A stretch of DNA of 64,000 bases, taken from the NCBI GenBank assembly GCA_044368015.1, contig JBIPLF010000004.1, positions 246 through 64,245 of the forward strand, in the 5' to 3' direction. This DNA is from Rickettsiales bacterium (GTDB taxonomy: Bacteria; Pseudomonadota; Alphaproteobacteria; Rickettsiales; RI-342). Within the stretch, counting starts at the first letter, position 1. Each line of letters begins with the position of its first letter. A program made the translations under genes and the position numbers. Of this stretch, positions 1-64,000 are shown one piece after another. The notes beneath the pieces were generated by a model. That model saw nothing but the letters and a program-made list of their open reading frames with translations, was not told where the DNA came from and made no database searches.

Positions 1-47
1 TGCCCCCCGGCCCGCATGAAACCGGGCGCGAAGTGTAAGATACAACG

Positions 48-1562
48 ATGACCCCTCCCCTCGTGCTCTGCATCCTGGATGGCTGGGGCTGCTCGCATGG
101 CGGCCCGCATGACGCAATTGCGCTGGCTCACACTCCGCATCTGGACCGTCTGATGGCGACCTGCCCCCATGCGCGGCTCGCCACCTCTGGTCTGGCGGTG
201 GGGCTGCCGGAAGGGCAAATGGGCAATTCCGAAGTGGGACATATGACGATCGGCAGTGGCCGGGTGGTGATGCAGGAACTCCCCAAAATCGACTGCGCCA
301 TAGCGGATGGCTCGCTGGAACGCCTGCTTGCACCGCATCTGGCGCAAATTCCCGCAGGCAACACGCTGCATCTGCTGGGGCTACTCTCTCCCGGTGGGGT
401 GCATGCGCATCAGGATCACCTGCTGGCCGTGGCGCGCATCGCCGCCGCTCATGGCGTGCGGGTGGCGATTCATGGCTGGACGGATGGCCGCGACACGCCG
501 CCACAATCAGCGCTTAGTTATGTCACCGCGTTTGATCGGGCCATCGCCGCACTCCCCGGCGTGCGGTTGGCAACCCTCAGCGGGCGTTACTACGCGATGG
601 ATCGTGATAACCGCTGGGATCGGGTGGAAAAAGCCTGCCGCGCCATGGTGTTGGCTGAAGGCCCCCGCGCCGCCTCGGCGGAGGCCGCTATTGCGGATGC
701 CTATGCCGCAAACCTCACCGATGAATTCATCCCCCCCGTAGTGCTTGGCGAGTATGTGGGGATCGCCCCCGGTGACGGGCTGATGATCGCCAATTTCCGT
801 GCCGACCGGGTGCGGCAGATCGGGCAGGCGCTTTGCGATCCTGCGTTCGATGCCTTTCCCCGCACGCCTTTGCAATGGAGTTGTGCGCTCAGCATGACCG
901 ACTATTCCGAAGCGCATCGGGCGTGGTTTACCCCCCTCTTCCCGCCGGAATCCCTCACCGGATTGCTGGGCGAAGCGATTGCGGGGGCAGGGTTGCGTCA
1001 GCTCCGCATTGCCGAAACGGAGAAATACGCGCATGTGACCTTCTTCTTCAATGGCGGGCGCGAGGCGGTGTTTCCGGGAGAAGAGCGGATTATGGTCCCC
1101 TCCCCGCGCATCGCCACCTACGATCTGCAACCGGAAATGTCGGCGGAAAGCGTCACCGATCGCCTGATCGAGGTGCTGGAGCGCAAAGCCACCGATGTGG
1201 TGATCGTCAATTACGCCAATGCCGATATGGTAGGGCATACGGGTGACCTCGCCGCCGCCATACAGGCGATTGAAGCGGTGGATCGCTGCATCGGTAGGCT
1301 ATGCGCGGCTGTCGATGCGGCTGGAGGGGTGCTGCTCATCACCGCCGACCACGGCAATGCCGAAACCATGTGGGACGAGGCGGAACGCTGCCCGCACACG
1401 GCGCACACCACCGGGCCAGTGCCATTGATCGCGGCGGGAAAACTCCCCGCAGGCTGCCGACTACACGATGGGGGCCTTTCGGATATCGCCCCCACGATGC
1501 TGCATCTGCTCGGCATCCCCGTTCCCGAGGAGATGACGGGGCGTGTGTTGTGGGAAGTGTAA
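48..1562 (+). CDS. gpmI: 2,3-bisphosphoglycerate-independent phosphoglycerate mutase
   Basis: 504-aa ORF. LCILDGWG N-terminus, NSEVGHMTIGSGR site and ADHGNAE near the C-terminus are iPGM hallmarks. Confidence 0.95.
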   Translation: MTPPLVLCILDGWGCSHGGPHDAIALAHTPHLDRLMATCPHARLATSGLAVGLPEGQMGNSEVGHMTIGSGRVVMQELPKIDCAIADGSLERLLAPHLAQIPAGNTLHLLGLLSPGGVHAHQDHLLAVARIAAAHGVRVAIHGWTDGRDTPPQSALSYVTAFDRAIAALPGVRLATLSGRYYAMDRDNRWDRVEKACRAMVLAEGPRAASAEAAIADAYAANLTDEFIPPVVLGEYVGIAPGDGLMIANFRADRVRQIGQALCDPAFDAFPRTPLQWSCALSMTDYSEAHRAWFTPLFPPESLTGLLGEAIAGAGLRQLRIAETEKYAHVTFFFNGGREAVFPGEERIMVPSPRIATYDLQPEMSAESVTDRLIEVLERKATDVVIVNYANADMVGHTGDLAAAIQAIEAVDRCIGRLCAAVDAAGGVLLITADHGNAETMWDEAERCPHTAHTTGPVPLIAAGKLPAGCRLHDGGLSDIAPTMLHLLGIPVPEEMTGRVLWEV

Positions 1563-2905
1563 TGCAGCATCATGTAACACCCCCTCCCTATCCCTCCCCC
1601 GCCTTGCGGGAGAGGGGACCGGATGCAGCTTCGCGCCCTACAACCAACGTTGCTTGGATGAGAGGTCTTTCCTCCGGTCCCCTCTCCCGCTTTAGCGGGG
1701 GAGGTTGGAGGCAGTGCCTCCAAGGGAGGGGGTGGCTCCTTAGAAAGGGGACTCTGTTCTGTTGGATACTCACCCTCCCCCTCGCCTCCCTTGCCGCCGA
1801 CCCCAAAGACCAACTGGAAGCGGTGCAGGAAGCGATTGAGGACGCCAAAGAAGCCCGCGAAAAACACGCCGAGGAACGCGCCAAACAGCAGGAGATGCTG
1901 GAAGCGCTGCAACATACCGCCGTGGAAAGCGCGGCACAGCTCCGGTTGCTGGAAGCCGAAATGGCCCATACCGACAGCGCCTATGCGGAATCGGTACGCG
2001 AGACCGAACGCGCCGAGGAAGCGCTGGGGATGCAACGCAAAGAGCTGGAGGCGCTCGCCACCGCCATGCTGAAATTTGCGCGCACCCCGCCGGAAGTCGT
2101 GCTCGCCATGCCGGGAGAATCCGATACCGCCATCCGTGCGGCGGCCGTACTGGATACGCTGGTGGAGGAACTCCACACCCAAAGCGACGATCTGCACGAT
2201 AAACTCGCCGAACTCGCCGTCCGCAGGCAGGAGCAATCCCGCGTGAAGGAAAAGGTGGAAGAAGAGGTGGCGGAGTTGAAAAAACAACAGGAACGCCTCT
2301 CCGAAGATTTGAACAAACGTCAGGCCCTGTTCCGTTCTCTCAATGAGGAACTCGCCACTCAGGAGGCAAAGCTCGCCAAGCTCTCGGCGCAATCTACCTC
2401 GCTGATGGATCTGATCGCCAATCTGGAGAAGGAACGGGAAGCAGCCGAGAAAGCGGAAGCCGCACGTCCCTCCCCTCCCAAAGCCGGACGCCGCCTGCCA
2501 CTCACAAGCGAAGCCTTTCTGGATCGCAAGGGCAAATTGCTACTGCCGGTTTCCGGGAAAAAACTCACCGGTTTTGGCGCTACGGATAGCAGTGGCCGCA
2601 CCAGCAAAGGCGTGTCCTTCCGCGTGCCGCGTAAAGGACGGGTGGTCGCGCCGTTTCAAGGGGAGGTGGTGTATACCGGCCCGTTCATGAGTTATGGCAA
2701 GATCGTGATTTTACGCCACAGTGATGCATATCATACACTGATCGCCGGGCTTGACCGGATTGAAGTCGCATCCGGACAGTTTGTGTTGGAGGGCGAGCCG
2801 CTTGGTGCTATGGGTGGAGGAGAATCCGGCTCTGCCGTCGCCTATCTGGAACTTCGGAAACACAGTAAACCGATGGATCCTTCCGGGTGGTTTGCAGGGC
2901 TTTAA
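1562..2905 (+). CDS. M23 peptidase / murein hydrolase activator, EnvC-like (coiled coil + LytM domain)
   Basis: Long Glu/Ala/Lys-rich coiled-coil region, then a C-terminal LytM/M23 core (GKIVILRHSDAYHTLIAGL...GEPLG). Signal-like LFCWILTLPLASLAA. Start is ambiguous: ATG 1562 overlaps the gpmI stop (TAATG), and the alternative ATG 1658 lies inside the palindromic element. Confidence 0.8.
   Translation: MQHHVTPPPYPSPALRERGPDAASRPTTNVAWMRGLSSGPLSRFSGGGWRQCLQGRGWLLRKGTLFCWILTLPLASLAADPKDQLEAVQEAIEDAKEAREKHAEERAKQQEMLEALQHTAVESAAQLRLLEAEMAHTDSAYAESVRETERAEEALGMQRKELEALATAMLKFARTPPEVVLAMPGESDTAIRAAAVLDTLVEELHTQSDDLHDKLAELAVRRQEQSRVKEKVEEEVAELKKQQERLSEDLNKRQALFRSLNEELATQEAKLAKLSAQSTSLMDLIANLEKEREAAEKAEAARPSPPKAGRRLPLTSEAFLDRKGKLLLPVSGKKLTGFGATDSSGRTSKGVSFRVPRKGRVVAPFQGEVVYTGPFMSYGKIVILRHSDAYHTLIAGLDRIEVASGQFVLEGEPLGAMGGGESGSAVAYLELRKHSKPMDPSGWFAGL
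1578..1734. repeat. GC-rich palindromic element, family A (CCCTCCC...GGGAGGG arms with CTCTCCC-N-GGGAGAG hairpins)
   Basis: Left arm cccctccctatccctcccccgccttgcgggagaggggaccgga and right arm tccggtcccctctcccgctttagcgggggagg...gggagggggtg are inverted copies. Near-identical arms recur at 49865-50003. Confidence 0.85.
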
Positions 2906-2929
2906 CGCAGCATCTTACCCGTGTATTGT

Positions 2930-4291
2930 ATGAAACGCACTCCGCTCCTCCTCTCGCTTCTGCTTCTTGGCGCTTCTCCTCTGGCGTTTGCCGCTCCGCA
3001 ATCCACTCCTGTTCCCAAGCAGGATATGGATACCTATCGCCTACTGGATCTCTTCGGCACCGTGTTTGAAGAGGTGAAGGGCGAATATGTGGAGGAAGTC
3101 ACCGATAAAAAACTGATCGAAGCCGCGCTCAACGGCATGTTGACCGAACTCGACCCGCATTCCAGCTACCTCACGGCAGATGCATTCGAGGAAATGCGCG
3201 TGCAAACCAAGGGTGAATTCGGCGGGCTGGGCATTGAAGTCACCATGGAAAACGGCCTCGTGCGCGTGGTATCCCCCATCGACGATACCCCCGCCTATAA
3301 TGCAGGGGTGCAGGCAGGCGATTACATCAGCCATATCGACGACGAACCGGTGATGGGACTCAACCTCTCCGATGCCGTCGAAAAAATGCGCGGCAAACCG
3401 GGCAGCACCATCAAGGTGACGATCCTACGCGAAGGCGCGAGCGAGCCGATCGACATCTCCATGCAGCGCGCGGTGATTACCATCAAAAGCATCCGCTCAC
3501 GCACCGAGGGCGATGTGGGGTATGTGCGCATTACCTCCTTCTCCGAACAAACCTATGACGGCATGAAAAAAGCCATTGAGGATGTGCGGAAGGAAATTGG
3601 CCCGGACATGAAAGGCATTGTGCTGGATCTGCGCAACAATCCCGGCGGCTTGCTGGATCAGGCGATTGCCGTGTCCGATGCCTTTCTGGAGCGTGGCGAG
3701 GTGGTCTCCACCCGTGGCCGCAGCCCGGAAAGCATCCGCCGTTACAATGCCAAACCGGGTGACCTGATCAATGGCTTGCCGGTGGTGGTTCTGGTGAATG
3801 GTGGTTCGGCCTCCGCATCGGAAATTGTCGCCGGAGCGTTGCAGGATCATCACCGCGCCATCGTGCTGGGTAGCAAGAGCTTCGGGAAAGGGTCCGTGCA
3901 AACCGTGATTCCGCTCGGCGAGTACGGCGCGATGCGCCTGACCACCGCCCGCTATTACACGCCTTCCGGTCGGTCGATTCAGGCGGAAGGGATCGTCCCG
4001 GATATTGATGTCGAACCCGCCAAAGTGGTGCCGGTGGAACAGGAAAACCGCAAGGAATCCGACCTGCGCGGCAGCCTCAAAAACACCGACAAGCTGCTGG
4101 AAAAAGCCGAGGAACTCCACGGCAAACCCGACCCGGCCAAAACCGATAAAGATAAAAAAGACGGGAAGGATAAATCCGACAGCAAAGCAGAGAAAGACGA
4201 TCTGAAATCGCAGGAGGACTACCAGCTGCAACGGGCGCTGGACCTCCTCCACGCCATTGATCTGTATGAGCGGTTGAGGAAACAGACATAG
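2930..4291 (+). CDS. ctpA: carboxyl-terminal processing protease (S41 family, PDZ domain)
   Basis: Signal peptide MKRTPLLLSLLLLGASPLAFA, PDZ segment, LDLRNNPGGLL and GSASASEI catalytic-region motifs. ATG 2930 preferred over GTG 2921. Confidence 0.9.
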   Translation: MKRTPLLLSLLLLGASPLAFAAPQSTPVPKQDMDTYRLLDLFGTVFEEVKGEYVEEVTDKKLIEAALNGMLTELDPHSSYLTADAFEEMRVQTKGEFGGLGIEVTMENGLVRVVSPIDDTPAYNAGVQAGDYISHIDDEPVMGLNLSDAVEKMRGKPGSTIKVTILREGASEPIDISMQRAVITIKSIRSRTEGDVGYVRITSFSEQTYDGMKKAIEDVRKEIGPDMKGIVLDLRNNPGGLLDQAIAVSDAFLERGEVVSTRGRSPESIRRYNAKPGDLINGLPVVVLVNGGSASASEIVAGALQDHHRAIVLGSKSFGKGSVQTVIPLGEYGAMRLTTARYYTPSGRSIQAEGIVPDIDVEPAKVVPVEQENRKESDLRGSLKNTDKLLEKAEELHGKPDPAKTDKDKKDGKDKSDSKAEKDDLKSQEDYQLQRALDLLHAIDLYERLRKQT

Positions 4292-4332
4292 GGAGGCCCT
4301 CGACTGCCTTTTTCTTCACCGGGAGGAAAGAA

Positions 4333-4460
4333 CCCTCTCCCTTTGGGAGAGGGCAGGGTGAGGGAAAATCTTACCCCCTCCCGGTCTCGCTGTCGCGACT
4401 CGGCGGGCTACGCTCGTCTCACGCGGCTCGCCTCCCTCCCCCGCTTCGCGGGAGAGGGGA
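4333..4460. repeat. GC-rich palindromic element, family A composite
   Basis: ccctctccctttgggagagggcagggtgaggg hairpin plus the module ccccctcccggtctcgctgtcgcg...ctacgctc...cctccctcccccgcttcgcgggagagggga. The second module recurs at 17191-17254. Confidence 0.8.
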
Positions 4461-4511
4461 AATTAGGGCGGCCATCTGTTGCGGTTTGTCTCATTACTCG
4501 GAGGGAATCCA

Positions 4512-5273
4512 ATGTGCAAAGGTATCAATTCCATGTCTAGACACACTCATCAATCCGGCTTCACCCTTGTGGAGCTTTCCATTGTTCTCGTGATCATCGG
4601 CCTGATTCTGGGTGGGGTGATGGTAGGCCGCAGCATGATCCGCTCGATGCAGGTCAACCGCGTGGCGTCCGACCTCGAGGCCTATGTGGCAGCCGCTCAG
4701 ATGTTCGTGGACAAATATCAGGGACTACCGGGGGACATCACCAACGCCACGACGTTTTGGGGAGCCACCGTAGCGAATGGGAATGGCAATGGGCAGTTGG
4801 ATGCTGCGGGCGCTGTGAGTACGGCTGGCGAGTTATTCGGTGCGTGGGAGCAGATGGCACTGGCCGGGCTGATTAAGGGTAAATATAGCGGACTTGCTGG
4901 GGCAGGAGGTGTGCAACATGCCGTGCCGGGCACCAATGCGCCGAAAGGTTCTCTCTCTGCAACGGTTTTTGCATGGCTGTACAGAGGAATGCAGTCTGCT
5001 AGTGGCAGTTATTATGATGGGTACCTTGGAAATACGATATGGTTTGGCACAGCAAATACGGCAGATGTCCCTTATACTGCTGCACTTACTCCCGGTGAAG
5101 CGTATGCTATCGACCTCAAGATAGATGATGGTGTGCCGGGTACAGGGAACCTACAAACACAATGGAATGTCAATACCTGCAACACCGGCACCGCGTCCAC
5201 TGGCCCTACCTCCACCTATCTTACCACCTCCACCGCTGTTACATGCTTCCTCATATTCAAAACCGGATTGTAA
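4512..5273 (+). CDS. prepilin-type N-terminal cleavage/methylation domain protein (type IV pilin / pseudopilin-like)
   Basis: Leader ending in Gly, then FTLVELSIVLVIIGLILGG (class III signal peptide). GGAGGG lies 7 nt upstream of ATG 4512; ATG 4533 is also possible. The 3' half is visibly AT-richer. No pil/gsp neighbours. Confidence 0.7.
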   Translation: MCKGINSMSRHTHQSGFTLVELSIVLVIIGLILGGVMVGRSMIRSMQVNRVASDLEAYVAAAQMFVDKYQGLPGDITNATTFWGATVANGNGNGQLDAAGAVSTAGELFGAWEQMALAGLIKGKYSGLAGAGGVQHAVPGTNAPKGSLSATVFAWLYRGMQSASGSYYDGYLGNTIWFGTANTADVPYTAALTPGEAYAIDLKIDDGVPGTGNLQTQWNVNTCNTGTASTGPTSTYLTTSTAVTCFLIFKTGL

Positions 5274-5285
5274 CTGCTCCTTCCT

Positions 5286-6491
5286 ATGCCTGTATCACTG
5301 AACCACCTCATTCCTCGCAATCTCCCGCTGATCCTATGGGGGGGGATGGTGCTGGCGCTGGCCAGTATTTCGCTGTTGCAGTTTCTCAAACTCTCCGACG
5401 TACGCAGCGAGGCACAAACGCTTGCGTTTGATCAGGGGCAGCGGCTGGAATTCAACCTCTCCACCGGTGAGGTGAAGGGATTGGTGGTCGCCACCACCAC
5501 CACGAAAGCGCCGGAACCCGCCAAGCCCGCCCCGGCCAAACCAGAGCATCACACGGAGGCCACGCCGCATACCGAACATGCGGAACCGGTGGCGGAAGCC
5601 CCCCCGGCCGCAGTGCAGGAGCCTCGCTATGAGCGCTACGCCCGCCCCTTTATGGGCACGGAAGGAAAACCCCGCATTGCGATTATCGTCAGCGGACTGG
5701 GACTCAGCAAACACACCACCTTGCTGGCGCTGACCCTACCGCAGGATGTCACGCTCAGTTTTTCCCCCTATGCCAGCAACCTCTCGGCCTGGATTCCGCA
5801 GGCGCGCACCGCCGGATATGAGATATTGGTGAATATCCCCTTGCAAACCGAGGGGTTTCCGCTGGACGATCCCGGCCCGCAAGCCATTCTGATGGATCAC
5901 GATACCGCACGGGTGGAAGAACGCCTCTCATGGGCAACCACGCAGGTGGCCGAAGCGGTGGGTTACCTCACCCCCGGCGACGAAGTGATTACGCAGGATG
6001 CCGGGGCGGCGAAACGTTTGCTGGAATCGGTACAGAAAGAGCAGGCGATGCTGATCGTCGGGCGTACCGAACAGCCACCGGAGGTCCGCGATCTGGTGGA
6101 GGATATGGGCGTGCACACCCTGCTTTCAGATGTGCGGCTCGACGACACTGCCTCTGCCAACGCCATCGACGCGGCGTTGCAATCGCTGGAAGCCACAGCC
6201 AAAGAGCGCGGATATGCGGTGGCGATCGCCCGCCCCTATCCGGTCACCATCGAACGCTTAAAACTCTGGCTTGCGCAACTCCCCTCGCGTGGCATAGAAC
6301 TGGCCCCAGTCAGTGCGCTTTCGATGAGTCCCGCCTCGCCAGAAGCACCCGCCAGCCCTCCTACTCCAGAGACACCGCATGTCCCAGAAGCCCCGCAATC
6401 TCCCGCCGTCCCCGCCGCGCCAGCCTCCCCTCACGCCTCCGAAGAAGCTGTACCGGCCGTGCGTGGGCATCATGCTGCTGAACACCCGTAA
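5286..6491 (+). CDS. divergent polysaccharide deacetylase family protein (YibQ-like) with N-terminal TM helix and Pro-rich linker and tail
   Basis: TM helix, Pro/Ala/Glu-rich linker, then a core with RIAIIVSGLGLS...LPQDVTLSFSPY resembling YibQ-type proteins. The Pro-rich C-terminal tail overlaps the rppH ORF. Confidence 0.7.
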   Translation: MPVSLNHLIPRNLPLILWGGMVLALASISLLQFLKLSDVRSEAQTLAFDQGQRLEFNLSTGEVKGLVVATTTTKAPEPAKPAPAKPEHHTEATPHTEHAEPVAEAPPAAVQEPRYERYARPFMGTEGKPRIAIIVSGLGLSKHTTLLALTLPQDVTLSFSPYASNLSAWIPQARTAGYEILVNIPLQTEGFPLDDPGPQAILMDHDTARVEERLSWATTQVAEAVGYLTPGDEVITQDAGAAKRLLESVQKEQAMLIVGRTEQPPEVRDLVEDMGVHTLLSDVRLDDTASANAIDAALQSLEATAKERGYAVAIARPYPVTIERLKLWLAQLPSRGIELAPVSALSMSPASPEAPASPPTPETPHVPEAPQSPAVPAAPASPHASEEAVPAVRGHHAAEHP

Positions 6492-6903
6492 CCAGATTTT
6501 CATTGCCCAGCGCCGCGATGCCTCCAGCCATGCCTGGCAGATGCCGCAGGGAGGGATCGACCATGGCGAAGAACCGCGTATGGCTGCACTCCGCGAGTTA
6601 AAAGAGGAAACCAGCATCACCGAGGTGGAAATTCTGGAAGAGCATCCGGAATGGCTCTCCTATGACCTGCCGAAAGACCTGCAACGCACCCTGTGGCGTG
6701 GGCGATTCGCCGGGCAGCGGCAACGCTGGTTTGCGCTGCGTCACCTAGGCACCGATTACGAGATTCAGATTGAGACCGCGCATCCGGAATTCCGCAACTG
6801 GCGCTGGGCGCATCCAGAGGAATTGCCGCCGCTGGCCGTGCCCTTCAAACGCGAGATTTACCGTCAGGTGGTAGAGGATTTCCGCCATTTGTGGCAAGGG
6901 TAG
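6379..6903 (+). CDS. rppH: RNA pyrophosphohydrolase (NUDIX)
   Basis: YRPCVGIMLLN start of the fold and Nudix box GGIDHGEEPRMAALRELKEETS. The 5' 113 nt overlap the preceding ORF, so the start is uncertain. Confidence 0.85.
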   Translation: MSQKPRNLPPSPPRQPPLTPPKKLYRPCVGIMLLNTRNQIFIAQRRDASSHAWQMPQGGIDHGEEPRMAALRELKEETSITEVEILEEHPEWLSYDLPKDLQRTLWRGRFAGQRQRWFALRHLGTDYEIQIETAHPEFRNWRWAHPEELPPLAVPFKREIYRQVVEDFRHLWQG

Positions 6904-6914
6904 CCACAGAAAGA

Positions 6915-8054
6915 CTACCGTTCCAAAAACCCGCGCACCACGCGGAAGAATTCCGGCTCTTCCAGCAAAAAGGCATCATGGCCTTTGGAGGTGGTGACTT
7001 CCACAAAACTTACCTCGGCGGCGACGGCGTTCAGCGCATGAACCACCGCCCGCGATTCGGAGGTGGGAAACAACCAATCGCTGGAGAAGGAAACCAGACA
7101 GGTGCGCGGTGTTTCCTTGGAAAAAACGCGGCTGAGCGCACCTTCGCCATGTTCGGCGGCGAGATCGAAATAATCCACTGCGCGGGTGATGTAGAGGTAA
7201 CTGTTGGGGTCAAAACGGCTGACAAACGCCGCTCCCTGATGCCGCAAATAGCTCTCCACCTGAAAATCGGCGTCAAATCCATAGGTAACGCTCTCGCGGT
7301 TCTGCAATTTACGTCCGAATTTATGATGCAACGCATGGTCAGACAGATAGGTGACATGGGCGGCCATCCGCGCCACCGCGAGTCCACGAGCAGGGAAGGA
7401 TTGCGTGTCATAATAATGCCCCTCCTGCCAGTCGGGATCGGCGAGGATCGCCTGCCGCCCGATCTCATGGAAGGCGATATTCTGCGCCGTATGCCGTGCG
7501 GCGGTGGCAATCGGCATGGCGGCGTTCAGCCGTTGCGGAAAACGCGCCATCCATTCCAACACCTGCATCCCCCCCATGGAGCCACCCATCACGCAGTGCA
7601 GTCGTTCAATCCCCAGATGATCCAGCAGCAACGCCTGCGCTTTTACCATATCGGCGATGGTCAGCACCGGACATTCCATGCCATAGGGTTTGCCGGTTTC
7701 GGCGTGCGGCGTTTTCGGTCCCCAGGATCCCATGCAGCCACCCAGCACATTGCTACAGATGACGAAATAACGGTCAGTATCGACGATTTTCCCCGGCCCC
7801 ACCAGCGATTCCCACCAGCCGGGCTTTCCCGTCACCGGATGGGTAGACGCCACATACTGATCGCCCGTGAGTGCGTGGCAGATGAGAATCGCGTTGGATT
7901 TAGCGGTGTTCAGCGTGCCATAAGCCTGATACGCCACCGGGATATTGTTTACCTCGGCCCCGCATTCCAGCTTCAGCGGCGAGGCAGTGGCAAGCAGGGC
8001 GATCTCCCCCACTTCGACATGGCGATAATCCGGCCCAAAGGGGAGTGTGACCAT
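6915..8054 (-). CDS. metX: homoserine O-acetyltransferase
   Basis: 379 aa, alpha/beta hydrolase with GGSMGGMQ nucleophile elbow. N-terminal LKLECGAEV...PVAYQAYG pattern is typical of MetX. Confidence 0.9.
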
Positions 8055-8059
8055 CCCGC

Positions 8060-8527
8060 CTACTCCCAGCTTTCGGCTTCATAGGCGCCGAAAAACTCTC
8101 CCTTGCGAATCCAGCCGCGCACTTCCTGCACTTCGGCTCGGCACCAGCGCGGCAGGCAGCCGAGCAATACGCCTGTCACCCCGCGTTCCAACCGCACCAC
8201 GGGGGCGGCGTTTTCGTCGGCAAAACGGCGGAGCGTTGCCACATCCACCGAAACGCTTAAGGTGCGACGCCCCGTCAACAGCGCGTGATGCACCCAGCCG
8301 GTATCGCCTTCTGGGTCGCGCACGCGCCGCCACTCACCCAGCTCGTCGATGATCTCTACCGGCAACCCCGGCTTCTGATAGGTCCAGACGATGGGATACT
8401 GGTTGCCCGGCCCGGCCCGTAAATTCGCCTCCGCCGGGCGGATGCTGGCAAAACGCGGCAGCGGCAACGTCCCCGCCCACAGGATGGAAGGGAAAAGCAG
8501 CAGCAACAGTAACGGGATCAAACGCAT
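8060..8527 (-). CDS. SH3-like domain protein (DUF1058 type), secreted
   Basis: Signal peptide [18 protein letters not shown], then two SH3-like segments ([27 protein letters not shown]...[15 protein letters not shown]). Confidence 0.7.
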
Positions 8528-8609
8528 GCAGGCATAAAACCGCAGCTTGCGCCTCGCGGCAATAGATTTCTGTTATACTTTCCCCGTGGGATGCGCTAAA
8601 GTGCATGGC

Positions 8610-8897
8610 ATGAAACGTTTCACCGTCCCCTGCGATTTCGGCGGCAAGGTTGCGCCCTTTCACATCTATATCGGCGAGCCAAACCCAAAGAATCACCCGT
8701 TGCAGCATCAGGCGCACTGGCTTTCCAAGGAGCGCGGCGGCACCATTCCGCAGGAAGTGATGGATAGTTTCGAGAAACTCCACAAAATCTCGCAGGAGCA
8801 TGGTGTGTCGTTTGAGGAACTCTGCGTCTACGCATTAGGCGCGGCGAAGGGCGCCCCCCCTCCCGGCGGTATCGATCCGTCCAAATTAAATGGCTAG
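8610..8897 (+). CDS. conserved hypothetical protein (resembles DUF2610 family)
   Basis: MKRFTVPCDFGGKVAPFHIYIGEP...HPLQHQAHWLSKERGGTIPQEVMDSFEKLHKI matches my recollection of this small proteobacterial family. ATG 8610 chosen over the upstream alternative start. Confidence 0.45.
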   Translation: MKRFTVPCDFGGKVAPFHIYIGEPNPKNHPLQHQAHWLSKERGGTIPQEVMDSFEKLHKISQEHGVSFEELCVYALGAAKGAPPPGGIDPSKLNG

Positions 8898-8920
8898 AAC
8901 GGTACGAAACGTTGTGTATC

Positions 8921-9008
8921 CGTCATTGCGAGGAGCGTAGTGACGAAGCAATCCAGCCTTCTTCATGTTTCTGGATTGCCGCGCTCCCTGCGGTCGCTCG
9001 CAATGACG
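8921..9008. repeat. palindromic element, family C (cgtcattgcgagg...agcaatcc / ggattgc...cgcaatgacg)
   Basis: Outer arms cgtcattgcgag / ctcgcaatgacg and inner arms gcaatccag / ctggattgc. A partial copy lies at 27107-27147. Confidence 0.8.
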
Positions 9009-9079
9009 TTCGTGGCAGGTAACCGCACAACGAAAACACGACAGCAACAGGTTACAGCCCATCATGATAGCGATAATGG

Positions 9080-9691
9080 ATGACACGCTCTAAACGCACC
9101 CCCGCTCCCCGCACCGCCGCGACGGATGCAACCGCCTGCCACTGGCCGGAATGCGGGCTGGCGGGCGATCATCCCGCCCCCAAATCGCGGGGGAGCCTGG
9201 AGGAAGGAGGCAGTCGCCATGCCGGCCCTCCCCATAGCCGCCCCAACGAATTCCACTGGTTTTGCCTGGAACATGCCAGAGAATACAATAAACGCTGGGA
9301 TTTCTTCTCCGGCATGGATGGCGAAGCCATTGACGCCTACCGCAAAGAAGCGCTGATTGGGCACCGTCCCACCTGGAAATCCGAATCCCGCGCCGCGTCC
9401 TCCGTTCCCTTACATGAAAAACTGGAAAGCGTACTGGAGCAATTTTTGCGTGGCGAGGACATCCCCCCCCGTGCCGCGCCACCGGAAATCCCCGTCAAGG
9501 AGCGAGAGGCACTCGCCGTGCTGAATCTGGGATGGCCGGTGACGCTGGCGGATGTCAAAACCCGCTACAAGCAACTGGTGAAACAATACCATCCGGATAC
9601 CAACCCACAGGCCACCGCCGAAGATGCTGATATGTTCAAACGCATCAGCACGGCCTATCAGCTATTGAGAAAATGCGAGCTGTTGCGGTAA
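9080..9691 (+). CDS. J-domain (DnaJ-like) protein
   Basis: C-terminal J domain with VKTRYKQLVKQYHPDTN (HPD motif). N-terminal Cys/His region CHWPEC...FHWFCLEHAREYN. Confidence 0.75.
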   Translation: MTRSKRTPAPRTAATDATACHWPECGLAGDHPAPKSRGSLEEGGSRHAGPPHSRPNEFHWFCLEHAREYNKRWDFFSGMDGEAIDAYRKEALIGHRPTWKSESRAASSVPLHEKLESVLEQFLRGEDIPPRAAPPEIPVKEREALAVLNLGWPVTLADVKTRYKQLVKQYHPDTNPQATAEDADMFKRISTAYQLLRKCELLR

Positions 9692-9746
9692 CCCTCTGTT
9701 AAACAAACCCTGTTTTACTCGTTGCAAACCACATCAGGAGCCACCC

Positions 9747-10565
9747 ATGAACACCATCACCGACCATCCCGCCCCCTTTATCAGCGGTTTTGCCGTTTTG
9801 CTGGCGCTGGCGCTGTTTGCGGTTGTTGCGTTTATGGCGGCTCCCTTTCTGGCGGTTCCCATCTGTGCGGTGTTGCTGGTGGTGTGCTCCTCTGGTTTTA
9901 CCATCAACGAACCGAACGAAGCGCGGGTGGTGACTTTCTTCGGCAAATATATTGGCACGCTGAAAGCCAACGGATTTCTGTTTACCATCCCCTTCACCAG
10001 CAAGACCAAAGTGCCACTGAAACTGGTGAATTTTGTCACCGATCAGTTGAAGGTCAACGACCTGCACGGCAACCCGATTGAGATCGGCGCGGTGGTGGTA
10101 TGGCGCGTGGCCGATGCCGCGCAGGCCGCGTTCAATGTGGATGATTACGCGGCCTTTGTGGGGTATCAGAGCGACAGCGCCATCCGGGCCATTGCGGCGC
10201 ATTACCCCTATGATGCAGAGGGCGAGACCTCCCTGCGCGGGAATATCGACGAAATCGCCGAGAAACTCAAAGAAGCCCTGCAATCCAAATTGGCCGTCGC
10301 GGGGCTGGTGATTGAGGAAACACGGCTGAGCCACCTTGCCTATGCGTCGGAAATTGCGGCGGCAATGCTGAAACGCCAACAGGCCATGGCGATTTTTCAG
10401 GCACGGCAATATCTGGTGGAAAATGCATTGGCGATTATCGACAAGGTCATCGCCCATTTTGGGGATACCATCTCCAACGATAAAAAGGCCGATCTGATCA
10501 ACAGCCTGCTCGTCACCATGACATCCGACAAGGAATCGAGCCCCGTACTGAATCTGGGGAAATAG
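9747..10565 (+). CDS. SPFH/band-7 domain membrane protein
   Basis: Two N-terminal TM helices followed by an SPFH-like core (VVVWRVADAAQAAFNVDDY...AIRAIAAHYPYD) and a coiled-coil tail. Confidence 0.75.
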   Translation: MNTITDHPAPFISGFAVLLALALFAVVAFMAAPFLAVPICAVLLVVCSSGFTINEPNEARVVTFFGKYIGTLKANGFLFTIPFTSKTKVPLKLVNFVTDQLKVNDLHGNPIEIGAVVVWRVADAAQAAFNVDDYAAFVGYQSDSAIRAIAAHYPYDAEGETSLRGNIDEIAEKLKEALQSKLAVAGLVIEETRLSHLAYASEIAAAMLKRQQAMAIFQARQYLVENALAIIDKVIAHFGDTISNDKKADLINSLLVTMTSDKESSPVLNLGK

Positions 10566-10602
10566 CGGTTGATGCTGGCGTTGTGGCGGCTATGATGCCC
10601 GC

Positions 10603-11523
10603 ATGGACTCATCCCGTTTTCGCGTCTTCCTGCATAAGCTGGAAAAGCTCACCCACACCGACTTCCCCTTCCGTGGCGACGATGCCTCGCGTCTGCTGCC
10701 CTGGATGATGGGGTTTCTGGCTTATCTCGCCATGCTGTTTGGGGTGTTGGGGATGAATCTGGACGATCGCTTCACCCATTGGCGGGAGGAACGTACGGCA
10801 AGCCTCACCGTGCAGATCATCGCCAGCCATGGGGATCTGGAAAACCGTACCCAAACAGCCCTCGCGCAGTTGCGCAGTACGCCCGGACTCACCGGCGTGC
10901 GGTTACTGGAACGCAAAGAACTGCAAACGCTGCTTTCCCCCTGGCTGGGCGATCAGGCGGGGATTTACGATGTGCTGCCCCTCCCCGCTGTGATTGAAGC
11001 AAGCCGTACCGATCCCGCACTGGACGCCGAGGAGCTGGAAGAACGGCTGGAAAAAGCCGTGCGCGGCGTGGTGGTGGACGATCACCGCGACTGGATCGAG
11101 CAACTGGCCTCCACCATTCGCTCCACCCGCTGGTTGGTGACACTGCTCACCCTTGGCGTGGGGGCGGTGGCGGTGGCGATGGTGGTGTTTGCCACCCGTA
11201 CCGAGCTGGATATGCATACCCGCACCCTATTACTGCTCCAGAGTTTCGGCGCCAAACGCGCCTATATCGCCCGGCAATTTCAGATGAATGCCCTGCTGCT
11301 GACCCTCAAAGGGGCGGTGCCGGGCGTGATTCTCGCGGTACTCAGTGTGCTGGCGCTGCATCTGGTGGCGGGGCAGGTGGATACACCGGTTGCGTCGCTT
11401 TTTGCGCTCTCCTGGGGGCATGTGTTGTGGTTTTTCTGGGTGCTGCTGGCGGCAAGCGGCATGGCGTTTGTGGCGGCTTACAGCGCCGTGAACCGGGTGC
11501 TGAAACGCCGTGATTTATTGTAG
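10603..11523 (+). CDS. ftsX: cell-division ABC permease FtsX-like
   Basis: 306 aa with FtsX topology: TM1 near residue 40, a ~120-aa periplasmic domain, and three C-terminal TM helices. No ftsE upstream. Confidence 0.65.
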   Translation: MDSSRFRVFLHKLEKLTHTDFPFRGDDASRLLPWMMGFLAYLAMLFGVLGMNLDDRFTHWREERTASLTVQIIASHGDLENRTQTALAQLRSTPGLTGVRLLERKELQTLLSPWLGDQAGIYDVLPLPAVIEASRTDPALDAEELEERLEKAVRGVVVDDHRDWIEQLASTIRSTRWLVTLLTLGVGAVAVAMVVFATRTELDMHTRTLLLLQSFGAKRAYIARQFQMNALLLTLKGAVPGVILAVLSVLALHLVAGQVDTPVASLFALSWGHVLWFFWVLLAASGMAFVAAYSAVNRVLKRRDLL

Positions 11524-11653
11524 ATGGGACTGTAAAATTCGTCAGGGCGTAGCGAAAATTCCGGGTTTCGAGAACCGGAAGTTCCAGTGTATTCAACATA
11601 CATGAAAGCCGGAAGCGCAGAAACCCTGTATTTGCAGCAAGCCATGGTAGAAT

Positions 11654-12238
11654 ATGACAGCACCATCTAACTTTATCCTCGCCTCCGCCTCTCCCATCCG
11701 GGCGCAGATGCTACGTGAGGCCGGATGCGTGTTTGACGTCATTGCCGCCCCCGATAGTGCAGAAGAAGCCACCAAATCCACGCTTGCAGATGCCCCTCCG
11801 CCAGAACGGGCGCGGTTACTGGCCATTGCCAAGGCGAAAGCCGTCAGCCTCACCCACCCGGAACGGCTGGTAGTGGGGGCGGATCAGGTCTGCGCGTTGG
11901 GGAAGAATATCCTCTCCAAACCGGGATCGCGGAAACGGGCGACCCAGCAATTACAGGCACTTTCCGGACAGACACACCACCAGCATAGCGCGGCCTGTAT
12001 CCTGCGCAATGGCGAGCTGCTGTGGTCGGAAGTCGCCACCGCCCACCTCACCATGCATCCCCTGTCGCTCACGGCAATCACCGACTATCTCGACCGCGAC
12101 CAGCCCTTTGGCTCCTGCGGCAGCTACCGGTTCGAGGGGACGGGCAAGGCGCTCTTCAGCCGTATCGAGGGAGATGCCTTCACCATTCAGGGACTTCCCT
12201 TGATTCCCCTGCTTTCTGCGCTACAAAGGGTGGCATGA
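11654..12238 (+). CDS. maf: Maf-like nucleoside triphosphate pyrophosphatase
   Basis: [15 protein letters not shown]-terminus and GSYRFEG / IQGLP C-terminal motifs. Stop overlaps the mutS start (ATGA). Confidence 0.85.
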
Positions 12239-14991
12239 AACCCGCCACCACCCTTCCTTCTGACACCACCCCCATGATGCGGCAATATCTGGGGATTCGT
12301 GAGCAGTATCCCGATTGCCTGCTCTTCTACCGCATGGGCGATTTCTACGAGTTGTTTTTTGAGGATGCCGTACGCGCCGCCGACGCGCTGGATATTGCGC
12401 TCACCAAACGCGGCCAGCATTTGGGAGAGGAAATCCCGATGTGCGGCGTGCCGGTGCATAGCCATGAAAACTACCTGCATCAACTGATCGCCAAGGGCTT
12501 CCGTGTGGCCATTTGCGAGCAGATGGAAGACCCACGCGAGGCCAAAAAACGCGGGGCGAAATCGGTGGTGGCCCGCGATGTGGTGCGGATCGTCACCCCC
12601 GGCACCCTCACCGAAGAAGGGTTGCTGGATGCCAAAGCCTCCAACTACCTGCTGGCGCTGGCGGAGATGCGCGGCCAGTTTGCCTGTGCCTGGCTGGAGC
12701 TTTCCACCGGAGCCTTCCGCGCCCGACTGGTAGAGGAAGCTCAGATTCTGGAACTGCTGGCACGCCTCCGCCCGGCGGAGATTTTGCTATCGGAATCGCA
12801 TATCGGCAAGACTCCCTCCACCGCTTGCGGGGGAGGGTTGGGGAGGGGGTGTCAGGAACATCCTGTCTCTACAAACACCCCCCACCTAACCTCCCCCCGC
12901 AAGCAGGGGGAGGAACTTTCGGGCTTCGCCCTTATATTGGAAGAATGGAAAGAAAAACTCCAATTCCACTCACCCGCCTTTTTCCATCCCGTGCAGGGTG
13001 GCGAGCGTCTAAAACGCCTGTTTGGGACGGCGACGCTCGACGCATTCGGCAGTTTTGAGCAACCGGAAATCGCGGCACTCGGCGCGCTGGTGCAGTATGT
13101 GGAACTCACCCAGAAAGGCGCCCTCCCCCAGCTGCTCCCCCCCGTGCGTGAGGTGGTCGGTTCCACCATGGCGATTGACGCCGCGACCCGCAAAAGCCTG
13201 GAACTCACCCACACCCAGCAAGGTACGCGCAAGGGAAGCCTGCTCGACGCAATCGACCGCAGCGTGACATCCGCCGGGGCGCGGCGGTTGCAGGACTGGC
13301 TTTCCGCCCCGTTGACGCTGCTTGCCCCCATTCAGGCACGGCAGGAGGCGGTGGCCTATCTGCTGGAAACGCCGGAACTCCGCACCCGCCTGCGCGAGAT
13401 TCTGCGTCGCAGTCCGGATCTCGAACGCGCCCTCGCACGGGTGGGGCTGAACCGCGCCAGCCCGCGGGATTTGGTCAGTATCCGCGATAGCCTAGAACGG
13501 GCGGGCGGGCTTGAAGCTCTCCTCGCCTCGCCGCGTTTGCCAGAGCATAGCCGGTTATTGGCGGAAACCGTGACGCATCTTTCCGGCCATGCGCCGCTCG
13601 TCACCACCCTGCACCGCGCCCTGAAACCAGAGGTGGGGCCGTTCGCCCGCGAGGGGCATTTTATCGCGGAAGGGTATCACCCGGAACTGGATCGGCTGCG
13701 GAGTTTGCGCGATGATAGCCGTCAGCTCATCGCCCGGTTGCAAGCGCGGTATGTGGGCGAGACGCAAATTCCCTCACTGAAAATCCGGCATAACAACATC
13801 GTTGGCTATTATATTGAGATCACCGCCACGCATCAGAAAAAGGTGCCTGAGAGTTTCATCCACCGCCAAACGCTGGCGAGCGCCATGCGCTTCACCACCC
13901 CCGAACTGGTGGAGCTGGAACGGCAGATTCAGGATGCAGGCGAAAAGGCGCTGGCCGTGGAGCTGGAGATTTTCGAGGCCCTGCTGGGTACGATCCGCGA
14001 GGCCTTCGCTCCCATCCGGAAGGCGGCAGAAGCCATGGCACGGCTGGATGCCTGTGCGAGCCTCGCCGAACTGGCGCAGGAGCAGCGCTACGTCAAGCCA
14101 CACCTCACCGACGATGCGCGGTTTTGCATCACGCGGGGGCGCCACCCGGTGGTAGAGCAGGTGCTTGCGGGTGATGCTTTCATCGGCAACGATACCCGGC
14201 TTTCCGAGGAAAGCCATGTATGGCTGCTCACCGGCCCCAATATGGCGGGTAAAAGCACCTTTTTGCGGCAAAACGCGCTGATCGCCATTCTGGCGCAAAT
14301 GGGGAGTTTCGTCCCCGCCGACCATGCGGAAATGGGCCTCGTGGATCGCGTCTTCAGCCGGGTAGGGGCCAGCGACGATCTCGCGCGCGGGCGTTCCACT
14401 TTCATGGTCGAGATGGTGGAAACGGCGATGATTTTACATCAGGCGACCGACCGCTCCCTGGTGATTCTGGACGAAATCGGCCGGGGAACCGCCACCTATG
14501 ACGGGCTGGCGATCGCCTGGGCGACGCTCGAACATCTGCATCAGGTCAACCGGTGCCGCACCCTGTTTGCCACCCATTACCACGAACTAACGGCACTCAC
14601 CGAGCGGTTGCCGAGGCTCGCCTGCCACACCATGCGCGTGCGCGAATGGCAGGGCGGGATTGTCTTTCTGCATGAGGTCATCCCCGGTGCGGCGGATCGC
14701 TCTTACGGGTTGCATGTGGCACGTCTTGCCGGGCTTCCGGCACCGGTGCTGGCACGGGCCGAAACCATTCTGCAACAGTTGGAATCCAAAGAAGCCGGAA
14801 GTGCCGCAGCCCGTGTGGCGGAGTCCCTTCCCCTGTTTGCCTTCGCGGAAACGCAAAGCGCCCCGCCGCCTGCGCCTCCTTCGGCACTGGAACAACAACT
14901 CGCGGCGCTGGATGTGGATAACCTCACCCCCCGCGAAGCACTGGAGTGGTTGTACCGTCTTAAAGGGCCACTCTCCACACAGCCTGCGTAA
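12235..14991 (+). CDS. mutS: DNA mismatch repair protein MutS
   Basis: [34 protein letters not shown] mismatch-binding N-terminus, Walker [24 protein letters not shown] 12235 chosen; the ORF-track start 12022 overlaps maf. Confidence 0.95.
12813..12912. repeat. GC-rich palindromic element, family A, in frame inside mutS
   Basis: tccaccgcttgcgggggagggttggggagggggtg and caccccccacctaacctccccccgcaagcagggggagg are inverted arms. Translated as ...[33 protein letters not shown]... Confidence 0.8.
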
Positions 14992-15095
14992 AAACCGCTA
15001 CCCGGCAGCGATATTTCTTTACATTCAGGTGCTTTGTCTCTACAGAAGCCCCCCTGTATTGACGCAGATATCACGACTATTCATCAGGATGTTTC

Positions 15096-16922
15096 ATGCA
15101 ACTTCGCAATCTGGCGATTATCGCCCACGTTGACCACGGTAAAACCACCCTCATCGACCAAATGCTGCGCCAGAGCGGCGCGTTTCGTGTAAACCAGCAA
15201 GTGGCTGAGCGGGTGATGGATTCCAACGATCTGGAAAAGGAACGTGGGATTACGATTCTCGCCAAATGTACCTCCATCACCTGGAATGATACCAAGCTCA
15301 ATATCATCGACACCCCCGGCCACGCCGATTTCGGTGGCGAGGTGGAGCGCGTGCTGACCATGGTGGATGGCGTGCTGCTGCTGGTGGATGCCGCCGAAGG
15401 CCCCATGCCGCAAACCAAATTCGTGCTTTCCAAAGCGCTCGCGCTAGGACTCCGTCCGATTGTGGTCATCAACAAGGTGGACCGCGCCGACGCCCGCGTG
15501 GAAGAAGTGCATGACGAAGTGTTTGATCTCTTCGTCTCGCTGGATGCCAATGACGACCAGCTCGATTTCCCAACTCTCTACGCATCGGGCCGCAATGGCT
15601 GGGCCGCCACCAGTCTGGAAGCCCCGCGTGAGCACCTCCATTGCCTGTTCGATCTGATGATTCAACACGTTCCCTCGCCGAAAATTGAGGCCGCAGGAAC
15701 GCCCTTCGGGATGCTCGCCACCATTCTGGAATCCGACAATTATCTGGGGCGGATGCTCACCGGCAAAGTCTATGGCGGCGAAATCACCCTCAACGCTCCG
15801 GTCAAAGTGATGCGTCTGGACGGCACCATCGCCGAACAGGGACGCTTAAGCAAATTGCTGGCGTTTCAGGGGATTGAACGGGTGCCGGTAGAGCGTGCCG
15901 AGGCAGGAGACATCATCGCCATCGCCGGGCTGGAAGATGCCAGCGTATCGGACACCATCTGCGCACTGGAGCGGGAAATCCCCATCCCCTCCACCCCTAT
16001 CGACCCGCCAACCATGGCGATCACCATTAACGTGAACGACTCCCCACTCGCCGGGACGGAAGGCACCAAAGTGACCTCGCGCATGATCCGCGACCGTCTG
16101 TTCAAGGAGGCCGAGGGCAATGTGGCGATCAGCGTCCGCGAGAACGAAGCCAAAGACGCGTTCGAGGTCGGTGGACGCGGCGAGCTGCAACTGGGCGTGC
16201 TGATCGAAACCATGCGCCGCGAAGGGTTTGAACTCTCGGTATCCCGTCCCCGCGTGCTGATGCAAAAGGACGAATCCGGTAATGTGCTGGAACCGATCGA
16301 AGATGTGCAAGTGGATGTAGACGAGGAATATAGCGGGATTGTGGTAGAAAAACTCTCCATCCGCAAAGGCGATCTCACGGAAATGCGTCCCTGCGGTGCC
16401 GGAAAGCTGCGGCTGAAATTCCTCATCCCCTCGCGTGGGCTGATTGGCTATCGCGGCGAATTCCTCACCGATACCCGCGGTACGGGGGTACTGACGAGCC
16501 TCTTCCACAGCTATGCGCCCTATAAGGGCGATATCCCCGGACGTCGCAACGGGGTGCTCATCTCCAACAGCACGGGGATTGCCGTCGCCTACGCCTTGTG
16601 GAATCTGGAAGATCGCGGTTTCATGTTCATCCAGCCACAGATCAAAGTGTATGAGGGGATGCTTATCGGTCAGCATACCCGCGACAATGATCTGGAAGTG
16701 AACCCGCTGAAGGGCAAGCAGCTTACCAACATCCGCGCCGCCGGAAAGGATGAGGCCGTGCGCCTTACCCCTCCGCGTGAGATGACGCTGGAACAGGCGA
16801 TGTCCTACATCAACGACGATGAGTTGGTGGAAGTCACCCCCAAATCCATCCGCCTGCGGAAGAAAACCCTCTGCCCGAATATGCGCAAACGCGAGAGCCG
16901 GGCGGGTAGCGGCGGGGCGTAG
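15096..16922 (+). CDS. typA: translational GTPase TypA/BipA
   Basis: NLAIIAHVDHGKTTL G1 motif, DTPGHADF, NKVD. 608 aa with the EF-G-like domain order typical of BipA. Confidence 0.95.
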   Translation: MQLRNLAIIAHVDHGKTTLIDQMLRQSGAFRVNQQVAERVMDSNDLEKERGITILAKCTSITWNDTKLNIIDTPGHADFGGEVERVLTMVDGVLLLVDAAEGPMPQTKFVLSKALALGLRPIVVINKVDRADARVEEVHDEVFDLFVSLDANDDQLDFPTLYASGRNGWAATSLEAPREHLHCLFDLMIQHVPSPKIEAAGTPFGMLATILESDNYLGRMLTGKVYGGEITLNAPVKVMRLDGTIAEQGRLSKLLAFQGIERVPVERAEAGDIIAIAGLEDASVSDTICALEREIPIPSTPIDPPTMAITINVNDSPLAGTEGTKVTSRMIRDRLFKEAEGNVAISVRENEAKDAFEVGGRGELQLGVLIETMRREGFELSVSRPRVLMQKDESGNVLEPIEDVQVDVDEEYSGIVVEKLSIRKGDLTEMRPCGAGKLRLKFLIPSRGLIGYRGEFLTDTRGTGVLTSLFHSYAPYKGDIPGRRNGVLISNSTGIAVAYALWNLEDRGFMFIQPQIKVYEGMLIGQHTRDNDLEVNPLKGKQLTNIRAAGKDEAVRLTPPREMTLEQAMSYINDDELVEVTPKSIRLRKKTLCPNMRKRESRAGSGGA

Positions 16923-17030
16923 GGAGTTAGCTATCTTCAGGTTAGGGACAAATACGTGGCTCGTAAGTGTTTATCCCATCTGTGTAGGCGTTGATAATAT
17001 AGTATTTTCAAATGATTGCCAGGCTCTCTT

Positions 17031-17254
17031 CACCCCTCCCTTGATGGGAGGGGTCGGAATCGTTGACGATTCCGGGGGAGGGTGTCATCCTGAGCGTAGC
17101 GAAGGATCCCTCAGTTTACATAAACCTATCCGTGCTTCGTAAACGGAGAGATCCTTCGGGGATGCATCCTCTCATGATGACCACCCCCTCCCGGCCTCGC
17201 TGGCGGTTCGCTACGCTCACGCCGCTCGCCGACCTCCCCCATCAAGGGGGAGGT
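17031..17254. repeat. nested composite: family A arms enclosing a family B element (17084-17180)
   Basis: cacccctcccttgatgggaggggtcggaatcgttgacgattccgggggagggtg, then gtcatcctgagcgtagcgaaggatccctc...gagagatccttcgggg...catgatgac, then ccaccccctcccggcctcgctgg...cccccatcaagggggaggtg. Confidence 0.85.
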
Positions 17255-17349
17255 GAAATACGCGAGGCCGTCTGGAAAACAATCGAAAATGCTATAGGAT
17301 CATAATGCAAGTGTTGTGGATATCTGCGAAGGTACCTCCCTCGCACTAC

Positions 17350-18582
17350 TCACTGCCCTTCCATCTGCGATGCGATGTACCCACTGACGGCTGCCATGGC
17401 GTCGCACACCCGATCCAGTAGCTCAGCTTTGTGGTGGTCCGCTGCTTCCCAGGCGATTTCGGCCTGTTTGCACTGTTCGGAGAGGGCAAAGGCCCCCAGA
17501 TTAGCGCTGGCCCCTTTGAATTTATGCGCCGCCGCCTTCCATGCCGCCTGATCTCCTGTTTGCAACGCCTGACGCAGGCTTTGGATGTTGATGTCTGCCT
17601 CGGAGAGAAACAGTTCAAAAATCTCGGCCTCTGCCTCCCGGTCGCCATCGGTGAACAGCCGTAAATGCTCCATATCCACCGGAGCCGTGGAGGGTGATGC
17701 AGGGGGCAATTCCTGCGCCAAAGCTTGGGCGTTTTGCGTGGCTGGAATCCACTGATTGAGGACTCCAATGAGTGTCTCTGGCTTGACCGGCTTGGTGATA
17801 TAGTCGTCCATACCGGCGTTTAGGCAGGTCTCCCGGTCGCCGATCATGGCGTTGGCGGTCATGGCGATGATCGGTACATGGCTGGTGCCGTCCTGTTCCT
17901 GCAAACGTACGGTGTGGGTGGCGGTGTAGCCGTCCATCTCTGGCATCTGGCAATCCATCAGCACCAGATCATAGGCCTGCAAGGTTATTTTATCCAGGGC
18001 CTCCTGCCCATTTTCGGCGGTATCGACCTGTGTGATGCCCAGTTTTTTGAGTAGCTTCAACAGGAACATCAGGTTGATGGGATGGTCATCCACCGCCAGA
18101 ATCCGGGCATCGGTGCGGAAACGTGCCTCCCGCGTTTCGGTGTGCGTGCGGACAGGTGCTTCCGTTACAAAACACACCTCGCCGCTGGGAACTTCCATCG
18201 GAATGCGGAGGGTAAAACAGGAGCCCTTCCCGGCTTCGCTGGTCACGGTGATGGTACCGCGCATCAGCAGGGCCAGTTCGCGGCTGATGGCCAGCCCCAA
18301 CCCGGTACCCCCGTATTTGCGGGTGGTGGAGGCATCGGCCTGCGTGAATTTCTCGAAGATGGTATCCAGTTTGTTTTTGGGAATACCGATGCCGCTATCC
18401 CGCACATGCACCAGCATCTGGTGATCCTCGTCGGTTTCCACTTCGATCCTCACCCCGCCCTTTTCGGTGAATTTCAACGCATTGCTAATCAGGTTGCGGA
18501 TGATCTGCTGGATGCGGGTGCAGTCCCCCATCAATAGCGGCGGAAGGGCTGGGGAGAGGCTCAAATCCGCGTTGCCTGGCAA
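17350..18582 (-). CDS. hybrid sensor histidine kinase, C-terminal fragment (HATPase_c + REC + HPt)
   Basis: N-box [14 protein letters not shown]-boxes RDSGIGI / [10 protein letters not shown], receiver [11 protein letters not shown]...[13 protein letters not shown]...KP, HPt [14 protein letters not shown]. The ORF-track start is a TTG artefact, and the frame continues from 18485..19366 after a frameshift. Confidence 0.8.
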
Positions 18583-19366
18583 GCGGGTGAAACAGGCGAT
18601 GCAGCCCGTCGAAGAGATCCTGCGTGTGATACAGCGTGTGTTCCAGCGTTAATCCACCGGATTCCACTTTGGAGATATCTAAAATATCATTCAGCAATTC
18701 GAGCAGTTGTTCACCGGACTGATGAATGGTCTGGATCATCTCCTGTTGTTCGTCTGGCAGTCCTGCGTCCAGCAACAAGCGCGAAAGCCCCAGCATCCCA
18801 TTCATCGGGGTGCGGAGCTCATGGCTCATATTGGCCAGAAAACGGCTTTTAGACTCGCTGGCGCTTTCGGCTTTCTCACGCAGGGTGTTGGCTTCCAGCA
18901 GATGCTCTTCCAGTTCCAGCATCGTGGCTTCTGCCCGCATGGTGGCAAGTTTGAGCTTGCGGGTGTTGCGTTGCTGTTCGCTGATATCGCGGATCAGGGT
19001 CAGGGCACCCACCGCCGCTCCCCGCTCCAGCAGGGGGAGGATTTTATACTCAAACCAGCGATGTTCACGCTGGGCAGAGGCAGGTTTTTCAAGCGTGGCG
19101 ACGAAGGGGCGATGGGGGGGCGTGAGTAGGTCATGGGTGTCTTCCTCCAGCTTCATCAAATCGTCATTGTTCAGAATGGCAGGGTCCCACCCCTCCAGCG
19201 GCAAGGCTCGCAGCGCTTGCCCGACCACCTGTCCCGGACGTTTGGCACCGATCAGCTCCAGATACATGGCGTTGCATCCTGCCACCCGTCCGGCTGCGTC
19301 TGTCCAATAGACAGCGCTTGGCAGGGTGTTAACTATCAGGGAGAAGGTGGAATCGGAGAATGGCAT
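18485..19366 (-). CDS. hybrid sensor histidine kinase, N-terminal fragment (PAS + HisKA)
   Basis: Cytoplasmic PAS-like region and H-box [18 protein letters not shown]. The ORF runs out of frame about 100 nt before the ATPase fragment begins. Confidence 0.8.
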
Positions 19367-19451
19367 GGCACGTCCTTGATCAATGCTATGTTTTCGGCTT
19401 GCTTGACGCTTGCATCATCCCTTTTCCCTGCCGCTTGCGGCAACGGTTCTA

Positions 19452-19545
19452 CCCCCTCTCCCTCTGGGAGAGGGTCGGGGTGAGGGGGGACTTAACTCGT
19501 CCCTCACCCGGCGCTGCGCGCCACCCTCTCCCGGAGGGAGAGGGA
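19452..19545. repeat. GC-rich palindromic element, family A
   Basis: ccccctctccctctgggagagggtcggggtgaggggg ... ccctcacccggcgctgcgcgccaccctctcccggagggagaggg. Confidence 0.8.
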
Positions 19546-19579
19546 ATCAGGCCGCTCCATGAAGAAAACACAAGTTAGG

Positions 19580-19948
19580 TCACCGGTTCAGCACATCGTC
19601 CCGCGTGGTGGCGACAATCGCAAGCGCCTCGTCGATCATCGGAGCGTCAACGCCCAATTCCTGCAACGTGGCCACCAGATGACCTGCCACACGGTCGAAA
19701 TGCACGTCGGAAAGACCGCGTTTTACCAATCCAAAATGCGCGGTGCGTAAATGCTGCCCCTCGTAATGGTGTGGCCCGCCGAACGCCATGGTGATGAAGG
19801 CCGTCTGACTGGCACGGAGCCTTGCCATATCCACATCCTCAAAGAAGGGGATGAGCAGCTCGTCCTCCAGAATTTTTTCGTAGAATCGTACCACTGTGGC
19901 TTTCACCGCGTCGCGGCCCCCTAAACGCTCGAACAAACATCCGCTCAT
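19580..19948 (-). CDS. glbN: group I truncated haemoglobin (TrHbN-like)
   Basis: 122 aa. FERLGGRDAVKATVVRFYEKILED...FF...Q..F...AFGGPHHYEG..L..AH pattern of 2-on-2 globins. Confidence 0.85.
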   Translation of the reverse strand: MSGCLFERLGGRDAVKATVVRFYEKILEDELLIPFFEDVDMARLRASQTAFITMAFGGPHHYEGQHLRTAHFGLVKRGLSDVHFDRVAGHLVATLQELGVDAPMIDEALAIVATTRDDVLNR

Positions 19949-19957
19949 TGGGTTCTC

Positions 19958-20842
19958 CTATCCGTTGTTGGCACGTTGTTTGTGCTCGGACGCACAATCG
20001 CGAATGTAATGTAAAAGCACTTCCTTACGGAATGGTTTATGGACAAATCCCCGCGCTCCGTAATCGAAAGCCGTCAGGATGTTGTCCAGATACCCGTGCG
20101 AGCTGAACATCACCACATAGGCATCCTTATCGGCGGCAAGGATACGTTGCAGCACGGCAAATCCGCTTTTGTCCGGGAGATTGATATCCAGAAACACAAT
20201 ATCCGGTGCATAGAGCAGGTAGTTGCCGATCGCATCCTGCGCGGTTTCGGCGGTCACCAGCCGGTAATCGTTTTTGAGTAATTGCCCGGCAATGCGGCGC
20301 GTTACCGGATCGTCCTCCACCAGCATCACATAGGGCGGCTGACGCGTGCCTCGTTGGGTGATGTTGGCCTCCAGAATATCGGGGATCATCTCCACCCCAT
20401 CCAGCAGGCTATCGGCCGTGTGCGGGCTGCGTGCGGCAACCGTCGATGCCTTGCCCTTGGTGGCAATGAGTGTGGCCGCCGCCTGCCATTCCTGTTGCAG
20501 CGCATAGAGTTTTCGGCTGGTGATGCACCAGTCACGCGTGCGTAGCGCATTGCCCAGCAGGGTGGAAAAATCGGCAAACACCTGCTTTTCAACATGGCGG
20601 CCCATCAGGATCACGTCACCGTCGCTGCACAGAAATCCGCAGCTATCGGTATTGTAAAACCCGACTCCAATAAGGTCCTGCAACAGCAGGTGAATCTCAT
20701 CCGGCGAGGCATGACGATCCATGTTATACGGGCGCAGGCCCACATGCTGCATGGTCCAGTTGCGCCAGGTGAGCGGATCATGCCGAATGGCCTCTGCAAT
20801 CTGGGCCAGCAATTCCGGAGCAGTTTCATAGCGTAAATACAT
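19958..20842 (-). CDS. response regulator: unassigned N-terminal domain + C-terminal receiver
   Basis: C-terminal REC (VMLVEDDPVTRR...IVFLDINLPDKSG...GARGFVHKP). The N-terminal ~150 aa have no motif I recognise. Paralogue of 20961..21839. Confidence 0.8.
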   Translation of the reverse strand: MYLRYETAPELLAQIAEAIRHDPLTWRNWTMQHVGLRPYNMDRHASPDEIHLLLQDLIGVGFYNTDSCGFLCSDGDVILMGRHVEKQVFADFSTLLGNALRTRDWCITSRKLYALQQEWQAAATLIATKGKASTVAARSPHTADSLLDGVEMIPDILEANITQRGTRQPPYVMLVEDDPVTRRIAGQLLKNDYRLVTAETAQDAIGNYLLYAPDIVFLDINLPDKSGFAVLQRILAADKDAYVVMFSSHGYLDNILTAFDYGARGFVHKPFRKEVLLHYIRDCASEHKQRANNG

Positions 20843-20890
20843 GGTATCTTCCTTCCTGTTGGCACTTTTTTATATGTGTCTTCATCTTCT

Positions 20891-20939
20891 CATCCTGAAC
20901 CCGGAGGGGTCGGAATCGCTTGCGATTCCGGGGGAGGTG
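20891..20939. repeat. short family A fragment (ggaggggtcggaatcgcttgcgattccgggggaggtg)
   Basis: Same ggtcggaatcg-N-cgattccggggg hairpin as at 17054-17080. Confidence 0.75.
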
Positions 20940-20960
20940 AACCACACAGAACCTCCTGAA

Positions 20961-21839
20961 CTATACGGTTTGTTTGGCGCGCAGATGCGGCGAACGCTGA
21001 ATGGATTCTTCCAGCTTCAGCCGGGTGAAGGGCTTGCCAACAAACCCCTTGGCCCCCATTTCCACGGCGCGCATAATGTTGGCGCGGTCGCCATTGCCAC
21101 TCAACATAACGATATAGGCATCCGGATCGATTTCGCGGAGGCGGGCAAGCAACTCAAACCCGTTGACGTCCGGCAGGTTGATATCCAGAAACAGGACATC
21201 AGGTGCCTGCGTGACATACAATGGCAGGGTGTTGTCCCCGCCATCTGAGAGTACCAACGCATAGGTTTCCGGCAGGGCTTTCCCCACCAGCTTGCGGGAG
21301 AACGCATCGTCCTCGATCACCATCACCGTGACGCGATCGCGGTTGCGGCGACGCTCGGCGAGGGTGGCAATCAATTCCGCCCGCAGGGGAGAGCGTAAAA
21401 TATCCTGTTTGCGGCGGGCACTGTTTTCCTGCGCTTTGGCGATCTGTACTTCCTGCGTCACGGCTTCCTGCGCGGCAATCTGTGCTTCGGCCAGCGCACG
21501 CAGCGGGCTGTAGCTGCGCTCAATGTCATGGAGCATGGCCAGTGAGGCAATCGGCCAGATGAGCAGATCGGAAAAACGGGCTACAATTGTTTCATAACTG
21601 CGAAAACGAATGGTTTCAGCCAGCAGGAGCACATCGCCATTGGTGAAAAAGAATGCCTGAAGCGACGGATCGTCAATCTCATTTTGCAACGCGGTAGCGA
21701 GGAGTTCCGGGGTGATGCTGTGGCGTTGATCGCAGGTTGAGAAGCGGAAATGCAGCACCCTTCCCGGTGTGCGTGCATGGTGCCAGCTATCCAGTGTCTG
21801 GCGGAAGGTACGTTCGGCATGGTCGGTGATGGTCAACAT
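20961..21839 (-). CDS. response regulator: unassigned N-terminal domain + C-terminal receiver
   Basis: C-terminal REC (VMVIEDDAFSRK...VLFLDINLPDVNG...GAKGFVGKP). N-terminal domain is paralogous to 19958..20842 and to the N-terminus of 59860..61083. Confidence 0.8.
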   Translation of the reverse strand: MLTITDHAERTFRQTLDSWHHARTPGRVLHFRFSTCDQRHSITPELLATALQNEIDDPSLQAFFFTNGDVLLLAETIRFRSYETIVARFSDLLIWPIASLAMLHDIERSYSPLRALAEAQIAAQEAVTQEVQIAKAQENSARRKQDILRSPLRAELIATLAERRRNRDRVTVMVIEDDAFSRKLVGKALPETYALVLSDGGDNTLPLYVTQAPDVLFLDINLPDVNGFELLARLREIDPDAYIVMLSGNGDRANIMRAVEMGAKGFVGKPFTRLKLEESIQRSPHLRAKQTV

Positions 21840-21886
21840 ATCGCTTCTCTCTGCACTTGCTTGCGGTTGGTTCGCCCTTCCTTAAG

Positions 21887-21902
21887 TGCAGCGCCCGTGC
21901 CA
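21887..21902 (-). promoter_or_regulatory. sigma-54 (-24/-12) type promoter candidate
   Basis: Minus strand reads TGGCACGGGCGCTGCA, against consensus TGGCAC-N5-TTGCA (one mismatch, correct GG/GC spacing). It lies 48 nt upstream of the start codon at 21839, next to a divergent GAFTGA activator gene. Confidence 0.5.
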
Positions 21903-21962
21903 GAGTCATTTAATTTTACATATCAATATATTGACCGTGTTGCGCCGCGCAAAAACCATCCA

Positions 21963-22019
21963 TTAAGCGTTTGATAATGAAACGCCTTTATCCTGAGCGT
22001 TGCAAAATGAAACGCTTAA
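21963..22019. promoter_or_regulatory. tandem imperfect palindromes (candidate activator binding sites)
   Basis: aagcgtttgataatgaaacgcc and gagcgttgcaaaatgaaacgctt: two copies of AGCGTT-N9-AACGC, 60-115 bp upstream of the sigma-54 motif. The outer 10-mers ttaagcgttt / aaacgcttaa are perfect inverted repeats. Confidence 0.4.
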
Positions 22020-22034
22020 GGGTGATCCATCCCC

Positions 22035-23432
22035 ATGTCCGACCGTATTCTCTTGGTGGAAGATGACCGTACCCAACGGCTGATGACGCAGCGTTTGTGC
22101 GAGAAGCTGATGGGGTGCACGGTGCTGACCGCGTCGCATGGGTTGGAGGCGATCGGCACGCTGGAGATGGAAGAAGATATTGCTCTCGTCCTCATGGATG
22201 TGCAGATGCCGGTGATGGATGGGCTGACGGCGCTCAAAAAAATCCGTGCCCGCCATGCGGAACTGCCGGTAATCATGCTCACTGGCTCCAGCCAGCCGGA
22301 CGATATCGTCGCCGCGATGCGGGCGGGCGCGACGGATTTCCTCCCCAAACCGGCGGATCCGGAGCGGTTGCGGGTTTCCATTCAGAACGCATTGCGGTTG
22401 CAGGCGCTCGCCCGCGAGGTAGCGCGGCTCAGTCGCGGACAAGGAGAGGCGATTGGCTTCCGCGACCTCATCGGGCATGACAAGGGACTCGCCGACATCA
22501 CCCGCATGGGACGCAAAGCGGCGTTTGCATCCATCCCGGTGCTCATCAGTGGCGAAACCGGTACGGGGAAGGAGATGGTCGCCCGCGCCATCCATGGCGA
22601 AAGCCCCCGCGCTCGCGGGCCGTTTGTGGCGGTGAATTGCGGGGCGATCCCGGAAAAACTGGTGGAAAGCACCCTGTTTGGCCATGAAAAAGGCGCCTTT
22701 ACCGGAGCGATTGCCAAGGCGCTCGGTAAATTCCGCGAGGCCGATGGCGGAACGATCTTCCTCGACGAGGTAGGCGAGCTGCCGCCGGAAGCGCAGGTGA
22801 AACTGCTGCGCGTGCTTCAACAACACGAGGTGGAGCCGGTGGGGGCCGGGCGCACGGTGCCGGTCAATATCCGGGTGATTTCCGCCACCCATCGCGACCT
22901 GCGCGAGGATGTCGCATCCGGGCGCTTCCGCGAGGATCTCTATTTCCGGCTGCATGTGCTGTCGCTCGCCATGCCGCCGCTGCGCGAGCGGGCGGAGGAT
23001 ATTCCCCCACTGGCCAGCCATTTGCTGGACCGCTTTGCCACCAGCGATCGGCTACCCTTCAAACGCCTGTCACCGGAAGCGAAAGCATTACTGCAACGCT
23101 ATGACTGGCCGGGCAATGTGCGCGAACTGGCCAACACCCTGCACCGGGCGCTGGTACTCTCCGAACATGAGGTGCTGGAAGCCACCGATTTCCCCGAATG
23201 CCACCGCACCCCCTCACGGATGGAATCTCTGCCTGCCCTATCCGGGGGAGCATCCCCCTCCACTCCCCTGTTCCTCAATGCCGATGGCACGCTGAAACCC
23301 TTGCGCCAACTGGAGGAAGAAGCGATCCGCTTTGCCCTCTCCCACACCAAGCAGAACGCCACACAGGCCGCCGCTGCGCTGGGTATCGCCAAATCCACGC
23401 TGTATCGGCATTGGGGGAAAGAGACACTGTGA
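22035..23432 (+). CDS. sigma-54-dependent response regulator (NtrC family: REC + AAA+ + Fis-type HTH)
   Basis: REC (ILLVEDD...[13 protein letters not shown]...KP), Walker A GETGTGKE, intact GAFTGA, C-terminal [19 protein letters not shown]. Confidence 0.9.
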
Positions 23433-23457
23433 ACCGCAAGGGAATGACTACGCAACC

Positions 23458-23529
23458 TCCCCCCACTCCTTCACCCGCGCCAGATGCATAAAATCCGAAT
23501 GCGGCGGGCGGCGGTCGGGTGTGGGGCAG
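23458..23529. repeat. direct repeat copy 1 (duplicate of the addB 3' end)
   Basis: 72 bp identical to 23988-24060 except for one C fewer in the leading C-run. Confidence 0.9.
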
Positions 23530-23706
23530 ATTCTACGAAAATATTCGTAACGACGCGTAAAGCATTGGCCCCAAGGTGATTTGACTTCAGTGTTTCACCG
23601 TATTGTCACAAAACACACATGTGCCTGTCACAGTCTGTAGGCAGAGTGCGCATGGTTAGTTACTTAGCCTACAATGCGTAAAAATCACAGAAAAGGAGAT
23701 CAAGTA

Positions 23707-23943
23707 ATGCCAATTCGCGCCGTGCTTCCCACTGCCGACCAAGCAGAAGGAATGGAAATCTATTACGCTATGACAGAGGTTCTGCCAACAAATATTACGG
23801 ATGGTATTTCTTACGCTACTGGTTATCAGCTGACTTGGAGCGATGATCATCTGCCTGATGGATCTACCAAGGAGACAGCGGGCAAACATATACAACGGTA
23901 TATAGAAGAGAAAGCCAAAAAGATTGGTATTGCCATGGGGTAG
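23707..23943 (+). CDS. hypothetical small protein (78 aa) carried by the insert
   Basis: AAGGAG lies 7 nt upstream of ATG 23707. No recognisable motif. The ORF-track start 23674 is also possible. Confidence 0.4.
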   Translation: MPIRAVLPTADQAEGMEIYYAMTEVLPTNITDGISYATGYQLTWSDDHLPDGSTKETAGKHIQRYIEEKAKKIGIAMG

Positions 23944-23984
23944 AGTCCGTTTTGGAGGGATTTGATCTCTGTTGTCGAATCCCC

Positions 23985-26900
23985 TCATCCCCCCCACTCC
24001 TTCACCCGCGCCAGATGCATAAAATCCGAATGCGGCGGGCGGCGGTCGGGTGTGGGGCAGGAGAGATAGGGCGTTTCCGGATCGTCAAACGCAGCAATGA
24101 GTGCCTGCACGCCCGCTTCCGCCTCCCGAATCAGCGTTGGGTGTTTCTCGGGTTTAGGGGTTAGGTATTCCACCACATCCTCACGTCCGTGCAACTTCCA
24201 GTAGGAGGTGGTGAAACTCAGGGGAAGCTCTGGTAAGTCTGCAAACCCGGCTTTGGCGGCAATCAACGCTTCCAGTGTCAATTGGCAGGCAACGCCCTGA
24301 TCAATCTTCTTCTGACTGGGGAGCAGACCAGTTTTGTAATCAATGCAGGCGAGTTCCCCCGTGGAAGGCGCATATTCCAGCCGGTCGGCCTTGGCGCTTA
24401 GCGTAAACGGCCCGGCGGACGCTGCCCATTGCCAGGTGCCGGTGCATTCGCTGAAAAGCTGCAACCCCGTGGCACGCCGCGCTGCGTCTTCCTCCACAAA
24501 CCAGTGGAGAATCTGCATCAGCCGTGGCCACCAGAAATGCCGAATCGCCGGACGTTCCAGCAGTTTCCCCAGTTGGGACGCGGCCTCCTGCTCCATCCAT
24601 GCGATCCGCGCATCGGGAGAAAGTGAAGGAAACGCCAGCGCATAACCCTCCAGAATCGCATGGAGTATCTGCCCGAATTGCAGATGGCTGGGGTCGAGAT
24701 CGAGTTCCTCCAACGCCTTGAGCTTGAGGATTTTCGACGCATAGAGGCTATAGGGATCGCGCAGTAACAGCTCAATTCGCGTCGCCGAAAGTGACCGTGG
24801 CCGCAGGCCTACCGGAGGGCAAGCCGCCACCGGTGCAAGCGGTGTCACGGTTTTCGGTTGGTCCAGCTGCGCCACCCATGCGGGGAAATGCGCGGTACTC
24901 CCCCTCTCCCTGTGGGAGAGGGAGGGGTGAGGGAAATCTGAATCCTGAACTCCGCACTCTACACTCTGCAATCCCCCCACCACCTCCACTCGCTGCCACC
25001 AACGCGAGGGGATGGCCGGGCTTCCCCCCTGTTTGCGGGCGCGGGTGAGGATTACCTCCGGCAGTGCCATCAGGGTAGCAACATCATAGGCCGAACGACC
25101 AATTTCCTCCGTCGTGTCCGGCAACCCCAGCTTCACGCGCATCGGACGGCTGAGCCAGGGGTCGGCCTCTGGCAATGCGGGCCAGGTGCCCTCGTTCAAC
25201 CCGGCCAGAATCACCCGATCGGCCCGTTGCAACCGCGCCTCAATGGGGCTTAGAATCCGCAGCCGTGGATGCCGATGGTAGGGCGCGTGGTAGCTCTCCT
25301 TGCTCATTAATTGCTGCAACACGGCGGCATAATGGCGACCATCCAGCGTAAAATGCTCCTCGGCGGCATCCCACAACGCCTCGCACCACCGGCTGCTGGC
25401 ATGTCCGGTATCCTCGGCCCACAGCCGCTCGGCACCGGGTGCGACATCGCTACTGGCGAGCGCCTCAGCGGCGCGCAGATGCGTCTCCCACAGATCACGC
25501 AGCCTCACCGACCGGGCGGCAAGCAGGCGCGTCAATGGCTCCAGCGCCGCATGGATACGGTCGAACCAGACGCGCATTTCCGGTTCGTCGTGCTGAGCGG
25601 AGCGAAGCATCTCGCCACTTGCTCCAAAGGTTTGTCGCGATGAGAGATCCTTCCGCTTCGCTCCGCTTTGCGTCAGGATGACATCCCGCCACCCCTCCAA
25701 CGTATGAGGCCGCAACCCCCGCAAGGTGTGGATTTCCAGCCTCCGCGCCATGCGACGACAGGCGGCAGGCGTAACCCCCACCACCGCCATCGGGTGTTTG
25801 AGAAGCGCCAGAAACGGCACCGGCGAGAGCGGATCACCCGCCAACTCCACCACCAAACGCAGAAACACCATGGAGGGCAGCGCGGCCACCGGCACCCCAG
25901 CGGAATCGTCCAACTCCACCCCATAGCGTGCCAGCGAGGCAATCACCCGACGCGCCAGCGCCCGATCCGGCGTGACGAGCATCGCCGTCTTGCCGGGGGT
26001 TTCCAACGTTTCGCGCAGCATCATGGCAATGCCAAGCGCTTCGTCCTGGGGGGTGGGGAAGACAGGGTTCAGGATTCGGGATTCAGGGGTCAGAAGTTTT
26101 TCCGTCCCTCTTTCTGAATCCTGAATCCTGAGCCCTGAACCCTGATGCCACGCCTCACTCACCGCTGCTGGCCGCATCACCTCGGCGATCCAGCGGGTGC
26201 GGGGTGATAGCGGCGAGGCACCCGGAAACAACGTCACCGCCTCACGCGGGAGGTTGAGCAGCTCCAGCAGGTTTTTCAGCGCATATTGCGGGTGACCGGG
26301 GGCAATGGCTTTCCAGTAATCGGCATCGCTTTCCTGATCGAGCGGCGGCAGCACCAGCATCCCTTCCGGCATCCGGGCGATGCAACGCAGCAGCCGCGCC
26401 GTGGCGGGCTGACTGCCGGTAGACCCCGCCGCCACCAGCGGAAAGGCGGGCGGATGCGCCTCCCAATGCGCCACCAGCGCCCGCAATTGCCGGTTGCGGC
26501 GATCCACCGGGTCCAGAAAACCAGATTCCTGCACGATCTTCGGCCAATGTTCGGTGAGGATGCTTAAAAACCCCACCACCTCCTGCCAGTGATGCGACAG
26601 ATGCTCCGGTGCCAGATCGCGCAGCTTACTGGTGTCGCAATCATAGCGTTGCCAATCATCCAGCAGACTCGCCAGACTATCGGCCAGCAGCAGCGCGTGG
26701 TCGTGACGGCGAATCGCCTGCGGCAGCGCGCCCTGCCAGCGTTCAATCAGTTGCGCGAGGAGGAATTGCCGGGTCAGCAGCGGAATCGCCGGAGGCAGCG
26801 GCGCAATCTCTTCCAGAATCGCGGCGAGGCTCCCTTCCTGCTCGATATCCCCCAGCGCCGCCATGCGCGGCAGCAGCAGGGGCCGCCCCTCGCTCACCCG

Positions 26901-27056
26901 CACAAAGGCTTCGCGCAACGCCGGAACCGCTCGCTGCGTGGGCAGCAGCACCAGCGTCCGGGCCAGCAACTCGGCCTCGTCCTGCGTGCGATGGATCAAC
27001 CCACGCGCCAGCGTTTCCAGAAATGCCACGCCTGCGGGGATGGTCGTGCAATGCAT
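23985..27056 (-). CDS. addB: double-strand break repair protein AddB (alphaproteobacterial type)
   Basis: 1023 aa. N-terminus TIPAGVAFLETLARGLI and C-terminal PD-(D/E)xK nuclease region ADRLEY...CIDYKTG are typical of alpha AddB. Three palindromic elements are read through in frame. No addA downstream. Confidence 0.85.
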   Translation of the reverse strand: MHCTTIPAGVAFLETLARGLIHRTQDEAELLARTLVLLPTQRAVPALREAFVRVSEGRPLLLPRMAALGDIEQEGSLAAILEEIAPLPPAIPLLTRQFLLAQLIERWQGALPQAIRRHDHALLLADSLASLLDDWQRYDCDTSKLRDLAPEHLSHHWQEVVGFLSILTEHWPKIVQESGFLDPVDRRNRQLRALVAHWEAHPPAFPLVAAGSTGSQPATARLLRCIARMPEGMLVLPPLDQESDADYWKAIAPGHPQYALKNLLELLNLPREAVTLFPGASPLSPRTRWIAEVMRPAAVSEAWHQGSGLRIQDSERGTEKLLTPESRILNPVFPTPQDEALGIAMMLRETLETPGKTAMLVTPDRALARRVIASLARYGVELDDSAGVPVAALPSMVFLRLVVELAGDPLSPVPFLALLKHPMAVVGVTPAACRRMARRLEIHTLRGLRPHTLEGWRDVILTQSGAKRKDLSSRQTFGASGEMLRSAQHDEPEMRVWFDRIHAALEPLTRLLAARSVRLRDLWETHLRAAEALASSDVAPGAERLWAEDTGHASSRWCEALWDAAEEHFTLDGRHYAAVLQQLMSKESYHAPYHRHPRLRILSPIEARLQRADRVILAGLNEGTWPALPEADPWLSRPMRVKLGLPDTTEEIGRSAYDVATLMALPEVILTRARKQGGSPAIPSRWWQRVEVVGGLQSVECGVQDSDFPHPSLSHRERGSTAHFPAWVAQLDQPKTVTPLAPVAACPPVGLRPRSLSATRIELLLRDPYSLYASKILKLKALEELDLDPSHLQFGQILHAILEGYALAFPSLSPDARIAWMEQEAASQLGKLLERPAIRHFWWPRLMQILHWFVEEDAARRATGLQLFSECTGTWQWAASAGPFTLSAKADRLEYAPSTGELACIDYKTGLLPSQKKIDQGVACQLTLEALIAAKAGFADLPELPLSFTTSYWKLHGREDVVEYLTPKPEKHPTLIREAEAGVQALIAAFDDPETPYLSCPTPDRRPPHSDFMHLARVKEWGG
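23988..24060. repeat. direct repeat copy 2 (functional addB 3' end)
   Basis: Starts immediately after the addB stop codon complement (23985-23987) and encodes the last ~24 codons of addB. Confidence 0.9.
24900..24950. repeat. family A hairpin plus family D-like tail, in frame in addB
   Basis: ccccctctccctgtgggagagggaggggtgaggg followed by aaatctgaatcctgaac. Translated on the minus strand as ...VQDSDFPHPSLSHRERGS... Confidence 0.75.
25586..25682. repeat. family B palindromic element, in frame in addB
   Basis: cgtcgtgctgagcggagcgaagcatctc...gagagatccttccgcttcgctccgctttgcgtcaggatgac. Same architecture as 17084-17180 and 40197-40301. Translated as ...SGAKRKDLSSRQTFGASGEMLRSAQHDE... Confidence 0.8.
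26063..26144. repeat. family D palindromic element (gattcagg / cctgaatc repeats), in frame in addB
   Basis: cagggttcaggattcgggattcaggggtcag ... ctgaatcctgaatcctgagccctgaaccctg. Translated as ...GSGLRIQDSERGTEKLLTPESRILNP... Confidence 0.8.
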
Positions 27057-27106
27057 GAGGAAAGCAGCCAGAAATCAGGATTTAGGAAGCAGCAGAACGC
27101 TACAAG

Positions 27107-27147
27107 CGGAGTGAAGCAATCCAGCACAGGAAGCGCTCTGGATTGCC
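27107..27147. repeat. partial family C element
   Basis: gcggagtgaagcaatccag...ctggattgcc shares the inner hairpin of 8921-9008. Confidence 0.5.
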
Positions 27148-27154
27148 ATGTGAT

Positions 27155-28267
27155 CTATCGCTTCCGCTTGGCTTGCAGATGAAACCGCACGGTTACGGCG
27201 TCGGCCACCACTTCGGTGGTTTGCCATGCCCCCTGCCCCACCCCGAACGCATTGCGGGAAAGCGGCACTTCGCCGGAAACGAATGCATCGGTGGCGGTGT
27301 ATTTCTCCAGCACGAAGGGCAGCGTCACCGGCACGGTACGGTCACGGATGGTGAGTTTACCCTCTGCCTGAAACAGGTTTCCCCCCAGTTTGGTGATCTC
27401 GGTAGATTCAAAACGCGCCTCCGGAAACACCTCGCTGGAGAACCAGTCCGCCAGTTTCAGGGTGCTCATCACTTCGGGGTTCAGGGCTTCCAGGCTGTTG
27501 ATATCCACCACCACAGTGATTTCGCTTTGATCCAGATGCTCCGGATCAAATGCAATATCATAATTCACATTGCGGAAACTCCCCAGCACCGGAGCGTTGT
27601 TCTGTGTTGCCACAAAGGCGAGCTCGCTATGCTCTTCCTGCACCTCCCAATGCGGCAGCTTGCGGGATTCCCCCGCGATAGAAGTCAGTGGAAACAGCGC
27701 CCACGTTACCAGCAGCATTTTCAGCGGCAGCATCCGCCGCAGCACGCCGTCTTTCAGCATCGCGTGATGGTAAAGTGCCGCCAGCACATGCAGATGGATC
27801 AACACCAGTAGCCCCCATGCCATCAGCTCATGTGCTTCGCCAAACAGCTCCTGCGCTTCCTTGGATGGCGCAAATAACAGAGGCAGGGTAATGCCCCAAT
27901 TGTACAGCGCCACGGGAAATCCGGCAGCGGTGGAGAGCAGATAACCCGAAAGTGGAATGGCAATCATGAGTCCATAGAGCGCCCAGTGCGCGGCATCCGC
28001 AGCCTTGCGTTGCAGTGGAGCCATGCTGCTGGGGTGCGATGGCACCACCGAAACTACCCGCCACAGCAACCGTGCAACGGCGAGCGCCAGCAGCAACATG
28101 CCTGTTGCCTTGTGCCAGCCGATTAGCGCCAGTTTTTGCGGCCCGAAGGGGAGGTCTTCCATATAAATCCCCACCGCCAGCATGGCGATGATGGCAATCG
28201 CCATACCCCAATGCAGGAGCATGGCGATCCACCCATAGCGTAATTCAGAGTTATTGAGCTTTATCAT
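27155..28267 (-). CDS. cytochrome b561-family membrane domain fused to a YceI-like domain
   Basis: The N-terminal half has four TM helices with conserved His (LLHWGMA..., WHKATG..., HWALYG..., LHVLAALYHH). The C-terminal half is YceI-like (VDINSLEALNPEV...FPEARFEST...GKLTIRD). ATG 28267 is preferred and overlaps the yceI stop. Confidence 0.75.
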   Translation of the reverse strand: MIKLNNSELRYGWIAMLLHWGMAIAIIAMLAVGIYMEDLPFGPQKLALIGWHKATGMLLLALAVARLLWRVVSVVPSHPSSMAPLQRKAADAAHWALYGLMIAIPLSGYLLSTAAGFPVALYNWGITLPLLFAPSKEAQELFGEAHELMAWGLLVLIHLHVLAALYHHAMLKDGVLRRMLPLKMLLVTWALFPLTSIAGESRKLPHWEVQEEHSELAFVATQNNAPVLGSFRNVNYDIAFDPEHLDQSEITVVVDINSLEALNPEVMSTLKLADWFSSEVFPEARFESTEITKLGGNLFQAEGKLTIRDRTVPVTLPFVLEKYTATDAFVSGEVPLSRNAFGVGQGAWQTTEVVADAVTVRFHLQAKRKR

Positions 28268-28856
28268 TGGCTTGTTCCAGTTTCTCGCCTTGCAGATTGC
28301 CTTCCACTTCGATATCCAGATGCACCACATCACCCACACCGGGTGTGCCATAGCTCATCCCGAAATCCGAACGTTTGAAGGAGCCGGTTGCCGAGAATCC
28401 AGCCGTTGAGCGCTGCGAGAAGGGATTCTTGCCAATTTTATTCAGCTCCACCTGCAACTCCACCGGTTTGGTAACGCCAAGCAGGGTCATGTTCCCTTTC
28501 ACCTCGGCCTTGCCCTCGCCGGTCTTCTTCACCCCGGTGCTAACAAATTTCGCCTCCGGCATGGCGGCGACGTTAAAAAAGTCTGCGCTTTTCAAATGTT
28601 CGTCAAATTTCGGGATGCCGGTCACGATGCTGGCGGTTTTGATGAGCACCTCCACCGAGCTTTTTTCAGGGGCGTCCATATCCAGCGTGAACTTTCCGCT
28701 GACATCCGCGAACTTCCCGGAAGGAGAGGAAAAACCAAAATGGTCGGCCTTCCACACGACATTCGTATGGGTGGGGTCCAGCTCATAGGTAAAGCTTTCC
28801 GCCGAAGCGTTAAAAGCCAAAAGGCTAACCATGAAAGAAAACAACAGGATACGCAT
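28251..28856 (-). CDS. yceI: YceI family periplasmic protein
   Basis: Signal peptide MRILLFSFMVSLLAFNASA, then YELDPTHTNVVWKADHFGFS...GKF and a YceI-type beta-barrel pattern. GGAGG lies upstream of ATG 28856. Confidence 0.85.
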   Translation of the reverse strand: MRILLFSFMVSLLAFNASAESFTYELDPTHTNVVWKADHFGFSSPSGKFADVSGKFTLDMDAPEKSSVEVLIKTASIVTGIPKFDEHLKSADFFNVAAMPEAKFVSTGVKKTGEGKAEVKGNMTLLGVTKPVELQVELNKIGKNPFSQRSTAGFSATGSFKRSDFGMSYGTPGVGDVVHLDIEVEGNLQGEKLEQANDKAQ

Positions 28857-29206
28857 AGAAGGACCTCCAAGAGTGGTGAAAACAACACGCTCCCTTACGC
28901 ATATCAGGAATACGGGAAAAAGGAACACAACTTTTGATTGATATTTCGGTTGCTCGCACCATATAGTTGAGTGCACCACAACCAGCAGGAAGCGACGTCT
29001 ATGCTACGTGCCTTTGTTTCCCTCACAATGCTGCTCCTAAGCCCAGGCGTCCTGCTGGTTGTGGCGCTCACGCGCCTGTTTTGCCGCAAAAGCCCGATGC
29101 GCGACAGCCCTGCTCCCACTCGCCGATGCAACCCGACGCCACGGCGTGGTTTTATAGCCGTTAGCCAGTAGCCTATTCTTAACATTCCTGCGCTATCCTC
29201 CTGAAG

Positions 29207-30418
29207 GTGAGCGCAGAGATTCCCACCACATGGAAGGACGCCGTGGAGCGGTTTACCGCCTTTCCCGATGCGCACACCCGCGAGGCTCTGGCCACCGCCT
29301 ACACGGATCACACCACCCGGCATCCCACCGATGCCCATCGCCATCTGCTGCATTACCTGCGGATGCGCGTTACGAACGAACCCGCACAACGCTATCTGGT
29401 AGAAGGCAGCCTGTCCAACCACGTCATTGCGGAACATCTGGCCCCTGCCATTCTGGTATTGGCGGAGATCACCCAAAATGCCGCTCCCTCCGTGCAGGAG
29501 GCCCTGAAAGCGGGGGAGAAAGTCCATCTTGTCAGCAACGAAACCCCTCTCAGCCATCGCATGGCACCGGCGGGGATGAGTCATTCGGACAAACACCTGC
29601 TGGGTCTTTTCTTACCGTATGATCTAACCTCACCGCTGGTCGCCATTCAGGCGCAATTCACACAGGAAGCGCCCAATAAGGAGCTACCGGATCTGCGTAT
29701 CTCACACATGCTGACCACCCCGCCGCAAACGCTCAAACAACCCAACACCTGCTACTTCTACTCGATCAGCAATCTGGTGATGGATCGCAGCGATGTCCCT
29801 GAAGCGGTGAAGAAAACCAAAGCCTATCACGAACTCATTATCCGCTCGGCGGAAACCCTTTCCGGCCATTTGGGGGAACCTGCTCCAAAAGGCTTGCCTG
29901 AGGGGCTGAAACCGGTTCAAAACCACGGCATTGAACGCGCCTGCACGCTCTCGCCTCTGCGCTCCACCCTGCAAGGTCAGGAAGGATTTGCCGAATGGAT
30001 GCACGCACATCACCCGGAGATTAAAACCGAGTACCTTCAGCAATCGCCCCATGCCGCCAAAGCCTGGGGGCTTTACTATCTGGGGCAGGAAGGCATCAAG
30101 GGGAGCAACACGCCGAATTTGGTCGCGCATATCCACTGCAGAAATGGCGCGGAAGTCAGAGGGTTTATTCCGGGCGCCGAAGATACGGAGCAGGGCAAAC
30201 GGGGAGCCGCCGGCCTGATGGTCTCCTATGAATACCCGCTGGACGAACGCACAAGGCGTCAGAATCAATCGGTATACCGCACAAAAAGCGTTCCCGTTTC
30301 ACGAAGAGCCGAACAGGAAGACCAACTAGCGCGGGATCACATGCACGGCGAAGCAGGCAAGGGACTCCCCCCCATTGCCGTCACGCTGCAAGAGAACAGA
30401 AAACGGCTCAGTGCATAG
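29207..30418 (+). CDS. divergent malonyl-CoA decarboxylase (MCD) family protein
   Basis: FYSISN, TLSPL and HCRNGAEV...GLMVSYEYPLDE...NQSVY resemble the conserved MCD motifs (FYSISN, TLSPIPGF, FHLGNGA...GIMVNYLYxL...NHEAY). The rest is highly divergent. GTG start. Confidence 0.5.
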   Translation: MSAEIPTTWKDAVERFTAFPDAHTREALATAYTDHTTRHPTDAHRHLLHYLRMRVTNEPAQRYLVEGSLSNHVIAEHLAPAILVLAEITQNAAPSVQEALKAGEKVHLVSNETPLSHRMAPAGMSHSDKHLLGLFLPYDLTSPLVAIQAQFTQEAPNKELPDLRISHMLTTPPQTLKQPNTCYFYSISNLVMDRSDVPEAVKKTKAYHELIIRSAETLSGHLGEPAPKGLPEGLKPVQNHGIERACTLSPLRSTLQGQEGFAEWMHAHHPEIKTEYLQQSPHAAKAWGLYYLGQEGIKGSNTPNLVAHIHCRNGAEVRGFIPGAEDTEQGKRGAAGLMVSYEYPLDERTRRQNQSVYRTKSVPVSRRAEQEDQLARDHMHGEAGKGLPPIAVTLQENRKRLSA

Positions 30419-30431
30419 GGAAAAAACAGGC

Positions 30432-30508
30432 TGGCGGTCCCGGCGCGATTCGAACGCGCGACCTTTAGATTCGGAATCTAACACTCTATCCAGCTGAGCT
30501 ACGGGACC
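30432..30508 (-). tRNA. tRNA-Arg (anticodon CCG)
   Basis: The reverse complement ggtcccgtagctcagctggatagagtgttagattCCGaatctaaaggtcgcgcgttcgaatcgcgccgggaccgcca folds as a 77-nt cloverleaf. It has a 7-bp acceptor stem, GTTCGAAT T-loop and encoded CCA. Confidence 0.9.
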
Positions 30509-30545
30509 GCAGAGGGCGTAGTCATACACAGTATGCGGGTGGCTT

Positions 30546-31007
30546 TCAACCCTTCTGCATCACGATCGCATCCACAGGCTTACCGCCCTGCCGATAATAG
30601 CCCGTGCGGCGGGCGATTTCCTGAAATCCACATTGTTGATAGAGCACGATCGCCGGTTGATTGGTCACGGCGACCTCCAAAAAACAACGGGTTTCCGGGT
30701 GCCTCGCCTCCATTGCCGCCAGCAATTGCCGGGCGATCCCCTGCCGCTGCTGCGAGGGATCGACCGCCAGAGTCAGAATCTCCACCTCATCCAGAAGGGC
30801 GCGGTACAAGAGAAACCCAAGCGGTATCCCCTCACGCTCTGCCACCAGCAACACACTTCCCAACTGCGCCGCAAAACGCTTGAGCGCCGCTGCGTCCCAC
30901 GGGTCGTCCGGCATCGCACGCGCATGGAGCGATGCGAGGAACGAAAGGTGTTGCGTGTCCTCCAGGCTGCGGATGGTAAAAAACTCAGGCATGGGATGGA
31001 AATACAT
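30546..31007 (-). CDS. rimI: GNAT N-acetyltransferase, RimI-like
   Basis: Acetyl-CoA site LAVDPSQQRQGIARQLL and C-terminal LYQQCGFQEIARRTGYY, typical of ribosomal-protein-alanine acetyltransferases. Confidence 0.65.
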   Translation of the reverse strand: MYFHPMPEFFTIRSLEDTQHLSFLASLHARAMPDDPWDAAALKRFAAQLGSVLLVAEREGIPLGFLLYRALLDEVEILTLAVDPSQQRQGIARQLLAAMEARHPETRCFLEVAVTNQPAIVLYQQCGFQEIARRTGYYRQGGKPVDAIVMQKG

Positions 31008-31199
31008 GTGGCATTAACACTATCTCCTTTGAAACGCGCTGTGACGAGGAAAGCGTGCGAAGCAAGCGCCCGCAGAACCGGAATGTACATTTTGGTACAT
31101 GAGGATTTGAGGACAATTGCGCCAAGCAGATTTCCCGCCACAGTAGCGTTACGAAGGAGATATATTGACTTCTTTCCTGTTTAGGGCGGGTATAGGCTC

Positions 31200-32990
31200 A
31201 TGTCTATCGCCCATTCATCGCCTACGGCTCCTCTTGTTGCGGCCACGCTGCCGCTGCTGATGCAACAGATCTTCTCCGGCCGTGCCGATCAGCTTACCGA
31301 GGCCGAAGCCGAAATCACCCGTTTGCTGGCCGCCCATGGCGACGACCCCGACTTGCTCCATGCCTGTGGATTGATTCACCAACAGCGCGGCGAATGGTCG
31401 CAGGCGCGTGAATGGCTGGAACGTGCGGTAGCACTCCTCCCCCAGCACCCTGCCTATCGCTGCAATCTGGGCGCGACACTCCGCAAACTTGGCGAGGTGG
31501 ACGCCGCGATCGCCCAGTATCAGGAAGCCATTCGTCTGAAGCCGGACATGGCCGACGCGCATTTTAATCTGGGTAATGCCTACCGCGAGCAGGAACATCA
31601 CCGCGAAGCCGCAACCGCCTATCAGGCCGCGCTGGCCATCAAGCCCGACTATCTGGGCGCGCATAACAATCTGGGATTGAGCCTTGGGGCATTGGAAGAC
31701 TGGCAGGCTGCATCGCAGCATCTGCTGATTGCCCTGCAACATCGCCCGGAACTGCTGGAAACACGGGTGATGCTGGCCTCTGCCCTGCGCGAGCTGGGCA
31801 GTACGGAACGCTCCCGTGAGCAATGCCATCTGGCGCTGCGCTATGATCCTGCCTACGTGCCTGCACATCTGCAACTAGGCGCCATTGAGCGCGAAGTCGG
31901 CAATATGGAGGCCGCCAAGACGCATTTCAATGAGGCCTTGCGGCTGGACCCCGACTCGGTTTCCGCCCATTACCATCTGGCGAGCATCACCAAAACCACC
32001 GAGGAAGATCGCCCTCGCCTGCAGCATCTGGAGGCCATGAGTACGGATACCACCCTCACCGTGCGTGCCAAAAGCAGCCTGCATTTTGCGCTCGGCCGCA
32101 TGTATCACGACCTCAAGGAATACGAACCCGCCTTCCGGCATTATCAGGAGGGCAATCGCGTCTACCGCACGCTCTTAAACGTCGATCGCGCCGCCTATAC
32201 CCGCTTTATCGACGGGCTGATCGCCACCTACACGCCGGAATTTTTTGCCCGCACCGCCGGGTGGGGCAGCGACTCACACATGCCGATTCTGATTGTGGGG
32301 ATGCCGCGATCCGGCACCACGCTGGTAGAGCAGATCATCTCCAGCCACTCGCAGGTGTTTGGTGCGGGCGAGCTAAACGCCCTGAACGCCCTGCACCGGC
32401 CGATCGCCAAACTGATTGGCTCACCCGACGAACCCTACCCCAACTGCATGGAACATCTAACGCCTGAAATCGCGCAGAGCCTTGCCCAGACCTATCTCGA
32501 CCATCTGCATAAGCGCTCCGGCGGGGCCGAGCGGGTGACGGATAAAATGCCCGCCAACCTGATGAATCTGGGACTCATCGCCACGCTCTTCCCCCGTGCC
32601 AGTGTGATTCGCTGCATGCGCGATTATGAGGATAACGCCCTTTCCATCTTTTTCCAGAAATTCGCCACCGGCAACGAATTCGCCTTTGACCTAGCCGACA
32701 TCGCCTTCTGGTTTCAGGAAACCAATCGCCTCTATGCGCACTGGAAGCAGGTGCTACCCATCCCGATCTTTGAGGCCCATTACCGGCAGATGGTACGGGA
32801 ACCGGAAGTGCAAGCCCATGCGCTGCTGGAATTTTGCGGCCTGCCCTGGGAGGATGCCTGCCTGGATTTCCAGCACAACACCCGCAGCGTCCGCACCGCC
32901 AGTGTGTGGCAGGTGCGTCAGCCTATCTACACCAGCTCGCTGGAGGGGTGGAAACGCTACGAGCCATGGCTGGGTGGGCTGTGGGAATAG
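31200..32990 (+). CDS. TPR-repeat protein with C-terminal sulfotransferase domain
   Basis: About 8 TPR units (AxxxYxxAlxlxP periodicity), then a PAPS-binding 5'-PSB motif VGMPRSGTTLVEQ. Confidence 0.8.
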   Translation: MSIAHSSPTAPLVAATLPLLMQQIFSGRADQLTEAEAEITRLLAAHGDDPDLLHACGLIHQQRGEWSQAREWLERAVALLPQHPAYRCNLGATLRKLGEVDAAIAQYQEAIRLKPDMADAHFNLGNAYREQEHHREAATAYQAALAIKPDYLGAHNNLGLSLGALEDWQAASQHLLIALQHRPELLETRVMLASALRELGSTERSREQCHLALRYDPAYVPAHLQLGAIEREVGNMEAAKTHFNEALRLDPDSVSAHYHLASITKTTEEDRPRLQHLEAMSTDTTLTVRAKSSLHFALGRMYHDLKEYEPAFRHYQEGNRVYRTLLNVDRAAYTRFIDGLIATYTPEFFARTAGWGSDSHMPILIVGMPRSGTTLVEQIISSHSQVFGAGELNALNALHRPIAKLIGSPDEPYPNCMEHLTPEIAQSLAQTYLDHLHKRSGGAERVTDKMPANLMNLGLIATLFPRASVIRCMRDYEDNALSIFFQKFATGNEFAFDLADIAFWFQETNRLYAHWKQVLPIPIFEAHYRQMVREPEVQAHALLEFCGLPWEDACLDFQHNTRSVRTASVWQVRQPIYTSSLEGWKRYEPWLGGLWE

Positions 32991-33150
32991 TTTTTTTGCA
33001 TTCCTTTGCTATTTTGTCACACTTCTCCGTTAGGCTTGCCTCTTAGTAGGCGGTTGGAGCGAGTAGCAGGTGCATGATGCCACCTGTTATTTTAGAGTGT
33101 GGCGGTGAGTGTTAATGATTTGCTATCTATTTGGTGGTTAGTGTACACAG

Positions 33151-33870
33151 ATGTCAGGGACCATAGGTAAACGAGCGAAGCCGAAAGGCAAAAAGCGCCT
33201 AAGCAATATCGGTGGACCGCTGGATGAACAGCGGAACTGGTATCAGGATCGCTATCAGTATGCTCTGGTACAGCGGAACGTGCTGGCCATGGTTGCGCTC
33301 CTTTCGTTGTTTATTGCCTTGTTTGCAGCCATTACCTCTTCGCAGCTATCGCCGCAGAAGTCGGTGAAACCCTTTATTATCCAGATTGATGATAAAACCG
33401 GGATTACGCAGGCCGTTGACCCTCAAAAGTATCAGGAAATCAGCGCAAATGAGTCATTGAAACGCTATTTCATTGCCCAGTATATCCGTGCCAGAGAAAC
33501 CTACGATCCGGCAACCAATTCGCACGACATTGAATCAGTTCGGGTCATGTCATCACCGGAAGTGTTCGAGGGGTACAAGGAGTATATATCGCCCAAAAAC
33601 CCGGAAAGCCCGGTCAACCTCTTTGAAGATAAATCTAAGCGGGTGATTCGCTTTAAATCTCTTACTTTCCTGATGCCAGACGTCGCACAAGCCCGCATCA
33701 GCGCGGTTGTGCAGGGGGACAAAGAGCGTAAATATCCAGAGGAGCACCGGATAGTGGTCGTAAAATTTGAGTTTGTTAAACTTGACCTGAATCTGCAGGA
33801 GCGGTTGATTAATCCTCTCGGATTCAGGGTTGTCAGTTACCGCGAGAGCGAGGAGATCATATCCCAATGA
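33151..33870 (+). CDS. virB8: type IV secretion system protein VirB8
   Basis: WYQDRYQ, a single TM helix and YFIAQYIRARETYD are VirB8 family signatures. AT-richer than the flanks. Confidence 0.85.
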   Translation: MSGTIGKRAKPKGKKRLSNIGGPLDEQRNWYQDRYQYALVQRNVLAMVALLSLFIALFAAITSSQLSPQKSVKPFIIQIDDKTGITQAVDPQKYQEISANESLKRYFIAQYIRARETYDPATNSHDIESVRVMSSPEVFEGYKEYISPKNPESPVNLFEDKSKRVIRFKSLTFLMPDVAQARISAVVQGDKERKYPEEHRIVVVKFEFVKLDLNLQERLINPLGFRVVSYRESEEIISQ

Positions 33871-34697
33871 AGCATCTCATAGCCATTTGTCTGTCGGTTC
33901 CGTTGCTTTTAGCAGCCCAGCTCACGCATTCTGCCCACGCGCAGGAGATGCTGCTCCCTGCTGTTTCTGCTCCGGTTGTATCGGATAGCCGTATTCGAAC
34001 GCTGGTGTATAACCCAAACGAGGTATACAAAATCGTTGCCCACTACGGGTATCAGTCCAACATTGAGTTTGGCGTGCGCGAAGATATCCAGACGATTTCC
34101 CTAGGCGATCAGGTAGCATGGCAGGTAGTGCCATCCGGACGCTTCCTGTTCATTAAGCCGATGGAATCGCAGGCTCGCACCAACATGACTGTGGTCACTT
34201 CCAAGCATGTCTATCAGTTCGATTTGACCGCTCGCCCGGCAGAGAATGCAGTAGACGAAGAGCTCTCTTATGTGATTCGCTTCTTTTACCCAGAAGCCGG
34301 CACTCAGAACCCAACTCCAGCGCCATCCTATGCCGAGCCTGCACTCCCTCAGCCATCTGCACCGCTTGCGACCAATATCGCCATGGCGTCCCCTTCGCCC
34401 TCTCCAGCGATTGGTGGGGGGACCCCTTCCTACAATTTCCAGTACACGCTTTCGGGCCGGACCGCTTTTGCACCCGAACGGGTGTTTGATGATGGTACTC
34501 ACACTTATTTTCAATTCTCCAGCGGCACCATTCCTCAACTTGCAACCGTGGATGCGCAGGGCAAGGAACAACCCCTGCAATACAATGATACGGGGGATTA
34601 TGTCGTTGTCCCCACCGTCGCAAGCCAGTTCACGTTGCGTTATGGCGGCGGTTTGGTCTGCGTCTTTAACGAAACCATGCAGCCGGGCAGGATGTAA
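33867..34697 (+). CDS. virB9: type IV secretion system protein VirB9
   Basis: Signal peptide, then IRTLVYNPNEVYKIVAHYGYQSNIEF...TNMTVVTSKHVYQFDL (VirB9/CagX/TrbG pattern). ATGA overlap with virB8. Confidence 0.85.
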   Translation: MKHLIAICLSVPLLLAAQLTHSAHAQEMLLPAVSAPVVSDSRIRTLVYNPNEVYKIVAHYGYQSNIEFGVREDIQTISLGDQVAWQVVPSGRFLFIKPMESQARTNMTVVTSKHVYQFDLTARPAENAVDEELSYVIRFFYPEAGTQNPTPAPSYAEPALPQPSAPLATNIAMASPSPSPAIGGGTPSYNFQYTLSGRTAFAPERVFDDGTHTYFQFSSGTIPQLATVDAQGKEQPLQYNDTGDYVVVPTVASQFTLRYGGGLVCVFNETMQPGRM

Positions 34698-34702
34698 TCG
34701 CC

Positions 34703-35893
34703 ATGGTAGACTCCCCTCCAGAATTTGACGCCATAGAGCAGGAAGAGGATTCCTCCTCGCTTGATAAACGCAAAACGGTTGTTTCTGCGGCCCCCAATCG
34801 CACGTTGTTGATTCTTGCGATCGTCGGTGCCGCGTTTATTTTCTTCCTGTACCTGATCTTTAGCGGCGGGGACAAGAAGGAAAAAGAGCTGGTGGATGAC
34901 GCACTGAAGGCACAAAAAGTAGGCGATAAAGACGCAGACGCCTTACCTCCGCCTATAGCAGCCCCTCTTCCGCCGCCACCGCCGCCGCCGCCACCGCCGC
35001 CGCCTCCACCGCCGCCGGTTTCTCCGGATCAGGCTGGCTTTGATGCTGTGGATCCGAATTTGGATGCACGTCGGGCACGTCTCAAATCTGAAATGATGGT
35101 GGTGGGCGGATCCATTTCTGATAAAGCCTCCAAGGCATTCTCCGGTAAATCGGAAGATAAAAAGGAAGTCGTCTCCACCCCAGACGACCCCAACAGCAAA
35201 TTTGCGGAATCGGTCTATAAAACAGAGGCCGAGCAGGCTGAAGCCACCAGTATTGGCGACCTGGATCGTACCATTGCCGAAGGCAAGGTGATTGATATTG
35301 TGTTGGAAACAGCGATCAACACTTCGTTACCCGGAACGCTGCGCGCCATTGCTGCCCGCGATATTTATGCAGAACAGGGCCGCAATATCCTGATTCCAAA
35401 AGGGTCGCGGATGATTGGCAAATACAACACAGCGGTACGTCGTGGACAAAACCGTGTCTATATTGTGTGGACACGCCTCATCCGTCCGGATGGCATCGAT
35501 GTCCCCATTCAGTCGGAGGGGACCGATCAGCTCGGTCGCTCCGGTACAGAGGGCATTGTGGATGCAAAGTACATGGAGATCTTCTCCAGCGCGCTACTGG
35601 TCAGTGCTGTGACCATCGGTGCGGCCTACGGGGTGGAACAGATTGTGGATGATCCTCAAACCACGCGCCGCCGTTTCAGTGATGGTAGCAGCGAACAGAA
35701 CGGCTCGCCCACTGCCTTAGCGGCTCAGGACAATCTGGAGCGTATCGGCAAAACCGCCACCTCACTGATCGAAGAATTTATTGATCTACGACCGGTGATC
35801 CATATCCCTCAGGGCACGCAGATGAAAATCTTCGTAAACCGGGATCTGGTATTTCCAGAGAGCATCCTGAACCGTGTGCGCGTGATTCCATGA
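34703..35893 (+). CDS. virB10: type IV secretion system protein VirB10
   Basis: N-terminal TM helix, 16-Pro tract, and a C-terminal TrbI/VirB10 barrel (GKVIDIVLETAINTSLPG...ILIPKGSRMIGKY). Confidence 0.85.
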   Translation: MVDSPPEFDAIEQEEDSSSLDKRKTVVSAAPNRTLLILAIVGAAFIFFLYLIFSGGDKKEKELVDDALKAQKVGDKDADALPPPIAAPLPPPPPPPPPPPPPPPPVSPDQAGFDAVDPNLDARRARLKSEMMVVGGSISDKASKAFSGKSEDKKEVVSTPDDPNSKFAESVYKTEAEQAEATSIGDLDRTIAEGKVIDIVLETAINTSLPGTLRAIAARDIYAEQGRNILIPKGSRMIGKYNTAVRRGQNRVYIVWTRLIRPDGIDVPIQSEGTDQLGRSGTEGIVDAKYMEIFSSALLVSAVTIGAAYGVEQIVDDPQTTRRRFSDGSSEQNGSPTALAAQDNLERIGKTATSLIEEFIDLRPVIHIPQGTQMKIFVNRDLVFPESILNRVRVIP

Positions 35894-36885
35894 GTTTTAC
35901 TGCTCTTGAAACCTACCTTGCGCCACTGGAAGCCCTGTTTGCGATGGAAGGGGTGACGGAGATTTCCATTAACCGCCCACTGGAAGCCTGGGTGGAGCAA
36001 TATGGGGAGATGTCTTACCACGCCATTCCGCAATTTGACCTCGACCATCTGAAATCGCTCGGCCGCCTGATTGCGCAATCCACCGAACAGATGATCAGCG
36101 AAGAACGCCCGCTGCTCTCGGCCACACTTCCGGCCGGGTTCCGTATTCAGGTGGCTTTCCCACCCGCATGCGAGCCGCGCACGGTGTGTATGTCCATCCG
36201 CAAACAAACCATTCTGGATTTCGATCTGGATAGGTACGAAGCGCTGGGTGCTTTCGAAATGACCGCCGTCAGCAAGCAGGACAATAAGGTAGACCTTGAG
36301 CTGCGTGATCTGCTCAATAAGGGGGAAATCAAAGCCTTCCTGATTAAGGCGGTGCGGGCACGCAAAAACATGATCATCAGCGGTGGTACTTCGACCGGTA
36401 AAACCACCTTCCTCAACGCCGTGCTGAAAGCCATTCCGGAGAAGGAACGCATCATCACCTGCGAGGATGCCCGCGAGGTAGAGCTAAAACATATTCCCAA
36501 CCGCGTGCATCTGTTGGCCTCACGCGGGGATCAGGGGCGTGCTCAGGTGACCATGCAAGATCTCATCGAGGCCTGTTTGCGCTTGCGTCCGGATCGTATC
36601 ATCGTGGGTGAGTTGCGCGGGAAGGAGGCCTTCAGCTTTCTGCGGGCCGTGAATACCGGCCATCCAGGGTCCATCACCACCATCCACGCCGATGCCCCCA
36701 TGCTGGCGATTGAGCAACTGGTGCTGATGCTGATGCAGGCGGGTATGGGCATCATGCGTGATCAGATTATTGCCTATGTAAACAACGTGATTGATATTGT
36801 GGTCCAGCTGAAACGCGGCGATAAAGGACGTCGCTTCGTGTCCGAAGTGTTCTTTAACGATGGACTGCAACAAGGATTTCATTGA
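35890..36885 (+). CDS. virB11: type IV secretion ATPase VirB11
   Basis: Walker [54 protein letters not shown]. Confidence 0.9.
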
Positions 36886-36887
36886 TC

Positions 36888-37724
36888 ATGACTCAGGTCG
36901 CCGTTGGTTCCCTTACCATCGCCAATCATCTGCCGTTTGTGTTGCTGGCGGGTCCCTGCCAGATGGAATCCCGCGACCACGCTTTCATGGTGGCCGGGCA
37001 ATTAAAAGAAATCACCGAAAATCTGGGGATAGGGCTGGTTTACAAAAGCTCTTTCGACAAGGCTAATCGTACCAGCCTGCATAGCCAGCGCGGCATTGGT
37101 ATGGAAAAAGCGCTATCGGTGTTTGAAGCGATCAAAAAAGAGCTGCACCTCCCCGTGATGACCGATGTGCACGCGCCCGACCATTGCGCCGAAGTGGCCT
37201 CGGTGGTGGATGTATTGCAAATTCCGGCGTTCCTGTGCCGTCAGACCGATCTGCTGGTTGCCGCCGCCCAAACCAAACGCGCCATCAACATCAAAAAAGG
37301 GCAGTTTCTGGCCCCGTGGGATATGCGCCATGTGGTACAGAAAATGCGCGATTCCGGGAATGATCAGGTAATGGTGTGCGAGCGCGGCGCCAGTTTTGGC
37401 TACAACACGCTGGTCACCGATTTCCGATCTCTGCCCATTATGGCGGAAACCACCGGTCAGCCGGTAGTGTTCGACGCCACCCATTCCGTGCAGCAACCCG
37501 GAGGCATGGGCGGTGCATCGGGTGGTGAGCGGCGCTTTGTCCCCATCCTTGCCCGTGCGGCGGTGGCGGTGGGGATTGCAGCCATTTTTATGGAAACGCA
37601 CGAAAATCCGGATGCTGCCCCCAGTGACGGCCCTTGCATGGTACCGCTGGCGGATATGCCCAATTTGCTGGCTGATTTACAAGCACTGGACCGCCTGACC
37701 AAAGCGCGTGCCGTCGCCGCATGA
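36888..37724 (+). CDS. kdsA: 3-deoxy-8-phosphooctulonate (KDO-8-P) synthase
   Basis: [35 protein letters not shown] lies 2 nt after the virB11 stop. Confidence 0.9.
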
Positions 37725-39493
37725 GCACGCTCGCGCACCATCATCTGGAAGGGGTGCGCCGCTGGATGCAACAGCACGGATTGCATGCCTATCTGCTGCC
37801 GGTGAATGACGCGTTTTTCAGCGAATACCCCCCCGCCAGCGAGCGTCGTCTGGAATGGCTCACCGGTTTTAGCGGATCGGCCGGGATGCTCGCCATCACC
37901 GCGCAGAAAGCCCGCCTGTTTGTGGATGGGCGCTACACGCTTCAGGCGGCAAACGAAGTCGATTCCCATTTCTTTGAGGTGGTCAACAGTGCCTCCCTAC
38001 AACCGGAGGTCTGGTTGCGGGATGTACTGTCGCCGGGGATGCAGGTGGGGCTTGACCCCACACTTTTCAGCATACGCAACGAACGGCGCATCCGGCATGC
38101 CCTCAAAGAAGTGCGGATTGCCACCCTCTCCATTCCGGAAAACCCGATCGACCTCTTATGGCAGGACCGCCCTGCCCCGCCGCACAGTCAGGTGGAGGTG
38201 CATCCCATCACCTATAGCGGCAAGATTGTGCCGGAAAAACGCACCGATCTCTCCTGCCTGCTACAGGAACGCCACGCCCATGCCCTGTTTATCGCCGCGC
38301 CGGATTCGGTGAACTGGCTGCTGAATATCCGGGGACGCGACGTGCCCCATACGCCGATCGCGCAACTTCATGCGATGTTGTACATGTCTGGCGAGGTCGC
38401 ATTGTTTGCAGAGAGCGACCGTATTCCAGAGGATGTACGCGAGCATCTGGGGGGTGCGGTGCATCTGCATGATCCATCGGAATTGCAACAAAAGCTCGCC
38501 GATATGGCCGGGGAGCGGGTATGGGTGGATGACGCCCATACCAGCGCATGGATCAAGCAGATGTTAAAAGACGTCAAAGCCTGCATTCTGTACGATCCTG
38601 ACCCTTGTCAGGCGATGAAGGCCGTCAAGAATCCCATCGAGCTGGAGGGGATGCGCAACGCCCATCGGCGCGACGGAGTGGCGCTCACCCGCTTTCTACA
38701 CTGGCTGGAGCAGCAAGTAACAGCGGGCGCGCCGCTCTCGGAATTATCGGTGGCAGAGCGGCTCGAAGCTTTCCGCCGTGAGGATCCCCTGCTGCGTGAT
38801 CTAAGCTTCCCCACCATTGCCGGGTTTGGCGCCAACGGGGCGATTGTCCATTACCGGGCGAGTGAGGCCTCCAATCAGGCCATCCGCGCTCCGGGGTTGC
38901 TGCTGCTGGATTCCGGCGGTCAATACCTGAACGGCACCACGGATGTCACCCGCACCATCGCCATTGGTACGCCCAGCGAGGAACAGAAACACGCCTATAC
39001 CACGGTGCTGAAAGGCCATATTCAACTGGCCATGGCCATATTCCCGCAAGGAACCTGCGGCTCGCAACTGGATGTGCTGGCGCGTGACCCGCTCTGGCGC
39101 GCCGGGATGGATTACGATCACGGCACCGGCCATGGGGTTGGCTGTTATCTGAGCGTCCATGAAGGGCCGCAACGCATTTCCAAACGGGGGGGCGATGCGC
39201 CGCTGGAAGCGGGGATGATCCTCTCCAACGAGCCGGGTTATTACCGGGAAGGCGCGTTTGGCATCCGGCTCGAGAATCGGGTGTCGGTGGTGCCTGCCCC
39301 CCTCCGGGGCTTTCTGGCGTTTGAAACCCTGACGCTCGCGCCGCTGGACCTCTCTCTGATCCTGTCGGAATTACTCTCGCCGGAAGAGAAACGCTGGGTT
39401 CGCGACTACCATCAACGGGTCTATAGCCTGCTGGCCGATCACCTGCCCCACGACACCGCGCAGTGGTTGGAACAGATCGCTCGCCGGAGCTAA
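37721..39493 (+). CDS. pepP: Xaa-Pro aminopeptidase (M24B, aminopeptidase P family)
   Basis: 590 aa with metal-ligand motifs [25 protein letters not shown] overlap with kdsA. Confidence 0.8.
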
Positions 39494-39575
39494 AAACTAC
39501 AACACGCCGCGATCATTTAACCGTTTTGTAAGAAAAACCATGCTATACTGATAGTGAACAGTATAGGTATCTTCT

Positions 39576-39875
39576 GTGGAAATACACAGCACCGAACCAA
39601 GACTATATATTAACGACTTTCGACTCACCACAGCCGAAATTCTCTACCGCCTCCCCGATTACCCGCTGATTCTGCAAACCTTCCTGTGGCAGGATATGGA
39701 TCTGCCACCGGAATTTCCGCAGCTCAAGCAGTTTCTGTGCTTCTGGGAACGCAGTCTGGACGGGAAACTCTACGAAGTGCGCGTGGTGAGCAGCGACATC
39801 CCCCCCCGCGAATCCGTGCGGTGCGGATCGGTGTGGAATGTCGCCGCCCCGGAGAGCCTGTTTAGTTACCACTAG
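39576..39875 (+). CDS. usg: Usg family protein
   Basis: LTTAEILYRLPDYPLILQTFLWQDMDLPPEFPQLKQFLCFWERSLDGKL closely matches alphaproteobacterial Usg proteins. GTG start. Confidence 0.75.
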   Translation: MEIHSTEPRLYINDFRLTTAEILYRLPDYPLILQTFLWQDMDLPPEFPQLKQFLCFWERSLDGKLYEVRVVSSDIPPRESVRCGSVWNVAAPESLFSYH

Positions 39876-39898
39876 GCACCAGCGATCCTATCCCTGAA

Positions 39899-40096
39899 TT
39901 AAGGGGTATGTTCCTCTAGCGCTAACACCACGTCGAGTGCTAGAGCTATCTGCTTATTACTGTATCCAGGGCCAACCGATTGAGCTATTTGATCAGCTAG
40001 CTTCTGATCTGGCTGGATGGGCAAACCACTATCTACTGCCGTTTTTACCAAGCTAGCTATCTGTAGTGCTTCATTACGTTCCTGTTGTGTAGGCAT
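39899..40096 (-). CDS. hypothetical small protein (65 aa), AT-rich
   Basis: ATG 40096 is preceded by GGAAGGGA. The upstream part of the 132-aa track ORF is a read-through of the repeat at 40197-40301. No recognisable motif. Confidence 0.3.
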   Translation of the reverse strand: MPTQQERNEALQIASLVKTAVDSGLPIQPDQKLADQIAQSVGPGYSNKQIALALDVVLALEEHTP

Positions 40097-40196
40097 TGGC
40101 TTTCCCTTCCGATGTTCTTTGATGTAGGCGAGGGAAGGTGCCCCACGGATGTGTCTTTTTTTTTTCAAGCTGATGACACTTTTATGACAATGTGGG

Positions 40197-40301
40197 GCAT
40201 GCTGAGTGAAGCGAAGTATCTCTCCGCTTGGAATGATGTGACAGATGCCTTGTTCTGTTGAGAGATGCTTCCCCTTCGCTCCACTCAGCGTCAGCATGAC
40301 G
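40197..40301. repeat. family B palindromic element
   Basis: gcatgctgagtgaagcgaagtatctctc...gagagatgcttccccttcgctccactcagcgtcagcatgacg. Confidence 0.8.
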
Positions 40302-40345
40302 TAACACCACTAGCCACCAGCCACCACATCCGCTATACCCACCCT

Positions 40346-41377
40346 ATGCGGGTGCTTACCATCATGTTGGGGCGCGGGCTGGGTGGCATTGAACAAGCCT
40401 TTGTCGACCAGGCGGAAGCGCTTCAGGCCGTGGGATGCGAGGTGTTATCGGTCACCGATAGCCGCGCACAGATTCGTACGGTTCTGGATCGGCGGTTTCT
40501 CCCCTATCGCACGCTGCGGCAGCATGGCCCGTGGGACCCGCTCGCGGTGGTGTATCTCAAACGATTGATTGCCGATTTTCGCCCGCAGGTGGTGGTGGTG
40601 CATGGCAATCGCGCACTGGGGTTTGCGGCGCGCATCCATCCCCGACCCTGCCCGATTGTGGCGGTGGCGCACAACCCTTGGGTAAAACGCTTTCCCAAAG
40701 CCGATGGCTGCATTGCCATTACCCCGGAGATTGCTGAGCATCTTCAGCGGGCGGGGGTGCAGGCGGAACGGATTTTCGTGGTGCCGAACATGATTGCCAT
40801 CGACCCGCAGATGTGGCTGCCGATGCGTGGCTGGCATCAACCGCCGGTGATTGGCGCGCTGGGGCGGATGGTGGGGAAGAAAGGCTTTTCCACCTTCATC
40901 CATGCGTTGGGGATGCTGCGGAATCACGATGTACCCTTCCAGGCGATGCTGGCGGGTGATGGTCCGGAACGGGCGGCGCTCGAAGCACAGGTCGCCAAAT
41001 TGGGCCTTCAGCATCAGGTGCAGTTTGTCGGCTGGATTGAGAACAAACACACCTTCTTTGAAAATATCGACGTGTTTTGCCTTCCCTCCTGGCAGGAGCC
41101 GTTTGGTATTGTGCTGCTAGAGGCGATGCGCGCCGGTGTGCCGATTGTTGCCACCCGTTCCGGTGGGCCATCCTACATTCTGGAGCATCAGCACACGGCA
41201 CTCCTCACCGCCGTGGGAGATGCCGCGCAACTCGCCGATGCGCTGGAGGCCATCCTCACCCATCCGGATGAGGCGCTGAGTTTAGCGGAAAACGCCTACC
41301 ACACCGTGTGCGATCGCTATGCCGTGGAGATAGTGGCGGAGGAATTGCTCCATGTGTTGCAGCGGGTGGTGCAATGA
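40346..41377 (+). CDS. glycosyltransferase family 4 (GT-B)
   Basis: MRVLTIMLGRGLGGIEQ N-terminus and EX7E region SWQEPFGIVLLEAMRAGVPIVAT. Confidence 0.8.
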   Translation: MRVLTIMLGRGLGGIEQAFVDQAEALQAVGCEVLSVTDSRAQIRTVLDRRFLPYRTLRQHGPWDPLAVVYLKRLIADFRPQVVVVHGNRALGFAARIHPRPCPIVAVAHNPWVKRFPKADGCIAITPEIAEHLQRAGVQAERIFVVPNMIAIDPQMWLPMRGWHQPPVIGALGRMVGKKGFSTFIHALGMLRNHDVPFQAMLAGDGPERAALEAQVAKLGLQHQVQFVGWIENKHTFFENIDVFCLPSWQEPFGIVLLEAMRAGVPIVATRSGGPSYILEHQHTALLTAVGDAAQLADALEAILTHPDEALSLAENAYHTVCDRYAVEIVAEELLHVLQRVVQ

Positions 41378-43545
41378 GCAAAAAACGCTCCAAAAAACCT
41401 CAAAAACCCTCGGTTCGGATGCGTAAATTACGTGCCCGTTTTGCGGTGGCCTTTGTGGTGTTTGCGGTGCTTTCCTCGGTGACGAGCTACCTGCTGCTGA
41501 CCCAACACACCGATTTTAGGGGCCTGCAAAACGGTCTGGTGCCGCTGCTCGTGGGGATTAACCTGCTGTTTTTGCTGGTGCTGACCATCATCATCTTCCG
41601 GCGGATTGTGCGGCTGGTGGTGGCCCGTAAAAAGGGGTCGGCAGGTTCGCGGCTGCATACGCGGATTGTCACCATGTTCAGCGTGGTGACAATCGTTCCC
41701 GCCATTGTGGTGTCGGTGTTTTCGGTGATGTTCTTCACCATGGGCGTGAAATCCTGGTTTGAAACCAAGGTCAGCACCGCGCTGGAGGAATCGGTGGCGG
41801 TGGCGGAGGCCTACCTGAAAGAGCATAAGGAGGGGTTGCGCGCCGACGTGTTGGCGATGGCGATCGACCTCAACCGCGAATCCTACTGGATCACCACCGA
41901 CCCGCGGATGCTCAATCAATTCGTGTCGCAACAGGTGGTGATGCGTTCGCTTGCCGAGGCGATTGTGTTTCAGCCCGGACGGGTGCTGGCGCGCTCCAGC
42001 CTCAGTTTTGAGCTGGCCTTTGAGCAAATCCCCGAGGAACTCATCACCCGCGCCGCCGCCGGAGAGGTGGTGCTCATCACCAATGAGAGCGAAGACCGGA
42101 TGCGCGCACTGGTGCGTCTGGAAGGGTTCATCAACAGCTTTCTGCTGGTGGAACGGTTTGTCGATCCGCGGGTGATCCACCATATGGAAGCCACCCACGG
42201 CGCGGTGGCGGAGTATCACGACATTCAGAAGCAAATCTCCCATTGGGAACGGCGGTTTATCTTCGCCTTTGCGGTGATGGTGCTGATTCTGCTGCTTGCC
42301 TCCATCTGGTACGGGATGGTGTTTGCCAACAAGCTGGTGCGGCCGATCGGGCAGCTTTTCAACGCAGCGGAACGGGTGCGGGCGGGGGATTTTCGTGTCA
42401 AGGTGAAGGAGTCCTCCAAGCAGGATGAGCTTTCGGAGTTCACGCGCGCCTTTAACAAAATGATCCAACGCCTTGAACAACAACGCGAAGGCATCGTAGA
42501 AGCCAACCGGCAGCTCGATGCCCGGCGGCGCTTCACCGAAGCGGTGCTGGCGGGGATGTCCGCCGGGGTGATTGCGCTGGATGGCAATGGCTGCGTCACC
42601 CTGTCCAACCGTTCGGCGATGCAATTACTGGAGATGGACGTGCAGCAGGTGCAGGGACGATTCCTCTCCATGCTGGTGCCGGAAATGGAGGCCTTGTTGC
42701 TCTCCGCCCAGAGCAAACCGGGTAGCGTCGCCCAGCAGGATGTTGAGGTGCGGCGCGGCAGCGCGGGGCGGCAGGTGCTCAATGTACGCATCAGCAGCGA
42801 GGAGCGCGATGGTGAAATCACCGGCTATGTGGTGACGTTCGACGATGTGACGGAACTCCTCTCCGCGCAGCGCAAAGCGGCATGGGCGGGGGTAGCGCGC
42901 CGGATTGCGCATGAGATCAAAAACCCGCTGACGCCCATTCAACTTTCCGCCGAGCGGCTGAAACGCAAATATGCAGGTCAAATCACCGAAGACCGCGACA
43001 CCTTCATCCGTTATACCGACAACATCACCCGCAATGTGGGGAATATCGGCAAAATGGTGGAGGAATTCGTCGCCTTTGCGCGGATGCCGCAACCGGTCTT
43101 TGCGCCGGAGGATATCGGCGCGATCCTGCGCGATGTGGTGGCGGGCGAGCGGTTGGCGCATCCTGGCATCACCTATCGGCTCGCCCTGCCAGACGCGCCC
43201 GTGATGCTGCAATGCGATGCCGGGCAGATGAGCCAGTGCCTCATCAATATTCTAAAGAATGCCGCAGAATCACTTGAAGAACAAGGAAACATTCTACAGG
43301 AAATTGCGCTGAGCGTCACCTCAGACACGCAGATTGTGCATCTGGAGATTCAGGATACCGGCCCCGGCTTTCCGGAGGAATTGATGGGTAAACTCACCGA
43401 ACCCTACATGACCACCCGTGCAAAGGGTACGGGGTTGGGGCTGGCGATTGTCAGCAAAATCATACAAGACCATCACGGCACGCTGACCCTCGCCAACCGT
43501 TCCGACGGCCACGGCGCGCGGGTGGAAATCACCCTGCCGGTGTAG
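41374..43545 (+). CDS. ntrY: sensor histidine kinase NtrY-like (multi-TM + HAMP + PAS + HisKA + HATPase)
   Basis: Four N-terminal TM helices, HAMP, PAS, H-box RRIAHEIKNPLTPIQLSAERLKRKY, G-box [22 protein letters not shown] overlap with the GT4 gene. No ntrX follows. Confidence 0.8.
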   Translation: MSKKRSKKPQKPSVRMRKLRARFAVAFVVFAVLSSVTSYLLLTQHTDFRGLQNGLVPLLVGINLLFLLVLTIIIFRRIVRLVVARKKGSAGSRLHTRIVTMFSVVTIVPAIVVSVFSVMFFTMGVKSWFETKVSTALEESVAVAEAYLKEHKEGLRADVLAMAIDLNRESYWITTDPRMLNQFVSQQVVMRSLAEAIVFQPGRVLARSSLSFELAFEQIPEELITRAAAGEVVLITNESEDRMRALVRLEGFINSFLLVERFVDPRVIHHMEATHGAVAEYHDIQKQISHWERRFIFAFAVMVLILLLASIWYGMVFANKLVRPIGQLFNAAERVRAGDFRVKVKESSKQDELSEFTRAFNKMIQRLEQQREGIVEANRQLDARRRFTEAVLAGMSAGVIALDGNGCVTLSNRSAMQLLEMDVQQVQGRFLSMLVPEMEALLLSAQSKPGSVAQQDVEVRRGSAGRQVLNVRISSEERDGEITGYVVTFDDVTELLSAQRKAAWAGVARRIAHEIKNPLTPIQLSAERLKRKYAGQITEDRDTFIRYTDNITRNVGNIGKMVEEFVAFARMPQPVFAPEDIGAILRDVVAGERLAHPGITYRLALPDAPVMLQCDAGQMSQCLINILKNAAESLEEQGNILQEIALSVTSDTQIVHLEIQDTGPGFPEELMGKLTEPYMTTRAKGTGLGLAIVSKIIQDHHGTLTLANRSDGHGARVEITLPV

Positions 43546-43560
43546 CGGACCGGAGACGCA

Positions 43561-44844
43561 CTACGCCGCCAACGCACTCTTACGTTGCTCAATCCGTGCT
43601 TCAATCTCCGGACGGAAATGGCGGATAAGCCCCTGAATCGGCCAGGCGGCGGCATCGCCGAGTGCACAGATCGTATGCCCTTCGATCTGTTTGGTGAGCG
43701 CATGGAGCTGGTCGATCTCCGCCAGTTCAGCATCGCCTCGCACCATGCGATCCATGATGCGTGACAGCCACCCGGTTCCCTCGCGGCAGGGGGTGCATTG
43801 CCCACAGGATTCATGCATGTAGAATTTCGAGAGCCGCGCAATCGCCCGCACAATATCGGTGGATTTATCCATCACAATCACCGCCGCCGTTCCAAGACCG
43901 GACTGCACGGCGCGCAGCGAATCGAAATCCATCAGCACCGTATCGCAGGTGGTTTTAGGCAACACCGGCACCGAGGAACCGCCGGGGATGACGGCCAGCA
44001 GATTATCCCATCCACCGCGCACCCCGCCCGCATGTTTTTCAATCAGTTCCTTAAGCGGAATGCCCATTTCCTCTTCGACATTGCAGGGCTTATTCACATG
44101 GCCGGAAATGCAGAACACCTTGGTTCCGGTATTGTTGGGGCGGCCGATTTTCGCAAACCACTCCGCTCCACGCCGCAGAATCGTCGGCACCACGGCGATA
44201 CTCTCCACATTATTGACGGTGGTGGGGCATCCCCACACCCCGCAGGCGGCTGGGAAAGGCGGCTTCAGACGCGGCTGTCCCTTTTTGCCTTCCAGGCTTT
44301 CGATCAGCGCGGTTTCCTCGCCACAGATATAGGCCCCTGCCCCGCTATGGACGTAGATATCGAAGTCGAACCCGCTGCCGCAGGCATTCTTGCCGATCAG
44401 TTTCGCCGCATAGGCCTCGTCGATGGCGGATTGCAGCGCCAGAATCTCCTGATAAAATTCCCCGCGCACATAGATATAGGCGGCTTTGGCGCGGATCGCA
44501 AAACCCGCAATCAGGCAACCTTCCACTAATTTATGCGGGTCGTGACGCATCATGTCACGGTCTTTACAGGTACCCGGCTCGCCCTCATCGGCATTGACCA
44601 CCAGATAGGAAGGCCGCCCGTCCGACTGCTTGGGCATGAAGGACCATTTCATCCCGGTGGAGAACCCCGCCCCTCCGCGACCGCGCAGGCCCGAAGCCTT
44701 CACCTGATCGATGATCCATTCCTGCCCCTTGGTGAGAATCTCTTTAGTGCCATCCCAATCACCACGCGACTTCGCAGCCTGAAGGCCCGCGCTCGCCTGC
44801 CCATAGAGATTGGTAAAAATACGATCGGAATCGGAAAGAGCCAT
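43561..44844 (-). CDS. nuoF: NADH-quinone oxidoreductase subunit F (51-kDa, FMN/NADH-binding)
   Basis: [19 protein letters not shown] site and the 4Fe-4S motif [12 protein letters not shown]. Confidence 0.95.
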
Positions 44845-44877
44845 AAACGCACTTCTTGGTTAAGAAAAATGTACCAG

Positions 44878-45135
44878 CTAACGTAACACCCATTCACCGG
44901 TTTCACGGATGGCAGCGTACATGGCATCTGGGGCGAGATCAACTCCTCCCGGCCATGTCACGGCTCCGCCCTCAATATAGGCCTCTGCAAATGTGGCGGG
45001 ATTCCTCAAACTGGCAAAAACACCCGTCAGATGCGAAGGCTCAAAACGTACGACCCCCCTCGTTCCATCCAGAAAAGAGACCTGAAGCTCAAGGGGGGGG
45101 GACACCATTATTTCACGTACATCCCAATACATCAC
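44878..45135 (-). CDS. DUF2442 domain protein
   Basis: 85 aa. The C-terminal GGAVTWPGGVDLAPDAMY resembles the DUF2442 signature. GTG 45135 or ATG 45132 start, 1 nt after the preceding stop. Confidence 0.65.
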   Translation of the reverse strand: MMYWDVREIMVSPPLELQVSFLDGTRGVVRFEPSHLTGVFASLRNPATFAEAYIEGGAVTWPGGVDLAPDAMYAAIRETGEWVLR

Positions 45136-45136
45136 T

Positions 45137-45409
45137 CTACTCCAGTGGGGGAACGGGTTTTGGAAGCTGTTTCGCCTGACAGCAAGCCCAGTTGTCCAAC
45201 AGCTCCTTCTGATGCAATTCAGCCCAATCCATGATCAGTTCTTGTGCACGACGGGGCACATTGCCTTCGATACATCTTAAATTTTCAATGTCAAATGTCG
45301 CTTTATGACCACCATATTCCGCGTGGAAGTGTGGCGGAGCATGATCGTTAAAGAACATCCGGATCACAATACCAAAGAATTGGCTGATAGTGGGCATCGT
45401 TTTTTCCAA
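45137..45409 (-). CDS. DUF4160 domain protein
   Basis: MPTISQFFGIVIRMFFNDHAPPHFHAEYGGHKATF matches the DUF4160 N-terminal signature. The likely real start is ATG 45397, since the track start 45409 is TTG. Confidence 0.7.
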   Translation of the reverse strand: MEKTMPTISQFFGIVIRMFFNDHAPPHFHAEYGGHKATFDIENLRCIEGNVPRRAQELIMDWAELHQKELLDNWACCQAKQLPKPVPPLE

Positions 45410-45655
45410 TCATGAGGGCAATCCGTTTTCATCATACCCCAGTATTTCGTCCGGAGAGCGTGGATCCAGTACAGGAAGGGCTGCACACTCCGCTCCAATC
45501 GCCAGAATCCGCCGGATGCGCTCTTTCCGCCCCTCCTCTTCCTGAATGCTTTTCGTCAAGGCTTCTTCGATCGCCTGCTCCACGGAAATACCACGCATGA
45601 TCGCCAACGCCTCTGCCATTTTTGGAATGGCTGGGTTCTCGATATGGAGTTCCAT
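45410..45655 (-). CDS. vapB: VapB-type antitoxin, Rv0623/PSK-operon transcription factor family
   Basis: 81 aa. The layout (N-terminal ribbon region, charged linker, C-terminal ECAALPVLDPRSPDEILGYDENGLPS) parallels M. tuberculosis VapB30-type antitoxins. Starts 1 nt after the nuoE stop. Confidence 0.75.
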   Translation of the reverse strand: MELHIENPAIPKMAEALAIMRGISVEQAIEEALTKSIQEEEGRKERIRRILAIGAECAALPVLDPRSPDEILGYDENGLPS

Positions 45656-45656
45656 G

Positions 45657-46292
45657 CTATTTCACCTCTTTAAGCGTCGTGCGGCCGCCTTCGGGTGCCG
45701 AAGTCTGACGATCCACCTGCGGGCCGGGTTTGGGCAGCGTCCCCTGTTTCAGGCTATCGAGAATCTTGACCGTGGTTTCGGCGGTTAGGTCCTCGTAGAA
45801 CTGGATGTAGTTGGCATCGTCGGCGTCGTGATGGTTGATCTGCATCATGGGTGCATTGACGCAGGCCCCCAGACATTCCACCTCTGCGAGGGTAAATTTG
45901 CCGTCGCCCGTCGTTTCGCCGGGCTGAATACCGAGATGCCTCTCACAGGCCTCCATCACCTGATCCGACCCACGCAGCCAACAGGGCGTAGTGGTGCAGA
46001 CCTGCACAAAATGCGTACCCACAGGCGCCAGATTATACATGCTGTAGAAACTGGCCACTTCGTACACGCGGATATAGGGCATCCCCAGCATCTCGGCGAT
46101 GGTGTCCATCGCGGCGCGGGGAATCCAGCCGCCATGCTGGCGTTGCGCCAAGTCGAGCAGCGGCATCACTGCGCTTTGCTGAAACCCTTCCGGGTATTTG
46201 GCAATGAAATGCTCCGCCCGCTTTAGGTTTTCAGGCGTGAACGCGAAGGTACGGGGTTGCTCAAAAGCAGCTGGGGCAGCGGAATGGGCCAT
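45657..46292 (-). CDS. nuoE: NADH-quinone oxidoreductase subunit E (24-kDa, 2Fe-2S)
   Basis: Thioredoxin-like fold with the Cys pattern VCTTTPCWLRG ... ECLGACVNAP. Confidence 0.95.
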   Translation of the reverse strand: MAHSAAPAAFEQPRTFAFTPENLKRAEHFIAKYPEGFQQSAVMPLLDLAQRQHGGWIPRAAMDTIAEMLGMPYIRVYEVASFYSMYNLAPVGTHFVQVCTTTPCWLRGSDQVMEACERHLGIQPGETTGDGKFTLAEVECLGACVNAPMMQINHHDADDANYIQFYEDLTAETTVKILDSLKQGTLPKPGPQVDRQTSAPEGGRTTLKEVK

Positions 46293-46356
46293 GAATTCAC
46301 CTAATGTTCAAACATTCGCGCCACTATGCCGGGTTCGATCGCGCTTTTCAAGTGCG

Positions 46357-47343
46357 CTACACCAACCCCACCCGCTGATGCACCGCCTGCATGGTTTGTG
46401 CTGCAATCGGCCGCACACGGTCGAGGCTTTTTTGCAACACCGACCGCACGTAAGGCTGGTCGTCCTGCAACCGGCGCATCTCCGCCGTAATAGGCGAGAG
46501 GGTCGCCACGGCAAGCTCGGTCAATGCCTCTTTGAACTTGGAGAAGTTATAGGAAGCAAACTGCGCTTCCACCTCTGCACGCGGCAAATCCGCGAGCGCA
46601 GCGTAAATCGTCAGCAGATTCGAGGCCTCCGGACGGGTTTGCGGATCATATTGCATCCCCTCCAGCATATCGGATTTCGCCTTGCGGATTTTCAGCGCAA
46701 TCGTGTCTGCATCGTCGGTGAGGTTGATCCGCGCATAGTCAGAGCTGTCCGACTTGCTCATCTTCTTCGTGCCATCGCGCAAACTCATGACCCGTGCGGC
46801 CTGACTAAGGATCATCGGCTCCGGCAGCGGGAAATACTCCTCTCCCACGGCGCGGTTAAAGGCCCCGGCGATGTCGCGCATCAGTTCGATATGTTGTTTT
46901 TGATCCTCACCCACCGGCACATGGGTCCCGTGATACAGCAGCACATCTGCCGCCATCAATACGGGATACGCATACAACCCCAGCGGTGCTTTTTCCTTAT
47001 CCTTCCCCGATTTTTCCTTGAACTGCGTCATGCGGTTGAGCCAGCCAATCGGCGTATGGCAGTTGAATATCCAGGCCAGCTCCGCGTGCCCACTCACGGC
47101 CGATTGCGGAAAAATCGCGCTTTTTTCGGGGTTGATCCCGCAGGCGATGAAGGCCGACGCGGTTTCCAGTACGCTTGCCCGCAGCGCGTCCGGATCCTGC
47201 GGCACGGTGATCGCGTGCAGATCCGCCATAAACACCAGACATTCTTTCTCGTGCTGCAAGGCCACCGTGGGACGAATCATCCCCAGATAATTCCCCAAAT
47301 GCAGATGCCCGCTGGGCTGCACCCCCGATACGATACGTTGCAT
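46357..47343 (-). CDS. trpS: tryptophan--tRNA ligase
   Basis: VSGVQPSGHLHLGNYLG (HIGH region) and KMSKSD. ATG 47343 is preceded by GGAGG. Confidence 0.9.
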   Translation of the reverse strand: MQRIVSGVQPSGHLHLGNYLGMIRPTVALQHEKECLVFMADLHAITVPQDPDALRASVLETASAFIACGINPEKSAIFPQSAVSGHAELAWIFNCHTPIGWLNRMTQFKEKSGKDKEKAPLGLYAYPVLMAADVLLYHGTHVPVGEDQKQHIELMRDIAGAFNRAVGEEYFPLPEPMILSQAARVMSLRDGTKKMSKSDSSDYARINLTDDADTIALKIRKAKSDMLEGMQYDPQTRPEASNLLTIYAALADLPRAEVEAQFASYNFSKFKEALTELAVATLSPITAEMRRLQDDQPYVRSVLQKSLDRVRPIAAQTMQAVHQRVGLV

Positions 47344-47395
47344 GATACCTCCCCTTTTCAGGCTTCGTTTAACCGAAAGGCTTTCCCACAGCAAC

Positions 47396-47424
47396 CTTGT
47401 ATCTTCCCTTTCCTAACCCTATAT
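47396..47424 (+). promoter_or_regulatory. sigma-32 (RpoH)-type heat-shock promoter candidate for lon
   Basis: CTTG (47396-47399), 18-nt spacer, CCTATAT (47418-47424). This matches the alphaproteobacterial CTTG-N17/18-CYTATNT pattern, 32 nt upstream of the lon ATG. Confidence 0.45.
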
Positions 47425-47455
47425 TAGGATTTCCATGCCAGAGTGAAGGAATCCT

Positions 47456-49864
47456 ATGACCGAATCCGCCCTGCAACGTTACCCGCTGCTGCCGTTACGC
47501 GATATTGTCGTGTTTCCGAGCATGATCGTGCCCCTGTTCGTGGGACGCGAGAAGTCCGTCAAGGCGCTGGAGGATGTGGTGCGCACGGATAAGAAAATCC
47601 TGCTCGTCGCGCAACGCAACGCCAATCAGGATGATCCCGGTCCCAAGGATTTATACCGCGTGGGGACGCTCGCCAGCATCCTGCAACTGCTGAAACTCCC
47701 CGATGGCACGGTGAAAGTGCTGGTGGAAGGGCTGGAGCGCAACAAGATTGTCGAATATCTGGAAGCCCCCGGCTACTACGCCGTCCACGCAGAAAAACTG
47801 CATGATGCATCGGGCAGCGCAGAAGATGTGCAGGCGCTTACCCGCTCGCTGATGGCGCGGTTTGAGGAATATATCAAGCTCAACAAGAAGATTCCGCCGG
47901 AAGTGCTGGGCGCACTGAATCAGGTAGAAGATGCCGGAAGGCTGGCCGATACCATCGTCTCACACATGGCGCTCAAAATTCCGGACAAACAGCAGGTGCT
48001 GGAGCTTTCGGACATCGCCAAGCGGTTGGAGAAAGTCTACGGCTTTCTGGAGAGCGAAATCAGCGTGCTCAACACGGAGAAACGCATCCGTTCCCGCGTC
48101 AAGCGCCAGATGGAGAAAACCCAGCGCGAATATTATCTGAATGAGCAGATGAAAGCGATTCAGAAAGAGCTGGGCGAAACCGAGGAAGGCAAAGACGAAT
48201 ACAGCGAGCTGGAAGACAAGATCAAAAAAACCCGCATGACCAAAGAGGCGAAGGACAAAGCCAAAGCGGAGATGAAAAAACTCCGCACCATGAGCGCGAT
48301 GTCGGCGGAAGCCTCGGTGATTCGTAACTATCTGGAATGGCTGGTGAGCATTCCGTGGAAGAAATTCTCCCGCGTCAAGAAAGACCTGCGCGAAGCCCAA
48401 AGCGTGCTGGATCACGACCATTACGGGCTGGAAAAGGTCAAGGAACGGATTCTGGAGCATCTGGCCGTGCATCAACGCACCGGCGCGGTGCAGGGGTCGC
48501 TGCTATGCCTTGTCGGCCCTCCAGGTGTAGGAAAAACCTCGCTGGCACGCTCTATCGCACGGGCCACGGGCCGCAAATATGTGCGGATGTCTCTTGGTGG
48601 TGTGCGGGACGAAGCCGAGATTCGCGGCCATCGCCGCACCTATATCGGCTCCATGCCGGGGAAAATCATCCATAGCATGAAGAAGGCCGGAGCCTCTAAC
48701 CCGCTGTTACTGCTGGATGAAATCGACAAAATGGGGCATGATTTCCGGGGCGACCCGGCCGCCGCCCTGCTGGAGGTGCTGGACCCTGAACAAAATAAGG
48801 AATTCAGCGATCACTATCTGGAAGTGGATTACGACCTCTCCAATGTGATGTTCATCTGCACGGCGAACTCGCTGAAAATGCCGCGTCCGCTGCTCGACCG
48901 GATGGAGATCATCCGCCTTTCCGGTTACACGGAACGCGAGAAGGTGGAAATCGCCAAGCGCCACCTCATCGCCAAGCAACGCAAAGAACATGGGGTGAAG
49001 GAAGGCGAACTGACCATCACCGAAGACGCCCTGCGCGACACCATCCGCTACTATACCCGCGAGGCGGGAGTGCGGAATCTGGAACGGGAACTTGCCAAAC
49101 TCTGCCGTAAAACGGTGCGGGAAATCCTGTTAGGCGGTACGCAGCATGTGACGATCACGGCGGAGAATCTCAGTGAATATCTGGGCGTGCGGAAGCATAA
49201 TTTCGGCGTGGCAGAGCTGGAAGATCTGGTGGGCGTCACCACCGGCCTTGCCTATACCGAGGTCGGCGGCGACCTGCTACAAATTGAAGCGGTAACCGTT
49301 CCCGGCAAGGGCAAGCTCACCATCACCGGACAGTTGGGCGAAGTGATGCAGGAATCCGCGCAGGCGGCAATGAGCTTTGTGCGCTCGCGCTGTCTGGATT
49401 TTGGCATTATTCCACCGGAATATCAGAATGTGGATATCCACGTCCATGTTCCGGAAGGCGCGGTGCCGAAGGACGGCCCCTCGGCGGGTGTCGCCATGAC
49501 CACCACGATTGTTTCCGTGCTCACCGGCATTCCGGTGCGGAAAAACGTGGCCATGACGGGCGAGATCAACCTGCGCGGCGCGGTGACCGCCATCGGCGGC
49601 TTAAAGGAGAAGCTCCTCGCGGCGCTGCGTGGCGGCATTGATACCGTGCTGATCCCTCAGGAGAATGTGAAAGACTTGGAGGACATCCCCGATGAGGTCA
49701 AAAACGGCCTGACCATCATCCCTGTGCTCACGGCAGAGGAAGCGCTGAAAATCGCCCTCTCCCGTCCCTTTGAGCGCCGGGAATGGACCCCTCCCCTGCC
49801 CGCGATCCCGCTCGCCGCCATCGCGGAGGAAGAGGCGGATGACGAGGTGCGGCGGAAGCATTAG
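47456..49864 (+). CDS. lon: ATP-dependent protease Lon
   Basis: LON N-domain, Walker A GPPGVGKTS, catalytic Ser motif PKDGPSAGVAMTT. Confidence 0.95.
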   Translation: MTESALQRYPLLPLRDIVVFPSMIVPLFVGREKSVKALEDVVRTDKKILLVAQRNANQDDPGPKDLYRVGTLASILQLLKLPDGTVKVLVEGLERNKIVEYLEAPGYYAVHAEKLHDASGSAEDVQALTRSLMARFEEYIKLNKKIPPEVLGALNQVEDAGRLADTIVSHMALKIPDKQQVLELSDIAKRLEKVYGFLESEISVLNTEKRIRSRVKRQMEKTQREYYLNEQMKAIQKELGETEEGKDEYSELEDKIKKTRMTKEAKDKAKAEMKKLRTMSAMSAEASVIRNYLEWLVSIPWKKFSRVKKDLREAQSVLDHDHYGLEKVKERILEHLAVHQRTGAVQGSLLCLVGPPGVGKTSLARSIARATGRKYVRMSLGGVRDEAEIRGHRRTYIGSMPGKIIHSMKKAGASNPLLLLDEIDKMGHDFRGDPAAALLEVLDPEQNKEFSDHYLEVDYDLSNVMFICTANSLKMPRPLLDRMEIIRLSGYTEREKVEIAKRHLIAKQRKEHGVKEGELTITEDALRDTIRYYTREAGVRNLERELAKLCRKTVREILLGGTQHVTITAENLSEYLGVRKHNFGVAELEDLVGVTTGLAYTEVGGDLLQIEAVTVPGKGKLTITGQLGEVMQESAQAAMSFVRSRCLDFGIIPPEYQNVDIHVHVPEGAVPKDGPSAGVAMTTTIVSVLTGIPVRKNVAMTGEINLRGAVTAIGGLKEKLLAALRGGIDTVLIPQENVKDLEDIPDEVKNGLTIIPVLTAEEALKIALSRPFERREWTPPLPAIPLAAIAEEEADDEVRRKH

Positions 49865-50003
49865 CCCCCTCCCTGTCCCTCCCCCGCGTTGCGGGAGAGG
49901 GGACCGGAGGGAAAGCCTCTCCTGATACACATACGCTGATCGTAGAGCGCGATGGTGCATCAGGTCCCCTCTCCCGCAACGCGGGGGAGGGACAGGGAGG
50001 GGG
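49865..50003. repeat. family A element with perfect 41-bp inverted arms
   Basis: ccccctccctgtccctcccccgcgttgcgggagaggggacc (49865-49905) is the exact reverse complement of 49963-50003. It starts 1 nt after the lon stop. Confidence 0.9.
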
Positions 50004-50047
50004 TAAATTTCACTTGCTTCAGTCCATGAGACTCGCAGAATAACGCC

Positions 50048-51157
50048 ATGCGACTTTCCTTCACGCTTTCGCGTTATCTGACGTTTCAGTTCCTGCTCTA
50101 TGCGGGCATGGTGCTGTGCGTGGGGACGCTGCTTGGCTTCCTGATCGACATGGTAGAGCTGATGCGCCGGGGGACCAGCCATCAGGGCATTGAATCGCTC
50201 GCGCTGGTGAAGCTGGCGCTGTTCAAGCTGCCGCAGATGATCCAGCTCGTCATGCCCTTTGCGATGCTGATTGGTAGCATCGTGTTTCTCGCCAAACTCT
50301 CCAAATCGCATGAGTTGATTGTCATGCGCTCCGCAGGAGTGTCGGTGTGGCAATTCCTGCTGCCCGCAGCGGGGGGGGCCTTTGCCATCGGCCTTTTCAC
50401 CGTGCTGGTGTTCAACCCCTTCGCCGCGAGCCTGCTTTCGCGCTATGAGCAGGAGGAAGGCAAACTGCTGGAAGGACGGGCCAGCCTGCTGGCCATTTCG
50501 GAATCTGGCCTGTGGCTACGCGAGCGCGAGGTCAGCGGCGAGCGCGTGCGGGCGGAAGTGATTCTCCACGCGCTGCGCGCCACCCAACCGGACATGCGCC
50601 TCACCGATGTGATTCTGTTTGTGTTCGATGCTGAAGGGCATTTCCAACGGCGGTTTGATGCGAAAGAAGCCGAACTTCGCCCCGGTAAATGGGTGTTAAC
50701 GCAGGTGCTCGCCACCGCAGCGGATGCCCCAGCCGAACGCATGGCGAGTCTGGAACTCCCCACCAAACTCACCCGCGAACAGGTGCAGGATAGTTTTTCC
50801 TCGCCCGAAACCCTGTCGGTGTGGAAGCTCTCGCCCTTTATTGAAATGCTGGAGGATGCGGGATTCTCCGCCACGCGCCACCGGCTGTATCTGCACCGGT
50901 TGCTTTCCCAACCCTTTCTGCTGGTGGCGATGGTGTATCTGGCCGCCGTGTTCGCCCTGCACTCTCCCCGCTCTCAAAGCGCGGGACTACTGGTGTCATT
51001 AGGAATCGCCGCCGGGTTTCTGGTGTATTTCCTCACCGATATCGTCCACGCGCTGGGGCTTTCCGGCACGCTTCCCGTCTGGGTGGCGGCATGGACCCCG
51101 CCGCTCACCGTGCTGCTGATGGGGGCCGCCATGCTGCTGCATCAGGAGGATGGGTAA
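50048..51157 (+). CDS. LPS export ABC permease, LptF/LptG (YjgP/YjgQ) family
   Basis: TLSRYLTFQFL N-terminus, three TM helices, a ~130-aa periplasmic domain, then three TM helices. No partner permease is adjacent. Confidence 0.7.
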   Translation: MRLSFTLSRYLTFQFLLYAGMVLCVGTLLGFLIDMVELMRRGTSHQGIESLALVKLALFKLPQMIQLVMPFAMLIGSIVFLAKLSKSHELIVMRSAGVSVWQFLLPAAGGAFAIGLFTVLVFNPFAASLLSRYEQEEGKLLEGRASLLAISESGLWLREREVSGERVRAEVILHALRATQPDMRLTDVILFVFDAEGHFQRRFDAKEAELRPGKWVLTQVLATAADAPAERMASLELPTKLTREQVQDSFSSPETLSVWKLSPFIEMLEDAGFSATRHRLYLHRLLSQPFLLVAMVYLAAVFALHSPRSQSAGLLVSLGIAAGFLVYFLTDIVHALGLSGTLPVWVAAWTPPLTVLLMGAAMLLHQEDG

Positions 51158-51220
51158 CCTCTGCTGAAGAAGGCAGGATAGCAGGTGCATCCTGCCTGTC
51201 GATGCGCTATAGACACACCC

Positions 51221-52498
51221 ATGCACCTCCCCCGGCTTCTCACCGCGCAATTTCTTCAGCAGATCATCGCAGAAGGCAGGAGCTTCGACGCCCTGCGTCT
51301 GGAAGATACCCGTTTAGGCGGATTAGCACCCCGCGACCGCGCCTGGGTACAGCGGGTGTTGCTCACCGCCCTGCGGCGCCATGGCGAGCTGGATGCCTTA
51401 CTCGCCGCCCGCCTTTCTGCACAAAACTTTAAGGGGAGGGCCAGTCTGTTTCCCTGGTGTCTGCGGGTTGCGTTGACGGAAGCATTGTGGCTCGCCCACC
51501 CCACCCATGCGGTGGTGGCGGAATGGCGGAAAATCCTCCATGCGCAACGAATGCCGGGGCTTGGCGGGTTGCTGCACGGGGTCATCAGCAAAGCCATGGC
51601 CGATCCTCCACCCCCACAGCCGCAGCGGAATCTGCCGGTATGGCTCGCCACGCGCTGGCAGACGCAATATGGCACCGAAACCGCCACTGCCATGGCCGCG
51701 ATGCTACTCACCGAAGCCCCGCTGGACCTCTCCCTACGCGATGCGACTCCTGACCCCGCCCTGCTGCCGGAAGGGATGCTGCTCCCCACCGGTGGCTTAC
51801 GTTGTGAATCCTCCGCACCTATCCACACGCTGCCCGGTTATGCCGAAGGAGCATGGTGGGTGCAGGATGCTTCCGCGACCCTGCCCGTGCAGATGCTCGG
51901 CGATGTGCGGGGCAAGCGGGTGCTGGATCTCTGCGCGGCCCCCGGTGGCAAAACCATGCAGCTTGCAGCACGGGGCGCGGAAGTCTGCGCGGTAGATCGC
52001 TCCGCCGCCCGCATGGAACGGCTGCACGAGAATCTGCACCGCACTGGATTGGCATCACAGGTAGAGGTGGTGGTGGGTGATGCCTTGCATTTTGCCGCTA
52101 CCCATCCCTTCGACGCGGTATTGCTGGACGCGCCTTGCAGCGCCACGGGGATTCTGCGTCGTCACCCGGATTACCTGTGGGGGAAAACGGACAGCCTGAT
52201 CGACGAAATGGCCGCGTTACAGCAGGAGTTGATCCGCGCTGCGGTGGCCCATCTGCGACCGGGAGGGGTGTTGGTCTATGCCGTCTGTTCGTTGGAGCGG
52301 GAAGAAGGCGAAGCGCAGATGGAGTGGATCGCGTTGGAAGGCTTGCCTCTTGAGCCGTTCCCGATTGCCCACTGCCTTCCCGCCGACTGCGCGGAGTGGA
52401 TATCCAATGATAATAGCCTGCGGATATTGCCCCATTACTGGCAGGAGCAGGGAGGCATGGACGGTTTCTTTGCTGCCGCGTTCATCAAAACGCCATAA
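51221..52498 (+). CDS. rsmB: rRNA cytosine-C5 methyltransferase, RsmB/NOL1/NOP2/Sun family
   Basis: SAM site VLDLCAAPGGKT, catalytic DAPCSATG and YAVCSLEREE motifs. ATG 51221 preferred over GTG 51185. Confidence 0.75.
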   Translation: MHLPRLLTAQFLQQIIAEGRSFDALRLEDTRLGGLAPRDRAWVQRVLLTALRRHGELDALLAARLSAQNFKGRASLFPWCLRVALTEALWLAHPTHAVVAEWRKILHAQRMPGLGGLLHGVISKAMADPPPPQPQRNLPVWLATRWQTQYGTETATAMAAMLLTEAPLDLSLRDATPDPALLPEGMLLPTGGLRCESSAPIHTLPGYAEGAWWVQDASATLPVQMLGDVRGKRVLDLCAAPGGKTMQLAARGAEVCAVDRSAARMERLHENLHRTGLASQVEVVVGDALHFAATHPFDAVLLDAPCSATGILRRHPDYLWGKTDSLIDEMAALQQELIRAAVAHLRPGGVLVYAVCSLEREEGEAQMEWIALEGLPLEPFPIAHCLPADCAEWISNDNSLRILPHYWQEQGGMDGFFAAAFIKTP

Positions 52499-52530
52499 AA
52501 CTGCCATAGAATAGGCACAAAACAACAAGA

Positions 52531-53754
52531 ATGAAGCCTGTCATGGAATCCGCTTCGGGCGCAGATATTTCCTTTTTCATTACGACCCTTGCCTATCAGC
52601 ATCCGGAATGGGTCATCCACACCCCCGATGGCGATCTGCGCATTACGCGTACAAAAGGAGCCGTGCTGCTGAATGGTGAGGCTTTCCCATCCGATGGGCT
52701 GACGCTTCCCTCTCCGGCGCAGTTTGAATTACGCGATCAGGATCTCACCTTTGACGTGGACCTGCCACCCGGCACCAGGCTGACCGCGTCAGGGCAGGTC
52801 TCTCTGCCGGGACATCCGGTGACAGAGGCCGATCAACGCCCCTCCGGGTTGAGCTATCTCTTATCCGGGGAAGCCGAAACCCCGGGGATTTATTTTGCAG
52901 GAACGCATCTGAACGGTTCCAGTCTGGACGCCGTGTATCAAACCTGGGACGATTTGAACGATGTGCTGCCGTTTATCCCCGTTTCCCTGTATCAGCCGGG
53001 ATCGCTTGGCGATGGCGTTCTGGAAGCCGTATGGGTTACCCATCAGGCACGCAAGCACACCGCTAGCAACCTCTTCACCATTGCCGGGCATTCGCTGGGG
53101 GGCTGCATTGCGGAAACCGCATTTGCGCTGGAAACATTGAATGATATCGAACGTGCCTTGCAGCTTCCCCTCACGGGACAATATGCCTGCTATCAGGAGC
53201 TGGAACGTTTCTACATGAAGGACCCAGATGCCCTGAGCGTTGCAAACCTAAACCGTTTTCTGCGCACCAACCTTGCAGAGCGCTGCGCTGCGATTGAAGC
53301 GGCCCTGCCTTCTGATGCGCTGGATGCGTATTTTACGGAACATCCGCTGCGGGCGCATCTGTTTGAAAGTCTGGGAAGCACGGAAACACTCGCCGCCATG
53401 GGTATGTCCGATGCCGTAATCGACACCGTACGCCACCGTGCCGATACCAGTGGAAGTCTGGCGCTGGATATCGCAGAGAGCGTGTTTCAGTATCGCGGAC
53501 TCACCCAGCCCCACATTACCAGCAATCGTCAGGTGATTTCCCTCAGCTATTTTGCCGATCCTATCGGCGCGCATATGCCGCCAGAATTATTAGCGGCTGT
53601 TGCAGGAATGGAAGGCAGCACCCTCAGCATTACCCCGCACATACCAAGCTGGAGAGATTGGACACGGGAGGCCATCGACACCAGCGCAACCTGGCTGGGG
53701 CATATCCCCGGTACTATTGCCAAATTACCGGTTGGCTCTTTCTGGTCACGCTGA
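52531..53754 (+). CDS. hypothetical protein with lipase-type nucleophile elbow (alpha/beta hydrolase-like)
   Basis: Only recognisable feature is the FTIAGHSLGGCIAE (GHSLG) motif mid-protein. No signal peptide. Confidence 0.35.
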   Translation: MKPVMESASGADISFFITTLAYQHPEWVIHTPDGDLRITRTKGAVLLNGEAFPSDGLTLPSPAQFELRDQDLTFDVDLPPGTRLTASGQVSLPGHPVTEADQRPSGLSYLLSGEAETPGIYFAGTHLNGSSLDAVYQTWDDLNDVLPFIPVSLYQPGSLGDGVLEAVWVTHQARKHTASNLFTIAGHSLGGCIAETAFALETLNDIERALQLPLTGQYACYQELERFYMKDPDALSVANLNRFLRTNLAERCAAIEAALPSDALDAYFTEHPLRAHLFESLGSTETLAAMGMSDAVIDTVRHRADTSGSLALDIAESVFQYRGLTQPHITSNRQVISLSYFADPIGAHMPPELLAAVAGMEGSTLSITPHIPSWRDWTREAIDTSATWLGHIPGTIAKLPVGSFWSR

Positions 53755-53765
53755 AGAAGCGTCCC

Positions 53766-54692
53766 TTACGCCGCCACCAGTTTGCGAAACACATCCTCCA
53801 GCGACGGCTCCTGCGTGGCGATATCCTGAATGGTGATGCCCGCATCCTCCACCTGTTTCAGCAAGGCCTGAATCCGCTGTTCGGTCGGCAGGTAGCGGAT
53901 CACCAGCCGCCCTTCCTGATCCAGTTCCGGGGAGAGGGAAGCAAGCGCAGGCGGCACCTCTGTGAGTGACGCCATGGCCTGCACCACCAGCCGCTTGTCG
54001 TTGAAGCGCTGCATCAGTTGTTTCTTCGGCTCGCGCACAATCACTTCGCCATGGTTGATGATAGCGATCTCGTCGCAGAGCTGTTCGGCTTCCTCCAGAT
54101 AATGGGTGGTAAGCAGCACCGTGGTGCCTTGCGCATTCAACCCGCGCACATAGTTCCACAATTGGGTGCGCAGCTCTACATCCACCCCGGCGGTCGGTTC
54201 GTCCAGAATCAGTACCCGCGGGCTGTGTACCAATGCTTTCCCCACGAGCAGACGCCGACGCATCCCACCCGATAACCGCCGCGAGGGGGTATCGGCCTTG
54301 TCCGTCAGCCCCAGCGCTTCGAGGATTTCATCCGTCCGCCGCTGCGCTTTCGGGACGCCGTAATAGCCTGCATGGATGTCCAGCGCCTCGCGGGCGGTGA
54401 AAAACGTATCCACGATCAATTCCTGCGGCACCACCCCAACGCTGCACCGCGCCGCCCGCATTTCACGTTCGATGTCATGACCGCAGACGCGCACCTCACC
54501 GCTGGTTTTGGTGACGAGTCCTGCAATGATGTTGATGAGGGTCGATTTCCCCGCGCCATTCGGCCCCAACAGCCCGAAAAACGCGCCGGGACGGATTTGG
54601 AGGTCAATGCCCTTCAGCGCTTCCTTCGCCGGGGATTTTTTCGTAGCACGGTAGGTTTTGCGGAGCGCGCAGATATCAAGGGCTGGGTGCAT
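53766..54692 (-). CDS. ABC transporter ATP-binding protein (ABC-2/DrrA-like)
   Basis: Walker A GPNGAGKST, signature LSGGMRRRL, Walker B VLILDEPT. ATG 54692 preferred. No permease gene is adjacent. Confidence 0.85.
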   Translation of the reverse strand: MHPALDICALRKTYRATKKSPAKEALKGIDLQIRPGAFFGLLGPNGAGKSTLINIIAGLVTKTSGEVRVCGHDIEREMRAARCSVGVVPQELIVDTFFTAREALDIHAGYYGVPKAQRRTDEILEALGLTDKADTPSRRLSGGMRRRLLVGKALVHSPRVLILDEPTAGVDVELRTQLWNYVRGLNAQGTTVLLTTHYLEEAEQLCDEIAIINHGEVIVREPKKQLMQRFNDKRLVVQAMASLTEVPPALASLSPELDQEGRLVIRYLPTEQRIQALLKQVEDAGITIQDIATQEPSLEDVFRKLVAA

Positions 54693-54715
54693 GGGAGTTC
54701 CTCTGTAGATAGTAC

Positions 54716-56914
54716 CTAACACCGCTTCACAAAATCCTGAAGCATGCGCTTGGTGCCAGCCTTCTCGAACTGGATATGCAGATGCTGCCCCTGCTGGCCC
54801 AGCACCTTTCCATAGCCGAAGGTCTCATGAAACACGCGCTGGCCGGTGTTAAATCCGCCCGCAGGTGGGAGCGTCACAGGTGACGTTTTGACACGTGGTG
54901 CACTCGCCTCACTCACAATCGCGGCGATCTGCTCGCGGCTCAGCGGTTCGGAACGCGAGGAAAGCCCTCGCGCATCAATGACTTCCAGATGCTCCTTCGG
55001 CAATTCCTGAATAAAGCGCGAAGGCAGGCTGCTCTGCCACTGGTTATAAATACGGCGGTTGGCGGCATGGCTGATCCAGGCCTGTTTGCGCGCGCGGGTG
55101 ATGCCCACATACGCCAGCCTGCGCTCCTCTTCCAGCCCCTTGCCGCCTTTTTCCTCCAGCGATTTCTGATGGGGAAACAGCCCTTCCTCCCATCCCGGCA
55201 GGAACACGCAATCGAACTCCAGCCCCTTGGCGGCGTGCAACGTCATGATGCTCACCATCGCGGTGCTGGCATCGGCATTATCCAACTCACTGACCAGACT
55301 CACATGCTCCAGAAAAGATTCCAATGTCTCAAACTCGCCTACAGCGCGCACCAATTCTTTTAGGTTTTCCAGCCGACCGGCGGCATCGGGCGTGCGCTCC
55401 GCCTGCCACATGGCGCGGTAGCCGGATTCCTCAATCACCCGCTGGATAAATTCCGCCGGGGGTTCCTCCGTGGACTTCGCCCGCCACACCTCACAGAGCC
55501 GCGCAAAATCGCGCAGCTTGTTGGCGGTACCGGCAGAAATCTCGGCATCCACCAACCGATGGGAAATCGCGTAATGGATGGAGGTCTGCGCCTGAGAGGC
55601 AATGCGTCCCAGCGCGTCCAGCGTGGTTTTGCCGATACCCCGTTTGGGCAAATTCACAATGCGCTGAAAGGCAAGATCGTCATCCGGCTGCACAATCACG
55701 CGTAGATAGGCCAGCACATCGCGGATTTCCTGCCGTTCATAGAAACGCAAGCCACCCACCACGCGGTAGGGAATGCCAAAACTCAGCATTTTTTCTTCAA
55801 AGGCGCGGGTCTGGAATCCGGCGCGCACCAGCACTGCCATATCGCTGAGCGAGGTTTTCTTGCGTTGGAGTTTGTCGATCTCCTCCGCCACCATCACGGC
55901 TTCGGCGGTATCGTCCCACAGGCTGCGCACGATGATTTTCTCGCCGCTGCCCTGTACGCTATGCAATGTTTTACCTAGCCGCTCGCGGTTATTGGCAATG
56001 AGATGCGAGGCCGCTCCCAGAATATGCTCGGTGGAACGGTAATTGCGCTCCAGACGAATGACGGCAGCCCCCGGAAAATCCTTCTCAAACTTCAGGATAT
56101 TGCCAACCTCAGCCCCCCGCCAGCTATAGATAGACTGGTCGTCATCCCCCACGCAGCAGAGGTTTTTATGGGTCATCGCCAGCAAGCGCAGCCACAGATA
56201 TTGCGCGATGTTGGTGTCCTGATATTCATCCACCAGCATGTAGCGGAATTTGCGGCTATATTCGGCCAGCACCTCCGGATGCGCTTGGAAAATCGTCAGC
56301 ATATGCAGCAGCAAATCGCCGAAATCCACCGCATTGCTGGTTTTGAGCCGTTGCTGGTATTGCAGGTACAGTTCCGGCATCCGGCGATCGGCGTAGTCGG
56401 CCTCCGGCGTACCCGCCACTTTGTCGGGCGTCAGCGCCCGGTCTTTCCAGATTTGGATGATGCTCAGACACACCCGCGCGGGCCATTTTTTATCGTCGCA
56501 CTGCCATTCCTGCATCAGTTGCTTGAGCAGGCGGTGCTGGTCGTCGGCGTCGATGATGATAAATTGCTGGCTAAGCCCCACCAGCTCCGCATGGCGACGC
56601 AGCATCCGCGAACAGAGTGAGTGAAACGTACCCAGCCACAGCCCTTCCGTTGGTTGACCGGTGATGCGCGCCACCCGCTCGCGCATTTCCTTCGCCGCCT
56701 TATTGGTGAAGGTGGTACTGAGAATCTGCGAGGGGTACGCCCTTCCCGTCCCCAGCAAATGGGCGATGCGCGTGGTGAGGACCCGCGTTTTACCGGTTCC
56801 CGCCCCGGCAAGCACCAGCACCGGTCCTTCGGTGGTTTCCACCGCCAGCCGCTGTTCGGGATTGAGACCATCGAGATAGCTCGGTTCAGCAGGCATGCGA
56901 AGCGCGTGAGACAT
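54716..56914 (-). CDS. uvrD: ATP-dependent DNA helicase, UvrD/PcrA/Rep family
   Basis: LNPEQRLAVE...AGAGTGKT motif I, DEYQDTN motif II, and the C-terminal small domain GQRVFHETFGYGKV. Confidence 0.85.
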   Translation of the reverse strand: MSHALRMPAEPSYLDGLNPEQRLAVETTEGPVLVLAGAGTGKTRVLTTRIAHLLGTGRAYPSQILSTTFTNKAAKEMRERVARITGQPTEGLWLGTFHSLCSRMLRRHAELVGLSQQFIIIDADDQHRLLKQLMQEWQCDDKKWPARVCLSIIQIWKDRALTPDKVAGTPEADYADRRMPELYLQYQQRLKTSNAVDFGDLLLHMLTIFQAHPEVLAEYSRKFRYMLVDEYQDTNIAQYLWLRLLAMTHKNLCCVGDDDQSIYSWRGAEVGNILKFEKDFPGAAVIRLERNYRSTEHILGAASHLIANNRERLGKTLHSVQGSGEKIIVRSLWDDTAEAVMVAEEIDKLQRKKTSLSDMAVLVRAGFQTRAFEEKMLSFGIPYRVVGGLRFYERQEIRDVLAYLRVIVQPDDDLAFQRIVNLPKRGIGKTTLDALGRIASQAQTSIHYAISHRLVDAEISAGTANKLRDFARLCEVWRAKSTEEPPAEFIQRVIEESGYRAMWQAERTPDAAGRLENLKELVRAVGEFETLESFLEHVSLVSELDNADASTAMVSIMTLHAAKGLEFDCVFLPGWEEGLFPHQKSLEEKGGKGLEEERRLAYVGITRARKQAWISHAANRRIYNQWQSSLPSRFIQELPKEHLEVIDARGLSSRSEPLSREQIAAIVSEASAPRVKTSPVTLPPAGGFNTGQRVFHETFGYGKVLGQQGQHLHIQFEKAGTKRMLQDFVKRC

Positions 56915-56916
56915 GA

Positions 56917-59865
56917 CTATTGCAGCAACCGCTGGGCCGAACGCTGAGAAATGGCTTCTTCCAAATCCCTTGTATCCAGACTCTTTTTCGGTTCGGAAAT
57001 ATCACCAGAGAGATTAAGCGAAAAAGGCGGTAACTCCGTGCGCTCATTCACAAGAATAGGATAGGTTGTTTGGACATTAAGCATCCAGCGTTTCAGGTCC
57101 AGAGTCGCCTGCATGGTTGCCTGCCCACTATCAGTATCCAGCAACAGGCGTGGAATCTGCATCACTCCGCCACGGATATAGCCATTACCGGTGATGTGCG
57201 GATAATGAGTATTGGAGCGCTCACTCAAGCTTAAGCGCCGCATATTCTGCAAATCTTCAAGGCTTCGAATATGTGCCAGCTTGCTGACGAATAATTGATG
57301 GCTGAAACCGGGAATGCGCACATCCCGCAAGGAGGCGTTGACGCTGCTTTCCAGCCCTCCGATCAGGGACTCAAAACTGATGCCGGAACTGCGAACGGTT
57401 CCGGCAAAACTGGCAAGCCCGGCAATCCGATCCTCTTCTGACGCGGGTAGCACAGGCTTACGCGCCATGAAATTGATGCTGTCCTGCAAAGCAGCCGCTC
57501 CTTTGGCAAGGTCTATCTGTTCCAGCAGGAACGATAAACTAAATTCCGGAATACGCCCACCAGTAAAATTTCCGGAGCATTTAAGGGTGCCGCCCAGCCC
57601 GGCCCCTTCAAGCGAGCGGATGTTCAGTGTATTCGCCGCCAGATCTCCTTGCAGACGCACATTGGTAAGGGGATGGTTTGGATGTTCCAAGATTCCAGCA
57701 GAGAGATCCAGTTTGCCATCCAGCACCGTCAGAATGCTGGTGTCGATACTGTCCTGCCGCCAGATATGGGCAAGGGTTGGTGCGAGCGATTCCACCGGCA
57801 ACTCTTTACGTTTAGCGTCAGGCAGGGCAGGCAATAACAATGACAAATCCATGCGGTTGGTGACCAGCTTTGCCGTCACAAACGGACGTTTCTCCGTCGC
57901 CTTCAGATCAATATCTCCATATAGTTGGGCACCATGCATGTTGGTGTATAGCTTATTGATCTGCAACGATCCGGGCTGCATGGAGATCTCCATCTGGGGA
58001 TCCTCCAGCGCAAATTCCTGATAATAGAGGTGATTCGCCCGCATCCGAAGATCCATCGAAAACGGCAAATGGTGCAACCATTCCAGACTGATCGGGCGAT
58101 ATTTCGCACTCAAAAAGCTCTGCTCTTCGGGAGCCAGCTCCAGCGACTTAAAAATCATTTGATTGGTCAGGTACTGGTCTGCCCGCCATTCATCCACACT
58201 GATAGTAGCGCGGATGCGAGGCAGGCTACGAGTCTCTGCTTTTGCCTGCTCCTCCTTGGAGTCCAGCAGAAGCGCTAATTCTTCCTGCCCTTTCTGGGTT
58301 CTTTTTTCTTTTTCGAGATCCGCCGGAAAACGTATCTGCAACGCGCCTGCGGCACGGGTCCCGTCCATCTCAAGCGTGGTATCGTTTAAACGTAACTCAC
58401 TCAGAGAGAGCAGCATACCGCCTTTTAGGTGATACGGCCCAAACCGCTCTTTATTCACCACGGGGATGTCCCAACCAAGCCAGGGGAAAAGTGCTCTGGC
58501 ACTACTGCCATCCAGTTCCATTTGCCCTTCAAACATCGGGCCATCAATCTGTTGGTTGACGATCCCAAAAATGGTCAAATGGCTTTTGCCCGGCAGTTCG
58601 GCAGAAGCCTGATGCAACACGACTTCACCGTCCACCAACTCAGAATGCAGCACCAGCTTGGTTGCCACATCATTCTTGTAACGCAGGGACTCAAACCCCA
58701 GCTTTAAGAATAAATCAAATGCCCCCGGAATGTGCAGCACGGCATCACGGGCATCGGTTACCACCAGCGGCACAGCCCAGCTATCGCGAATTTTTTCTTC
58801 TGCGGGTGGTGTGCGTTCCAGAAACTGGAAGAATTGATCCAGATTCACCTTGGCGTCTGCAAACTGCACCGAAAATTCTGGAACGGCTTTCAGATCAGCA
58901 TGAATACTCCCCTTGCCCTGATAAATATCCGAACGGATGTCGACATCGGAAAGACGTAACTTCTCCCCCTGCCCCACCACCTGCGCAATGAGAGCGAACG
59001 CACTGGCAGCGCTTGGTTGATACCCCTGTTTAACGCGAAGTTTGCTGGTTAGCTCCGTCACAAAACGGGGAAAATCGCTACTCTCAAAGCCAAGCTCTCC
59101 CTTTACAGAGTCACGCTTTTGCAACCCTCCCCACGCTCCGGCGAAATGCAGCTTACCAGATGGCGAGGAAAGAGAAGTCTGGACATCCCATCCTCCATCG
59201 GAAGCTTTGGTTGCGCTATGGCGCCAGACCAGTTGCAGATGATTGGCAATCTGAAATGAAAGGTCCGTGCTCAGGCTGTCCGCTGCGAGGGCGATCTCTC
59301 CCTCTACTTTGGTAGCGGAAGCCTGCCATTTGGCAAAGCGGTCCACATAATGTATAGCCCCATTATGGAGAGTTAACGGCACGGCATGCGAGGCCATGAA
59401 TGTCGCAGACCCTATACCGGTAGAGGCATCAGATGGGCCGTCCCAGTTGAAACGCTTATCCTCCGAACGCTCAAGCATCAAAACAGGGCGCTGCAACTCA
59501 ATGGCACTTGGCTTCGGATTGCCAGACAAAACCCCAAGCCACCCAAGGCGTATGCGCATTTCCTCGGCAGTGAGCATGTGATGCCGCTCACTCCAAGGCG
59601 CATTCGCTACACTGACCCCCTGAACCCGGACTTCAGGAAAGGGAAAGAAATGACTGGAAATCGCCCCGTCAATCCGGATGTCGCGCCCGGTTGAACTTTT
59701 AAACAGGCGGATGATATCTTCCTTTTTACCTTCGATATCCAGAACCATCGGCATCACAACAGGAACGGCGCACAGCAACAGGCCAACTCCGGCAAGCCAT
59801 GCAAGACGACGTTTCAAACGGTTCCATTGTGCAGAAATGATTGATCTCATGCGAGGTGTATGCAT
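56917..59865 (-). CDS. asmA: AsmA family outer-membrane biogenesis protein
   Basis: 982 aa. N-terminal TM anchor and AsmA-like start (GRDIRIDGAISSHFFPFPEVRVQGVSVAN), then a long beta-rich repetitive body. AT-richer than the window average. Confidence 0.7.
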   Translation of the reverse strand: MHTPRMRSIISAQWNRLKRRLAWLAGVGLLLCAVPVVMPMVLDIEGKKEDIIRLFKSSTGRDIRIDGAISSHFFPFPEVRVQGVSVANAPWSERHHMLTAEEMRIRLGWLGVLSGNPKPSAIELQRPVLMLERSEDKRFNWDGPSDASTGIGSATFMASHAVPLTLHNGAIHYVDRFAKWQASATKVEGEIALAADSLSTDLSFQIANHLQLVWRHSATKASDGGWDVQTSLSSPSGKLHFAGAWGGLQKRDSVKGELGFESSDFPRFVTELTSKLRVKQGYQPSAASAFALIAQVVGQGEKLRLSDVDIRSDIYQGKGSIHADLKAVPEFSVQFADAKVNLDQFFQFLERTPPAEEKIRDSWAVPLVVTDARDAVLHIPGAFDLFLKLGFESLRYKNDVATKLVLHSELVDGEVVLHQASAELPGKSHLTIFGIVNQQIDGPMFEGQMELDGSSARALFPWLGWDIPVVNKERFGPYHLKGGMLLSLSELRLNDTTLEMDGTRAAGALQIRFPADLEKEKRTQKGQEELALLLDSKEEQAKAETRSLPRIRATISVDEWRADQYLTNQMIFKSLELAPEEQSFLSAKYRPISLEWLHHLPFSMDLRMRANHLYYQEFALEDPQMEISMQPGSLQINKLYTNMHGAQLYGDIDLKATEKRPFVTAKLVTNRMDLSLLLPALPDAKRKELPVESLAPTLAHIWRQDSIDTSILTVLDGKLDLSAGILEHPNHPLTNVRLQGDLAANTLNIRSLEGAGLGGTLKCSGNFTGGRIPEFSLSFLLEQIDLAKGAAALQDSINFMARKPVLPASEEDRIAGLASFAGTVRSSGISFESLIGGLESSVNASLRDVRIPGFSHQLFVSKLAHIRSLEDLQNMRRLSLSERSNTHYPHITGNGYIRGGVMQIPRLLLDTDSGQATMQATLDLKRWMLNVQTTYPILVNERTELPPFSLNLSGDISEPKKSLDTRDLEEAISQRSAQRLLQ

Positions 59866-61083
59866 ACAGTATCATACATGCAGACGATACTGAAAAAAGC
59901 AGATTTGAAGCTGGTAGAACGCCTTTCCGATCTAGAGGAGAGTCCGGCTGGGTGGCGTTTGCTCTATTTCCCATTCAGCAAACTGCTGGAGCATCACCGC
60001 ACCCACTACCAGACCACCATTGCCATCAATCTGGTGTATGACTACCTAAAAGAGGCGGAAGGCTATGTGTTGCTCTTCCCCAACGACGACCTCTATATTC
60101 TCTGCAAAGCCGTTGCACACACGCTGATTGATAAGCTCATCTTCAGGATGCGCTACCTGTTTGCCGATGACCCTCTGGCGTACGATCAGGCGGGCAAGGA
60201 GATTCCGGAATTTTGTACGCAACATGATCTGAGCGTGGCTTGGAGCAGTTGTTATGAGGAGGCCAAAAACCACATTGCATCCCCTGCGATGGTGCGCAAA
60301 CCAAGCATGGTAGAAGAACCAAGTAGCACATTACACCCTCTGACTCCAGCACGTCTGGCATCGCTGGAAAAGGAGCTGGAATTCGCCGACCTGAGCCGTG
60401 TGATCCGCAAGCAGCCCATCTGCGCTATACGCCCTGGCAAAGACCCGGTTTCAGTTTTTGATGAACTCTATATGCATATCCCGCATCTGCGACGTCTGGT
60501 GATGGAACAGGTGGATTTCACCAGTAACCGCTGGCTTTTCCGCTATGTCACACAACTGCTGGACATCAAAGTGCTGGATATGTTGGCACGCCGCACCAAG
60601 CACATGATTCAGCGTCCCATCAGCCTCAATCTCAACATCGAGTCGGTGCTGGAAACAGCCTTTGCTCAGTTTGACCTCGCCGTGCCAAAGAGTATGAAAG
60701 CCTCCATCCTGTTCGAGATTCAGCTCGGCGATGTCTTCGCCGATATGCAGGGGTTTTTTACCGCCCGCGACCATCTGCAAAAGCAGGGCTACAAAGTGTG
60801 TATTGATGGGGTTAACTCTTCCAGCTTCCCGCATATCGATCGGCAAAGCCTGGGTTTTGATCTCGTGAAAATTCAATGGAATGCCGATGCCGCACGCGAC
60901 CTGAAAGAAGAACGCAATCAGGAACTCAAAGCTGCGGTCGAACGATGTGGCGCAAACCGCGTGATTCTGTGCCGCTGCGATACCAAAGCGGCCATCGCCT
61001 ATGGCCATGCCCTTAAGATTTACCTCTTTCAGGGACGCTATCTGGATGGCATCCTCAACCCCAACGCCAAAGTGGCGAATTAG
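59860..61083 (+). CDS. unassigned N-terminal domain fused to a degenerate EAL-like domain
   Basis: From about residue 180 the EAL fold pattern appears: KQPICAIRPGK..VSVFDELYMHI (EAL replaced by DEL), ISLNLN, ILFEIQ, KVCIDGV (DDFG lost), VKIQW, RVILCRCD (EGVE lost), LFQGRY. The N-terminus is paralogous to the REC proteins at 19958-21839. Confidence 0.5.
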   Translation: MHTVSYMQTILKKADLKLVERLSDLEESPAGWRLLYFPFSKLLEHHRTHYQTTIAINLVYDYLKEAEGYVLLFPNDDLYILCKAVAHTLIDKLIFRMRYLFADDPLAYDQAGKEIPEFCTQHDLSVAWSSCYEEAKNHIASPAMVRKPSMVEEPSSTLHPLTPARLASLEKELEFADLSRVIRKQPICAIRPGKDPVSVFDELYMHIPHLRRLVMEQVDFTSNRWLFRYVTQLLDIKVLDMLARRTKHMIQRPISLNLNIESVLETAFAQFDLAVPKSMKASILFEIQLGDVFADMQGFFTARDHLQKQGYKVCIDGVNSSSFPHIDRQSLGFDLVKIQWNADAARDLKEERNQELKAAVERCGANRVILCRCDTKAAIAYGHALKIYLFQGRYLDGILNPNAKVAN

Positions 61084-61142
61084 CCCCTGTTAGCCATGAC
61101 AGCAGGGAGCGGAATCGGCTGATCTGCCTGCACTCCCTCCCC

Positions 61143-61697
61143 TCACACCTGCATGATGTCTTTTTCTTTTTCGGCCAGCTTGGTGTCGGCCTTGGCGGTG
61201 TATTCATCGGTGATTTTCTGCACCTGCTCGCCGAGCTTGTGATGCTCGTCCTTGGCGATTTCGCCGTCTTTTTCCAATTGTTTCAGCTTGTCCATTCCGT
61301 CGCGGCGGATGTTACGCATCGCCACCTTGGCCTGCTCGGCATATTTATGCGCGACCTTCACCAGCTCCTTGCGACGTTCCTCGCTCAGTTCCGGTAATGG
61401 CACGCGGATCACAGTGCCTTCCGCCATCGGGTTCAACCCCAGACCCGCATTGCTGATGGCTTTCTCCACCGCTTTGGTCATCTGAGCATCCCAGACCTGC
61501 ACCACCAGCATCCGCGCTTCCGGCGCGTTCACCGACGCCACCTGACTGATGGGCATCATGCCGCCATAGGCTTCCACCTGCACATGTTCCAGCAGCGCGG
61601 TAGAGGCGCGTCCCGTGCGCAGGCCCGTGAGTTCCTGACCAAAGGCGTTGAGCGCCCCTTCCATGCGTTTTTTTAAATCTGCAATATCGAATGCCAT
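61143..61697 (-). CDS. frr: ribosome recycling factor
   Basis: 184 aa with the typical LxxLRTGRAS, [10 protein letters not shown] and EERRKELVK motifs. Confidence 0.95.
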
Positions 61698-61703
61698 GGC
61701 GAT

Positions 61704-62480
61704 TTATCCTCGAATGATCGTGTAGGTACCTTTGCCCTGAAGCGCATTGGCGAACGCGCCGGGCGTATGAATGGAATGCACAATGATCGGCAATTTATTA
61801 TCGCGTGCGAGCGCAATCGCCGCGCCGTCCATCACTTTGAGATTTTTGGAGAGCACCTCCGTATAGGAAAGCTCCTTATACAGCGTGGCGGTGGGATCTT
61901 TTTTGGGATCGGCGGTATACACCCCATCCACCTGCGTGCCCTTCAACAGCGCATCGCAGCGGGTCTCAACCGCCCGCAGCGCGGCCGCCGTGTCGGTGGT
62001 GAAGAAGGGATTACCCGTACCCGCCGCGCAAATCACAATCCGCCCATGCTCCAGATGCCGGATCGCCCGACGCCGGATGTACGGCTCGCACACTTCGGTC
62101 ATGGTGATGGCGGAAAGCACGCGGGTTTCCACACCCATCTGCTCCAGCATGTTCTGAATGGCGAGCGCGTTGAGCACCGTCGCCAGCATGCCCATATAGT
62201 CGGCGCTGGCACGTTCCATCCCTTGCGCGGCCCCGGAAATACCCCGGAAGATATTACCGCCGCCCACCACCAGACAGAGCTGCACGCCCAGATCATGCAC
62301 GGCGCGGATTTCCTCGCAAATACGCCGCAAGGTTTCCAGATCCTGCCCATAGCCCTGATCGCCCATCAGCGATTCGCCGGAAATTTTAAGAAGCACCCGG
62401 CGATAGGGAACGGCATTCGTAGCGGAAGTCGCGTCTTTCATGGCTTGCACGGCACCCATTGTACCCTCCTGATATTTCAT
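61704..62480 (-). CDS. pyrH: UMP kinase
   Basis: [13 protein letters not shown] and [10 protein letters not shown] motifs. The start could be an internal Met. Confidence 0.9.
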
Positions 62481-62481
62481 T

Positions 62482-62565
62482 CCCCCCCTCCCTTGATGGG
62501 AAGGGGATAGGGGTATTTTGAAGGTATCACCCCCTCCCTAACCCTCCCCCATTCAGGGGGAGGGA
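62482..62565. repeat. GC-rich palindromic element, family A
   Basis: ccccccctcccttgatgggaaggggataggggt ... caccccctccctaaccctcccccattcagggggaggg. It fills the tig-pyrH spacer and abuts the pyrH start codon. Confidence 0.8.
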
Positions 62566-62577
62566 ACAAGGCATCGC

Positions 62578-64000
62578 CTACTTCTTCGCTTTCGCAGAAG
62601 ATTTCTTCTCTCCCTCGGCTTTCGCTGCGGCGGGTTTTTTGGCTTTGGCTGCGGGTGCTGCATCAGCGGCTTCCGACTTCTCAGATTTCTCCGCCTTTGC
62701 CTTGGCTTTTCCGCCGGATTTCTTCTGCTCCTCAATCCAGTCCTTGCCTTCGTTATAGGCTTCGCGCAGGGACGGAATCGTGGCGGGCCAGTCGGTATAG
62801 GCCACCCGCTCCAGCAGATAACTCACGGCTTTATCTTCCATGATCGGACCGCGCAGTTGCTCAATATGCTCGGCCTTCTGGTAGTATTCCGCAATCTGTT
62901 TCTGCGCACCCGGATACCGGCGCAGTTGGTGCTCAATCGCCTGACGGAGATCCTGCGGCGTCACCTGCAACTGATGCTTACGGCAGAGTTCGGCGAGCAA
63001 CAGCCCCAAACGCACACGGCGTACCGCGAGCTGTTGATATTCGGCTTCCAGTTCCTCGTTCGGGCGCTGGAATTCGGGGTCTTTGCCTTCTTTGCGGGCC
63101 TCTTCCACTTCTTCCCAGATGGTGGCGAATTCGGCTTCCACCAGCCCCGGCGGCACGTCGAAGGTCATTTGCTGGTCGATATGGTCGAAGAGTTGTTTCT
63201 TCAACTGCACCCGCACCACATTCTGGAAGTCTTCGGCAATCTGCCGACGCACCATCTCCTTCAGGCCATCCACGTCTTTCTCGCCGATTTTGACGGCCAG
63301 CGCGTCGTCAATCGGCGGCACCTGCATCTCGCGCAGTTCCTGAAGGGTCACGGTGAAGATCGCCGTCTTCCCGGCGAGGTTCTTTGCGTGATATTCGGCG
63401 GGGAATGGCACGGGGAAGTCTTTGGTTTCACCGGCTTTCATGCCCAGCACGGCGGCTTCAAATTCCGGCAAAAAGCTGCCCGAACCGAGCACCAGCGGGT
63501 AACGCTCACCCTTGCCGCCATCAAAGGCCACGCCGTCGAGCTTACCGAGGAAATCAATCACCGCGACATCGGTATTCTGCGCGGCACGACCGGAGGTGAC
63601 GTCCACCGGGCGACGATGCATCTGCGCAATCCGCAGGGTGGCCTCGGCGACATCCTCGTCGCTAATTTCAAACGCCGGGCGGTCGAGCGAAATCACCGCA
63701 ATATCCAGATCCGGAATTTCCGGAAAAAGCTCCACCGTCAGATGCAGATGCACCCCGCCTTCCGGCGTGAAATGGCGATGCTCCACATAGGGCGGCATCA
63801 CCAGACGCAGGCCTTTTTCCTCGACCAGTTTCCGGCCTTCTTCCTGTTGGAGCTTGTCCAGCACTTCTTCGGTTACGGCTTCGGCATAACGTTTGCGCAG
63901 CACCGCCATGGGGGCTTTGCCGGGGCGGAATCCATCCAGTTTCACCTGGGTGCTGATCTGCATCAACCGCTCATCCACCTTCGATTGCACCGTGGCGGCG
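62578..64000 (-). CDS. tig: trigger factor (5' end beyond window) with Lys/Ala-rich C-terminal tail
   Basis: VKLDGFRPGKAPMAVLRKRY ribosome-binding region, FKBP-type PPIase middle, and C-terminal arms. The ORF is open to the window edge. Confidence 0.9.
   Translation of the reverse strand, partial: AATVQSKVDERLMQISTQVKLDGFRPGKAPMAVLRKRYAEAVTEEVLDKLQQEEGRKLVEEKGLRLVMPPYVEHRHFTPEGGVHLHLTVELFPEIPDLDIAVISLDRPAFEISDEDVAEATLRIAQMHRRPVDVTSGRAAQNTDVAVIDFLGKLDGVAFDGGKGERYPLVLGSGSFLPEFEAAVLGMKAGETKDFPVPFPAEYHAKNLAGKTAIFTVTLQELREMQVPPIDDALAVKIGEKDVDGLKEMVRRQIAEDFQNVVRVQLKKQLFDHIDQQMTFDVPPGLVEAEFATIWEEVEEARKEGKDPEFQRPNEELEAEYQQLAVRRVRLGLLLAELCRKHQLQVTPQDLRQAIEHQLRRYPGAQKQIAEYYQKAEHIEQLRGPIMEDKAVSYLLERVAYTDWPATIPSLREAYNEGKDWIEEQKKSGGKAKAKAEKSEKSEAADAAPAAKAKKPAAAKAEGEKKSSAKAKK

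Follow-up and report, generated by a model that had tools for sequence, protein, structure and literature searches.

How does a palindromic stretch of DNA come to be translated as part of mutS, and what does it do to the protein? The question is posed by the segment at 12813-12912 of the window, by which we mean the whole 64,000-nt (64-kb) stretch analyzed here, from a Rickettsiales bacterium. An earlier note had described this segment as two inverted arms lying in frame and stop-free within mutS, and the sequence, the open reading frame (ORF), and a gap in 120 homologues all agree with that description. We consider it probable that a BoxC/TM-type unit, present as a palindromic doublet, was inserted here in frame and is carried as a tolerated passenger, as the Rickettsia palindromic elements (RPEs) are. 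The coordinates of the features discussed are collected in Table 1.

Table 1. The mutS insert, its parts, and related repeat copies in the 64-kb window
Feature	Position	Strand	Description and basis
mutS coding sequence, host of the insert	12235-14991	+	918 aa plus stop; ORF
In-frame insert in mutS	12808-12915	+	108 nt = 36 codons, residues 192-227; alignment gap and pLDDT
Left arm, triplex-type unit	12814-12849	+	CCCTCCACC-(GCTTGC)-GGGGGAGGG-(TTG)-GGGAGGGGG; geometric scan
Central spacer	12853-12874		22 nt, TCAGGAACATCCTGTCTCTACA; small hairpin of its own
Right arm, triplex-type unit	12878-12913	-	CCTCCCCCT-(GCTTGC)-GGGGGGAGG-(TTA)-GGTGGGGGG; geometric scan
Intergenic copy, mutS subfamily	1580-1616	-	One end of a ~140-nt composite palindrome, 1570-1716
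Intergenic composite palindrome, mutS subfamily	49865-50003		Units 49865-49901 (-) and 49967-50003 (+), "tails-out"
Intergenic doublet, "tails-in" like the mutS copy	62480-62567		Degenerate unit 62482-62513 (+), consensus unit 62530-62564 (-)
Intergenic unit, sister subfamily	19454-19486	+	Exact match to the published TMECO pattern
Sister-subfamily unit inside addB	24902-24933	+	In frame, encodes FPHPSLSHRER; geometric scan

The host gene is a recognizable mutS throughout. Its product is identical to protein P0001, annotated as MutS, and contains Pfam MutS_I, II, III, IV, and V, with MutS_II found in two stretches. A phmmer comparison with E. coli MutS structures gives an E-value of 1e-185, and Foldseek places the whole model on E. 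coli MutS (1e3m/3zlj) with a target-normalized TM-score of 0.8. The mismatch-binding GDFYE motif, Walker A, Walker B, STFMVE, the HTH, and LPLF are all intact. When the protein is aligned with its 120 best homologues using MAFFT, all 120 have a 36-residue gap at the insert, and the length of the site is otherwise constant, differing by 1 residue in P0057 alone. In these 120 homologues the segment is neither conserved nor matched by a variable linker, the two findings that the earlier note had said would speak against its reading. In the AlphaFold2 model, pLDDT falls below 50 exactly at the inserted residues (27-45), while the 10-residue blocks beside them stand at about 81-96. The homologue gap and this low-confidence segment together set the bounds in Table 1, which are slightly wider than 12813-12912; the palindrome itself spans 12808-12919. 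The alignment and the structural model that the earlier note had proposed as checks fix the insertion point within domain II, the connector domain, between β-strand 182-186 and helix 230-241, and yield a low-confidence loop in an otherwise well-modeled MutS. Two of the six reading frames of the insert are free of stops, and mutS uses one of those two. The resulting loop is rich in Gly, Pro, Ser, and Thr, and the model suggests that the 36 added residues are probably a floppy surface loop.

We infer an insertion at the level of DNA from distant homologues and from nucleotide similarity to repeats. The event itself is unseen because there is no empty-site allele and no homologue above 59% identity. 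A full-length protein search found no MutS homologue more than 59% identical; a search for a closer allele with a 197-residue segment returned only fragments 37-39% identical and also missed P0001 itself. Exact 24-mer and 26-mer sequences from the mutS flanks, used to look for an empty site, had no matches in metagenome contigs.

At the level of DNA the insert is a palindrome. Its inverted arms (12813-12852 and 12875-12914) are each 40 nt long, 78% complementary, and 22 nt apart. As RNA, the insert is predicted to fold with -77 kcal/mol (z -7.1 against shuffles); as DNA, the plus strand folds with -39.1 kcal/mol (z -7.5) and the minus strand with -35.1 kcal/mol (z -6.2). Each arm contains a unit that is itself composite: a C-rich arm comes first, followed by its G-rich complement and then by a mirror-repeat G block. 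A geometric scan, which looked for a pyrimidine block, a complementary purine block, a mirror purine block, and short loops, found one duplex mismatch and no triad mismatches in the left arm and neither kind in the right arm. Between the two arms the A/T position has moved by one in all three blocks, so that the hairpin-plus-mirror geometry is kept. When each arm is folded as DNA with ViennaRNA, the hairpin part alone is predicted, at -10 kcal/mol. The left arm also holds a canonical G-quadruplex (G4) motif, GGGGGAGGGTTGGGGAGGGGG, on the mutS sense strand; as read from its letters, the mutS unit stretch fits both a triplex design and a G-quadruplex motif. Rfam, searched with gathering and E-value thresholds, returned generic long-hairpin microRNA models for the element, all far below the cut-offs, and membership in a described RNA family was ruled out on this basis. 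We note separately that the central spacer, when flanks were compared by eye, is unlike the spacers of two "tails-in" doublets found elsewhere (L031, L067).

The same unit is dispersed through the window, which contains 14 hairpin units. Nine units found by the geometric scan are triplex-compatible, both mutS arms among them, against none in 20 shuffles. The mutS subfamily follows the pattern CCCTCYCCCGC-N2-3-GCGGGGGAGGG-N3-GGGAGGGGG, and the mutS units can be aligned with those at 1578, 49865/49967, and 62530. A 22-mer from the left arm has 3 matches in the window within 3 mismatches, where 0.00 are expected; those at 1578 and 62528 have 1-2 mismatches. The repeat family drawn up in the earlier note is upheld with one correction: by the 22-mer and the unit alignment, the copies at 1578, 49865, and 62482 belong with the mutS element, whereas those at 4333 and 19452 fall in a sister subfamily with the pattern GGGAGAGGG-N-GGGTGAGGG, which is of the E. 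coli BoxC/TMECO type. The composite palindrome at 49865-50003 is near-perfect, with 49-nt arms that are 94% complementary and a DNA fold of -72.5 kcal/mol (z -13.5); its ~51-nt spacer and the spacer in the 1570-1716 copy are homologous by alignment. The earlier note had counted mutS as a second DNA-repair gene with an element-encoded peptide, and addB (23985-27056, minus strand) is indeed another such gene in the window. Three repeat-derived in-frame segments of addB have no counterpart in 90% or more of 70 homologues, and this applies to AddB residues 708-718, encoded by the unit at 24902-24933.

Beyond the window, a scan of a genome collection located the unit at 120 or more loci. Among the matches listed, the hosts are Alpha-, Beta-, Gamma-, and Deltaproteobacteria, Acidobacteriota, Chloroflexi, Gemmatimonadota, and Deinococcus. 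Although the search pattern held the G-part only, the C-arm is also present in 130 of the 142 foreign copies among the matches listed, and at least 16 inverted pairs occur among the foreign copies listed. Among 5426 complete E. coli genomes, 4908 contain sites that share ~90% identity, across 39 nt, with the region of the sister unit (19448-19492), at a median of 9 places per genome; the mutS subfamily gave one 21-nt partial match in a single E. coli genome (19% of the query, E = 3), a poor result to which the BLAST low-complexity filter may contribute. In unrelated bacteria the unit also sits in frame in PolA (L019, L091), HsdM (L079), the 2-oxoacid dehydrogenase E2 acyltransferase (L100), and ThiC (L040). 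These hosts come from 138 stop-to-stop ORF candidates, a set far too permissive in GC-rich genomes, which was then filtered by a flank requirement, by GC3-GC2 on both sides, and by Pfam. Since the unit lies in frame in PolA, HsdM, E2, and ThiC, it has no specificity for repair genes, and the idea of repair genes as special targets finds no support; the verified foreign hosts E2 and ThiC count against it. The in-frame hosts are more in keeping with long multidomain enzymes that tolerate the unit than with an element that targets repair.

In the mechanism that we favor, a doublet of the G/C-rich dispersed unit would have entered the mutS coding sequence. The most plausible route would be hairpin- or single-strand-mediated copying, or template switching at a stalled replication fork. 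For the mutS element, the searches revealed neither a transposase nor a target-site duplication nor a REP tag; inspected by eye, the copy has only imperfect TCGGC/TCGGGC flanks, and the 1570-1716 and 49860-50008 copies have no consistent target-site duplication. The mutS copy would have survived by being 3n long (108 nt), stop-free in the frame used, and placed in a connector-domain loop. Translation would then add a 36-residue loop without disturbing the modeled fold. The insert is most likely without useful function, and MutS would still work with it in place.

The consequence that the earlier note had in mind is a different one, namely, that an insert perturbing MutS could raise mutation or repeat-recombination rates and so favor spread of the elements. 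Spelled out, the insert would cripple or weaken MutS, for instance through connector movement or MutL loading, and produce a constitutive (hyper)mutator or hyper-recombiner. We regard this as improbable. The location lends it some weight: in the sliding-clamp state of E. coli MutS, MutL interface 2 is made by the connector domain, at Q211/Q212 (PMC4521584). The equivalent residues here are E256/R257, and the position follows the insert by ~25 residues in sequence; going by this proximity, a 36-residue loop could interfere. The window is, moreover, unusually repeat-rich, with some repeats inside genes, and the TM repeat class is tied to genomic instability in E. coli (PMC4666352). Against this, the 918-codon ORF is intact with all its motifs conserved, which is unexpected for a gene released from selection, and the insert is predicted to be a disordered loop between well-modeled elements. 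The in-frame copies in the essential or housekeeping proteins PolA, E2, and ThiC further suggest that such loops are generally tolerated.

It is also conceivable, if decidedly improbable, that the element has been co-opted as a regulatory or contingency device, for example with palindromic, G-quadruplex-prone, or triplex-prone DNA or mRNA slowing mutS translation or transcription or with reversible precise excision switching MutS. The very stable predicted mRNA hairpin (-77 kcal/mol), the canonical G4 motif on the sense strand, and the partial deletions to which palindromic TM pairs are prone in E. coli (PMC4666352) speak for it. However, the mutS arms are more degenerate than the intergenic copies (78% vs 94% complementary in the intergenic palindrome), as expected of decay and not of maintenance. 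PIT elements, according to work cited in PMC4666352, have neither promoter nor terminator activity in E. coli. No promoter-like site was found in 12500-13200, and the one terminator-like site near the insert (12766-12780, upstream of it) is at shuffle level, with 1 found and 1.0 expected.

An assembly artefact, that is, a repeat-induced chimera or a collapsed read inside mutS, is very unlikely. With so many copies of the family in the genome, an assembler could be misled, but mutS is colinear on both flanks, the added stretch amounts to exactly 36 codons and has no in-frame stop, and no other copy in the window is identical to the arms, so the insert is not a pasted duplicate. In addition, every base of the 2902-nt contig L001, a Logan assembly of SRR27335586, agrees with the mutS region of the JGI/NCBI contig, insert included; the two assemblies come from different pipelines and possibly share one sample or read set. 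That the segment is an ordinary lineage-specific loop expansion of MutS, resembling the repeats by chance or compositional bias, is barely credible: an old loop in so isolated a lineage (nearest MutS 59%) would be compatible with the protein data alone, but the 22-mer similarity to intergenic copies, the fit of both arms to a three-block unit absent from shuffles, a 40-nt inverted repeat (z about -7) that has no reason to be in a protein loop, and a site nearly constant in length in 120 homologues (1 residue in one) all argue against it.

A tolerated, in-frame repeat doublet in mutS has several consequences. By its sequence, the mutS unit is a member of a recognized and pan-bacterial class, BoxC/PIT/TMECO, which the earlier note had not identified and which is represented here by a coding copy unlike those of E. 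coli. BoxC/TM-type repeats, described as strictly intergenic in E. coli, can sit in frame inside essential genes, and the turning of selfish repeat DNA into protein-coding sequence in mutS is real, though it has a precedent in the RPEs. The in-frame BoxC/TM units in mutS, addB, polA, hsdM, E2, and thiC show that "coding palindromes" of the kind seen in Rickettsia also arise from another, very widespread repeat class. An insert of this sort may be taken for a feature peculiar to the protein of one lineage, and it can break domain models, as in the split of Pfam MutS_II. A functional effect on mismatch repair, if true, would be interesting. On a bolder view, triplex- and G4-prone repeats would be a general, unrecognized source of loops, and the mutS copy would be an excisable contingency locus that varies MutS level or activity; we think this quite improbable, but a contingency locus in mutS, if true, would link repeat proliferation to mutation-rate control.

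Among known systems, bacterial MITEs with intragenic in-frame copies include ERIC, Correia/NEMIS, BOX, and others (PMC10969869). Like the mutS element, they are small and non-autonomous, have terminal inverted repeats, and are sometimes fused in frame to host ORFs; in the mutS element terminal inverted repeats are present because the element is a palindrome. Unlike in MITEs, no target-site duplication is recognized at the mutS copy. We know of no cognate insertion sequence for it. Work on REP and REPIN-RAYT systems was reportedly done by Nunvar in 2010 and by Bertels and Rainey in 2011. REP, BIME, and REPIN elements, which are RAYT-mobilized (Di Nocera et al. 2013, PMC3733652), likewise consist of short imperfect palindromes, stand alone or are paired in inverted doublets able to form one long hairpin, and are high in copy number and mostly extragenic. 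The mutS unit differs in having a third, mirror-repeat block, which REPs lack. Of the REP tags, neither GTAG nor CGTC nor GACG occurs in 12808-12919, where a single CTAC lies in the spacer, and a crude regular-expression search (HUH...Y..NP) of the 64 kb revealed no RAYT-like ORF.

The closest match in construction is the repeat class known as BoxC, PIT (potential intrastrand triplex), or TMECO, described in E. coli and other proteobacteria (Holder et al. 2015, NAR, PMC4666352) following, as that paper relates, work by Bachellier et al. in the 1990s and by Hoyne/Maher in 2000. The likeness extends to the three blocks (a 9-nt C-rich arm, a short loop, and a complementary 9-nt G-rich arm, then a 3-nt loop and another G-rich block that would allow a purine-motif triplex), to the many dispersed copies and inverted ("palindromic") pairs, and to the lack of an associated transposase. 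Both mutS arms have the geometry of a class II (purine-motif) intrastrand triplex. They are nonetheless a variant with a GC clamp, having GGGGGAGGG/GGGAGGGGG in place of GGGNGAGGG/GGGNGAGGG; the G blocks are GGGGGAGGG/GGGAGGGGG in the left arm and GGGGGGAGG/GGTGGGGGG in the right. The literal TMECO pattern, CCCTCNCCC-N3-6-GGGNGAGGG-N3-GGGNGAGGG (PMC4666352), is matched in the window, by regular expression, at 19454-19486 alone and by neither mutS arm. TMECO elements are reported to be always intergenic in E. coli MG1655 (PMC4666352), whereas the mutS doublet and the addB unit lie in frame inside coding sequence, and the doublet is translated.

In its coding habit the element is closest to the RPEs, which are inserted in frame in many genes (Ogata et al. 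2000 Science; Ogata et al. 2002 Genome Res; reviewed in PMC10969869). Both are multicopy palindromic repeats of ~100-150 bp that lie in frame in unrelated housekeeping genes, with several genes hit in one genome, although for the present genome the count is of two genes with inserts within 64 kb. In RPEs the host protein accommodates the extra peptide in both fold and function, and for mutS the structural model predicts as much for the fold. RPEs are AT-rich and the mutS arms G/C-rich; a sequence relationship between them is not expected. The present host, moreover, is not Rickettsia but a deep-branching, metagenome-only alphaproteobacterium of ~58% G+C, and the RPEs are a genus-specific family, whereas the triplex-type unit that makes up the mutS element is pan-bacterial.

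The reading of the earlier note, a palindromic repeat lying in frame in mutS, is borne out: the sequence quoted at 12813-12912 agrees with that of the window, and 36 residues of the product are absent from all 120 homologues with which it was aligned. They follow the conserved '...RLxPxELL(S/P)E' strand and precede the next helix, at a site where the 120 are otherwise constant in length except that one of them (P0057) differs by 1 residue. The best limits of the insert are 12808-12915, or 108 nt. Its two inverted arms (12813-12852 and 12875-12914) are 40 nt each and 78% complementary, with 22 nt between them, and the palindrome region folds at -77 kcal/mol as RNA (z -7.1 against dinucleotide shuffles) and, as DNA, at -39.1 kcal/mol on the + strand (z -7.5) and -35.1 kcal/mol on the - strand (z -6.2) against the same type of shuffles. 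The source contig, 111.7 kb long, is metagenomic (JGI 3300059473; also in NCBI), and an independent Logan assembly of SRR27335586 is identical across 2902 nt, insert included. After the protein itself, the nearest relative among the 120 homologues listed has 59% identity; the best matches are from Azospirillaceae and other Rhodospirillales, and judged by sequence this MutS appears to be without a close relative. We note that a search with a 197-residue MutS segment returned only three distant fragments and missed the full-length self protein (P0001), so that short-segment negatives in that index call for caution.

The rest of the protein is a recognizable MutS. E. coli MutS structures match it with E about 1e-185 (phmmer), and domains I-V are all detected (Pfam). 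The alignment and the modeling that the earlier note proposed place the insert in the connector domain, with no homologue carrying it, as a low-confidence segment in a well-modeled MutS. In the AlphaFold2 model (50 homologues, mean pLDDT 77.8), residues 192-227 are the sole long internal segment of the N-terminal half with pLDDT <50, and they are exactly the 36 inserted residues; the flanks are a strand (182-186) and helices (230-241), with 10-residue blocks at pLDDT about 81-96. Superposition of the model on E. coli MutS gives a TM-score of 0.8 normalized to target, and the insertion site corresponds roughly to E. coli residues 184-190. It is possible, though unlikely, that the insert affects MutS and the mutation rate. 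In the sliding-clamp state, part of MutL interface 2 comes from the connector domain (Q211/Q212; PMC4521584), and the equivalents of these residues lie about 25 residues past the insert in sequence distance. The mismatch-binding GDFYE, Walker A and B, STFMVE, C-terminal HTH, and LPLF motifs are all intact.

The window contains 14 C-rich/G-rich hairpin units which, aligned in one orientation, follow the plan TCCCCTCTCCCGC-NNN-GCGGGGGAGGG-NNN-GGGAGGGGGTG, with a hairpin first and then a G block mirroring the G arm (GGGGGAGGG / GGGAGGGGG). The proposed family link of the mutS arms to intergenic copies holds, as the left-arm 22-mer has further matches, each with 1-2 mismatches, at 1578 and 62528 (0.00 matches expected). 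A generalized geometric scan for a pyrimidine block, a complementary purine block, and a mirror purine block found nine units in the window versus none in 20 shuffles, and both mutS arms are among those that satisfy it. In the right arm each of the three blocks (CCTCCCCCT / GGGGGGAGG / GGTGGGGGG) has its A/T position displaced by one, which preserves the geometry. The mutS arms are a GC-clamped variant of the unit. Rfam has no family for the mutS element, and it carries no REP tag (12808-12919). A crude regular-expression search of the 64 kb gave no RAYT-like ORF, and no target-site duplication was convincing. At 1570-1716 and 49860-50008, composite palindromes of about 140-150 nt carry triplex-type units as terminal inverted repeats, and between these repeats lies a central spacer of about 50 nt that is homologous in the two but oppositely oriented; because they share these repeats and the spacer, they make up a MITE-like family, separate from the doublet in mutS.

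The unit has the design of a class II, purine-motif intrastrand triplex motif, named TMECO in Holder et al. 2015 (PMC4666352), with BoxC and PIT as older names. TMECOs follow the pattern CCCTCNCCC-N3-6-GGGNGAGGG-N3-GGGNGAGGG, number 3610 in 262 proteobacterial genomes, also occur as palindromic pairs, are always intergenic in E. coli MG1655, lack a transposon link, and are associated with local genomic instability (PMC4666352). The window copy at 19454-19486 satisfies the literal pattern; neither mutS arm fits it. Of 5426 complete E. coli genomes, 4908 have sites with about 90% identity, across 39 nt, to the region around this intergenic alphaproteobacterial copy (19448-19492), at a median of nine places per genome; the E. 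coli site listed first lies between hrpB and mrcB and has no RefSeq annotation. The mutS variant gave one 21-nt partial match in E. coli, in a single genome (E = 3). Scanning one genome per species with the G part only (GCGGGGGAGGGNNNGGGAGGGGG) returned at least 120 loci, those listed being from Alpha-, Beta-, Gamma-, and Deltaproteobacteria, Acidobacteriota, Chloroflexi, Longimicrobium, Deinococcus, and even Pasteurellaceae; the variant is widespread outside E. coli. The C-arm, which the pattern left free, is present in 130 of 142 copies among the matches listed. Inverted pairs ≤200 nt apart are "tails-out" in 14 cases versus "tails-in" in two, again among the matches listed; the mutS doublet and 62480-62567 have the "tails-in" order, the rarer one among foreign pairs. 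Units with a C-arm occur in Deinococcota, Chloroflexi, Acidobacteriota, and Gemmatimonadota (foreign loci L002-L121, among the matches listed) and at two low-GC Pasteurellaceae loci (L029, L039). A C-arm T stands opposite G in 57 of the 130 copies listed, a wobble on the hairpin of the G-rich strand only.

The claim that mutS is a second repair gene with an element-encoded peptide is upheld by addB, whose product has three private in-frame segments relative to 70 homologues; they come from three different repeat families. Elsewhere, 5 of 145 foreign unit copies among the matches listed lie in frame in Pfam-confirmed genes, the two DNA polymerase I cases (L019, L091) being from unrelated MAGs. 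In-frame copies are rare (about 3%) yet recurrent, and their hosts are varied long enzymes. The earlier interpretation stands in part: a palindromic repeat does lie in frame in mutS, and a preference for repair genes finds no support, given hosts such as PolA, HsdM, E2, and ThiC.

Genes and in-frame segments carrying repeat units
Feature	Position or foreign locus	Strand	Remark
MutS ORF			2.97 kb; product from M at 12235 is 918 aa, full-length MutS
addB	23985-27056	-	first repair gene of the earlier note
AddB segment FPHPSLSHRER	24903-24935		BoxC-type unit
AddB segment LSSRQTFGASGEMLRSA	25596-25646		inside palindrome 25596-25667, second repeat family
AddB segment LTPESRILNP	26064-26093		inside heptamer palindrome 26063-26144
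DNA polymerase I	L019		unit in frame, in linker
DNA polymerase I	L091		unit doublet in frame, splits 3'-5' exonuclease domain
HsdM	L079		unit in frame
2-oxoacid dehydrogenase E2 catalytic domain	L100		unit in frame
ThiC	L040		unit in frame

Other repeats accompany these units. A CTGAATC-like heptamer family has 13 matches in the window versus 1.9 expected, clustered in and just upstream of addB (24938-24952, 26065-26149, 27071-27092), and its palindrome at 26063-26144 has 33-nt arms. A third family, CATCCTGAGCG.AGCGAAGGATC, has three copies versus 0 expected (17086-17108, 25589-25611, 40198-40220), one of them in frame in addB; we take it to resemble a palindromic repeat, very common across bacteria, from which '...LRSAQHD...' peptides arise. 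A nested palindrome of 229 nt (17029-17257), intergenic after typA/bipA, ends in CCCCTCCC-TTGAT-GGGAGGGG hairpins, and its inner palindromes include the CATCCTGAGCG... family.

What mutS carries is a 108-nt palindrome of repeat origin, in frame and free of stops, which falls in a loop of a MutS that is intact in other respects. We infer that it is a tolerated passenger, which would have been retained owing to its 3n length, an open frame in the one used (two of the six frames of the element are open), and its placement in a loop. The mutS arms are more decayed than those of one intergenic copy (78% vs 94% complementary). A regulatory or contingency role of the insert is possible but unlikely. 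Among known systems, the BoxC/PIT/TMECO class comes closest to the mutS unit, and the Rickettsia palindromic elements come closest to the behavior of the insert.

Follow-up and report, generated by a model that had tools for sequence, protein, structure and literature searches.

A truncated haemoglobin encoded beside a frameshifted hybrid histidine kinase in a putative sigma-54-controlled phosphorelay cassette

Within the window (the whole stretch of DNA analysed, 64 kb), a run of minus-strand genes encodes two receiver proteins, here named X-REC1 and X-REC2, a group-I truncated haemoglobin (trHbN) and a PAS-containing hybrid histidine kinase, with the gene for an NtrC-type activator facing away from them (Table 1). 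The gene positions given in an initial annotation of this DNA were recovered, with the exception of the kinase, which had been read as a single ORF from 19366 to 17350; this interval is 2017 nt long, a length not divisible by 3, and is occupied by two ORFs in different frames.

Table 1. Features of the cassette and their coordinates in the window.
Feature	Position	Strand	Description
NtrC-type sigma-54 activator	22035..23432	+	REC, AAA+ with GAFTGA, HTH_8; divergent from operon
Two 20-nt dyads, AGCGTTTGATAATGAAACGC and AGCGTTGCAAAATGAAACGC	21966..22015		Repeat search: family D1, inverted repeats I4 and I5
Sigma-54 (-24/-12) promoter motif TGGCACGGGCGCTGCA	21887..21902	-	47 nt upstream of first REC gene
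X-REC1, 292 aa	20961..21839	-	Orphan N-terminal domain (~residues 1-135), helical linker, C-terminal receiver
REP-like hairpin GGAGGGGTCGGAATCG..CGATTCCGGGGGAGG, REC1-REC2 gap	20903..20937		Repeat family D5
X-REC2, 294 aa	19958..20842	-	X-REC1 paralogue of like architecture
Group-I truncated haemoglobin (trHbN), 122 aa	19580..19948	-	Bac_globin 2.4e-20, full length
REP-like double hairpin, globin-kinase gap	19454..19544		Two CCCTCTCCC-N3-GGGAGAGGG hairpins
Kinase 5' part, 293 aa	18485..19366	-	PAS_4 2.5e-8, HisKA 8.4e-23; out-of-frame tail at end
Frameshift splitting kinase	18545..18570 (about)	-	Three-frame translation against intact homologues
Kinase 3' part, +1 frame	17350..18582	-	HATPase_c 1.5e-32, Response_reg 6e-30, Hpt 4.6e-12
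Second D5 REP-like hairpin	17047..17081		Just downstream of kinase stop

Response_reg was matched at residues 172-280 in both X-REC1 and X-REC2, and the receiver residues DD, D, S and K of X-REC1 were read from the sequence. The two proteins share 29% identity over 249 residues (E = 1e-32), N-terminal domain included, in agreement with the earlier description of two receiver proteins with an unknown effector domain: they are paralogous, and their N-terminal part is an orphan that matched no family and found no relative by sequence in a set of 1.8 billion representatives. This X domain is predicted to fold around a beta-alpha-beta-beta-alpha-beta core, for which the best Foldseek matches are mostly GGDEF structures at TM-scores of only 0.40-0.46, and its comparison with GGDEF by hhalign was not significant. 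On the predicted structure, the X domain would be GGDEF-like without the catalytic motif. As regards GGDEF domains, including degenerate ones of the FimX and PelD type, it carries an acidic G-D-G-D hairpin at the GG(D/E)EF position, but it has no GGDEF motif, RxxD I-site or Pfam match, is shorter (~130 aa versus ~160 aa) and sits N-terminal to the receiver, the reverse of the order in PleD and WspR.

The activator matches Sigma54_activat (3.2e-68), Response_reg (3.9e-28), AAA_lid_14 and HTH_8 in Pfam, falls below the cut-off of every NCBIfam equivalog and shares 48% identity from end to end with the activator of a related locus, L002; the intact GAFTGA motif and divergent orientation ascribed to it were both found, together with a Walker A motif. 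TGGCACGGGCGCTGCA is the sole match to the sigma-54 promoter motif in the 64 kb and is not significant alone, because 0.25 matches are expected and 20 of 100 shuffles gave at least one. The motif is kept in three loci, namely the window, L002 (TGGCACACCCCCTGCA, 34 nt before the first X-REC gene) and L008 (TGGTACGTCGCTTGCA, 22 nt before the first X-REC gene), and in the latter two it adjoins the orthologous activator gene. The two dyads, 30 nt apart from start to start, precede the -12 element by about 85-115 nt, a distance typical for enhancer-binding proteins, and are candidate activator binding sites (UAS) as judged from their sequence and placement; none like them was evident in L002 or L008. 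The promoter motif before X-REC1, its recurrence in two further loci and the upstream dyads all argue for the sigma-54 control that had been proposed.

The 5' part of the kinase encodes an N-terminal PAS domain, a helical linker and a HisKA domain with the H-box SHELRTP. The frame changes between 'ARQRG' and a 14-residue stretch, equivalent to gaining 1 nt or losing 3n+2 nt; this frameshift, missed in the initial annotation, probably leaves the relay of this genome broken. Relatives encode intact kinases (806, 799, 813, 893, 554 and 399 aa). The first PAS domain of the window kinase belongs to a distinct, globin-associated subfamily, common to the kinases of L002, L006, L009, L018 and L097, which has no conserved His, so that His-ligated haem of its own is unlikely. 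A single docking domain is not universal, since the kinases of L008, L016 and L095 do not have this special N-terminal PAS. The kinase core gave weak, sub-threshold matches to the NahK/ErcS-type NCBIfam models. Between the globin and kinase genes, the palindromic element described earlier was found to be a double hairpin (RNA fold -104 kcal/mol, z = -5.7), with further copies at 4333 and 24902, and it widens the intergenic gap to 213 nt, compared with at most 50 nt in relatives. With the two hairpins of family D5, this brings the REP-like hairpins that have invaded the operon to three.

The globin gene starts 9 nt past the X-REC2 stop, as had been noted, and its product can be aligned end to end with trHbNs of solved structure, among them Synechocystis GlbN (2e-29) and M. 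tuberculosis HbN. Its haem pocket combines Tyr B10, Phe CD1, Gln E11 and His F8 with Leu E7, Ser E10 and Glu B11. In a neighbour-joining tree, the globin falls in a monophyletic trHbN clade comprising 11 of the 206 terminals. The distal pocket of the clade is derived: E7 is Leu or Ile, whereas Gln occupies this position in 89/89 others compared, and Ser E10 and Glu B11 stand where the others have Lys and Arg, respectively, a signature that was spotted only after the gene contexts had been seen. The clade globins presumably bind haem and are probably separately encoded gas sensors.

All ten clade members with readable context adjoin a gene for a PAS (hybrid) histidine kinase (nine) or a methyl-accepting chemotaxis protein (MCP; one), usually at a distance of 0-50 nt, and the distance between globin and kinase in relatives ranges from an overlap to 50 nt. 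The gene order is rearranged among these metagenome loci but the adjacency is preserved. The globin gene overlaps the start of the PAS kinase gene in L006, and follows a REC gene and precedes a PAS hybrid kinase gene in L018 and L095, with gaps of 6-35 nt. L008 and L016 have the order X-REC, REC, hybrid kinase, globin, with a convergent NtrC-type gene, and L009 has globin, HK-REC, X-REC, HPt, REC. In L002, an NtrC gene and the globin are followed after 21 nt by a PAS hybrid kinase-HPt gene, with two divergent X-REC genes. The globin lies 23 nt after an MCP gene in L094. Across L002, L006, L008, L009, L016, L018, L094 and L095, pairwise identity of the globins is 50-67% and the GC content runs from 35% to 59%. 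The globin of L004 also adjoins a chemoreceptor gene. A survey of truncated haemoglobin genes near kinases, as suggested at the outset, returned kinase or MCP adjacency for 9/9 clade loci versus 4/65 other trHbN loci (Fisher p = 6.5e-9, indicative only, as the loci are not phylogenetically independent and the signature was noticed post hoc). The globin P0008 was placed in the clade by the tree before its context had been seen, and the prediction was then confirmed in L097, where it is followed after 15 nt by a kinase with the globin-associated PAS subfamily (E = 2e-40). Rather than occurring at unrelated positions in relatives, the globin gene has thus kept its neighbour in distant organisms, which lends strong comparative support to the suggestion that the globin may work in trans as a sensor for the PAS kinase.

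It is judged somewhat probable that the locus is a cassette for a multistep phosphorelay, expressed under sigma-54 and an NtrC-type activator, with a separately encoded trHbN as its haem sensor. In the proposed mechanism, the globin would bind a diatomic gas or shift its redox state (O2, NO or redox) and act on the cytoplasmic hybrid kinase through its N-terminal PAS domain, altering autophosphorylation. The phosphoryl group would pass from the HisKA His to the kinase REC Asp and on to the HPt His, from which both the NtrC-type activator and the two X-REC proteins would be phosphorylated, the orphan N-terminal domain of the latter serving as the output. The activator would bind both upstream dyads and open the sigma-54 promoter before X-REC1, X-REC2, globin and kinase, resulting in positive feedback. 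Of the gas-linked phosphorelay first envisaged, sigma-54 control, the receivers and the sensor partnership have gained support, whereas the intact kinase has not; haem binding, the choice of ligand, the contact between globin and PAS, the phosphotransfer routes, the feedback loop and the role of the X domain are inferred. Because of the frameshift, the mechanism cannot run as written here unless the halves of the kinase act in trans.

The globin could instead be an output, that is, an NO-dioxygenase or O2-scavenging trHbN under two-component control, with the kinase sensing through its own PAS domain. Its Tyr B10, Leu E7 and Gln E11 pocket is shared with enzymes such as M. tuberculosis HbN, and in the window it lies downstream of the sigma-54 promoter in one transcription unit with the REC genes, so that it may just as well be a target of the regulation. 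The globin of L002, however, is grouped with a regulator gene and the kinase outside the sigma-54-driven unit, as expected for a sensor and not for an output, and the chemoreceptors adjoining the globins of L094 and L004 do not control transcription, an adjacency for which regulated expression of a detoxifying enzyme cannot account. The globin always touches the kinase gene, by overlap or with a gap of 8-50 nt, across genomes of 35-59% GC; the lack of a conserved haem His in the PAS subfamily and the remodelled E7/E10/B11 pocket, absent from other trHbNs, also weigh against an output role, which is considered unlikely. For a single locus, which is all that the window offers, and in genomes where signalling genes are abundant, one might suppose that globin and kinase became neighbours by chance or through an accident of one lineage, with no bearing on function. 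This is contradicted by the survey, in which every clade member with context had such a neighbour despite widely differing GC and rearranged gene order, by the contrast with other trHbN loci and by the confirmed prospective prediction, which together make an accident highly improbable.

As regards the state of the cassette in this genome, there is slightly better than an even chance that it is a decaying relic, its kinase a pseudogene and the other genes orphaned or served by other kinases. The break between HisKA and HATPase in two assemblies, the absence of a Shine-Dalgarno-like sequence before either possible start of the 3' ORF, the REP-like hairpins within the two intergenic gaps and downstream of the kinase, and the widened globin-kinase gap are all consistent with decay. 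On the other hand, the remaining cassette genes are all intact with conserved catalytic residues, adjacent housekeeping genes are intact, which argues against general decay or an error-prone assembly, and the kinase is split precisely where two domains meet. In vitro, DHp and CA domains on separate chains are able to complement in trans, and REP elements are common inside working operons. It is also possible, but doubtful, that the frameshift reflects an error in sequencing or in the consensus, or else a minor allele, and that the kinase is an intact PAS-HisKA-HATPase-REC-HPt protein of ~672 aa: the shift lies at or beside a short T run (gga ttt gag), and a one-base change restores a frame that aligns with homologues, save for a segment 2-4 residues shorter. 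A 3-nt homopolymer is, however, an atypical error site, the contig's other genes are free of frameshifts, and the split ORF pair is present both on the 111.7-kb source contig and on Logan contig L096, a separate assembly of run SRR27335586, which may hold the same reads. The cassette is intact in relatives and probably crippled or decaying in this genome.

No published precedent was found in the literature. Sensing is assigned to the S family of globins, bacterial chimeric T globins are listed only for T2/O and T3/P, and trHbNs are known chiefly as enzymes that dioxygenate NO or handle O2 rather than as sensors (PMC7475203). The window globin shows full-length homology (E = 2e-29 to 1e-19) to Synechocystis GlbN, M. 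tuberculosis HbN and Chlamydomonas THB1; it shares Tyr B10, Gln E11 and His F8 with characterised trHbNs and Leu E7 with HbN, but has Ser at E10, where GlbN has His and most others Lys, plus Glu B11. The roles ascribed to these trHbNs are NO dioxygenation or nitrogen metabolism and not partnership with a kinase, whereas the context of the window globin is signalling only. In globin-coupled sensors (AfGcHK, HemAT, DosC/YddV) and sensor single-domain globins, a globin haem domain governs the activity of a histidine kinase, an MCP or a cyclase, the partner classes of the sensors being those that adjoin the clade studied here; these are, however, 3-on-3 S-family globins fused to the transmitter, whereas the window globin is a separate T-family (T1/N) protein. 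A parallel in organisation is NosP/NahK/HptB of Pseudomonas, Vibrio, Legionella and Burkholderia, in which a stand-alone haem NO sensor is likewise co-encoded with a hybrid kinase feeding an HPt relay, although NosP belongs to another sensor family with a FIST-type fold and the window kinase is far under the NahK cut-offs (82 bits versus 1500). The H-NOX systems, known from Shewanella (HnoX/HnoK with HnoB, HnoC and HnoD) and Vibrio (H-NOX/HqsK to LuxU to LuxO), have H-NOX genes that occur beside MCPs too. They differ in that the window sensor is a 2-on-2 globin by fold (Pfam Bac_globin), its partner kinase carries the HPt as a fused domain, and X-REC proteins, with their orphan domain, would be the outputs. 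In both the H-NOX systems and the window, a small stand-alone haem protein is encoded beside a cytoplasmic (hybrid) histidine kinase with a multistep relay via HPt to several receivers, of which Shewanella HnoD has a degenerate c-di-GMP-type domain that may be compared with X-REC, and the Vibrio relay ends at a sigma-54 NtrC-type activator, as proposed here. The trHbN and its kinase would represent a further case of a stand-alone haem sensor paired with a kinase, akin to H-NOX and NosP.

The globin gene of the signalling cassette at 17350-23432 of the window, which also comprises an NtrC-type activator, two receiver proteins with an orphan N-terminal X domain (X-REC1 and X-REC2) and a PAS hybrid kinase, encodes a protein matching Bac_globin, its sole Pfam match, over residues 5-120 of 122. 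The protein can be aligned along its whole length with Synechocystis GlbN (2e-29), M. tuberculosis HbN (1.7e-19) and Chlamydomonas THB1, its B10/E7/E11/F8/CD1 columns read Y/L/Q/H/F, and both Gly-Gly hinges are kept, with 'LGGRD' and 'AFGGP' aligning with the GG motifs of GlbN. All of its top-scoring matches belong to the T1/N truncated haemoglobins and, judged by its sequence, it is a group-I truncated haemoglobin (trHbN, T1). A neighbour-joining tree placed it in a monophyletic clade of 11 of the 206 terminals, whose loci range from 35% to 59% GC and whose globins share 50-67% pairwise identity. In this clade, E7 is Leu or Ile, whereas it is Gln in 89/89 other sequences; E10 is Ser, against Lys in 83/89 others; B11 is Glu, where the others mostly carry Arg; and B8-B9 is Lys-Leu instead of Ile-Phe. 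The predicted haem pocket of the clade is derived and remodelled.

Features of the cassette, with positions in the window
Feature	Position	Strand	Description
NtrC-type activator	22035-23432	plus	REC, Sigma54_activat, AAA lid, HTH_8 (Pfam)
Two 20-nt dyads	21966-21985, 21996-22015		spaced 30 nt, between promoter and divergent activator gene
Sigma-54 motif	21887-21902	minus	TGGCACGGGCGCTGCA, match to TGGCAC-N5-YTGCW
X-REC1	20961-21839	minus	292 aa, Response_reg residues 172-280 (Pfam)
X-REC2	19958-20842	minus	294 aa, Response_reg residues 172-280 (Pfam)
Globin	19580-19948	minus	122 aa, Bac_globin 2.4e-20 (Pfam)
Double hairpin	19454-19544		CCCTCTCCC-N3-GGGAGAGGG plus GGGTGAGGG; accounts for wider globin-kinase gap
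Kinase, 5' part	18485-19366	minus	PAS_4 and HisKA
Kinase, 3' part	17350-18582	minus	HATPase_c, REC and HPt, in a different frame
Second hairpin family	20903-20937, 17047-17081		X-REC1/X-REC2 gap; directly after kinase

The neighbourhoods of the window globin's closest relatives (58-68% identity) were compared, together with 80 further trHbN loci (51-61% identity) from a metagenome scan, and the six-frame translations of all loci were screened with kinase, MCP, REC and sigma-54 AAA+ queries; a scan of genome contigs with a single globin sequence returned three irrelevant loci only (L010-L012). At locus L002, the genes for an NtrC-type activator and the globin are followed, after a 21-nt gap, by a PAS hybrid kinase with HPt, and two X-REC genes lie divergently behind a sigma-54 motif. 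The globin gene overlaps the start of a PAS kinase gene at L006; L008 and L016 show the order X-REC, REC, hybrid kinase and globin with a convergent activator gene; L018 and L095 show REC, globin and PAS hybrid kinase with gaps of 6-35 nt, an order shared with the window; and L094 has an MCP gene, a 23-nt gap and the globin gene. L009 contains globin, kinase-REC, X-REC, HPt and REC genes, the last two (9241-9944) encoding proteins of 113 aa (HPt) and 121 aa (receiver); since this kinase has no fused HPt, the same relay appears to be assembled there from separate parts. The globin of L004, which is 66% identical and lies outside the clade (Gln E7), is flanked by two MCPs.

The place of the globin within a two-component locus, proposed in the initial annotation, was borne out in relatives, as a kinase or MCP directly adjoins the globin in 10/10 clade members with context despite rearranged gene order. 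Adjacency was scored where a kinase or MCP domain lay no more than 1.5 kb away, and only those other trHbN loci with flanks of 1.5 kb or longer were counted; it was found in 9/9 clade loci vs 4/65 other loci (Fisher p = 6.5e-9). P0008, the globin of L097, was assigned to the clade by the tree before its context was seen, and the prediction then held: on this 2.2-kb contig, an ORF 15 nt past the globin has an N-terminus that matches the kinase PAS subfamily (2e-40). The comparative signal for the predicted globin-kinase pairing is strong. The simpler proposal that Leu E7 alone predicts kinase adjacency was rejected, since P0036, the globin of L093, has Leu E7 but neither belongs to the clade nor adjoins a kinase. 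In other branches of the family, trHbN genes with Gln E7 are often tandem duplicates or triplicates (L074 at 1976-4760, L087, L090, L073, L080 and L091), and at L074 a sigma-54 activator gene is flanked by two globins.

In the window, the minus-strand genes run from 21839 to 17350 in the order X-REC1, X-REC2, globin and kinase region. The globin starts 9 nt past the preceding stop, as originally reported, with GGAGAA preceding its start codon. Translations show GAFTGA, Walker A, the receiver Asp/Lys, the H-box SHELRTP and the HPt His, and the activator combines the REC, AAA+ (with GAFTGA) and C-terminal HTH regions of the NtrC class. Sigma-54 control of the operon had been proposed from a GAFTGA activator and a motif before the first REC gene; the activator is present, and the motif, a putative promoter with -24 GG and -12 GC at the right spacing ahead of its target gene, recurs in L002 and L008. 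TGGCACGGGCGCTGCA is the sole match to the consensus across the 64 kb, which is unremarkable in itself because 20/100 shuffled windows also gave at least one match, and it gains weight from its position 47 nt upstream of the X-REC1 gene and from its equivalents in L002 (TGGCACACCCCCTGCA) and L008 (TGGTACGTCGCTTGCA), respectively 34 and 22 nt ahead of the first homologous gene. Both loci also encode an orthologous activator, the L002 copy being 48% identical over its full length. Paired dyads upstream of a promoter are the customary place and form for enhancer-binding-protein sites, and the two dyads of the window are a candidate activator binding site, by analogy; no conserved dyad-like activator site was evident in L002 or L008. 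Scans of the locus for the sigma-70 consensus and for terminators gave background counts, with none in the globin-kinase gap.

The kinase was initially annotated as a single PAS-HisKA-HATPase-REC-HPt ORF, and this did not stand: the domains are all present within the 2017 nt of 19366-17350 but are divided between two reading frames. Judged against intact homologues, the frame changes at ~18545-18570, between 'LARQRG' and a 14-residue stretch, through a 1-nt insertion or a 3n+2-nt deletion. HisKA, HATPase_c, receiver Asp and HPt His on one polypeptide, as in unorthodox hybrid kinases, are thus found in relatives and not in the window. The break could possibly be an assembly error; the identical ORF pair appears both on the 111.7-kb source contig and on the separately assembled Logan contig of the same locus (L096), and the neighbouring genes on the source contig are intact, so the break is taken to be in the reads and not an assembler artefact. 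It is also possible that the kinase works as two pieces. Programmed +1 frameshifting is unlikely, the site having neither an in-frame stop nor an upstream Shine-Dalgarno-like element. Because of the frameshift, together with hairpin insertions, the likeliest reading of the window cassette is that it is crippled or decaying.

The kinases of the window, L002, L006, L009, L018 and L097 have a distinctive N-terminal PAS domain in common, with the motif LP.AvfW.D..G...GCN.aF followed by a conserved helix, MANMRSEATM.EL.EHL, and no membrane segment was found ahead of the PAS domain in any of them. The kinases of L008, L016 and L095 contain other PAS domains and share only the helix with this group. 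The globin-associated PAS subfamily contains no conserved His, which makes a FixL-type haem site unlikely and fits a sensor supplied in trans. Beside the cassette, L002 (30-4464) and L008 (963-3964) encode a second hybrid kinase with HAMP-HisKA-HATPase-REC-HPt architecture, neighboured by a periplasmic binding protein (Phosphonate-bd plus a Porin_O_P in L002, SBP_bac_3 in L008). By analogy with Vibrio quorum sensing, this suggests a multi-kinase network that may converge on the same receivers. No second HAMP-type hybrid kinase was found near the window cassette, and the one further histidine kinase identified in the window, of the NtrY type (NtrY_N, HAMP, PAS, HisKA, HATPase_c; 41308-43545, plus strand), is unrelated to it.

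X-REC1 and X-REC2 are paralogues with 29% identity across 249 residues, the N-terminal part included. Their effector domain had been described as unrecognised, and the N-terminal ~135 aa indeed have no family match in Pfam, NCBIfam or the PDB, including searches of six X-domain members against Pfam and of PDB sequences, both at E up to 10. A word-index search with the X-REC1 N-terminal domain returned itself only, a two-paralogue profile run with HMMER against 1.84 billion representatives returned the window pair and three weak, unconvincing matches, and a word-index search with a six-member profile returned known family members only. The homologues found (two in L002, one each in L008 and L009) all neighbour clade globins, and a new receiver-linked domain, without detectable sequence relatives, is thereby brought to light. 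An AF2 model of full-length X-REC2 was not usable for the N-terminal domain (pLDDT 35-60). The L008 X domain, modelled from 5 sequences only, gave a pLDDT of 73.8 and a pTM of 0.69, with beta-alpha-beta-alpha-beta-beta-alpha-beta-alpha topology. Its best Foldseek matches in the PDB were mostly GGDEF domains (DosC, DgcR, FimX, WspR and others) with probabilities of 0.9-0.99, yet E was 4e-3 or worse and TM 0.40-0.46. The family hairpins read TNGDV, SDGDV, GDGDV, EDDDV and NKNSF, the conserved acidic form (GDGDV, SDGDV, TNGDV) occupying the position of GG(D/E)EF in GGDEF domains. The GG(D/E)EF motif itself, the I-site and the conserved beta-1 Asp are all absent, and hhalign of the X family against three GGDEF domains was not significant (probability 0.6%, E = 0.1), although the best local alignment lay in the expected register. 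X is therefore described as an orphan domain with a probable GGDEF-like, non-catalytic fold, and is not called a GGDEF domain.

The palindromic element noted earlier between the globin and kinase genes is a double hairpin with a very stable fold, in a gap of 213 nt in the window vs overlap to 50 nt in relatives. Further copies occur in the window at 4333 (4333-4367) and 24902, and none of the hairpins of the locus is followed by a terminator-like T tail. G+C-rich hairpins (CCCTCCCCC...GGGAGAGGGG) are also found at 1580-1623, 4422-4465, 49865-49908 and 62530-62573, and REP/MITE-like elements seem to be plentiful in the genome. REP-like palindromes lie inside an AddB-like ORF (23985-27056, minus strand; palindromes at 24902-24936, 24937-24968 and 26113-26144) and inside a MutS ORF (12022-14991; ~12881-12914), where they keep the frame and are translated, e.g. 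as 'PSLSHRERG'; they may be akin to the in-frame palindromic element insertions described in Rickettsia. A perfect 71-nt direct repeat has one copy just past the activator gene (23459-23529) and a second that makes up the AddB-like gene's 3' end (23990-24060), enclosing ~460 nt with an 89-aa ORF (23674-23943) that has no Pfam match, and looks like a target-duplicating insertion or a small mobile cassette. BipA (15096-16922) and NuoF (43561-44844) are singletons at 90% identity among ~15 billion proteins, indicating a source organism without a close sequenced relative, and an Rfam search found one tRNA only. From its NtrY and AddB-type genes, the organism is probably an alphaproteobacterium. 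The kinase frameshift and the REP insertions suggest a damaged copy, in which such a cassette may have been caught while being lost.

The cassette is best read as a globin-sensed, PAS-kinase-driven His-Asp-His relay, a reading drawn from gene content and comparison. The globin would sense the signal and the PAS kinase would drive the relay, which would act through the NtrC-type activator to turn on the sigma-54 operon, giving positive feedback, and would also reach the X-REC proteins. The main rival explanation casts the globin as a detoxifying enzyme whose expression is regulated. Against this stand the association of globins with MCPs, the placement of the L002 globin with the regulator gene and outside the sigma-54-driven unit, the contact with the kinase gene, which is invariant though gene order is rearranged, and the remodelled haem pocket predicted for the clade. 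Returning to the sensory relay, we see about an even chance that the clade with Leu/Ile E7, Ser E10 and Glu B11 has taken on the role of a dedicated gas or redox sensor, made as a subunit from its own gene, that serves cytoplasmic PAS hybrid kinases and chemoreceptors and feeds a relay whose receivers contain a GGDEF-like pseudo-enzyme domain not described before. If true, a third family would join H-NOX and NosP as stand-alone haem gas sensors, and a T-family globin would have its first signalling role.

To our knowledge, a physiological role has yet to be assigned to most bacterial truncated haemoglobins, and it is the other globin lineage that is credited with sensing. A trHbN clade always accompanied by a kinase or chemoreceptor would point to a specific function open to testing, and its sequence signature could be used to find further members. 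H-NOX and NosP form a small set of stand-alone haem gas sensors controlling biofilm, motility and quorum circuits. A 2020 review attributed sensing to S-family globins and, for bacterial chimeric T globins, named the T2/O and T3/P groups only (PMC7475203). No report of a trHbN-kinase pairing was found in the literature, the coverage of which was incomplete, and a prior description is possible. The cassette is not a globin-coupled sensor because the globin is unfused to any transmitter, being its own ORF with separate start and stop in the window and all relatives, and belongs to the T and not the 3-on-3 S lineage. With its putative sensor gene kept beside a kinase or MCP across distant genomes, it has the layout of a stand-alone sensor system, and the globin fold of the sensor, with only Bac_globin in Pfam, places it outside the H-NOX and NosP (FIST) families. 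The logic of the cassette is nevertheless that of H-NOX/HnoK, H-NOX/HqsK-LuxU-LuxO and NosP/NahK-HptB, in which a stand-alone haem protein adjoins a cytoplasmic hybrid kinase and the relay involves an HPt and several receivers, and the Vibrio H-NOX relay, like the cassette, includes a sigma-54 activator.

Follow-up and report, generated by a model that had tools for sequence, protein, structure and literature searches.

The locus described here lies in a 64-kb window (64,000 nt), which is the whole stretch of DNA that was analysed. All evidence comes from one metagenome-assembled contig (111,716 bp, JGI metagenome 3300059473; also GCA_041443025.1), and exact-match queries with ORF78, AddB or the activator returned the same contig only, deposited twice. 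Two convergent genes, the DNA-repair gene addB and a gene for a sigma-54 activator, are separated by a second copy of the addB 3' end and by a short cargo with one open reading frame. The features of the locus, from left to right, were as follows.

22035-23432, plus strand: NtrC-type sigma-54 activator, convergent, 465 aa (Pfam Response_reg, Sigma54_activat, AAA_lid_14 and HTH_8); forms the distal host flank of the insert
23433-23458, no strand assigned: host flank from the activator stop to R1, in which the minus strand gives an alternative addB tail, G-E-V-A-stop
23459-23529, minus strand: R1 (copy 1), noncoding duplicate of the last 23 addB codons, with C6 at its left edge; putative distal att
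23530-23706, no strand assigned: left cargo arm, 177 bp, 42% GC, noncoding
23707-23943, plus strand: ORF78, an orphan gene of 78 codons (78 aa), mildly acidic product, foreign codon usage
23944-23987, no strand assigned: right cargo arm with a 9-10 bp hairpin at 23957-23983; the minus-strand TGA at 23985-23987 is the present stop of addB
23990-24060, minus strand: R2 (copy 2), the functional addB 3' end (Cys1000-Gly1022), with C7 at its left edge; putative gene-proximal att
23985-27056, minus strand: addB, the target gene, 1023 aa, with a PD-(D/E)XK domain (PDDEXK_1, Pfam)

R1 and R2 were recovered by the repeat search as a direct repeat of 71 nt with 100% identity and a start-to-start spacing of 531. 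Both copies are preceded by a T, and the run of C at the edge counts six in copy 1 (C6) and seven in copy 2 (C7), which extends the repeat to 72/73 nt when the run is included; the initial annotation had described the pair in just this way, as 72/73-bp repeats differing by one C. Its placement of copy 1 at 25 nt beyond the activator stop was likewise confirmed by the sequence, as was that of copy 2 directly after the complement of the addB stop codon (23985-23987), where the 71-nt core holds 23 codons of the addB end and encodes C-PTPDRRPPHSDFMHLARVKEWG(G). Outside these limits the flanks share no sequence, and identity falls abruptly from 100% to none at both edges. This was the sole long exact repeat within the window, short REP-like families aside, and no further copy of either repeat or cargo was found there. 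It is effectively impossible for a 71-mer to be repeated by chance in 64 kb. The repeat is host-like in composition, with 69% GC, a GC3 of about 78% and host wobble bases, and the hairpin predicted in it was no better than that of shuffled sequence (z = -0.82). Translated comparison (blastx) across the locus confined AddB similarity to R1, with none deeper into the cargo, which ruled out a residual addB or pseudo-addB there. The abrupt edges and the lack of any remaining AddB similarity in the cargo argue against an old segmental duplication.

The strict identity of the copies, over a stretch that an assembly graph node would share, raised the question of an assembly artefact. The sequence is known from one metagenome contig alone (JGI 3300059473), and a graph path could have passed twice through the shared 71-mer node, for instance where an empty-site chromosome was merged with another molecule of 530 bp, circular or tandem, or strain variants could have been joined. 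However, 71 nt is none of the usual assembler k-mer sizes and is below normal read length, so that such a repeat should be resolved. Whatever path is assumed, molecules that link the cargo at either end to the addB tail would still have to exist, and the association of cargo and repeat would therefore be real all the same. We consider the artefact improbable. The geometry alone, i.e., a repeat at a gene 3' end with a G-rich end of its own and another copy some hundreds of bp further downstream, would also suit a diversity-generating retroelement in which R2 is the variable repeat and R1 the downstream template repeat. The likelihood of such an arrangement is negligible, as the copies are identical and show no adenine-specific differences, the repeat encodes an invariant AddB C-terminal motif and no variable ligand-binding fold, and neither a reverse transcriptase nor an Avd-like gene was present among the scanned ORFs of the window.

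AddB had more than 6400 homologues, the best match being 43% identical. Its C-terminal motif SD(F/Y)xHLARVKEW, which is encoded by R2, was conserved (120 homologues). Small repeat insertions are abundant in the genome, and some of them are found inside addB itself. Beyond R1, the minus strand of the host flank continues into the alternative addB tail, with the complement of its TAG at 23448-23450. When one repeat unit was removed in silico, AddB became 1025 aa long and ended in EWGEVA*, in agreement with the earlier proposal that excision would change the addB end from EWGG* to EWGEVA*, and 15 nt separated the stop codons of addB and the activator. The closest AddB relative has a similarly short tail, with a convergent gene 10 nt past the addB stop, and a tight convergent empty site is therefore plausible. 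The 90% cluster of AddB contains a single member sequence, hence no EWGEVA* allele is on record.

The spacer between the repeats (23530-23987) is 458 bp long with 44.8% GC, compared to 63% in the flanking genes and an average of 58% in the genes of the window. Intergenic spacers elsewhere in the window span 43.8-65% GC. The initial annotation had taken the spacer for an AT-rich island; this holds in relation to the flanking genes, but the value of the cargo falls inside the intergenic range. AT-richness alone is consequently no mark of foreignness, and the mark is instead the codon usage of ORF78. Long intergenic spacers were common in the window.

The left arm contains short dyads (TGTCACA twice and the palindrome CACATGTG) as well as an AAGGAG ribosome-binding site at 23693-23698, and it showed no coding periodicity (chi2 4.0, p = 0.67). 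The hairpin of the right arm is followed by a U-tract on neither strand, and the terminator scan found no canonical terminator. One promoter-like match was obtained in the region, a weak one. Rfam gave no family at gathering score and nothing but noise at E < 5, and the predicted fold of the whole region was no better than that of shuffled sequence. The cargo arms showed neither an IHF consensus nor arm-type repeats. As the two ends of the cargo (ATTCTACG... / ...CCCCTCAT) do not form inverted repeats and the duplication measures 71 nt, against the short 2-15 bp of a transposon or MITE, both of these were rejected. Comparison of positions 23433-24100 with plasmids and phages by blastn gave no match.

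The single 78-codon ORF announced for the spacer was recovered at 23707-23943. The gap between AAGGAG and its ATG is 8 nt, one more than had been given. This Shine-Dalgarno sequence was the strongest of 35 starts inspected, most starts in the genome having weak ones. The 3-nt periodicity of ORF78 (chi2 23.5, p = 6e-4) was comparable to that of host coding windows, with purine at 70% of first codon positions, and the frame looks truly coding. Its GC3, however, was 0.418 versus 0.673 +/- 0.05 in the host (z about -3.5), and its synonymous codon usage scored below 99.7% of host 78-codon chunks. Coding periodicity combined with non-host codon usage indicates that the cargo was probably acquired.

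The product of ORF78 matched nothing in Pfam, PHROGs, PADLOC or PDB sequences; the initial annotation had likewise seen no recognisable motif in it. A word-indexed search of 5.8 billion clusters returned ORF78 itself only, and its peptide patterns found no match in viral and metagenome contigs. Six HMMER matches among 1.84 billion representatives, to fn3, LRR_5/T9SS and DUF1737-like repeats, were obtained. The subjects were long repeat proteins of unrelated families, and each E-value summed 5-10 near-identical matches of 25-30 bits; since the E-values were built from such weak summed repeats, homology to ORF78 was rejected. The AlphaFold2 model, computed without an alignment, had a pLDDT of 56.8 and was thus too poor for a fold search.

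The same features of the spacer allow an origin without any mobile DNA. The spacer and ORF78 would then be native, ORF78 being a lineage-specific orphan, and the 71-nt addB patch would have been copied by template switching and inserted beside the activator gene during replication or repair. Long spacers being common in the window and 44.8% GC lying within 43.8-65% would speak for it, together with a genome rich in small repeat insertions that reach into addB, a window with neither recombinase nor second copy, and collections that yielded no homologue. On the other hand, coding periodicity with a usage outside 99.7% of host chunks is unexpected in a native gene, a random patch would not be expected to begin just at addB's last sense codon, and the microhomology at the patch junctions is at most 1 nt. 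We find a local duplication of this kind unlikely.

No empty site and no second copy of the cargo, both of which the initial annotation had proposed to look for, were found in the genome, metagenome, viral, plasmid and phage collections searched. The C-terminal half of AddB found no relative when compared with one genome per species, and a wobble-degenerate DFMHLARVKEW pattern gave 0 matches in genome, metagenome and viral contigs, collections which do not contain the contig of the window itself. Nor was there an intact related element with the same addB-tail repeat, or a homologue of ORF78, in the collections, where the nearest AddB for this lineage is 43% identical. With no sequenced relative closer than this, the absence of related elements says little, and neither an empty site nor a sister element could be found. 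The recombinases that the initial annotation proposed to look for did not appear in the window, among whose scanned ORFs there was no integrase, excisionase, relaxase or transposase.

Several properties of the locus were observed directly: the repeat and its register with the end of addB, an ORF78 that is coding but has non-host usage, a cargo free of AddB-like sequence, and 64 kb without a recombinase. From these we infer the direction of the event, the involvement of a site-specific recombinase and a later decay. The reading we favour, tentatively and at somewhat less than an even chance, is that foreign DNA integrated at the 3' end of addB and has been reduced to a 458-bp remnant, in which both att-like repeats persist while the recombination genes are gone. 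In the ancestral state, addB would have ended in ...KEWGEVA*, with only 15 nt between its stop and that of the convergent sigma-54 activator. A circular element bearing the last ~71 nt of addB may then have recombined with the gene end, with a tyrosine-type integrase as the most likely agent, given the long repeats and the restored gene. Intact addB would from then on have read through R2 into a tail supplied by the element, 'GA TGA' (...KEWGG*), the native addB tail being displaced to its present place behind R1. Internal deletions would finally have left only a noncoding arm and ORF78 with its own strong ribosome-binding site. Recombination of R1 with R2 would excise a unit of 530/531 bp, after which addB would still be functional, either in a RecA-dependent way or by an integrase supplied in trans.

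The earlier reading of the repeats as an att footprint thus gains from one part of the evidence and not from another. The repeat stops at the final sense codon of the conserved addB, where a new, replacement stop follows immediately on the cargo side, which speaks for integration, as do an ORF78 that is coding but non-host in usage, its strong Shine-Dalgarno sequence and the plausibility of a tight convergent empty site; on the other side, no recombinase and no second copy were found in the window. Against integration stand also a 71-nt repeat that somewhat exceeds the usual 8-60 bp, its host composition next to a cargo of 45% GC, and cargo arms without evident arm-type repeats or IHF sites. 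As the repeat has host composition and wobble bases, the copy carried by the element must derive from this very host lineage, and a host-derived copy suits homology-driven capture or local duplication just as well as a dedicated attP.

Such a capture would have brought in foreign DNA without a dedicated integrase, and two routes may be imagined. Firstly, a small circle already carrying the host addB end may have entered by a RecA-dependent single crossover of Campbell type. Secondly, a foreign fragment may have been taken up at a break with staggered ends of ~71 nt, where fill-in duplicated the addB tail. A length of 71 bp suffices for RecA-mediated homologous recombination, and a host-like repeat (69% GC, GC3 about 78%), 100% identical including its wobble bases, around a cargo of 45% GC speaks for capture; the window without recombinase and the cargo without visible arm-type motifs point the same way. 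What capture leaves unexplained is that identity ends no more than one or two bases from the addB stop. The Campbell route moreover gives no account of how the addB tail had earlier been placed on the circle, and no precedent is known for a 71-bp target duplication among transposition-like or end-joining insertions. Capture appears rather unlikely to us.

Decayed elements of this kind have a counterpart in the cis-mobilizable elements, CIMEs, and the microCIMEs, both known from Streptococcus thermophilus, S. salivarius and S. agalactiae. A CIME is the remnant of an ICE or IME in which decay has spared attL/attR (PMC5704250); CIMEs measure 1.2-13 kb and microCIMEs 130-220 bp (PMC7563491). Similarly to both, the addB locus is very small, with direct repeats around a segment devoid of integrase and transfer genes, and one of the repeats holds the 3' end of an intact housekeeping gene (addB, 1023 aa). 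The cargo carries no genes for an integrase, relaxase, coupling protein or T4SS, its sole ORF being the 78-aa orphan. There are also differences. CIME hosts are Firmicutes, while the present host is a deep-branching alphaproteobacterial MAG; the target addB is absent from the target-gene table of the one review on IMEs that was consulted (PMC5704250); the repeat is 71 nt compared to the usual 8-60 nt; and the locus is solitary, as no ICE or IME lies near it or in tandem with it, and no parent element family is known. Its 458 bp place it between the microCIMEs, which have no genes, and the classical CIMEs, yet one gene is present.

Among mobile elements proper, those with tyrosine integrases enter the 3' ends of housekeeping genes so that one flanking repeat holds the gene end and the gene is not disrupted, and their flanking repeats are generally 8-60 bp (PMC5704250). 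Target genes of IMEs, ICEs and islands include guaA, trmE/thdF, yicC, rpsI, rpmG, rplL and fda (PMC5704250). The addB locus resembles such elements in its target at a gene 3' end, the restored coding sequence and the resulting direct repeats (PMC5704250), but it has no integrase, excisionase, oriT or relaxase and is 1-2 orders of magnitude smaller. Having no mobility genes and so tiny a size, it could belong to a system of this type only as a remnant or passenger.

With an integron cassette the locus shares a unit of ~0.5 kb, a single ORF and a possible small circle with one recombination site. The repeat is nevertheless a coding end of addB and not the imperfect palindrome of an attC site, no IntI or attI lies nearby, and ORF78 comes with a ribosome-binding site and an upstream arm of its own, in a single unit that forms no array. 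An integron gene cassette was rejected for want of an attC site, for the fold of the repeat (z = -0.82) and because no integrase occurs in the window. IMEX and pdif modules are likewise small, bracketed by duplicated recombination sites and dependent on a recombinase encoded elsewhere. The repeat, however, contains only a 4-bp GCAT/ATGC dyad and no convincing dif-like structure of an 11-bp arm, a 6-bp spacer and an 11-bp arm, on which account a dif module (XerC/D) was rejected; the locus also sits at a gene end and not at a replication terminus or on a plasmid.

The initial annotation had left the choice between a miniature cassette mobilised in trans and the remnant of a larger island. The remnant matches the CIME/microCIME class, and nothing was found that supports the cassette. 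The 530-bp unit comprises an att-like repeat, arms totalling about 220 bp and the gene for the 78-aa product. That this unit is a minimal integrative cassette which is still active, being cut out of the addB 3' end and inserted there again by a recombinase from elsewhere in the genome or the community, with an ORF78 that might be retained for an action on the neighbouring AddAB recombination-nuclease pathway, seems to us a slim prospect.

The locus probably belongs to a known kind of feature, with the target gene addB and the size as its unusual sides. A new mechanism would be implied only if the cassette were active or if ORF78 acted on AddAB; an active 530-bp unit would amount to a single-gene 'passenger' system that targets a housekeeping gene end. 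In practice the locus is of limited use: it offers a site to inspect for genomic islands in relatives, and the R1/R2 pair is flagged as able to delete spontaneously. If the favoured reading is true, a one-gene remnant of ~0.5 kb sits between two described size classes, a remnant of the CIME type occurs in a deep-branching and poorly sampled alphaproteobacterial lineage, and addB would join the housekeeping genes with a 3' end that can be used as an integration site.

The repeat locus and its adjoining genes are arranged as follows.

22035-23432, convergent activator gene with Response_reg, Sigma54_activat and HTH_8 domains
23459-23529, first copy of the direct repeat (R1)
23707-23943, ORF78, 78 codons, with AAGGAG upstream of ATG
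23990-24060, second copy of the direct repeat (R2)
23985-27056, minus strand, addB, 1023 aa, with a PD-(D/E)XK nuclease domain

The initial annotation's description of the repeats and the spacer was confirmed in the sequence. The two copies are identical over 71 nt and are spaced 531 nt from start to start. A T precedes both, and the C run is C6 in R1 and C7 in R2; counted with that run, the copies measure 72 and 73 nt and differ by a single C, as had been proposed. R1 starts 25 nt past the stop of the activator gene and R2 follows directly on the addB stop (complement at 23985-23987), both as annotated, and the flanks outside the repeat limits are unrelated to each other. Short REP-like families aside, this is the sole long exact repeat in the whole window, and such a pair cannot have arisen by chance. 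R2 comprises the last 23 codons of addB plus one base, C-PTPDRRPPHSDFMHLARVKEWG. AddB has more than 6400 homologues, and the stretch encoded by R2 is the conserved C-terminal motif ...SD(Y/F)xHLARVKEW, found in 120 of the 120 homologues listed. In blastx, similarity to AddB was confined to R1 and did not extend deeper into the 458-bp spacer (the cargo), so no second, decayed addB reaches inward from R1. An artefact of MAG assembly is very improbable, as 71 nt equals no usual k-mer size and any alternative graph path would still need molecules in which each end of the cargo is joined to the addB tail. A template/variable repeat pair of a DGR, considered for its geometry, was rejected: there is no reverse transcriptase, no adenine-specific differences were seen, and the target motif is invariant.

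Three features make up the anatomy of the locus. Firstly, the edge of the exact repeat falls on the final sense codon of addB, a conserved gene. Secondly, the replacement addB stop comes from the cargo side. Thirdly, a displaced alternative addB tail lies behind the distal copy, adjoining the host flank. Integration at a gene's 3' end produces this pattern. In the window, AddB stops two residues past the conserved EW; its homologues continue there for 6-10 residues, mostly acidic. When one repeat unit was deleted in silico, the resulting empty site gave an addB ending in EWGEVA* (1025 aa), reproducing the tail predicted for excision, with 15 nt between the convergent stops. In ordinary Alphaproteobacteria addB belongs to the block tsaE-APH-nucleotidyltransferase-addB-addA-trxA, which is intact in the two loci compared; in the window (23985-28351) addB is uncoupled from this block and addA is not downstream. 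The closest AddB relative (43% identity) is likewise isolated; its tail is short (…AAWK*), and the next gene, which is convergent, lies 10 nt past its stop, so the reconstructed empty site fits the gene packing of the lineage.

Elements with tyrosine integrases target the 3' ends of tRNA and housekeeping genes; the gene end lies inside one flanking repeat, generally of 8-60 bp, and the target gene stays undisrupted (PMC5704250). Their decayed derivatives, CIMEs, have lost integration and transfer genes and kept attL and attR (PMC5704250). In S. salivarius, CIMEs of 1.2-13 kb carry cargo, and microCIMEs of 130-220 bp carry no genes (PMC7563491); the present unit, 458 bp with one gene, falls between the two in size. 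Since both the anatomy and the described class fit, we favour, at somewhat below even confidence, a CIME-like remnant of an element that would have targeted the addB end. Of the two forms of integration in the initial annotation, the remnant of a larger element is thus the best reading and matches a known class, while the miniature cassette mobilised in trans found no support and is highly unlikely.

The cargo had been called AT-rich; its GC content is low (44.8%), which is not diagnostic alone, other intergenic spacers in the window having 43.8-65%. The non-coding arms (left 177 bp, right 44 bp) contained no Rfam family, canonical terminator, convincing promoter, IHF consensus or arm-type repeats, and folded no better than shuffled sequence. 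The gap between AAGGAG and ATG in ORF78 is 8 nt, and not 7 as annotated; of the 35 starts inspected, this one has the strongest Shine-Dalgarno, and most in this genome are weak. Three-base periodicity (chi2 23.5, p = 6e-4) was near the median of in-frame 234-nt host windows (25.6) and above 94% of intergenic control windows, and codon position 1 is 70% purine. The controls themselves had raised periodicity (mean chi2 13), an indication that they include coding sequence that is decayed or was missed in annotation. GC3 was 0.418 against 0.673 +/- 0.05 in 44 host genes, and synonymous codon usage scored below 99.7% of 360 host 78-codon chunks. By its periodicity, non-host codon usage and strong Shine-Dalgarno, ORF78 looks like a real gene that evolved outside this genome. 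The translation of an antisense 113-codon ORF is an implausible Cys/Phe/Ile/Arg-rich string.

The lack of a recognisable motif in ORF78 held in Pfam, PHROGs, PADLOC and PDB sequences, and among 5.8 billion protein clusters it matched only itself. When 1.84 billion representatives were scanned exhaustively with HMMER, all hits were to long, internally repetitive proteins of unrelated kinds, with E-values down to 8e-23 (P0123-P0128) and 7-10 matched stretches in each. These were rejected as homologues: the E-values sum 5-10 near-identical weak matches, single stretches reach 25-30 bits each in pairwise BLAST, and repeat summation is here mimicking significant homology. The AlphaFold2 model, computed from the single sequence, had pLDDT 56.8, which is insufficient for a fold search.

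The main weakness of the CIME-like reading is repeat composition, since the repeat has 69% GC with host wobble bases and the cargo 45%; the cargo-side copy therefore derives from the addB of this host lineage. Such a copy is to be expected of an element that had resided in the lineage for a long time. Capture of the cargo by homology-driven (Campbell-type) recombination or break repair predicts just this composition, and we regard it as unlikely. A host-derived repeat is also predicted if the addB tail was duplicated locally, by template switching, into a spacer that is native; the foreign codon usage of ORF78 and the coincidence of the repeat edge with the addB stop codon speak against this reading, which we hold slightly less likely still.

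The sequence is known from a single contig (111,716 bp) in JGI metagenome 3300059473, which was deposited a second time as MAG GCA_041443025.1. The 90% cluster of its AddB has a single member. Searches with the AddB C-terminus, a wobble-degenerate repeat-peptide pattern and ORF78 peptides gave no matches in one genome per species, JGI metagenome contigs and viral contigs, and comparison at the DNA level with plasmids and phages was likewise without a match. The empty sites and further copies that the initial annotation proposed to seek were not found in these collections; as the lineage is unsampled, this does not count against their existence.

The window is chromosomal, and the order of its housekeeping genes is scrambled (mutS, typA, lon, nuoE/F, lptF/G, rsmB, uvrD, frr, pyrH, tig and a class I aminoacyl-tRNA synthetase of the tRNA-synt_1b family, W/Y). 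No integrase, excisionase, transposase, relaxase or reverse transcriptase was found in its 64 kb. Further features are:

17350-23432, dense signalling cluster upstream of the repeat locus, including the sigma-54 activator, a hybrid histidine kinase with Hpt, a PAS/HisKA kinase, a bacterial globin and two stand-alone response regulators
30432-30508, the sole tRNA gene, Arg-CCG
33151-36885, virB8-virB9(CagX)-virB10(TrbI)-virB11(T2SSE) block, 9 kb from the repeat locus
43561-46292, nuoF and nuoE, apart from any nuo operon, with an 812-bp spacer between them
8085-9079 and 39494-40264, among several other spacers of 0.8-1 kb in which no ORF has a Pfam match
6891-8084 and 52531-53754, two ORFs of about 400 aa, of host-like composition and without a Pfam match at E < 1e-4
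24902-24968 and 26113-26144, REP-like copies inside addB, in frame
1580-1623, 4333-4367, 4422-4465, 17047-17081, 19454-19488, 20903-20937, 49860-50008 and 62530-62573, REP-like copies elsewhere

The virB block continues directly into kdsA-like DAHP_synth_1 and M24 peptidase genes (to 37724), and no virB1-7, virD4, relaxase, integrase or other mobile-element hallmark was found near it. It resembles the split type IV secretion clusters that are embedded in the chromosomes of obligate intracellular Alphaproteobacteria. The REP-like families are GC-rich and palindromic (CCCTCTCCC...GGGAGAGGG and CCCTCCCCCGC...GCGGGAGAGGGG). Both addB copies are at or close to lineage-specific insertions of 10-15 aa that 12 aligned AddB homologues lack; the copy at 24902-24968 maps exactly to one insertion, and the second insertion is preceded, at a distance of a few codons, by the copy at 26113-26144. 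They recall Rickettsia palindromic elements, which insert into coding sequences.

Speculatively, activator mRNA reading through R1 would contain a 71-nt stretch in perfect antisense to the 3' end of addB mRNA. Nothing in the locus is mechanistically surprising; it is probably a further case of a known class, unusual in its addB target, its intermediate size and its host lineage.

Follow-up and report, generated by a model that had tools for sequence, protein, structure and literature searches.

The locus lies in a 64,000-nucleotide stretch of a metagenome assembly, hereafter called the window, and its integrity is judged from the assembled sequence. Two DNA-repair genes in the window, addB and mutS, contain structure-forming repeats in their reading frames; those in addB are named E1, E2 and E3:

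23985 to 27056, minus strand: addB, 1023 codons, uninterrupted
24900 to 24950, no strand assigned: E1, a single intrastrand-triplex motif with a 13-nt heptamer-type tail at 24937-24949
25587 to 25682, no strand assigned: E2, a member of the GTCATGCTGAGCG...CGCTCAGGATGAC palindrome family, 96 nt long
26063 to 26144, no strand assigned: E3, an 82-nt hairpin with two inverted arms, each built of about 4.7 heptamers of the CTGAATC type
27103 to 27170, no strand assigned: hairpin belonging to a fourth family, situated 47-115 nt upstream from the start codon of addB
12235 to 14991, plus strand: mutS, 918 codons, intact
12805 to 12914, no strand assigned: in-frame palindrome in mutS, made of two inverted triplex-type motifs

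The addB product matches TIGR02786 (addB_alphas) with 849 bits against a cutoff of 486.5, the match covering protein positions 4-1021. It carries a PD-(D/E)XK nuclease domain (PDDEXK_1) at residues 755-1000 and retains about 100 family-invariant residues, including the DYK nuclease motif D906-K908. The AlphaFold model has a mean pLDDT of 85.7, and a fold search with this model returned B. subtilis AddB (3u4q_B) as the top structural match; a search of the PDB with the AddB sequence found nothing. JGI annotates addB as a single gene. Following the identical protein, the nearest homologues in a protein search are at most 45% identical (the next AddB 43-45%), and scanning genomes with addB peptides revealed no relative. 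Because there is no close relative, an empty site was never observed, and the case for insertion comes from distant homologues only.

The gene addA is not adjacent to addB. At the 3' end of addB there is a 71-nt duplication around a foreign 460-bp insertion, and the 89-aa ORF inside this insertion had no match in Pfam or PHROG. Could the open frame be only apparent, addB being a pseudogene or a chimera from mis-assembly? The metagenomic origin of the contig, the separation from addA and the duplicated 3' end would all be consistent with artefact or decay. On the other hand, 1023 codons are open in DNA of 58% G+C, the full-length HMM score is far above the cutoff, the invariant residues are retained, and third codon positions have a G+C of 0.72, as is typical of genes in the window. 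Moreover, each element is flanked on both sides by collinear addB sequence in a single frame, which would not result from a chimeric join, and we regard this explanation as highly improbable. The initial annotation had placed three hairpin-forming segments in the open addB frame; all three are present, with E2 best set at 25587-25682, and the three peptides given for them occur exactly in the AddB translation.

Relatives of E1 and E2 are also found between genes of the window:

4333 to 4367, no strand assigned: intergenic copy of the E1 family, after an S41 peptidase gene
17083 to 17178, no strand assigned: intergenic relative of E2, more diverged and with a weaker alignment
19454 to 19545, no strand assigned: intergenic inverted pair of E1-family motifs, the strongest hairpin of the window
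40199 to 40296, no strand assigned: intergenic E2-family copy with both arms aligning, upstream of a glycosyltransferase gene

The core of E1 (24902-24933) reads CCCTCTCCC-TGT-GGGAGAGGG-A-GGGGTGAGGG and has a 9-bp stem with a 3-nt loop and a third, G-rich strand. Treated as a plain hairpin, its fold is modest (z = -2.35, matched by 4 of 200 shuffles). On the minus strand E1 is read as (V)QDSDFPHPSLSHRERG, residues 703-719 of AddB, with a net insertion of 15 residues (45 nt, 24900-24944); four of its six reading frames are open, among them the one used. Within the window, the core recurs at 4333-4367 (32 of 35 positions identical), 19454-19488 and 19523-19545 where zero copies are expected by chance, so that the family has three to four copies in 64 kb. 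By blastn, intergenic copies in E. coli share about 90-94% identity with E1 and are present in 4037 of 5426 genomes. The E. coli intrastrand-triplex motif is the subject of PMC4666352 and of Hoyne et al. 2000.

The arrangement in E1 follows the TMECO layout CCCTCTCCC-N3-GGGAGAGGG-N-GGGTGAGGG, that is, a pyrimidine block, a short loop, a complementary purine block, a linker and a second purine block, and the three-part pyrimidine-purine-purine order of its core is identical. Its 21-mer CCCTCTCCCTGTGGGAGAGGG is identical to entries in Table 1 of PMC4666352, and this motif is described as “always located intergenically” in E. coli MG1655 (PMC4666352, 2015 NAR). In the window, the copies at 4333 and 19454 are likewise intergenic, whereas the single motif in addB and one inverted pair in mutS are translated. 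Five E. coli sites have inverted pairs of the motif, an arrangement also found in the mutS element and at 19454-19545.

MutS itself is readily identified (E = 2.5e-185 against E. coli MutS structures), and its nearest homologues are 57-61% identical. The palindrome in mutS has 40-nt arms at 12813-12852 and 12875-12914 and a fold of -39.1 kcal/mol (z = -7.3). It is a clean insertion of 36 residues, which all 19 nearest homologues lack.

E2 has a perfect 13-nt stem and folds at -24 kcal/mol (z = -3.6, matched by none of 200 shuffles). It is translated as VILTQSGAKRKDLSSRQTFGASGEMLRSAQHD, residues 459-490 of AddB, with a net insertion of 25 residues (75 nt, 25590-25664), and two of its six frames are open, including the one used. 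With the intergenic relatives listed above, the family has three copies in 64 kb. Its arm motif was found in more than 120 metagenome contigs, and outside this window the family is extragenic: none of 38 paired copies on other metagenome contigs is read through with at least 60 codons per side. A literature search on E2-type sequence strings gave nothing relevant. An assignment of E2 to the CGTC-tagged REPs was ruled out by its architecture, with a stem of at least 13 bp and a 46-nt interior; the CGTC tetranucleotide of E2 lies within the right arm and is not a terminal tag.

E3 is translated as QGSGLRIQDSERGTEKLLTPESRILNPV, residues 305-332 of AddB. Its 33-nt arms are 85% complementary and the fold (-27.5 kcal/mol, z = -8.2) was matched by none of 200 shuffles. 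Only one of the six frames is open, and it is the one used. The 82-nt hairpin is not a multiple of three (remainder 1); the 27-codon element overlies about 16 native positions, among them the conserved LxGLxRIDC strand, and the net gain of only 11 residues (8+3 in the family profile) keeps the frame. There is no second full copy of E3 in the 64-kb window, where its traces are a 13-nt identity in the E1 tail (24937-24949) and a weak match (16 of 21) at 27066-27095. An 18-mer of the heptamer type was found in more than 120 genomes from many phyla, in some of them as inverted pairs.

Heptameric repeat arrays were described by Rehm et al. 2015 (PMC4692102), with GGGAATC units in Xanthomonas and GGGGAYT/STRR in Nostoc. 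They consist of tandem 7-nt units, are dispersed and sometimes form inverted pairs, and 7-11% are intragenic in Xanthomonas and 32% in Anabaena (PMC4692102). The arms of E3 are similarly tandem 7-nt units paired as inverted repeats, but the unit is CTGAATC (GATTCAG) and not GGGAATC, and the units are degenerate, about 4.7 per arm, at a single locus in the window. The heptamer-type tail of E1, together with one genomic locus (L030), prompted the idea that heptamer arrays travel with triplex motifs; this was dropped, as a triplex 9-mer lay within 300 nt at 1 of 120 genome loci, which does not exceed background.

For E3 at least, the repeat might have arisen in situ, if native addB codons underwent slippage or a local inverted duplication. 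The small net gain and the lack of an independent copy in the window would fit such an origin, as would the second arm, which encodes LLTPESRI and aligns with the conserved aLxGLxRI strand of the homologues. However, the arms are built of CTGAATC heptamers in tandem, and this type of repeat is widespread among phyla and in part arranged as inverted pairs; the identical 13-nt stretch recurs in the E1 tail, and the arms are just 85% complementary. On balance, we consider an in-situ origin unlikely.

To what extent are the elements additions to AddB? In a profile built from 83 AddB homologues, inserts of 15 residues (E1), 25 residues (E2) and 8+3 residues (E3) fall exactly at the elements, and E1 and E2 are missing from all 83 sequences. 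At the E1 and E2 sites the query has a greater distance between conserved anchors than any of the 83 homologues, and at E3 a greater one than 81 of the 83. Of four control intervals in AddB, three show no length variation; in the fourth, lengths differ by a few residues and the query takes the median value. All three sites are length-variable loops of the AddB family among these homologues. They also fall on three internal stretches of the AddB model that are among its least confident, where the pLDDT dips to 65-71 (residues 301-330), 49-60 (461-490) and 42-57 (691-720), and E2 sits at the tip of a helix-loop-helix. Taken from the predicted model, the sites appear to be surface loops and would be compatible with the AddB fold.

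The comparison with homologues and the mapping on a structural model, both proposed in the initial annotation, thus place the elements in variable loops and at low-pLDDT stretches, the homologues being distant (at most 45% identical). That annotation had further held that copies of all families lie between genes of the window, that the elements are insertions rather than native codons, and that they are free of stops and a multiple of three in length. The first two statements stand for E1 (copies at 4333 and 19454) and E2 (40199 and 17083), which belong to dispersed families and are missing from the 83 homologues, but not for E3, which has left only traces in the window and overlies native positions. 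As to the third, the frame used is open in every element and the lengths of 45, 75 and 96 nt for E1 and E2 are divisible by three, while the 82-nt hairpin of E3 is an exception.

The strongest hairpins of the window are mostly intergenic, and the genes that flank them are real. All four in-frame copies are in two DNA-repair genes, among about 43 genes; a UvrD-type helicase, also encoded in the window, carries none. The gene for NuoF was considered as a further carrier of an in-frame insert on account of a long Pfam match span and was rejected, as NuoF aligns 1:1 with mitochondrial NDUFV1. The hairpin upstream of addB (27103-27170) has the inner stem GAAGCAATCCAGC / CTGGATTGCC in common with 8921-9008. 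In Rfam no family reached its gathering score for any element, and a permissive E-value produced only chance hairpin matches to miRNA precursors. No transposase, and no RAYT gene for an IS200/IS605-type tyrosine transposase, was found among about 40 window genes scanned against Pfam, and the window holds no insertion sequence. By eye, no target-site duplications or flanking direct repeats were seen at the four intragenic elements.

How do these elements relate to known repeats? The Rickettsia palindromic elements of Ogata et al. 2000, 2002 (RPE-1 to RPE-10), as summarized in a review, are palindromic repeats in frame in unrelated housekeeping genes, with peptides judged compatible with the fold (PMC10969869). 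The present elements share with them the multi-copy palindromic families dispersed in one genome (E1 and E2; E3 has one full copy) and the in-frame copies that preserve the ORF, three in addB and one in mutS. They differ in host, which has a G+C content of 58% and AddB and MutS proteins nearest to Rhodospirillales, not Rickettsia, in being G+C-rich and matching E. coli and environmental families, and in length (45-108 nt vs. about 100-150 nt); intragenic copies per family are too few here to test conservation of the peptides. Going by host and by their matches to other families, E1, E2 and E3 do not appear to be RPE family members, though they may be RPE-like in mechanism. The earlier proposal of an RPE-like process is accordingly retained for the mechanism (in-frame copies, loop sites, selection) and given up as far as kinship of the elements is concerned. 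The view that in-frame palindromes are the hallmark of RPEs and otherwise uncommon is contradicted by known intragenic REPs (PMC3733652) and in-frame MITEs (PMC10969869).

According to Di Nocera et al. 2013 (BMC Genomics 14:522; PMC3733652), REPs lie mostly between genes, and a minority are wholly contained in known ORFs and translated. The intragenic ones are concentrated in genes of DNA synthesis and repair (uvrABCD, recBCD, polA, dnaE2), several can share one gene, and flexible linkers or loops have been considered as their sites (PMC3733652). GTAG/CGTC-tagged REPs therefore resemble the present elements as short palindromes that are translated inside repair genes and mostly intergenic otherwise. 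However, REPs bear a terminal, unpaired GTAG/CGTC tag, the CGTC type with an 8-9 bp stem, a 4-5 nt loop and a CCA tail, whereas E1 and E3 have no tag and E2 no terminal tag. The host genes addB and mutS are not found in the main text of PMC3733652 (“mutS” has 0 occurrences), and here three unrelated families occur within one gene, addB. MITEs such as QMITE2 in Coxiella, ERIC, BOX and those of Anabaena are likewise non-autonomous repeats that are sometimes fused in frame with host ORFs, and such fusions were called “not unusual” in a 2024 review (PMC10969869). Our elements have inverted arms, but neither a target-site duplication nor a parent insertion sequence was seen in the window, and they are shorter than typical MITEs.

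We consider it probable that the elements are dispersed selfish repeats that survived purifying selection in addB and mutS. Insertion followed by selection is the best reading because E1 and E2 belong to dispersed families, are missing from the 83 homologues and lie in variable loops, and because the frame is kept. The order of these events and their neutrality are what we infer. The genome would carry several unrelated families of short structure-forming repeats, namely triplex-motif palindromes, the GTCATGCTGAGCG-type palindrome, heptamer-array hairpins and the GAAGCAATCCAG-type palindrome, with copies mostly between genes. A minority of copies would have landed within genes, leaving three survivors in addB and one in mutS. 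Intragenic copies may persist because their length keeps the frame, the host frame meets no stop and the site is a variable surface loop, in which 11-36 extra residues would leave the fold unbroken. The elements would then be genomic parasites or structural DNA motifs and not adaptations of AddB, and both AddB and MutS most likely keep their function, merely “decorated” by the elements.

The confinement of all four in-frame copies to two repair genes speaks against passive insertion, as pure neutrality does not predict it, although more tolerance is expected of large modular proteins whose loops are loose. Alternatively, the repeats in addB and mutS might be kept because they change repair capacity, either through altered protein activity or because the repeats are unstable (by slippage of heptamers, or by deletion that a hairpin or triplex induces), which would switch the genes off and on and give rise to hyper-recombining or mutator subpopulations. 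Such a role would account for the restriction to DNA-repair genes, and addB has in addition the upstream repeat and the foreign 3' insertion. In E. coli, TMECO motifs have been tied to local instability of the genome (PMC4666352), hypermutable phenotypes were speculated upon for REP-tagged repair genes by Di Nocera et al. (PMC3733652), and gain or loss of a 7-nt unit shifts the frame. However, slippage would be rare, as no more than two perfect heptamers stand in tandem, the UvrD-type helicase is free of elements, and the inserts lie in loops that vary across all AddB proteins, as passive tolerance predicts. We therefore think that retention for such a purpose is unlikely. Very unlikely, in our estimate, is the stronger version in which addB, with three elements inside, one upstream and the foreign 3' insertion, and mutS are unstable “contingency” loci. 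If true, deletion or slippage would reversibly disable double-strand-break or mismatch repair and create mutator or hyper-recombination subpopulations in a free-living alphaproteobacterium, which would explain the association between palindromes and repair genes noted by Di Nocera et al.

With insertion and selection as the preferred reading, addB and mutS provide a clean new case of what is known from Rickettsia and from REP repeats in other bacteria, and their elements are not unprecedented. They extend selfish DNA inside coding genes to an uncultured, G+C-rich alphaproteobacterium nearest to Rhodospirillales, and bring into genes repeat classes described in the papers cited as always or mostly intergenic, namely the triplex motif (always so in E. 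coli MG1655), the widespread GTCATGCTGAGCG palindrome and heptamer arrays (mostly so). AddB and MutS join the repair proteins that bear palindromic inserts, and thereby strengthen the pattern of intragenic palindromes in genes of DNA replication and repair. With four in-frame elements among about 43 genes, the local density, if it applies genome-wide, would be far above that of Rickettsia conorii (review, PMC10969869), and the organism would be a good system in which to weigh neutral decoration of loops against changed repair activity.

The ORF at 23985-27056 on the minus strand runs for 1023 codons without interruption, as the initial annotation had stated, and its product matches TIGR02786, NCBIfam's equivalog model of alphaproteobacterial AddB, along its full extent (849 bits vs. 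a cutoff of 486.5). The C-terminal part is a PD-(D/E)XK nuclease domain. About 100 positions invariant in 84 AddB proteins are retained, including the DYK nuclease motif (906-908), and the third-position G+C of 0.72 is similar to that of the window's other genes. The AlphaFold model (alignment of 84 sequences) has a mean pLDDT of 85.7, and the structure that it resembles most is that of B. subtilis AddB (3u4q chain B, TM-score 0.57). On these sequence features addB looks functional; it is very improbable that it is a pseudogene or an assembly artefact, and JGI's annotation of the source contig (111.7 kb, sample 3300059473) predicts an identical 1023-aa protein. Translation recovers all three repeat elements within it, E1 to E3, with the positions and peptides originally reported. 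These, a palindrome in mutS and related copies are:

24900-24950, in addB (minus strand): E1, triplex motif, AddB residues 703-719
25587-25682, in addB (minus strand): E2, widespread palindrome, residues 459-490
26063-26144, in addB (minus strand): E3, heptamer-array hairpin, residues 305-332
12805-12914, in mutS (12235-14991, plus strand): palindrome
4333-4367: relative of the E1 core, 32/35 identical
19454-19488 and 19523-19545: further relatives of the E1 core
40199-40296: intergenic copy of E2, alignment spanning both arms
17083-17178: looser relative of E2, by alignment

No Rfam family matches E1, E2 or E3. Among 5.8 billion proteins the closest AddB shares no more than 43-45% identity, and a genome scan yielded no relative, so that an empty site is not demonstrable in a close relative. 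A profile HMM of 83 homologues assigns 15 aa of E1, 25 aa of E2 and 8+3 aa of E3 to insert states. Loop lengths were counted between fixed anchors.

Anchor-to-anchor loop lengths in the query AddB and 83 homologues
E1 site: query 37 aa; homologue median 22, maximum 30; at least as long, 0/83
E2 site: query 70 aa; homologue median 45, maximum 62; at least as long, 0/83
E3 site: query 35 aa; homologue median 25, maximum 39; at least as long, 2/83

Three of four control intervals showed no length variation, and in the fourth, where lengths differ by a few residues, the query has the median value. Set against these near-constant controls, the lengths identify the three sites as indel-tolerant loops of the AddB family. 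In the AlphaFold model the ten-residue pLDDT means (65-71 for E3, 49-60 for E2 and 42-57 for E1) are among the lowest of the internal stretches, and E2 forms the tip of a helix-loop-helix. Homologue alignment and model mapping, both suggested in the initial annotation, thus place the elements in length-variable loops of low pLDDT. Its view of them as insertions is the most probable reading for E1 and E2, whereas E3 overlies native positions. The further proposal of stop-free insertions in multiples of three is likewise partly sustained: four of six frames are open through E1, two through E2 and one through E3, the frame in use being open in all three, and the net insertions of E1 (45 nt) and E2 (75 nt), as well as the 96-nt E2 palindrome, are multiples of three. 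The E3 hairpin, at 82 nt (mod 3 = 1), is not; here the frame is kept through a net gain of +11 aa.

E1 comprises a 9-bp stem, a 3-nt loop and then a third, G-rich block; taken as a simple hairpin, it is just modestly stable compared to shuffles (z = -2.35). A sequence-string search of the literature identified its core, CCCTCTCCCTGTGGGAGAGGGAGGGGTGAGGG, as ‘TMECO’, an intrastrand triplex motif of E. coli (PMC4666352). Holder et al. 2015 list CCCTCTCCCTGTGGGAGAGGGCCGGGGTGAGGGC in their Table 1 and describe the motif in E. coli MG1655 as ‘always located intergenically’ (PMC4666352). According to blastn, 4037 of 5426 complete E. coli genomes carry an E1-type copy (90-94% identical), without an annotated feature beneath. 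By chance, no matches to the E1 core are expected in the window. In addB the C-rich strand lies in the mRNA, which is the orientation that is stop-free in every frame. The last 13 nt of E1, TCTGAATCCTGAA, are identical to part of E3.

E2 is an imperfect palindrome within which 13 nt form a perfect stem (-24 kcal/mol, z = -3.6). More than 120 metagenome contigs carry its arm motif CTGAGYGRAGCGAAGYATCTC, and E2 matches end to end the consensus of these copies: tGTCATGCTGAGCGAAGCGAAGCATCTC, a variable interior, then GAGAyCCTTCGCTkCGCTCAGGrTGACA. A second arm is recognisable in 38 external copies, none of which is read through (ORF extending 60 codons or more on both sides), so in-frame translation is unusual for this family too. 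The GTCATGCTGAGCGAAGCGAAGCATCTC...CTCAGGRTGACA palindrome (metagenome loci L121-L240), with highly conserved arms and a variable interior, is very common in metagenomes of soil, peat and sediment; a sequence-string search with arm variants found no description of it among the papers searched.

E3 folds far beyond shuffles (-27.5 kcal/mol, z = -8.2), with 33-nt arms that are 85% complementary and consist of arrays of ~4.7 CTGAATC-type heptamers paired in inverted orientation. The E3-family copies that had been claimed elsewhere in the window were not found: there is no independent copy, and the sole trace apart from the tail of E1 is a weak match at 27066-27095 (16/21). More than 120 species-representative genomes of many phyla contain the 18-mer CTGAATCCTGAATCCTGA, mostly as one-sided tandem arrays, with the inverse arm nearby in 12 of the 120 matches listed. 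These heptamers resemble the heptameric repeats of Xanthomonas and Nostoc, which are intergenic for the most part and 7-32% intragenic (PMC4692102). The 27 codons of E3 cover ~16 native positions, among them those of the conserved LxGLxRIDC strand, where the second arm happens to encode ...ESRI.... E3 is not a clean addition, and could reflect insertion with loss of neighbouring codons or a local origin; we consider it unlikely that it arose in situ.

The clearest in-frame element of the window is the mutS insertion. Its 40-nt arms contain two inverted triplex-type motifs (-39 kcal/mol, z = -7.3), and it adds a clean 36 aa in frame that are absent from 19/19 nearest homologues (57-61% identity), with a matching gap in E. 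coli MutS structures.

The 64 kb hold roughly 13-15 repeat loci, four of them intragenic and in frame, all within two repair genes; a scan for exceptionally stable local folds picked out repeat loci that are mostly intergenic, along with E1, E3 and the mutS element. An adaptive or instability role of the elements in these genes appears improbable to us. The best-supported explanation, and probably the correct one, is passive spread of repeats with removal of disruptive genic copies. Structure-forming repeats would disperse through the genome by an unspecified route (no transposase was seen among the flanking genes, which were verified by Pfam), genic copies would be purged unless they keep the frame, are stop-free and lie in a permissive loop, and survivors would be translated as loop decorations.

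This is the process proposed for Rickettsia palindromic elements (RPEs), and to that extent the initial annotation's RPE-like reading stands; however, the elements differ from RPEs in host and in sequence. Nor are in-frame palindromes unique to Rickettsia, since Di Nocera et al. 2013 catalogued GTAG/CGTC REPs within known ORFs of several species (PMC3733652) and a 2024 review terms in-frame MITE fusions ‘not unusual’. Judged by its sequences, the organism is an alphaproteobacterium closest to Rhodospirillales, without a close sequenced relative, and not a Rickettsia: the window has 58% G+C, the nearest MutS proteins (57-59%) are from Azospirillum, Oceanibaculum and Caenispirillum, and NuoF aligns 1:1 with mitochondrial NDUFV1. 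New are the lineage of the host, addB and mutS as targets, the repeat classes read in frame (a TMECO-type motif, for which a strictly intergenic location is reported in E. coli MG1655; the GTCATGCTGAGCG palindrome; a heptamer-array hairpin), and a single gene carrying three unrelated repeat families.

At the 3′ end of addB, a 71-nt exact direct repeat (23459-23529 = 23990-24060) copies the last ~22 codons and flanks 460 bp of lower-G+C DNA (45-49% vs. ~60%). This segment carries an 89-aa ORF (23674-23943, plus strand), which has a good Shine-Dalgarno sequence but matches nothing in Pfam or PHROG. The segment appears to be a small foreign insertion that regenerated the C-terminus, now ...KEWGG* (displaced copy ...KEWGEVA*). 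addA is not adjacent; a convergent sigma-54 response regulator (22035-23432) follows addB instead.

A fourth palindrome family (GTCATTGCGAG...GAAGCAATCCAGC / CTGGATTGCC...CTCGCAATGAC) has an intergenic, strongly folding copy at 8921-9008 (z = -6.8) and a diverged one at 27103-27170, which lies upstream of addB, 47-115 nt from its start codon. Another triplex-like family, CCCCCTCCCTrTCCCTCCCCCGC..GCGGGAGAGGGGACCGGA, occurs at 1580-1690, 49860-50008 (beginning at the lon stop codon), 4422-4465 and 62530-62573, and includes two long intergenic palindromes whose arms are 95% identical to one another. The 35-nt hairpin GGAGGGGTCGGAATCG..CGATTCCGGGGGAGG is found at 17047-17081 and, 91% identical, at 20903-20937, between tandem paralogous response-regulator genes (19958-20842, 20961-21839). 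The unusually stable fold at 38461-38570 in a Xaa-Pro aminopeptidase gene (z = -4.6), outside the window's repeat families, is probably native sequence. A UvrD/Rep-type helicase gene (54716-56914) is without a repeat element. nuoF and nuoE are usually adjacent; here they are separated by 810 bp (44845-45656).
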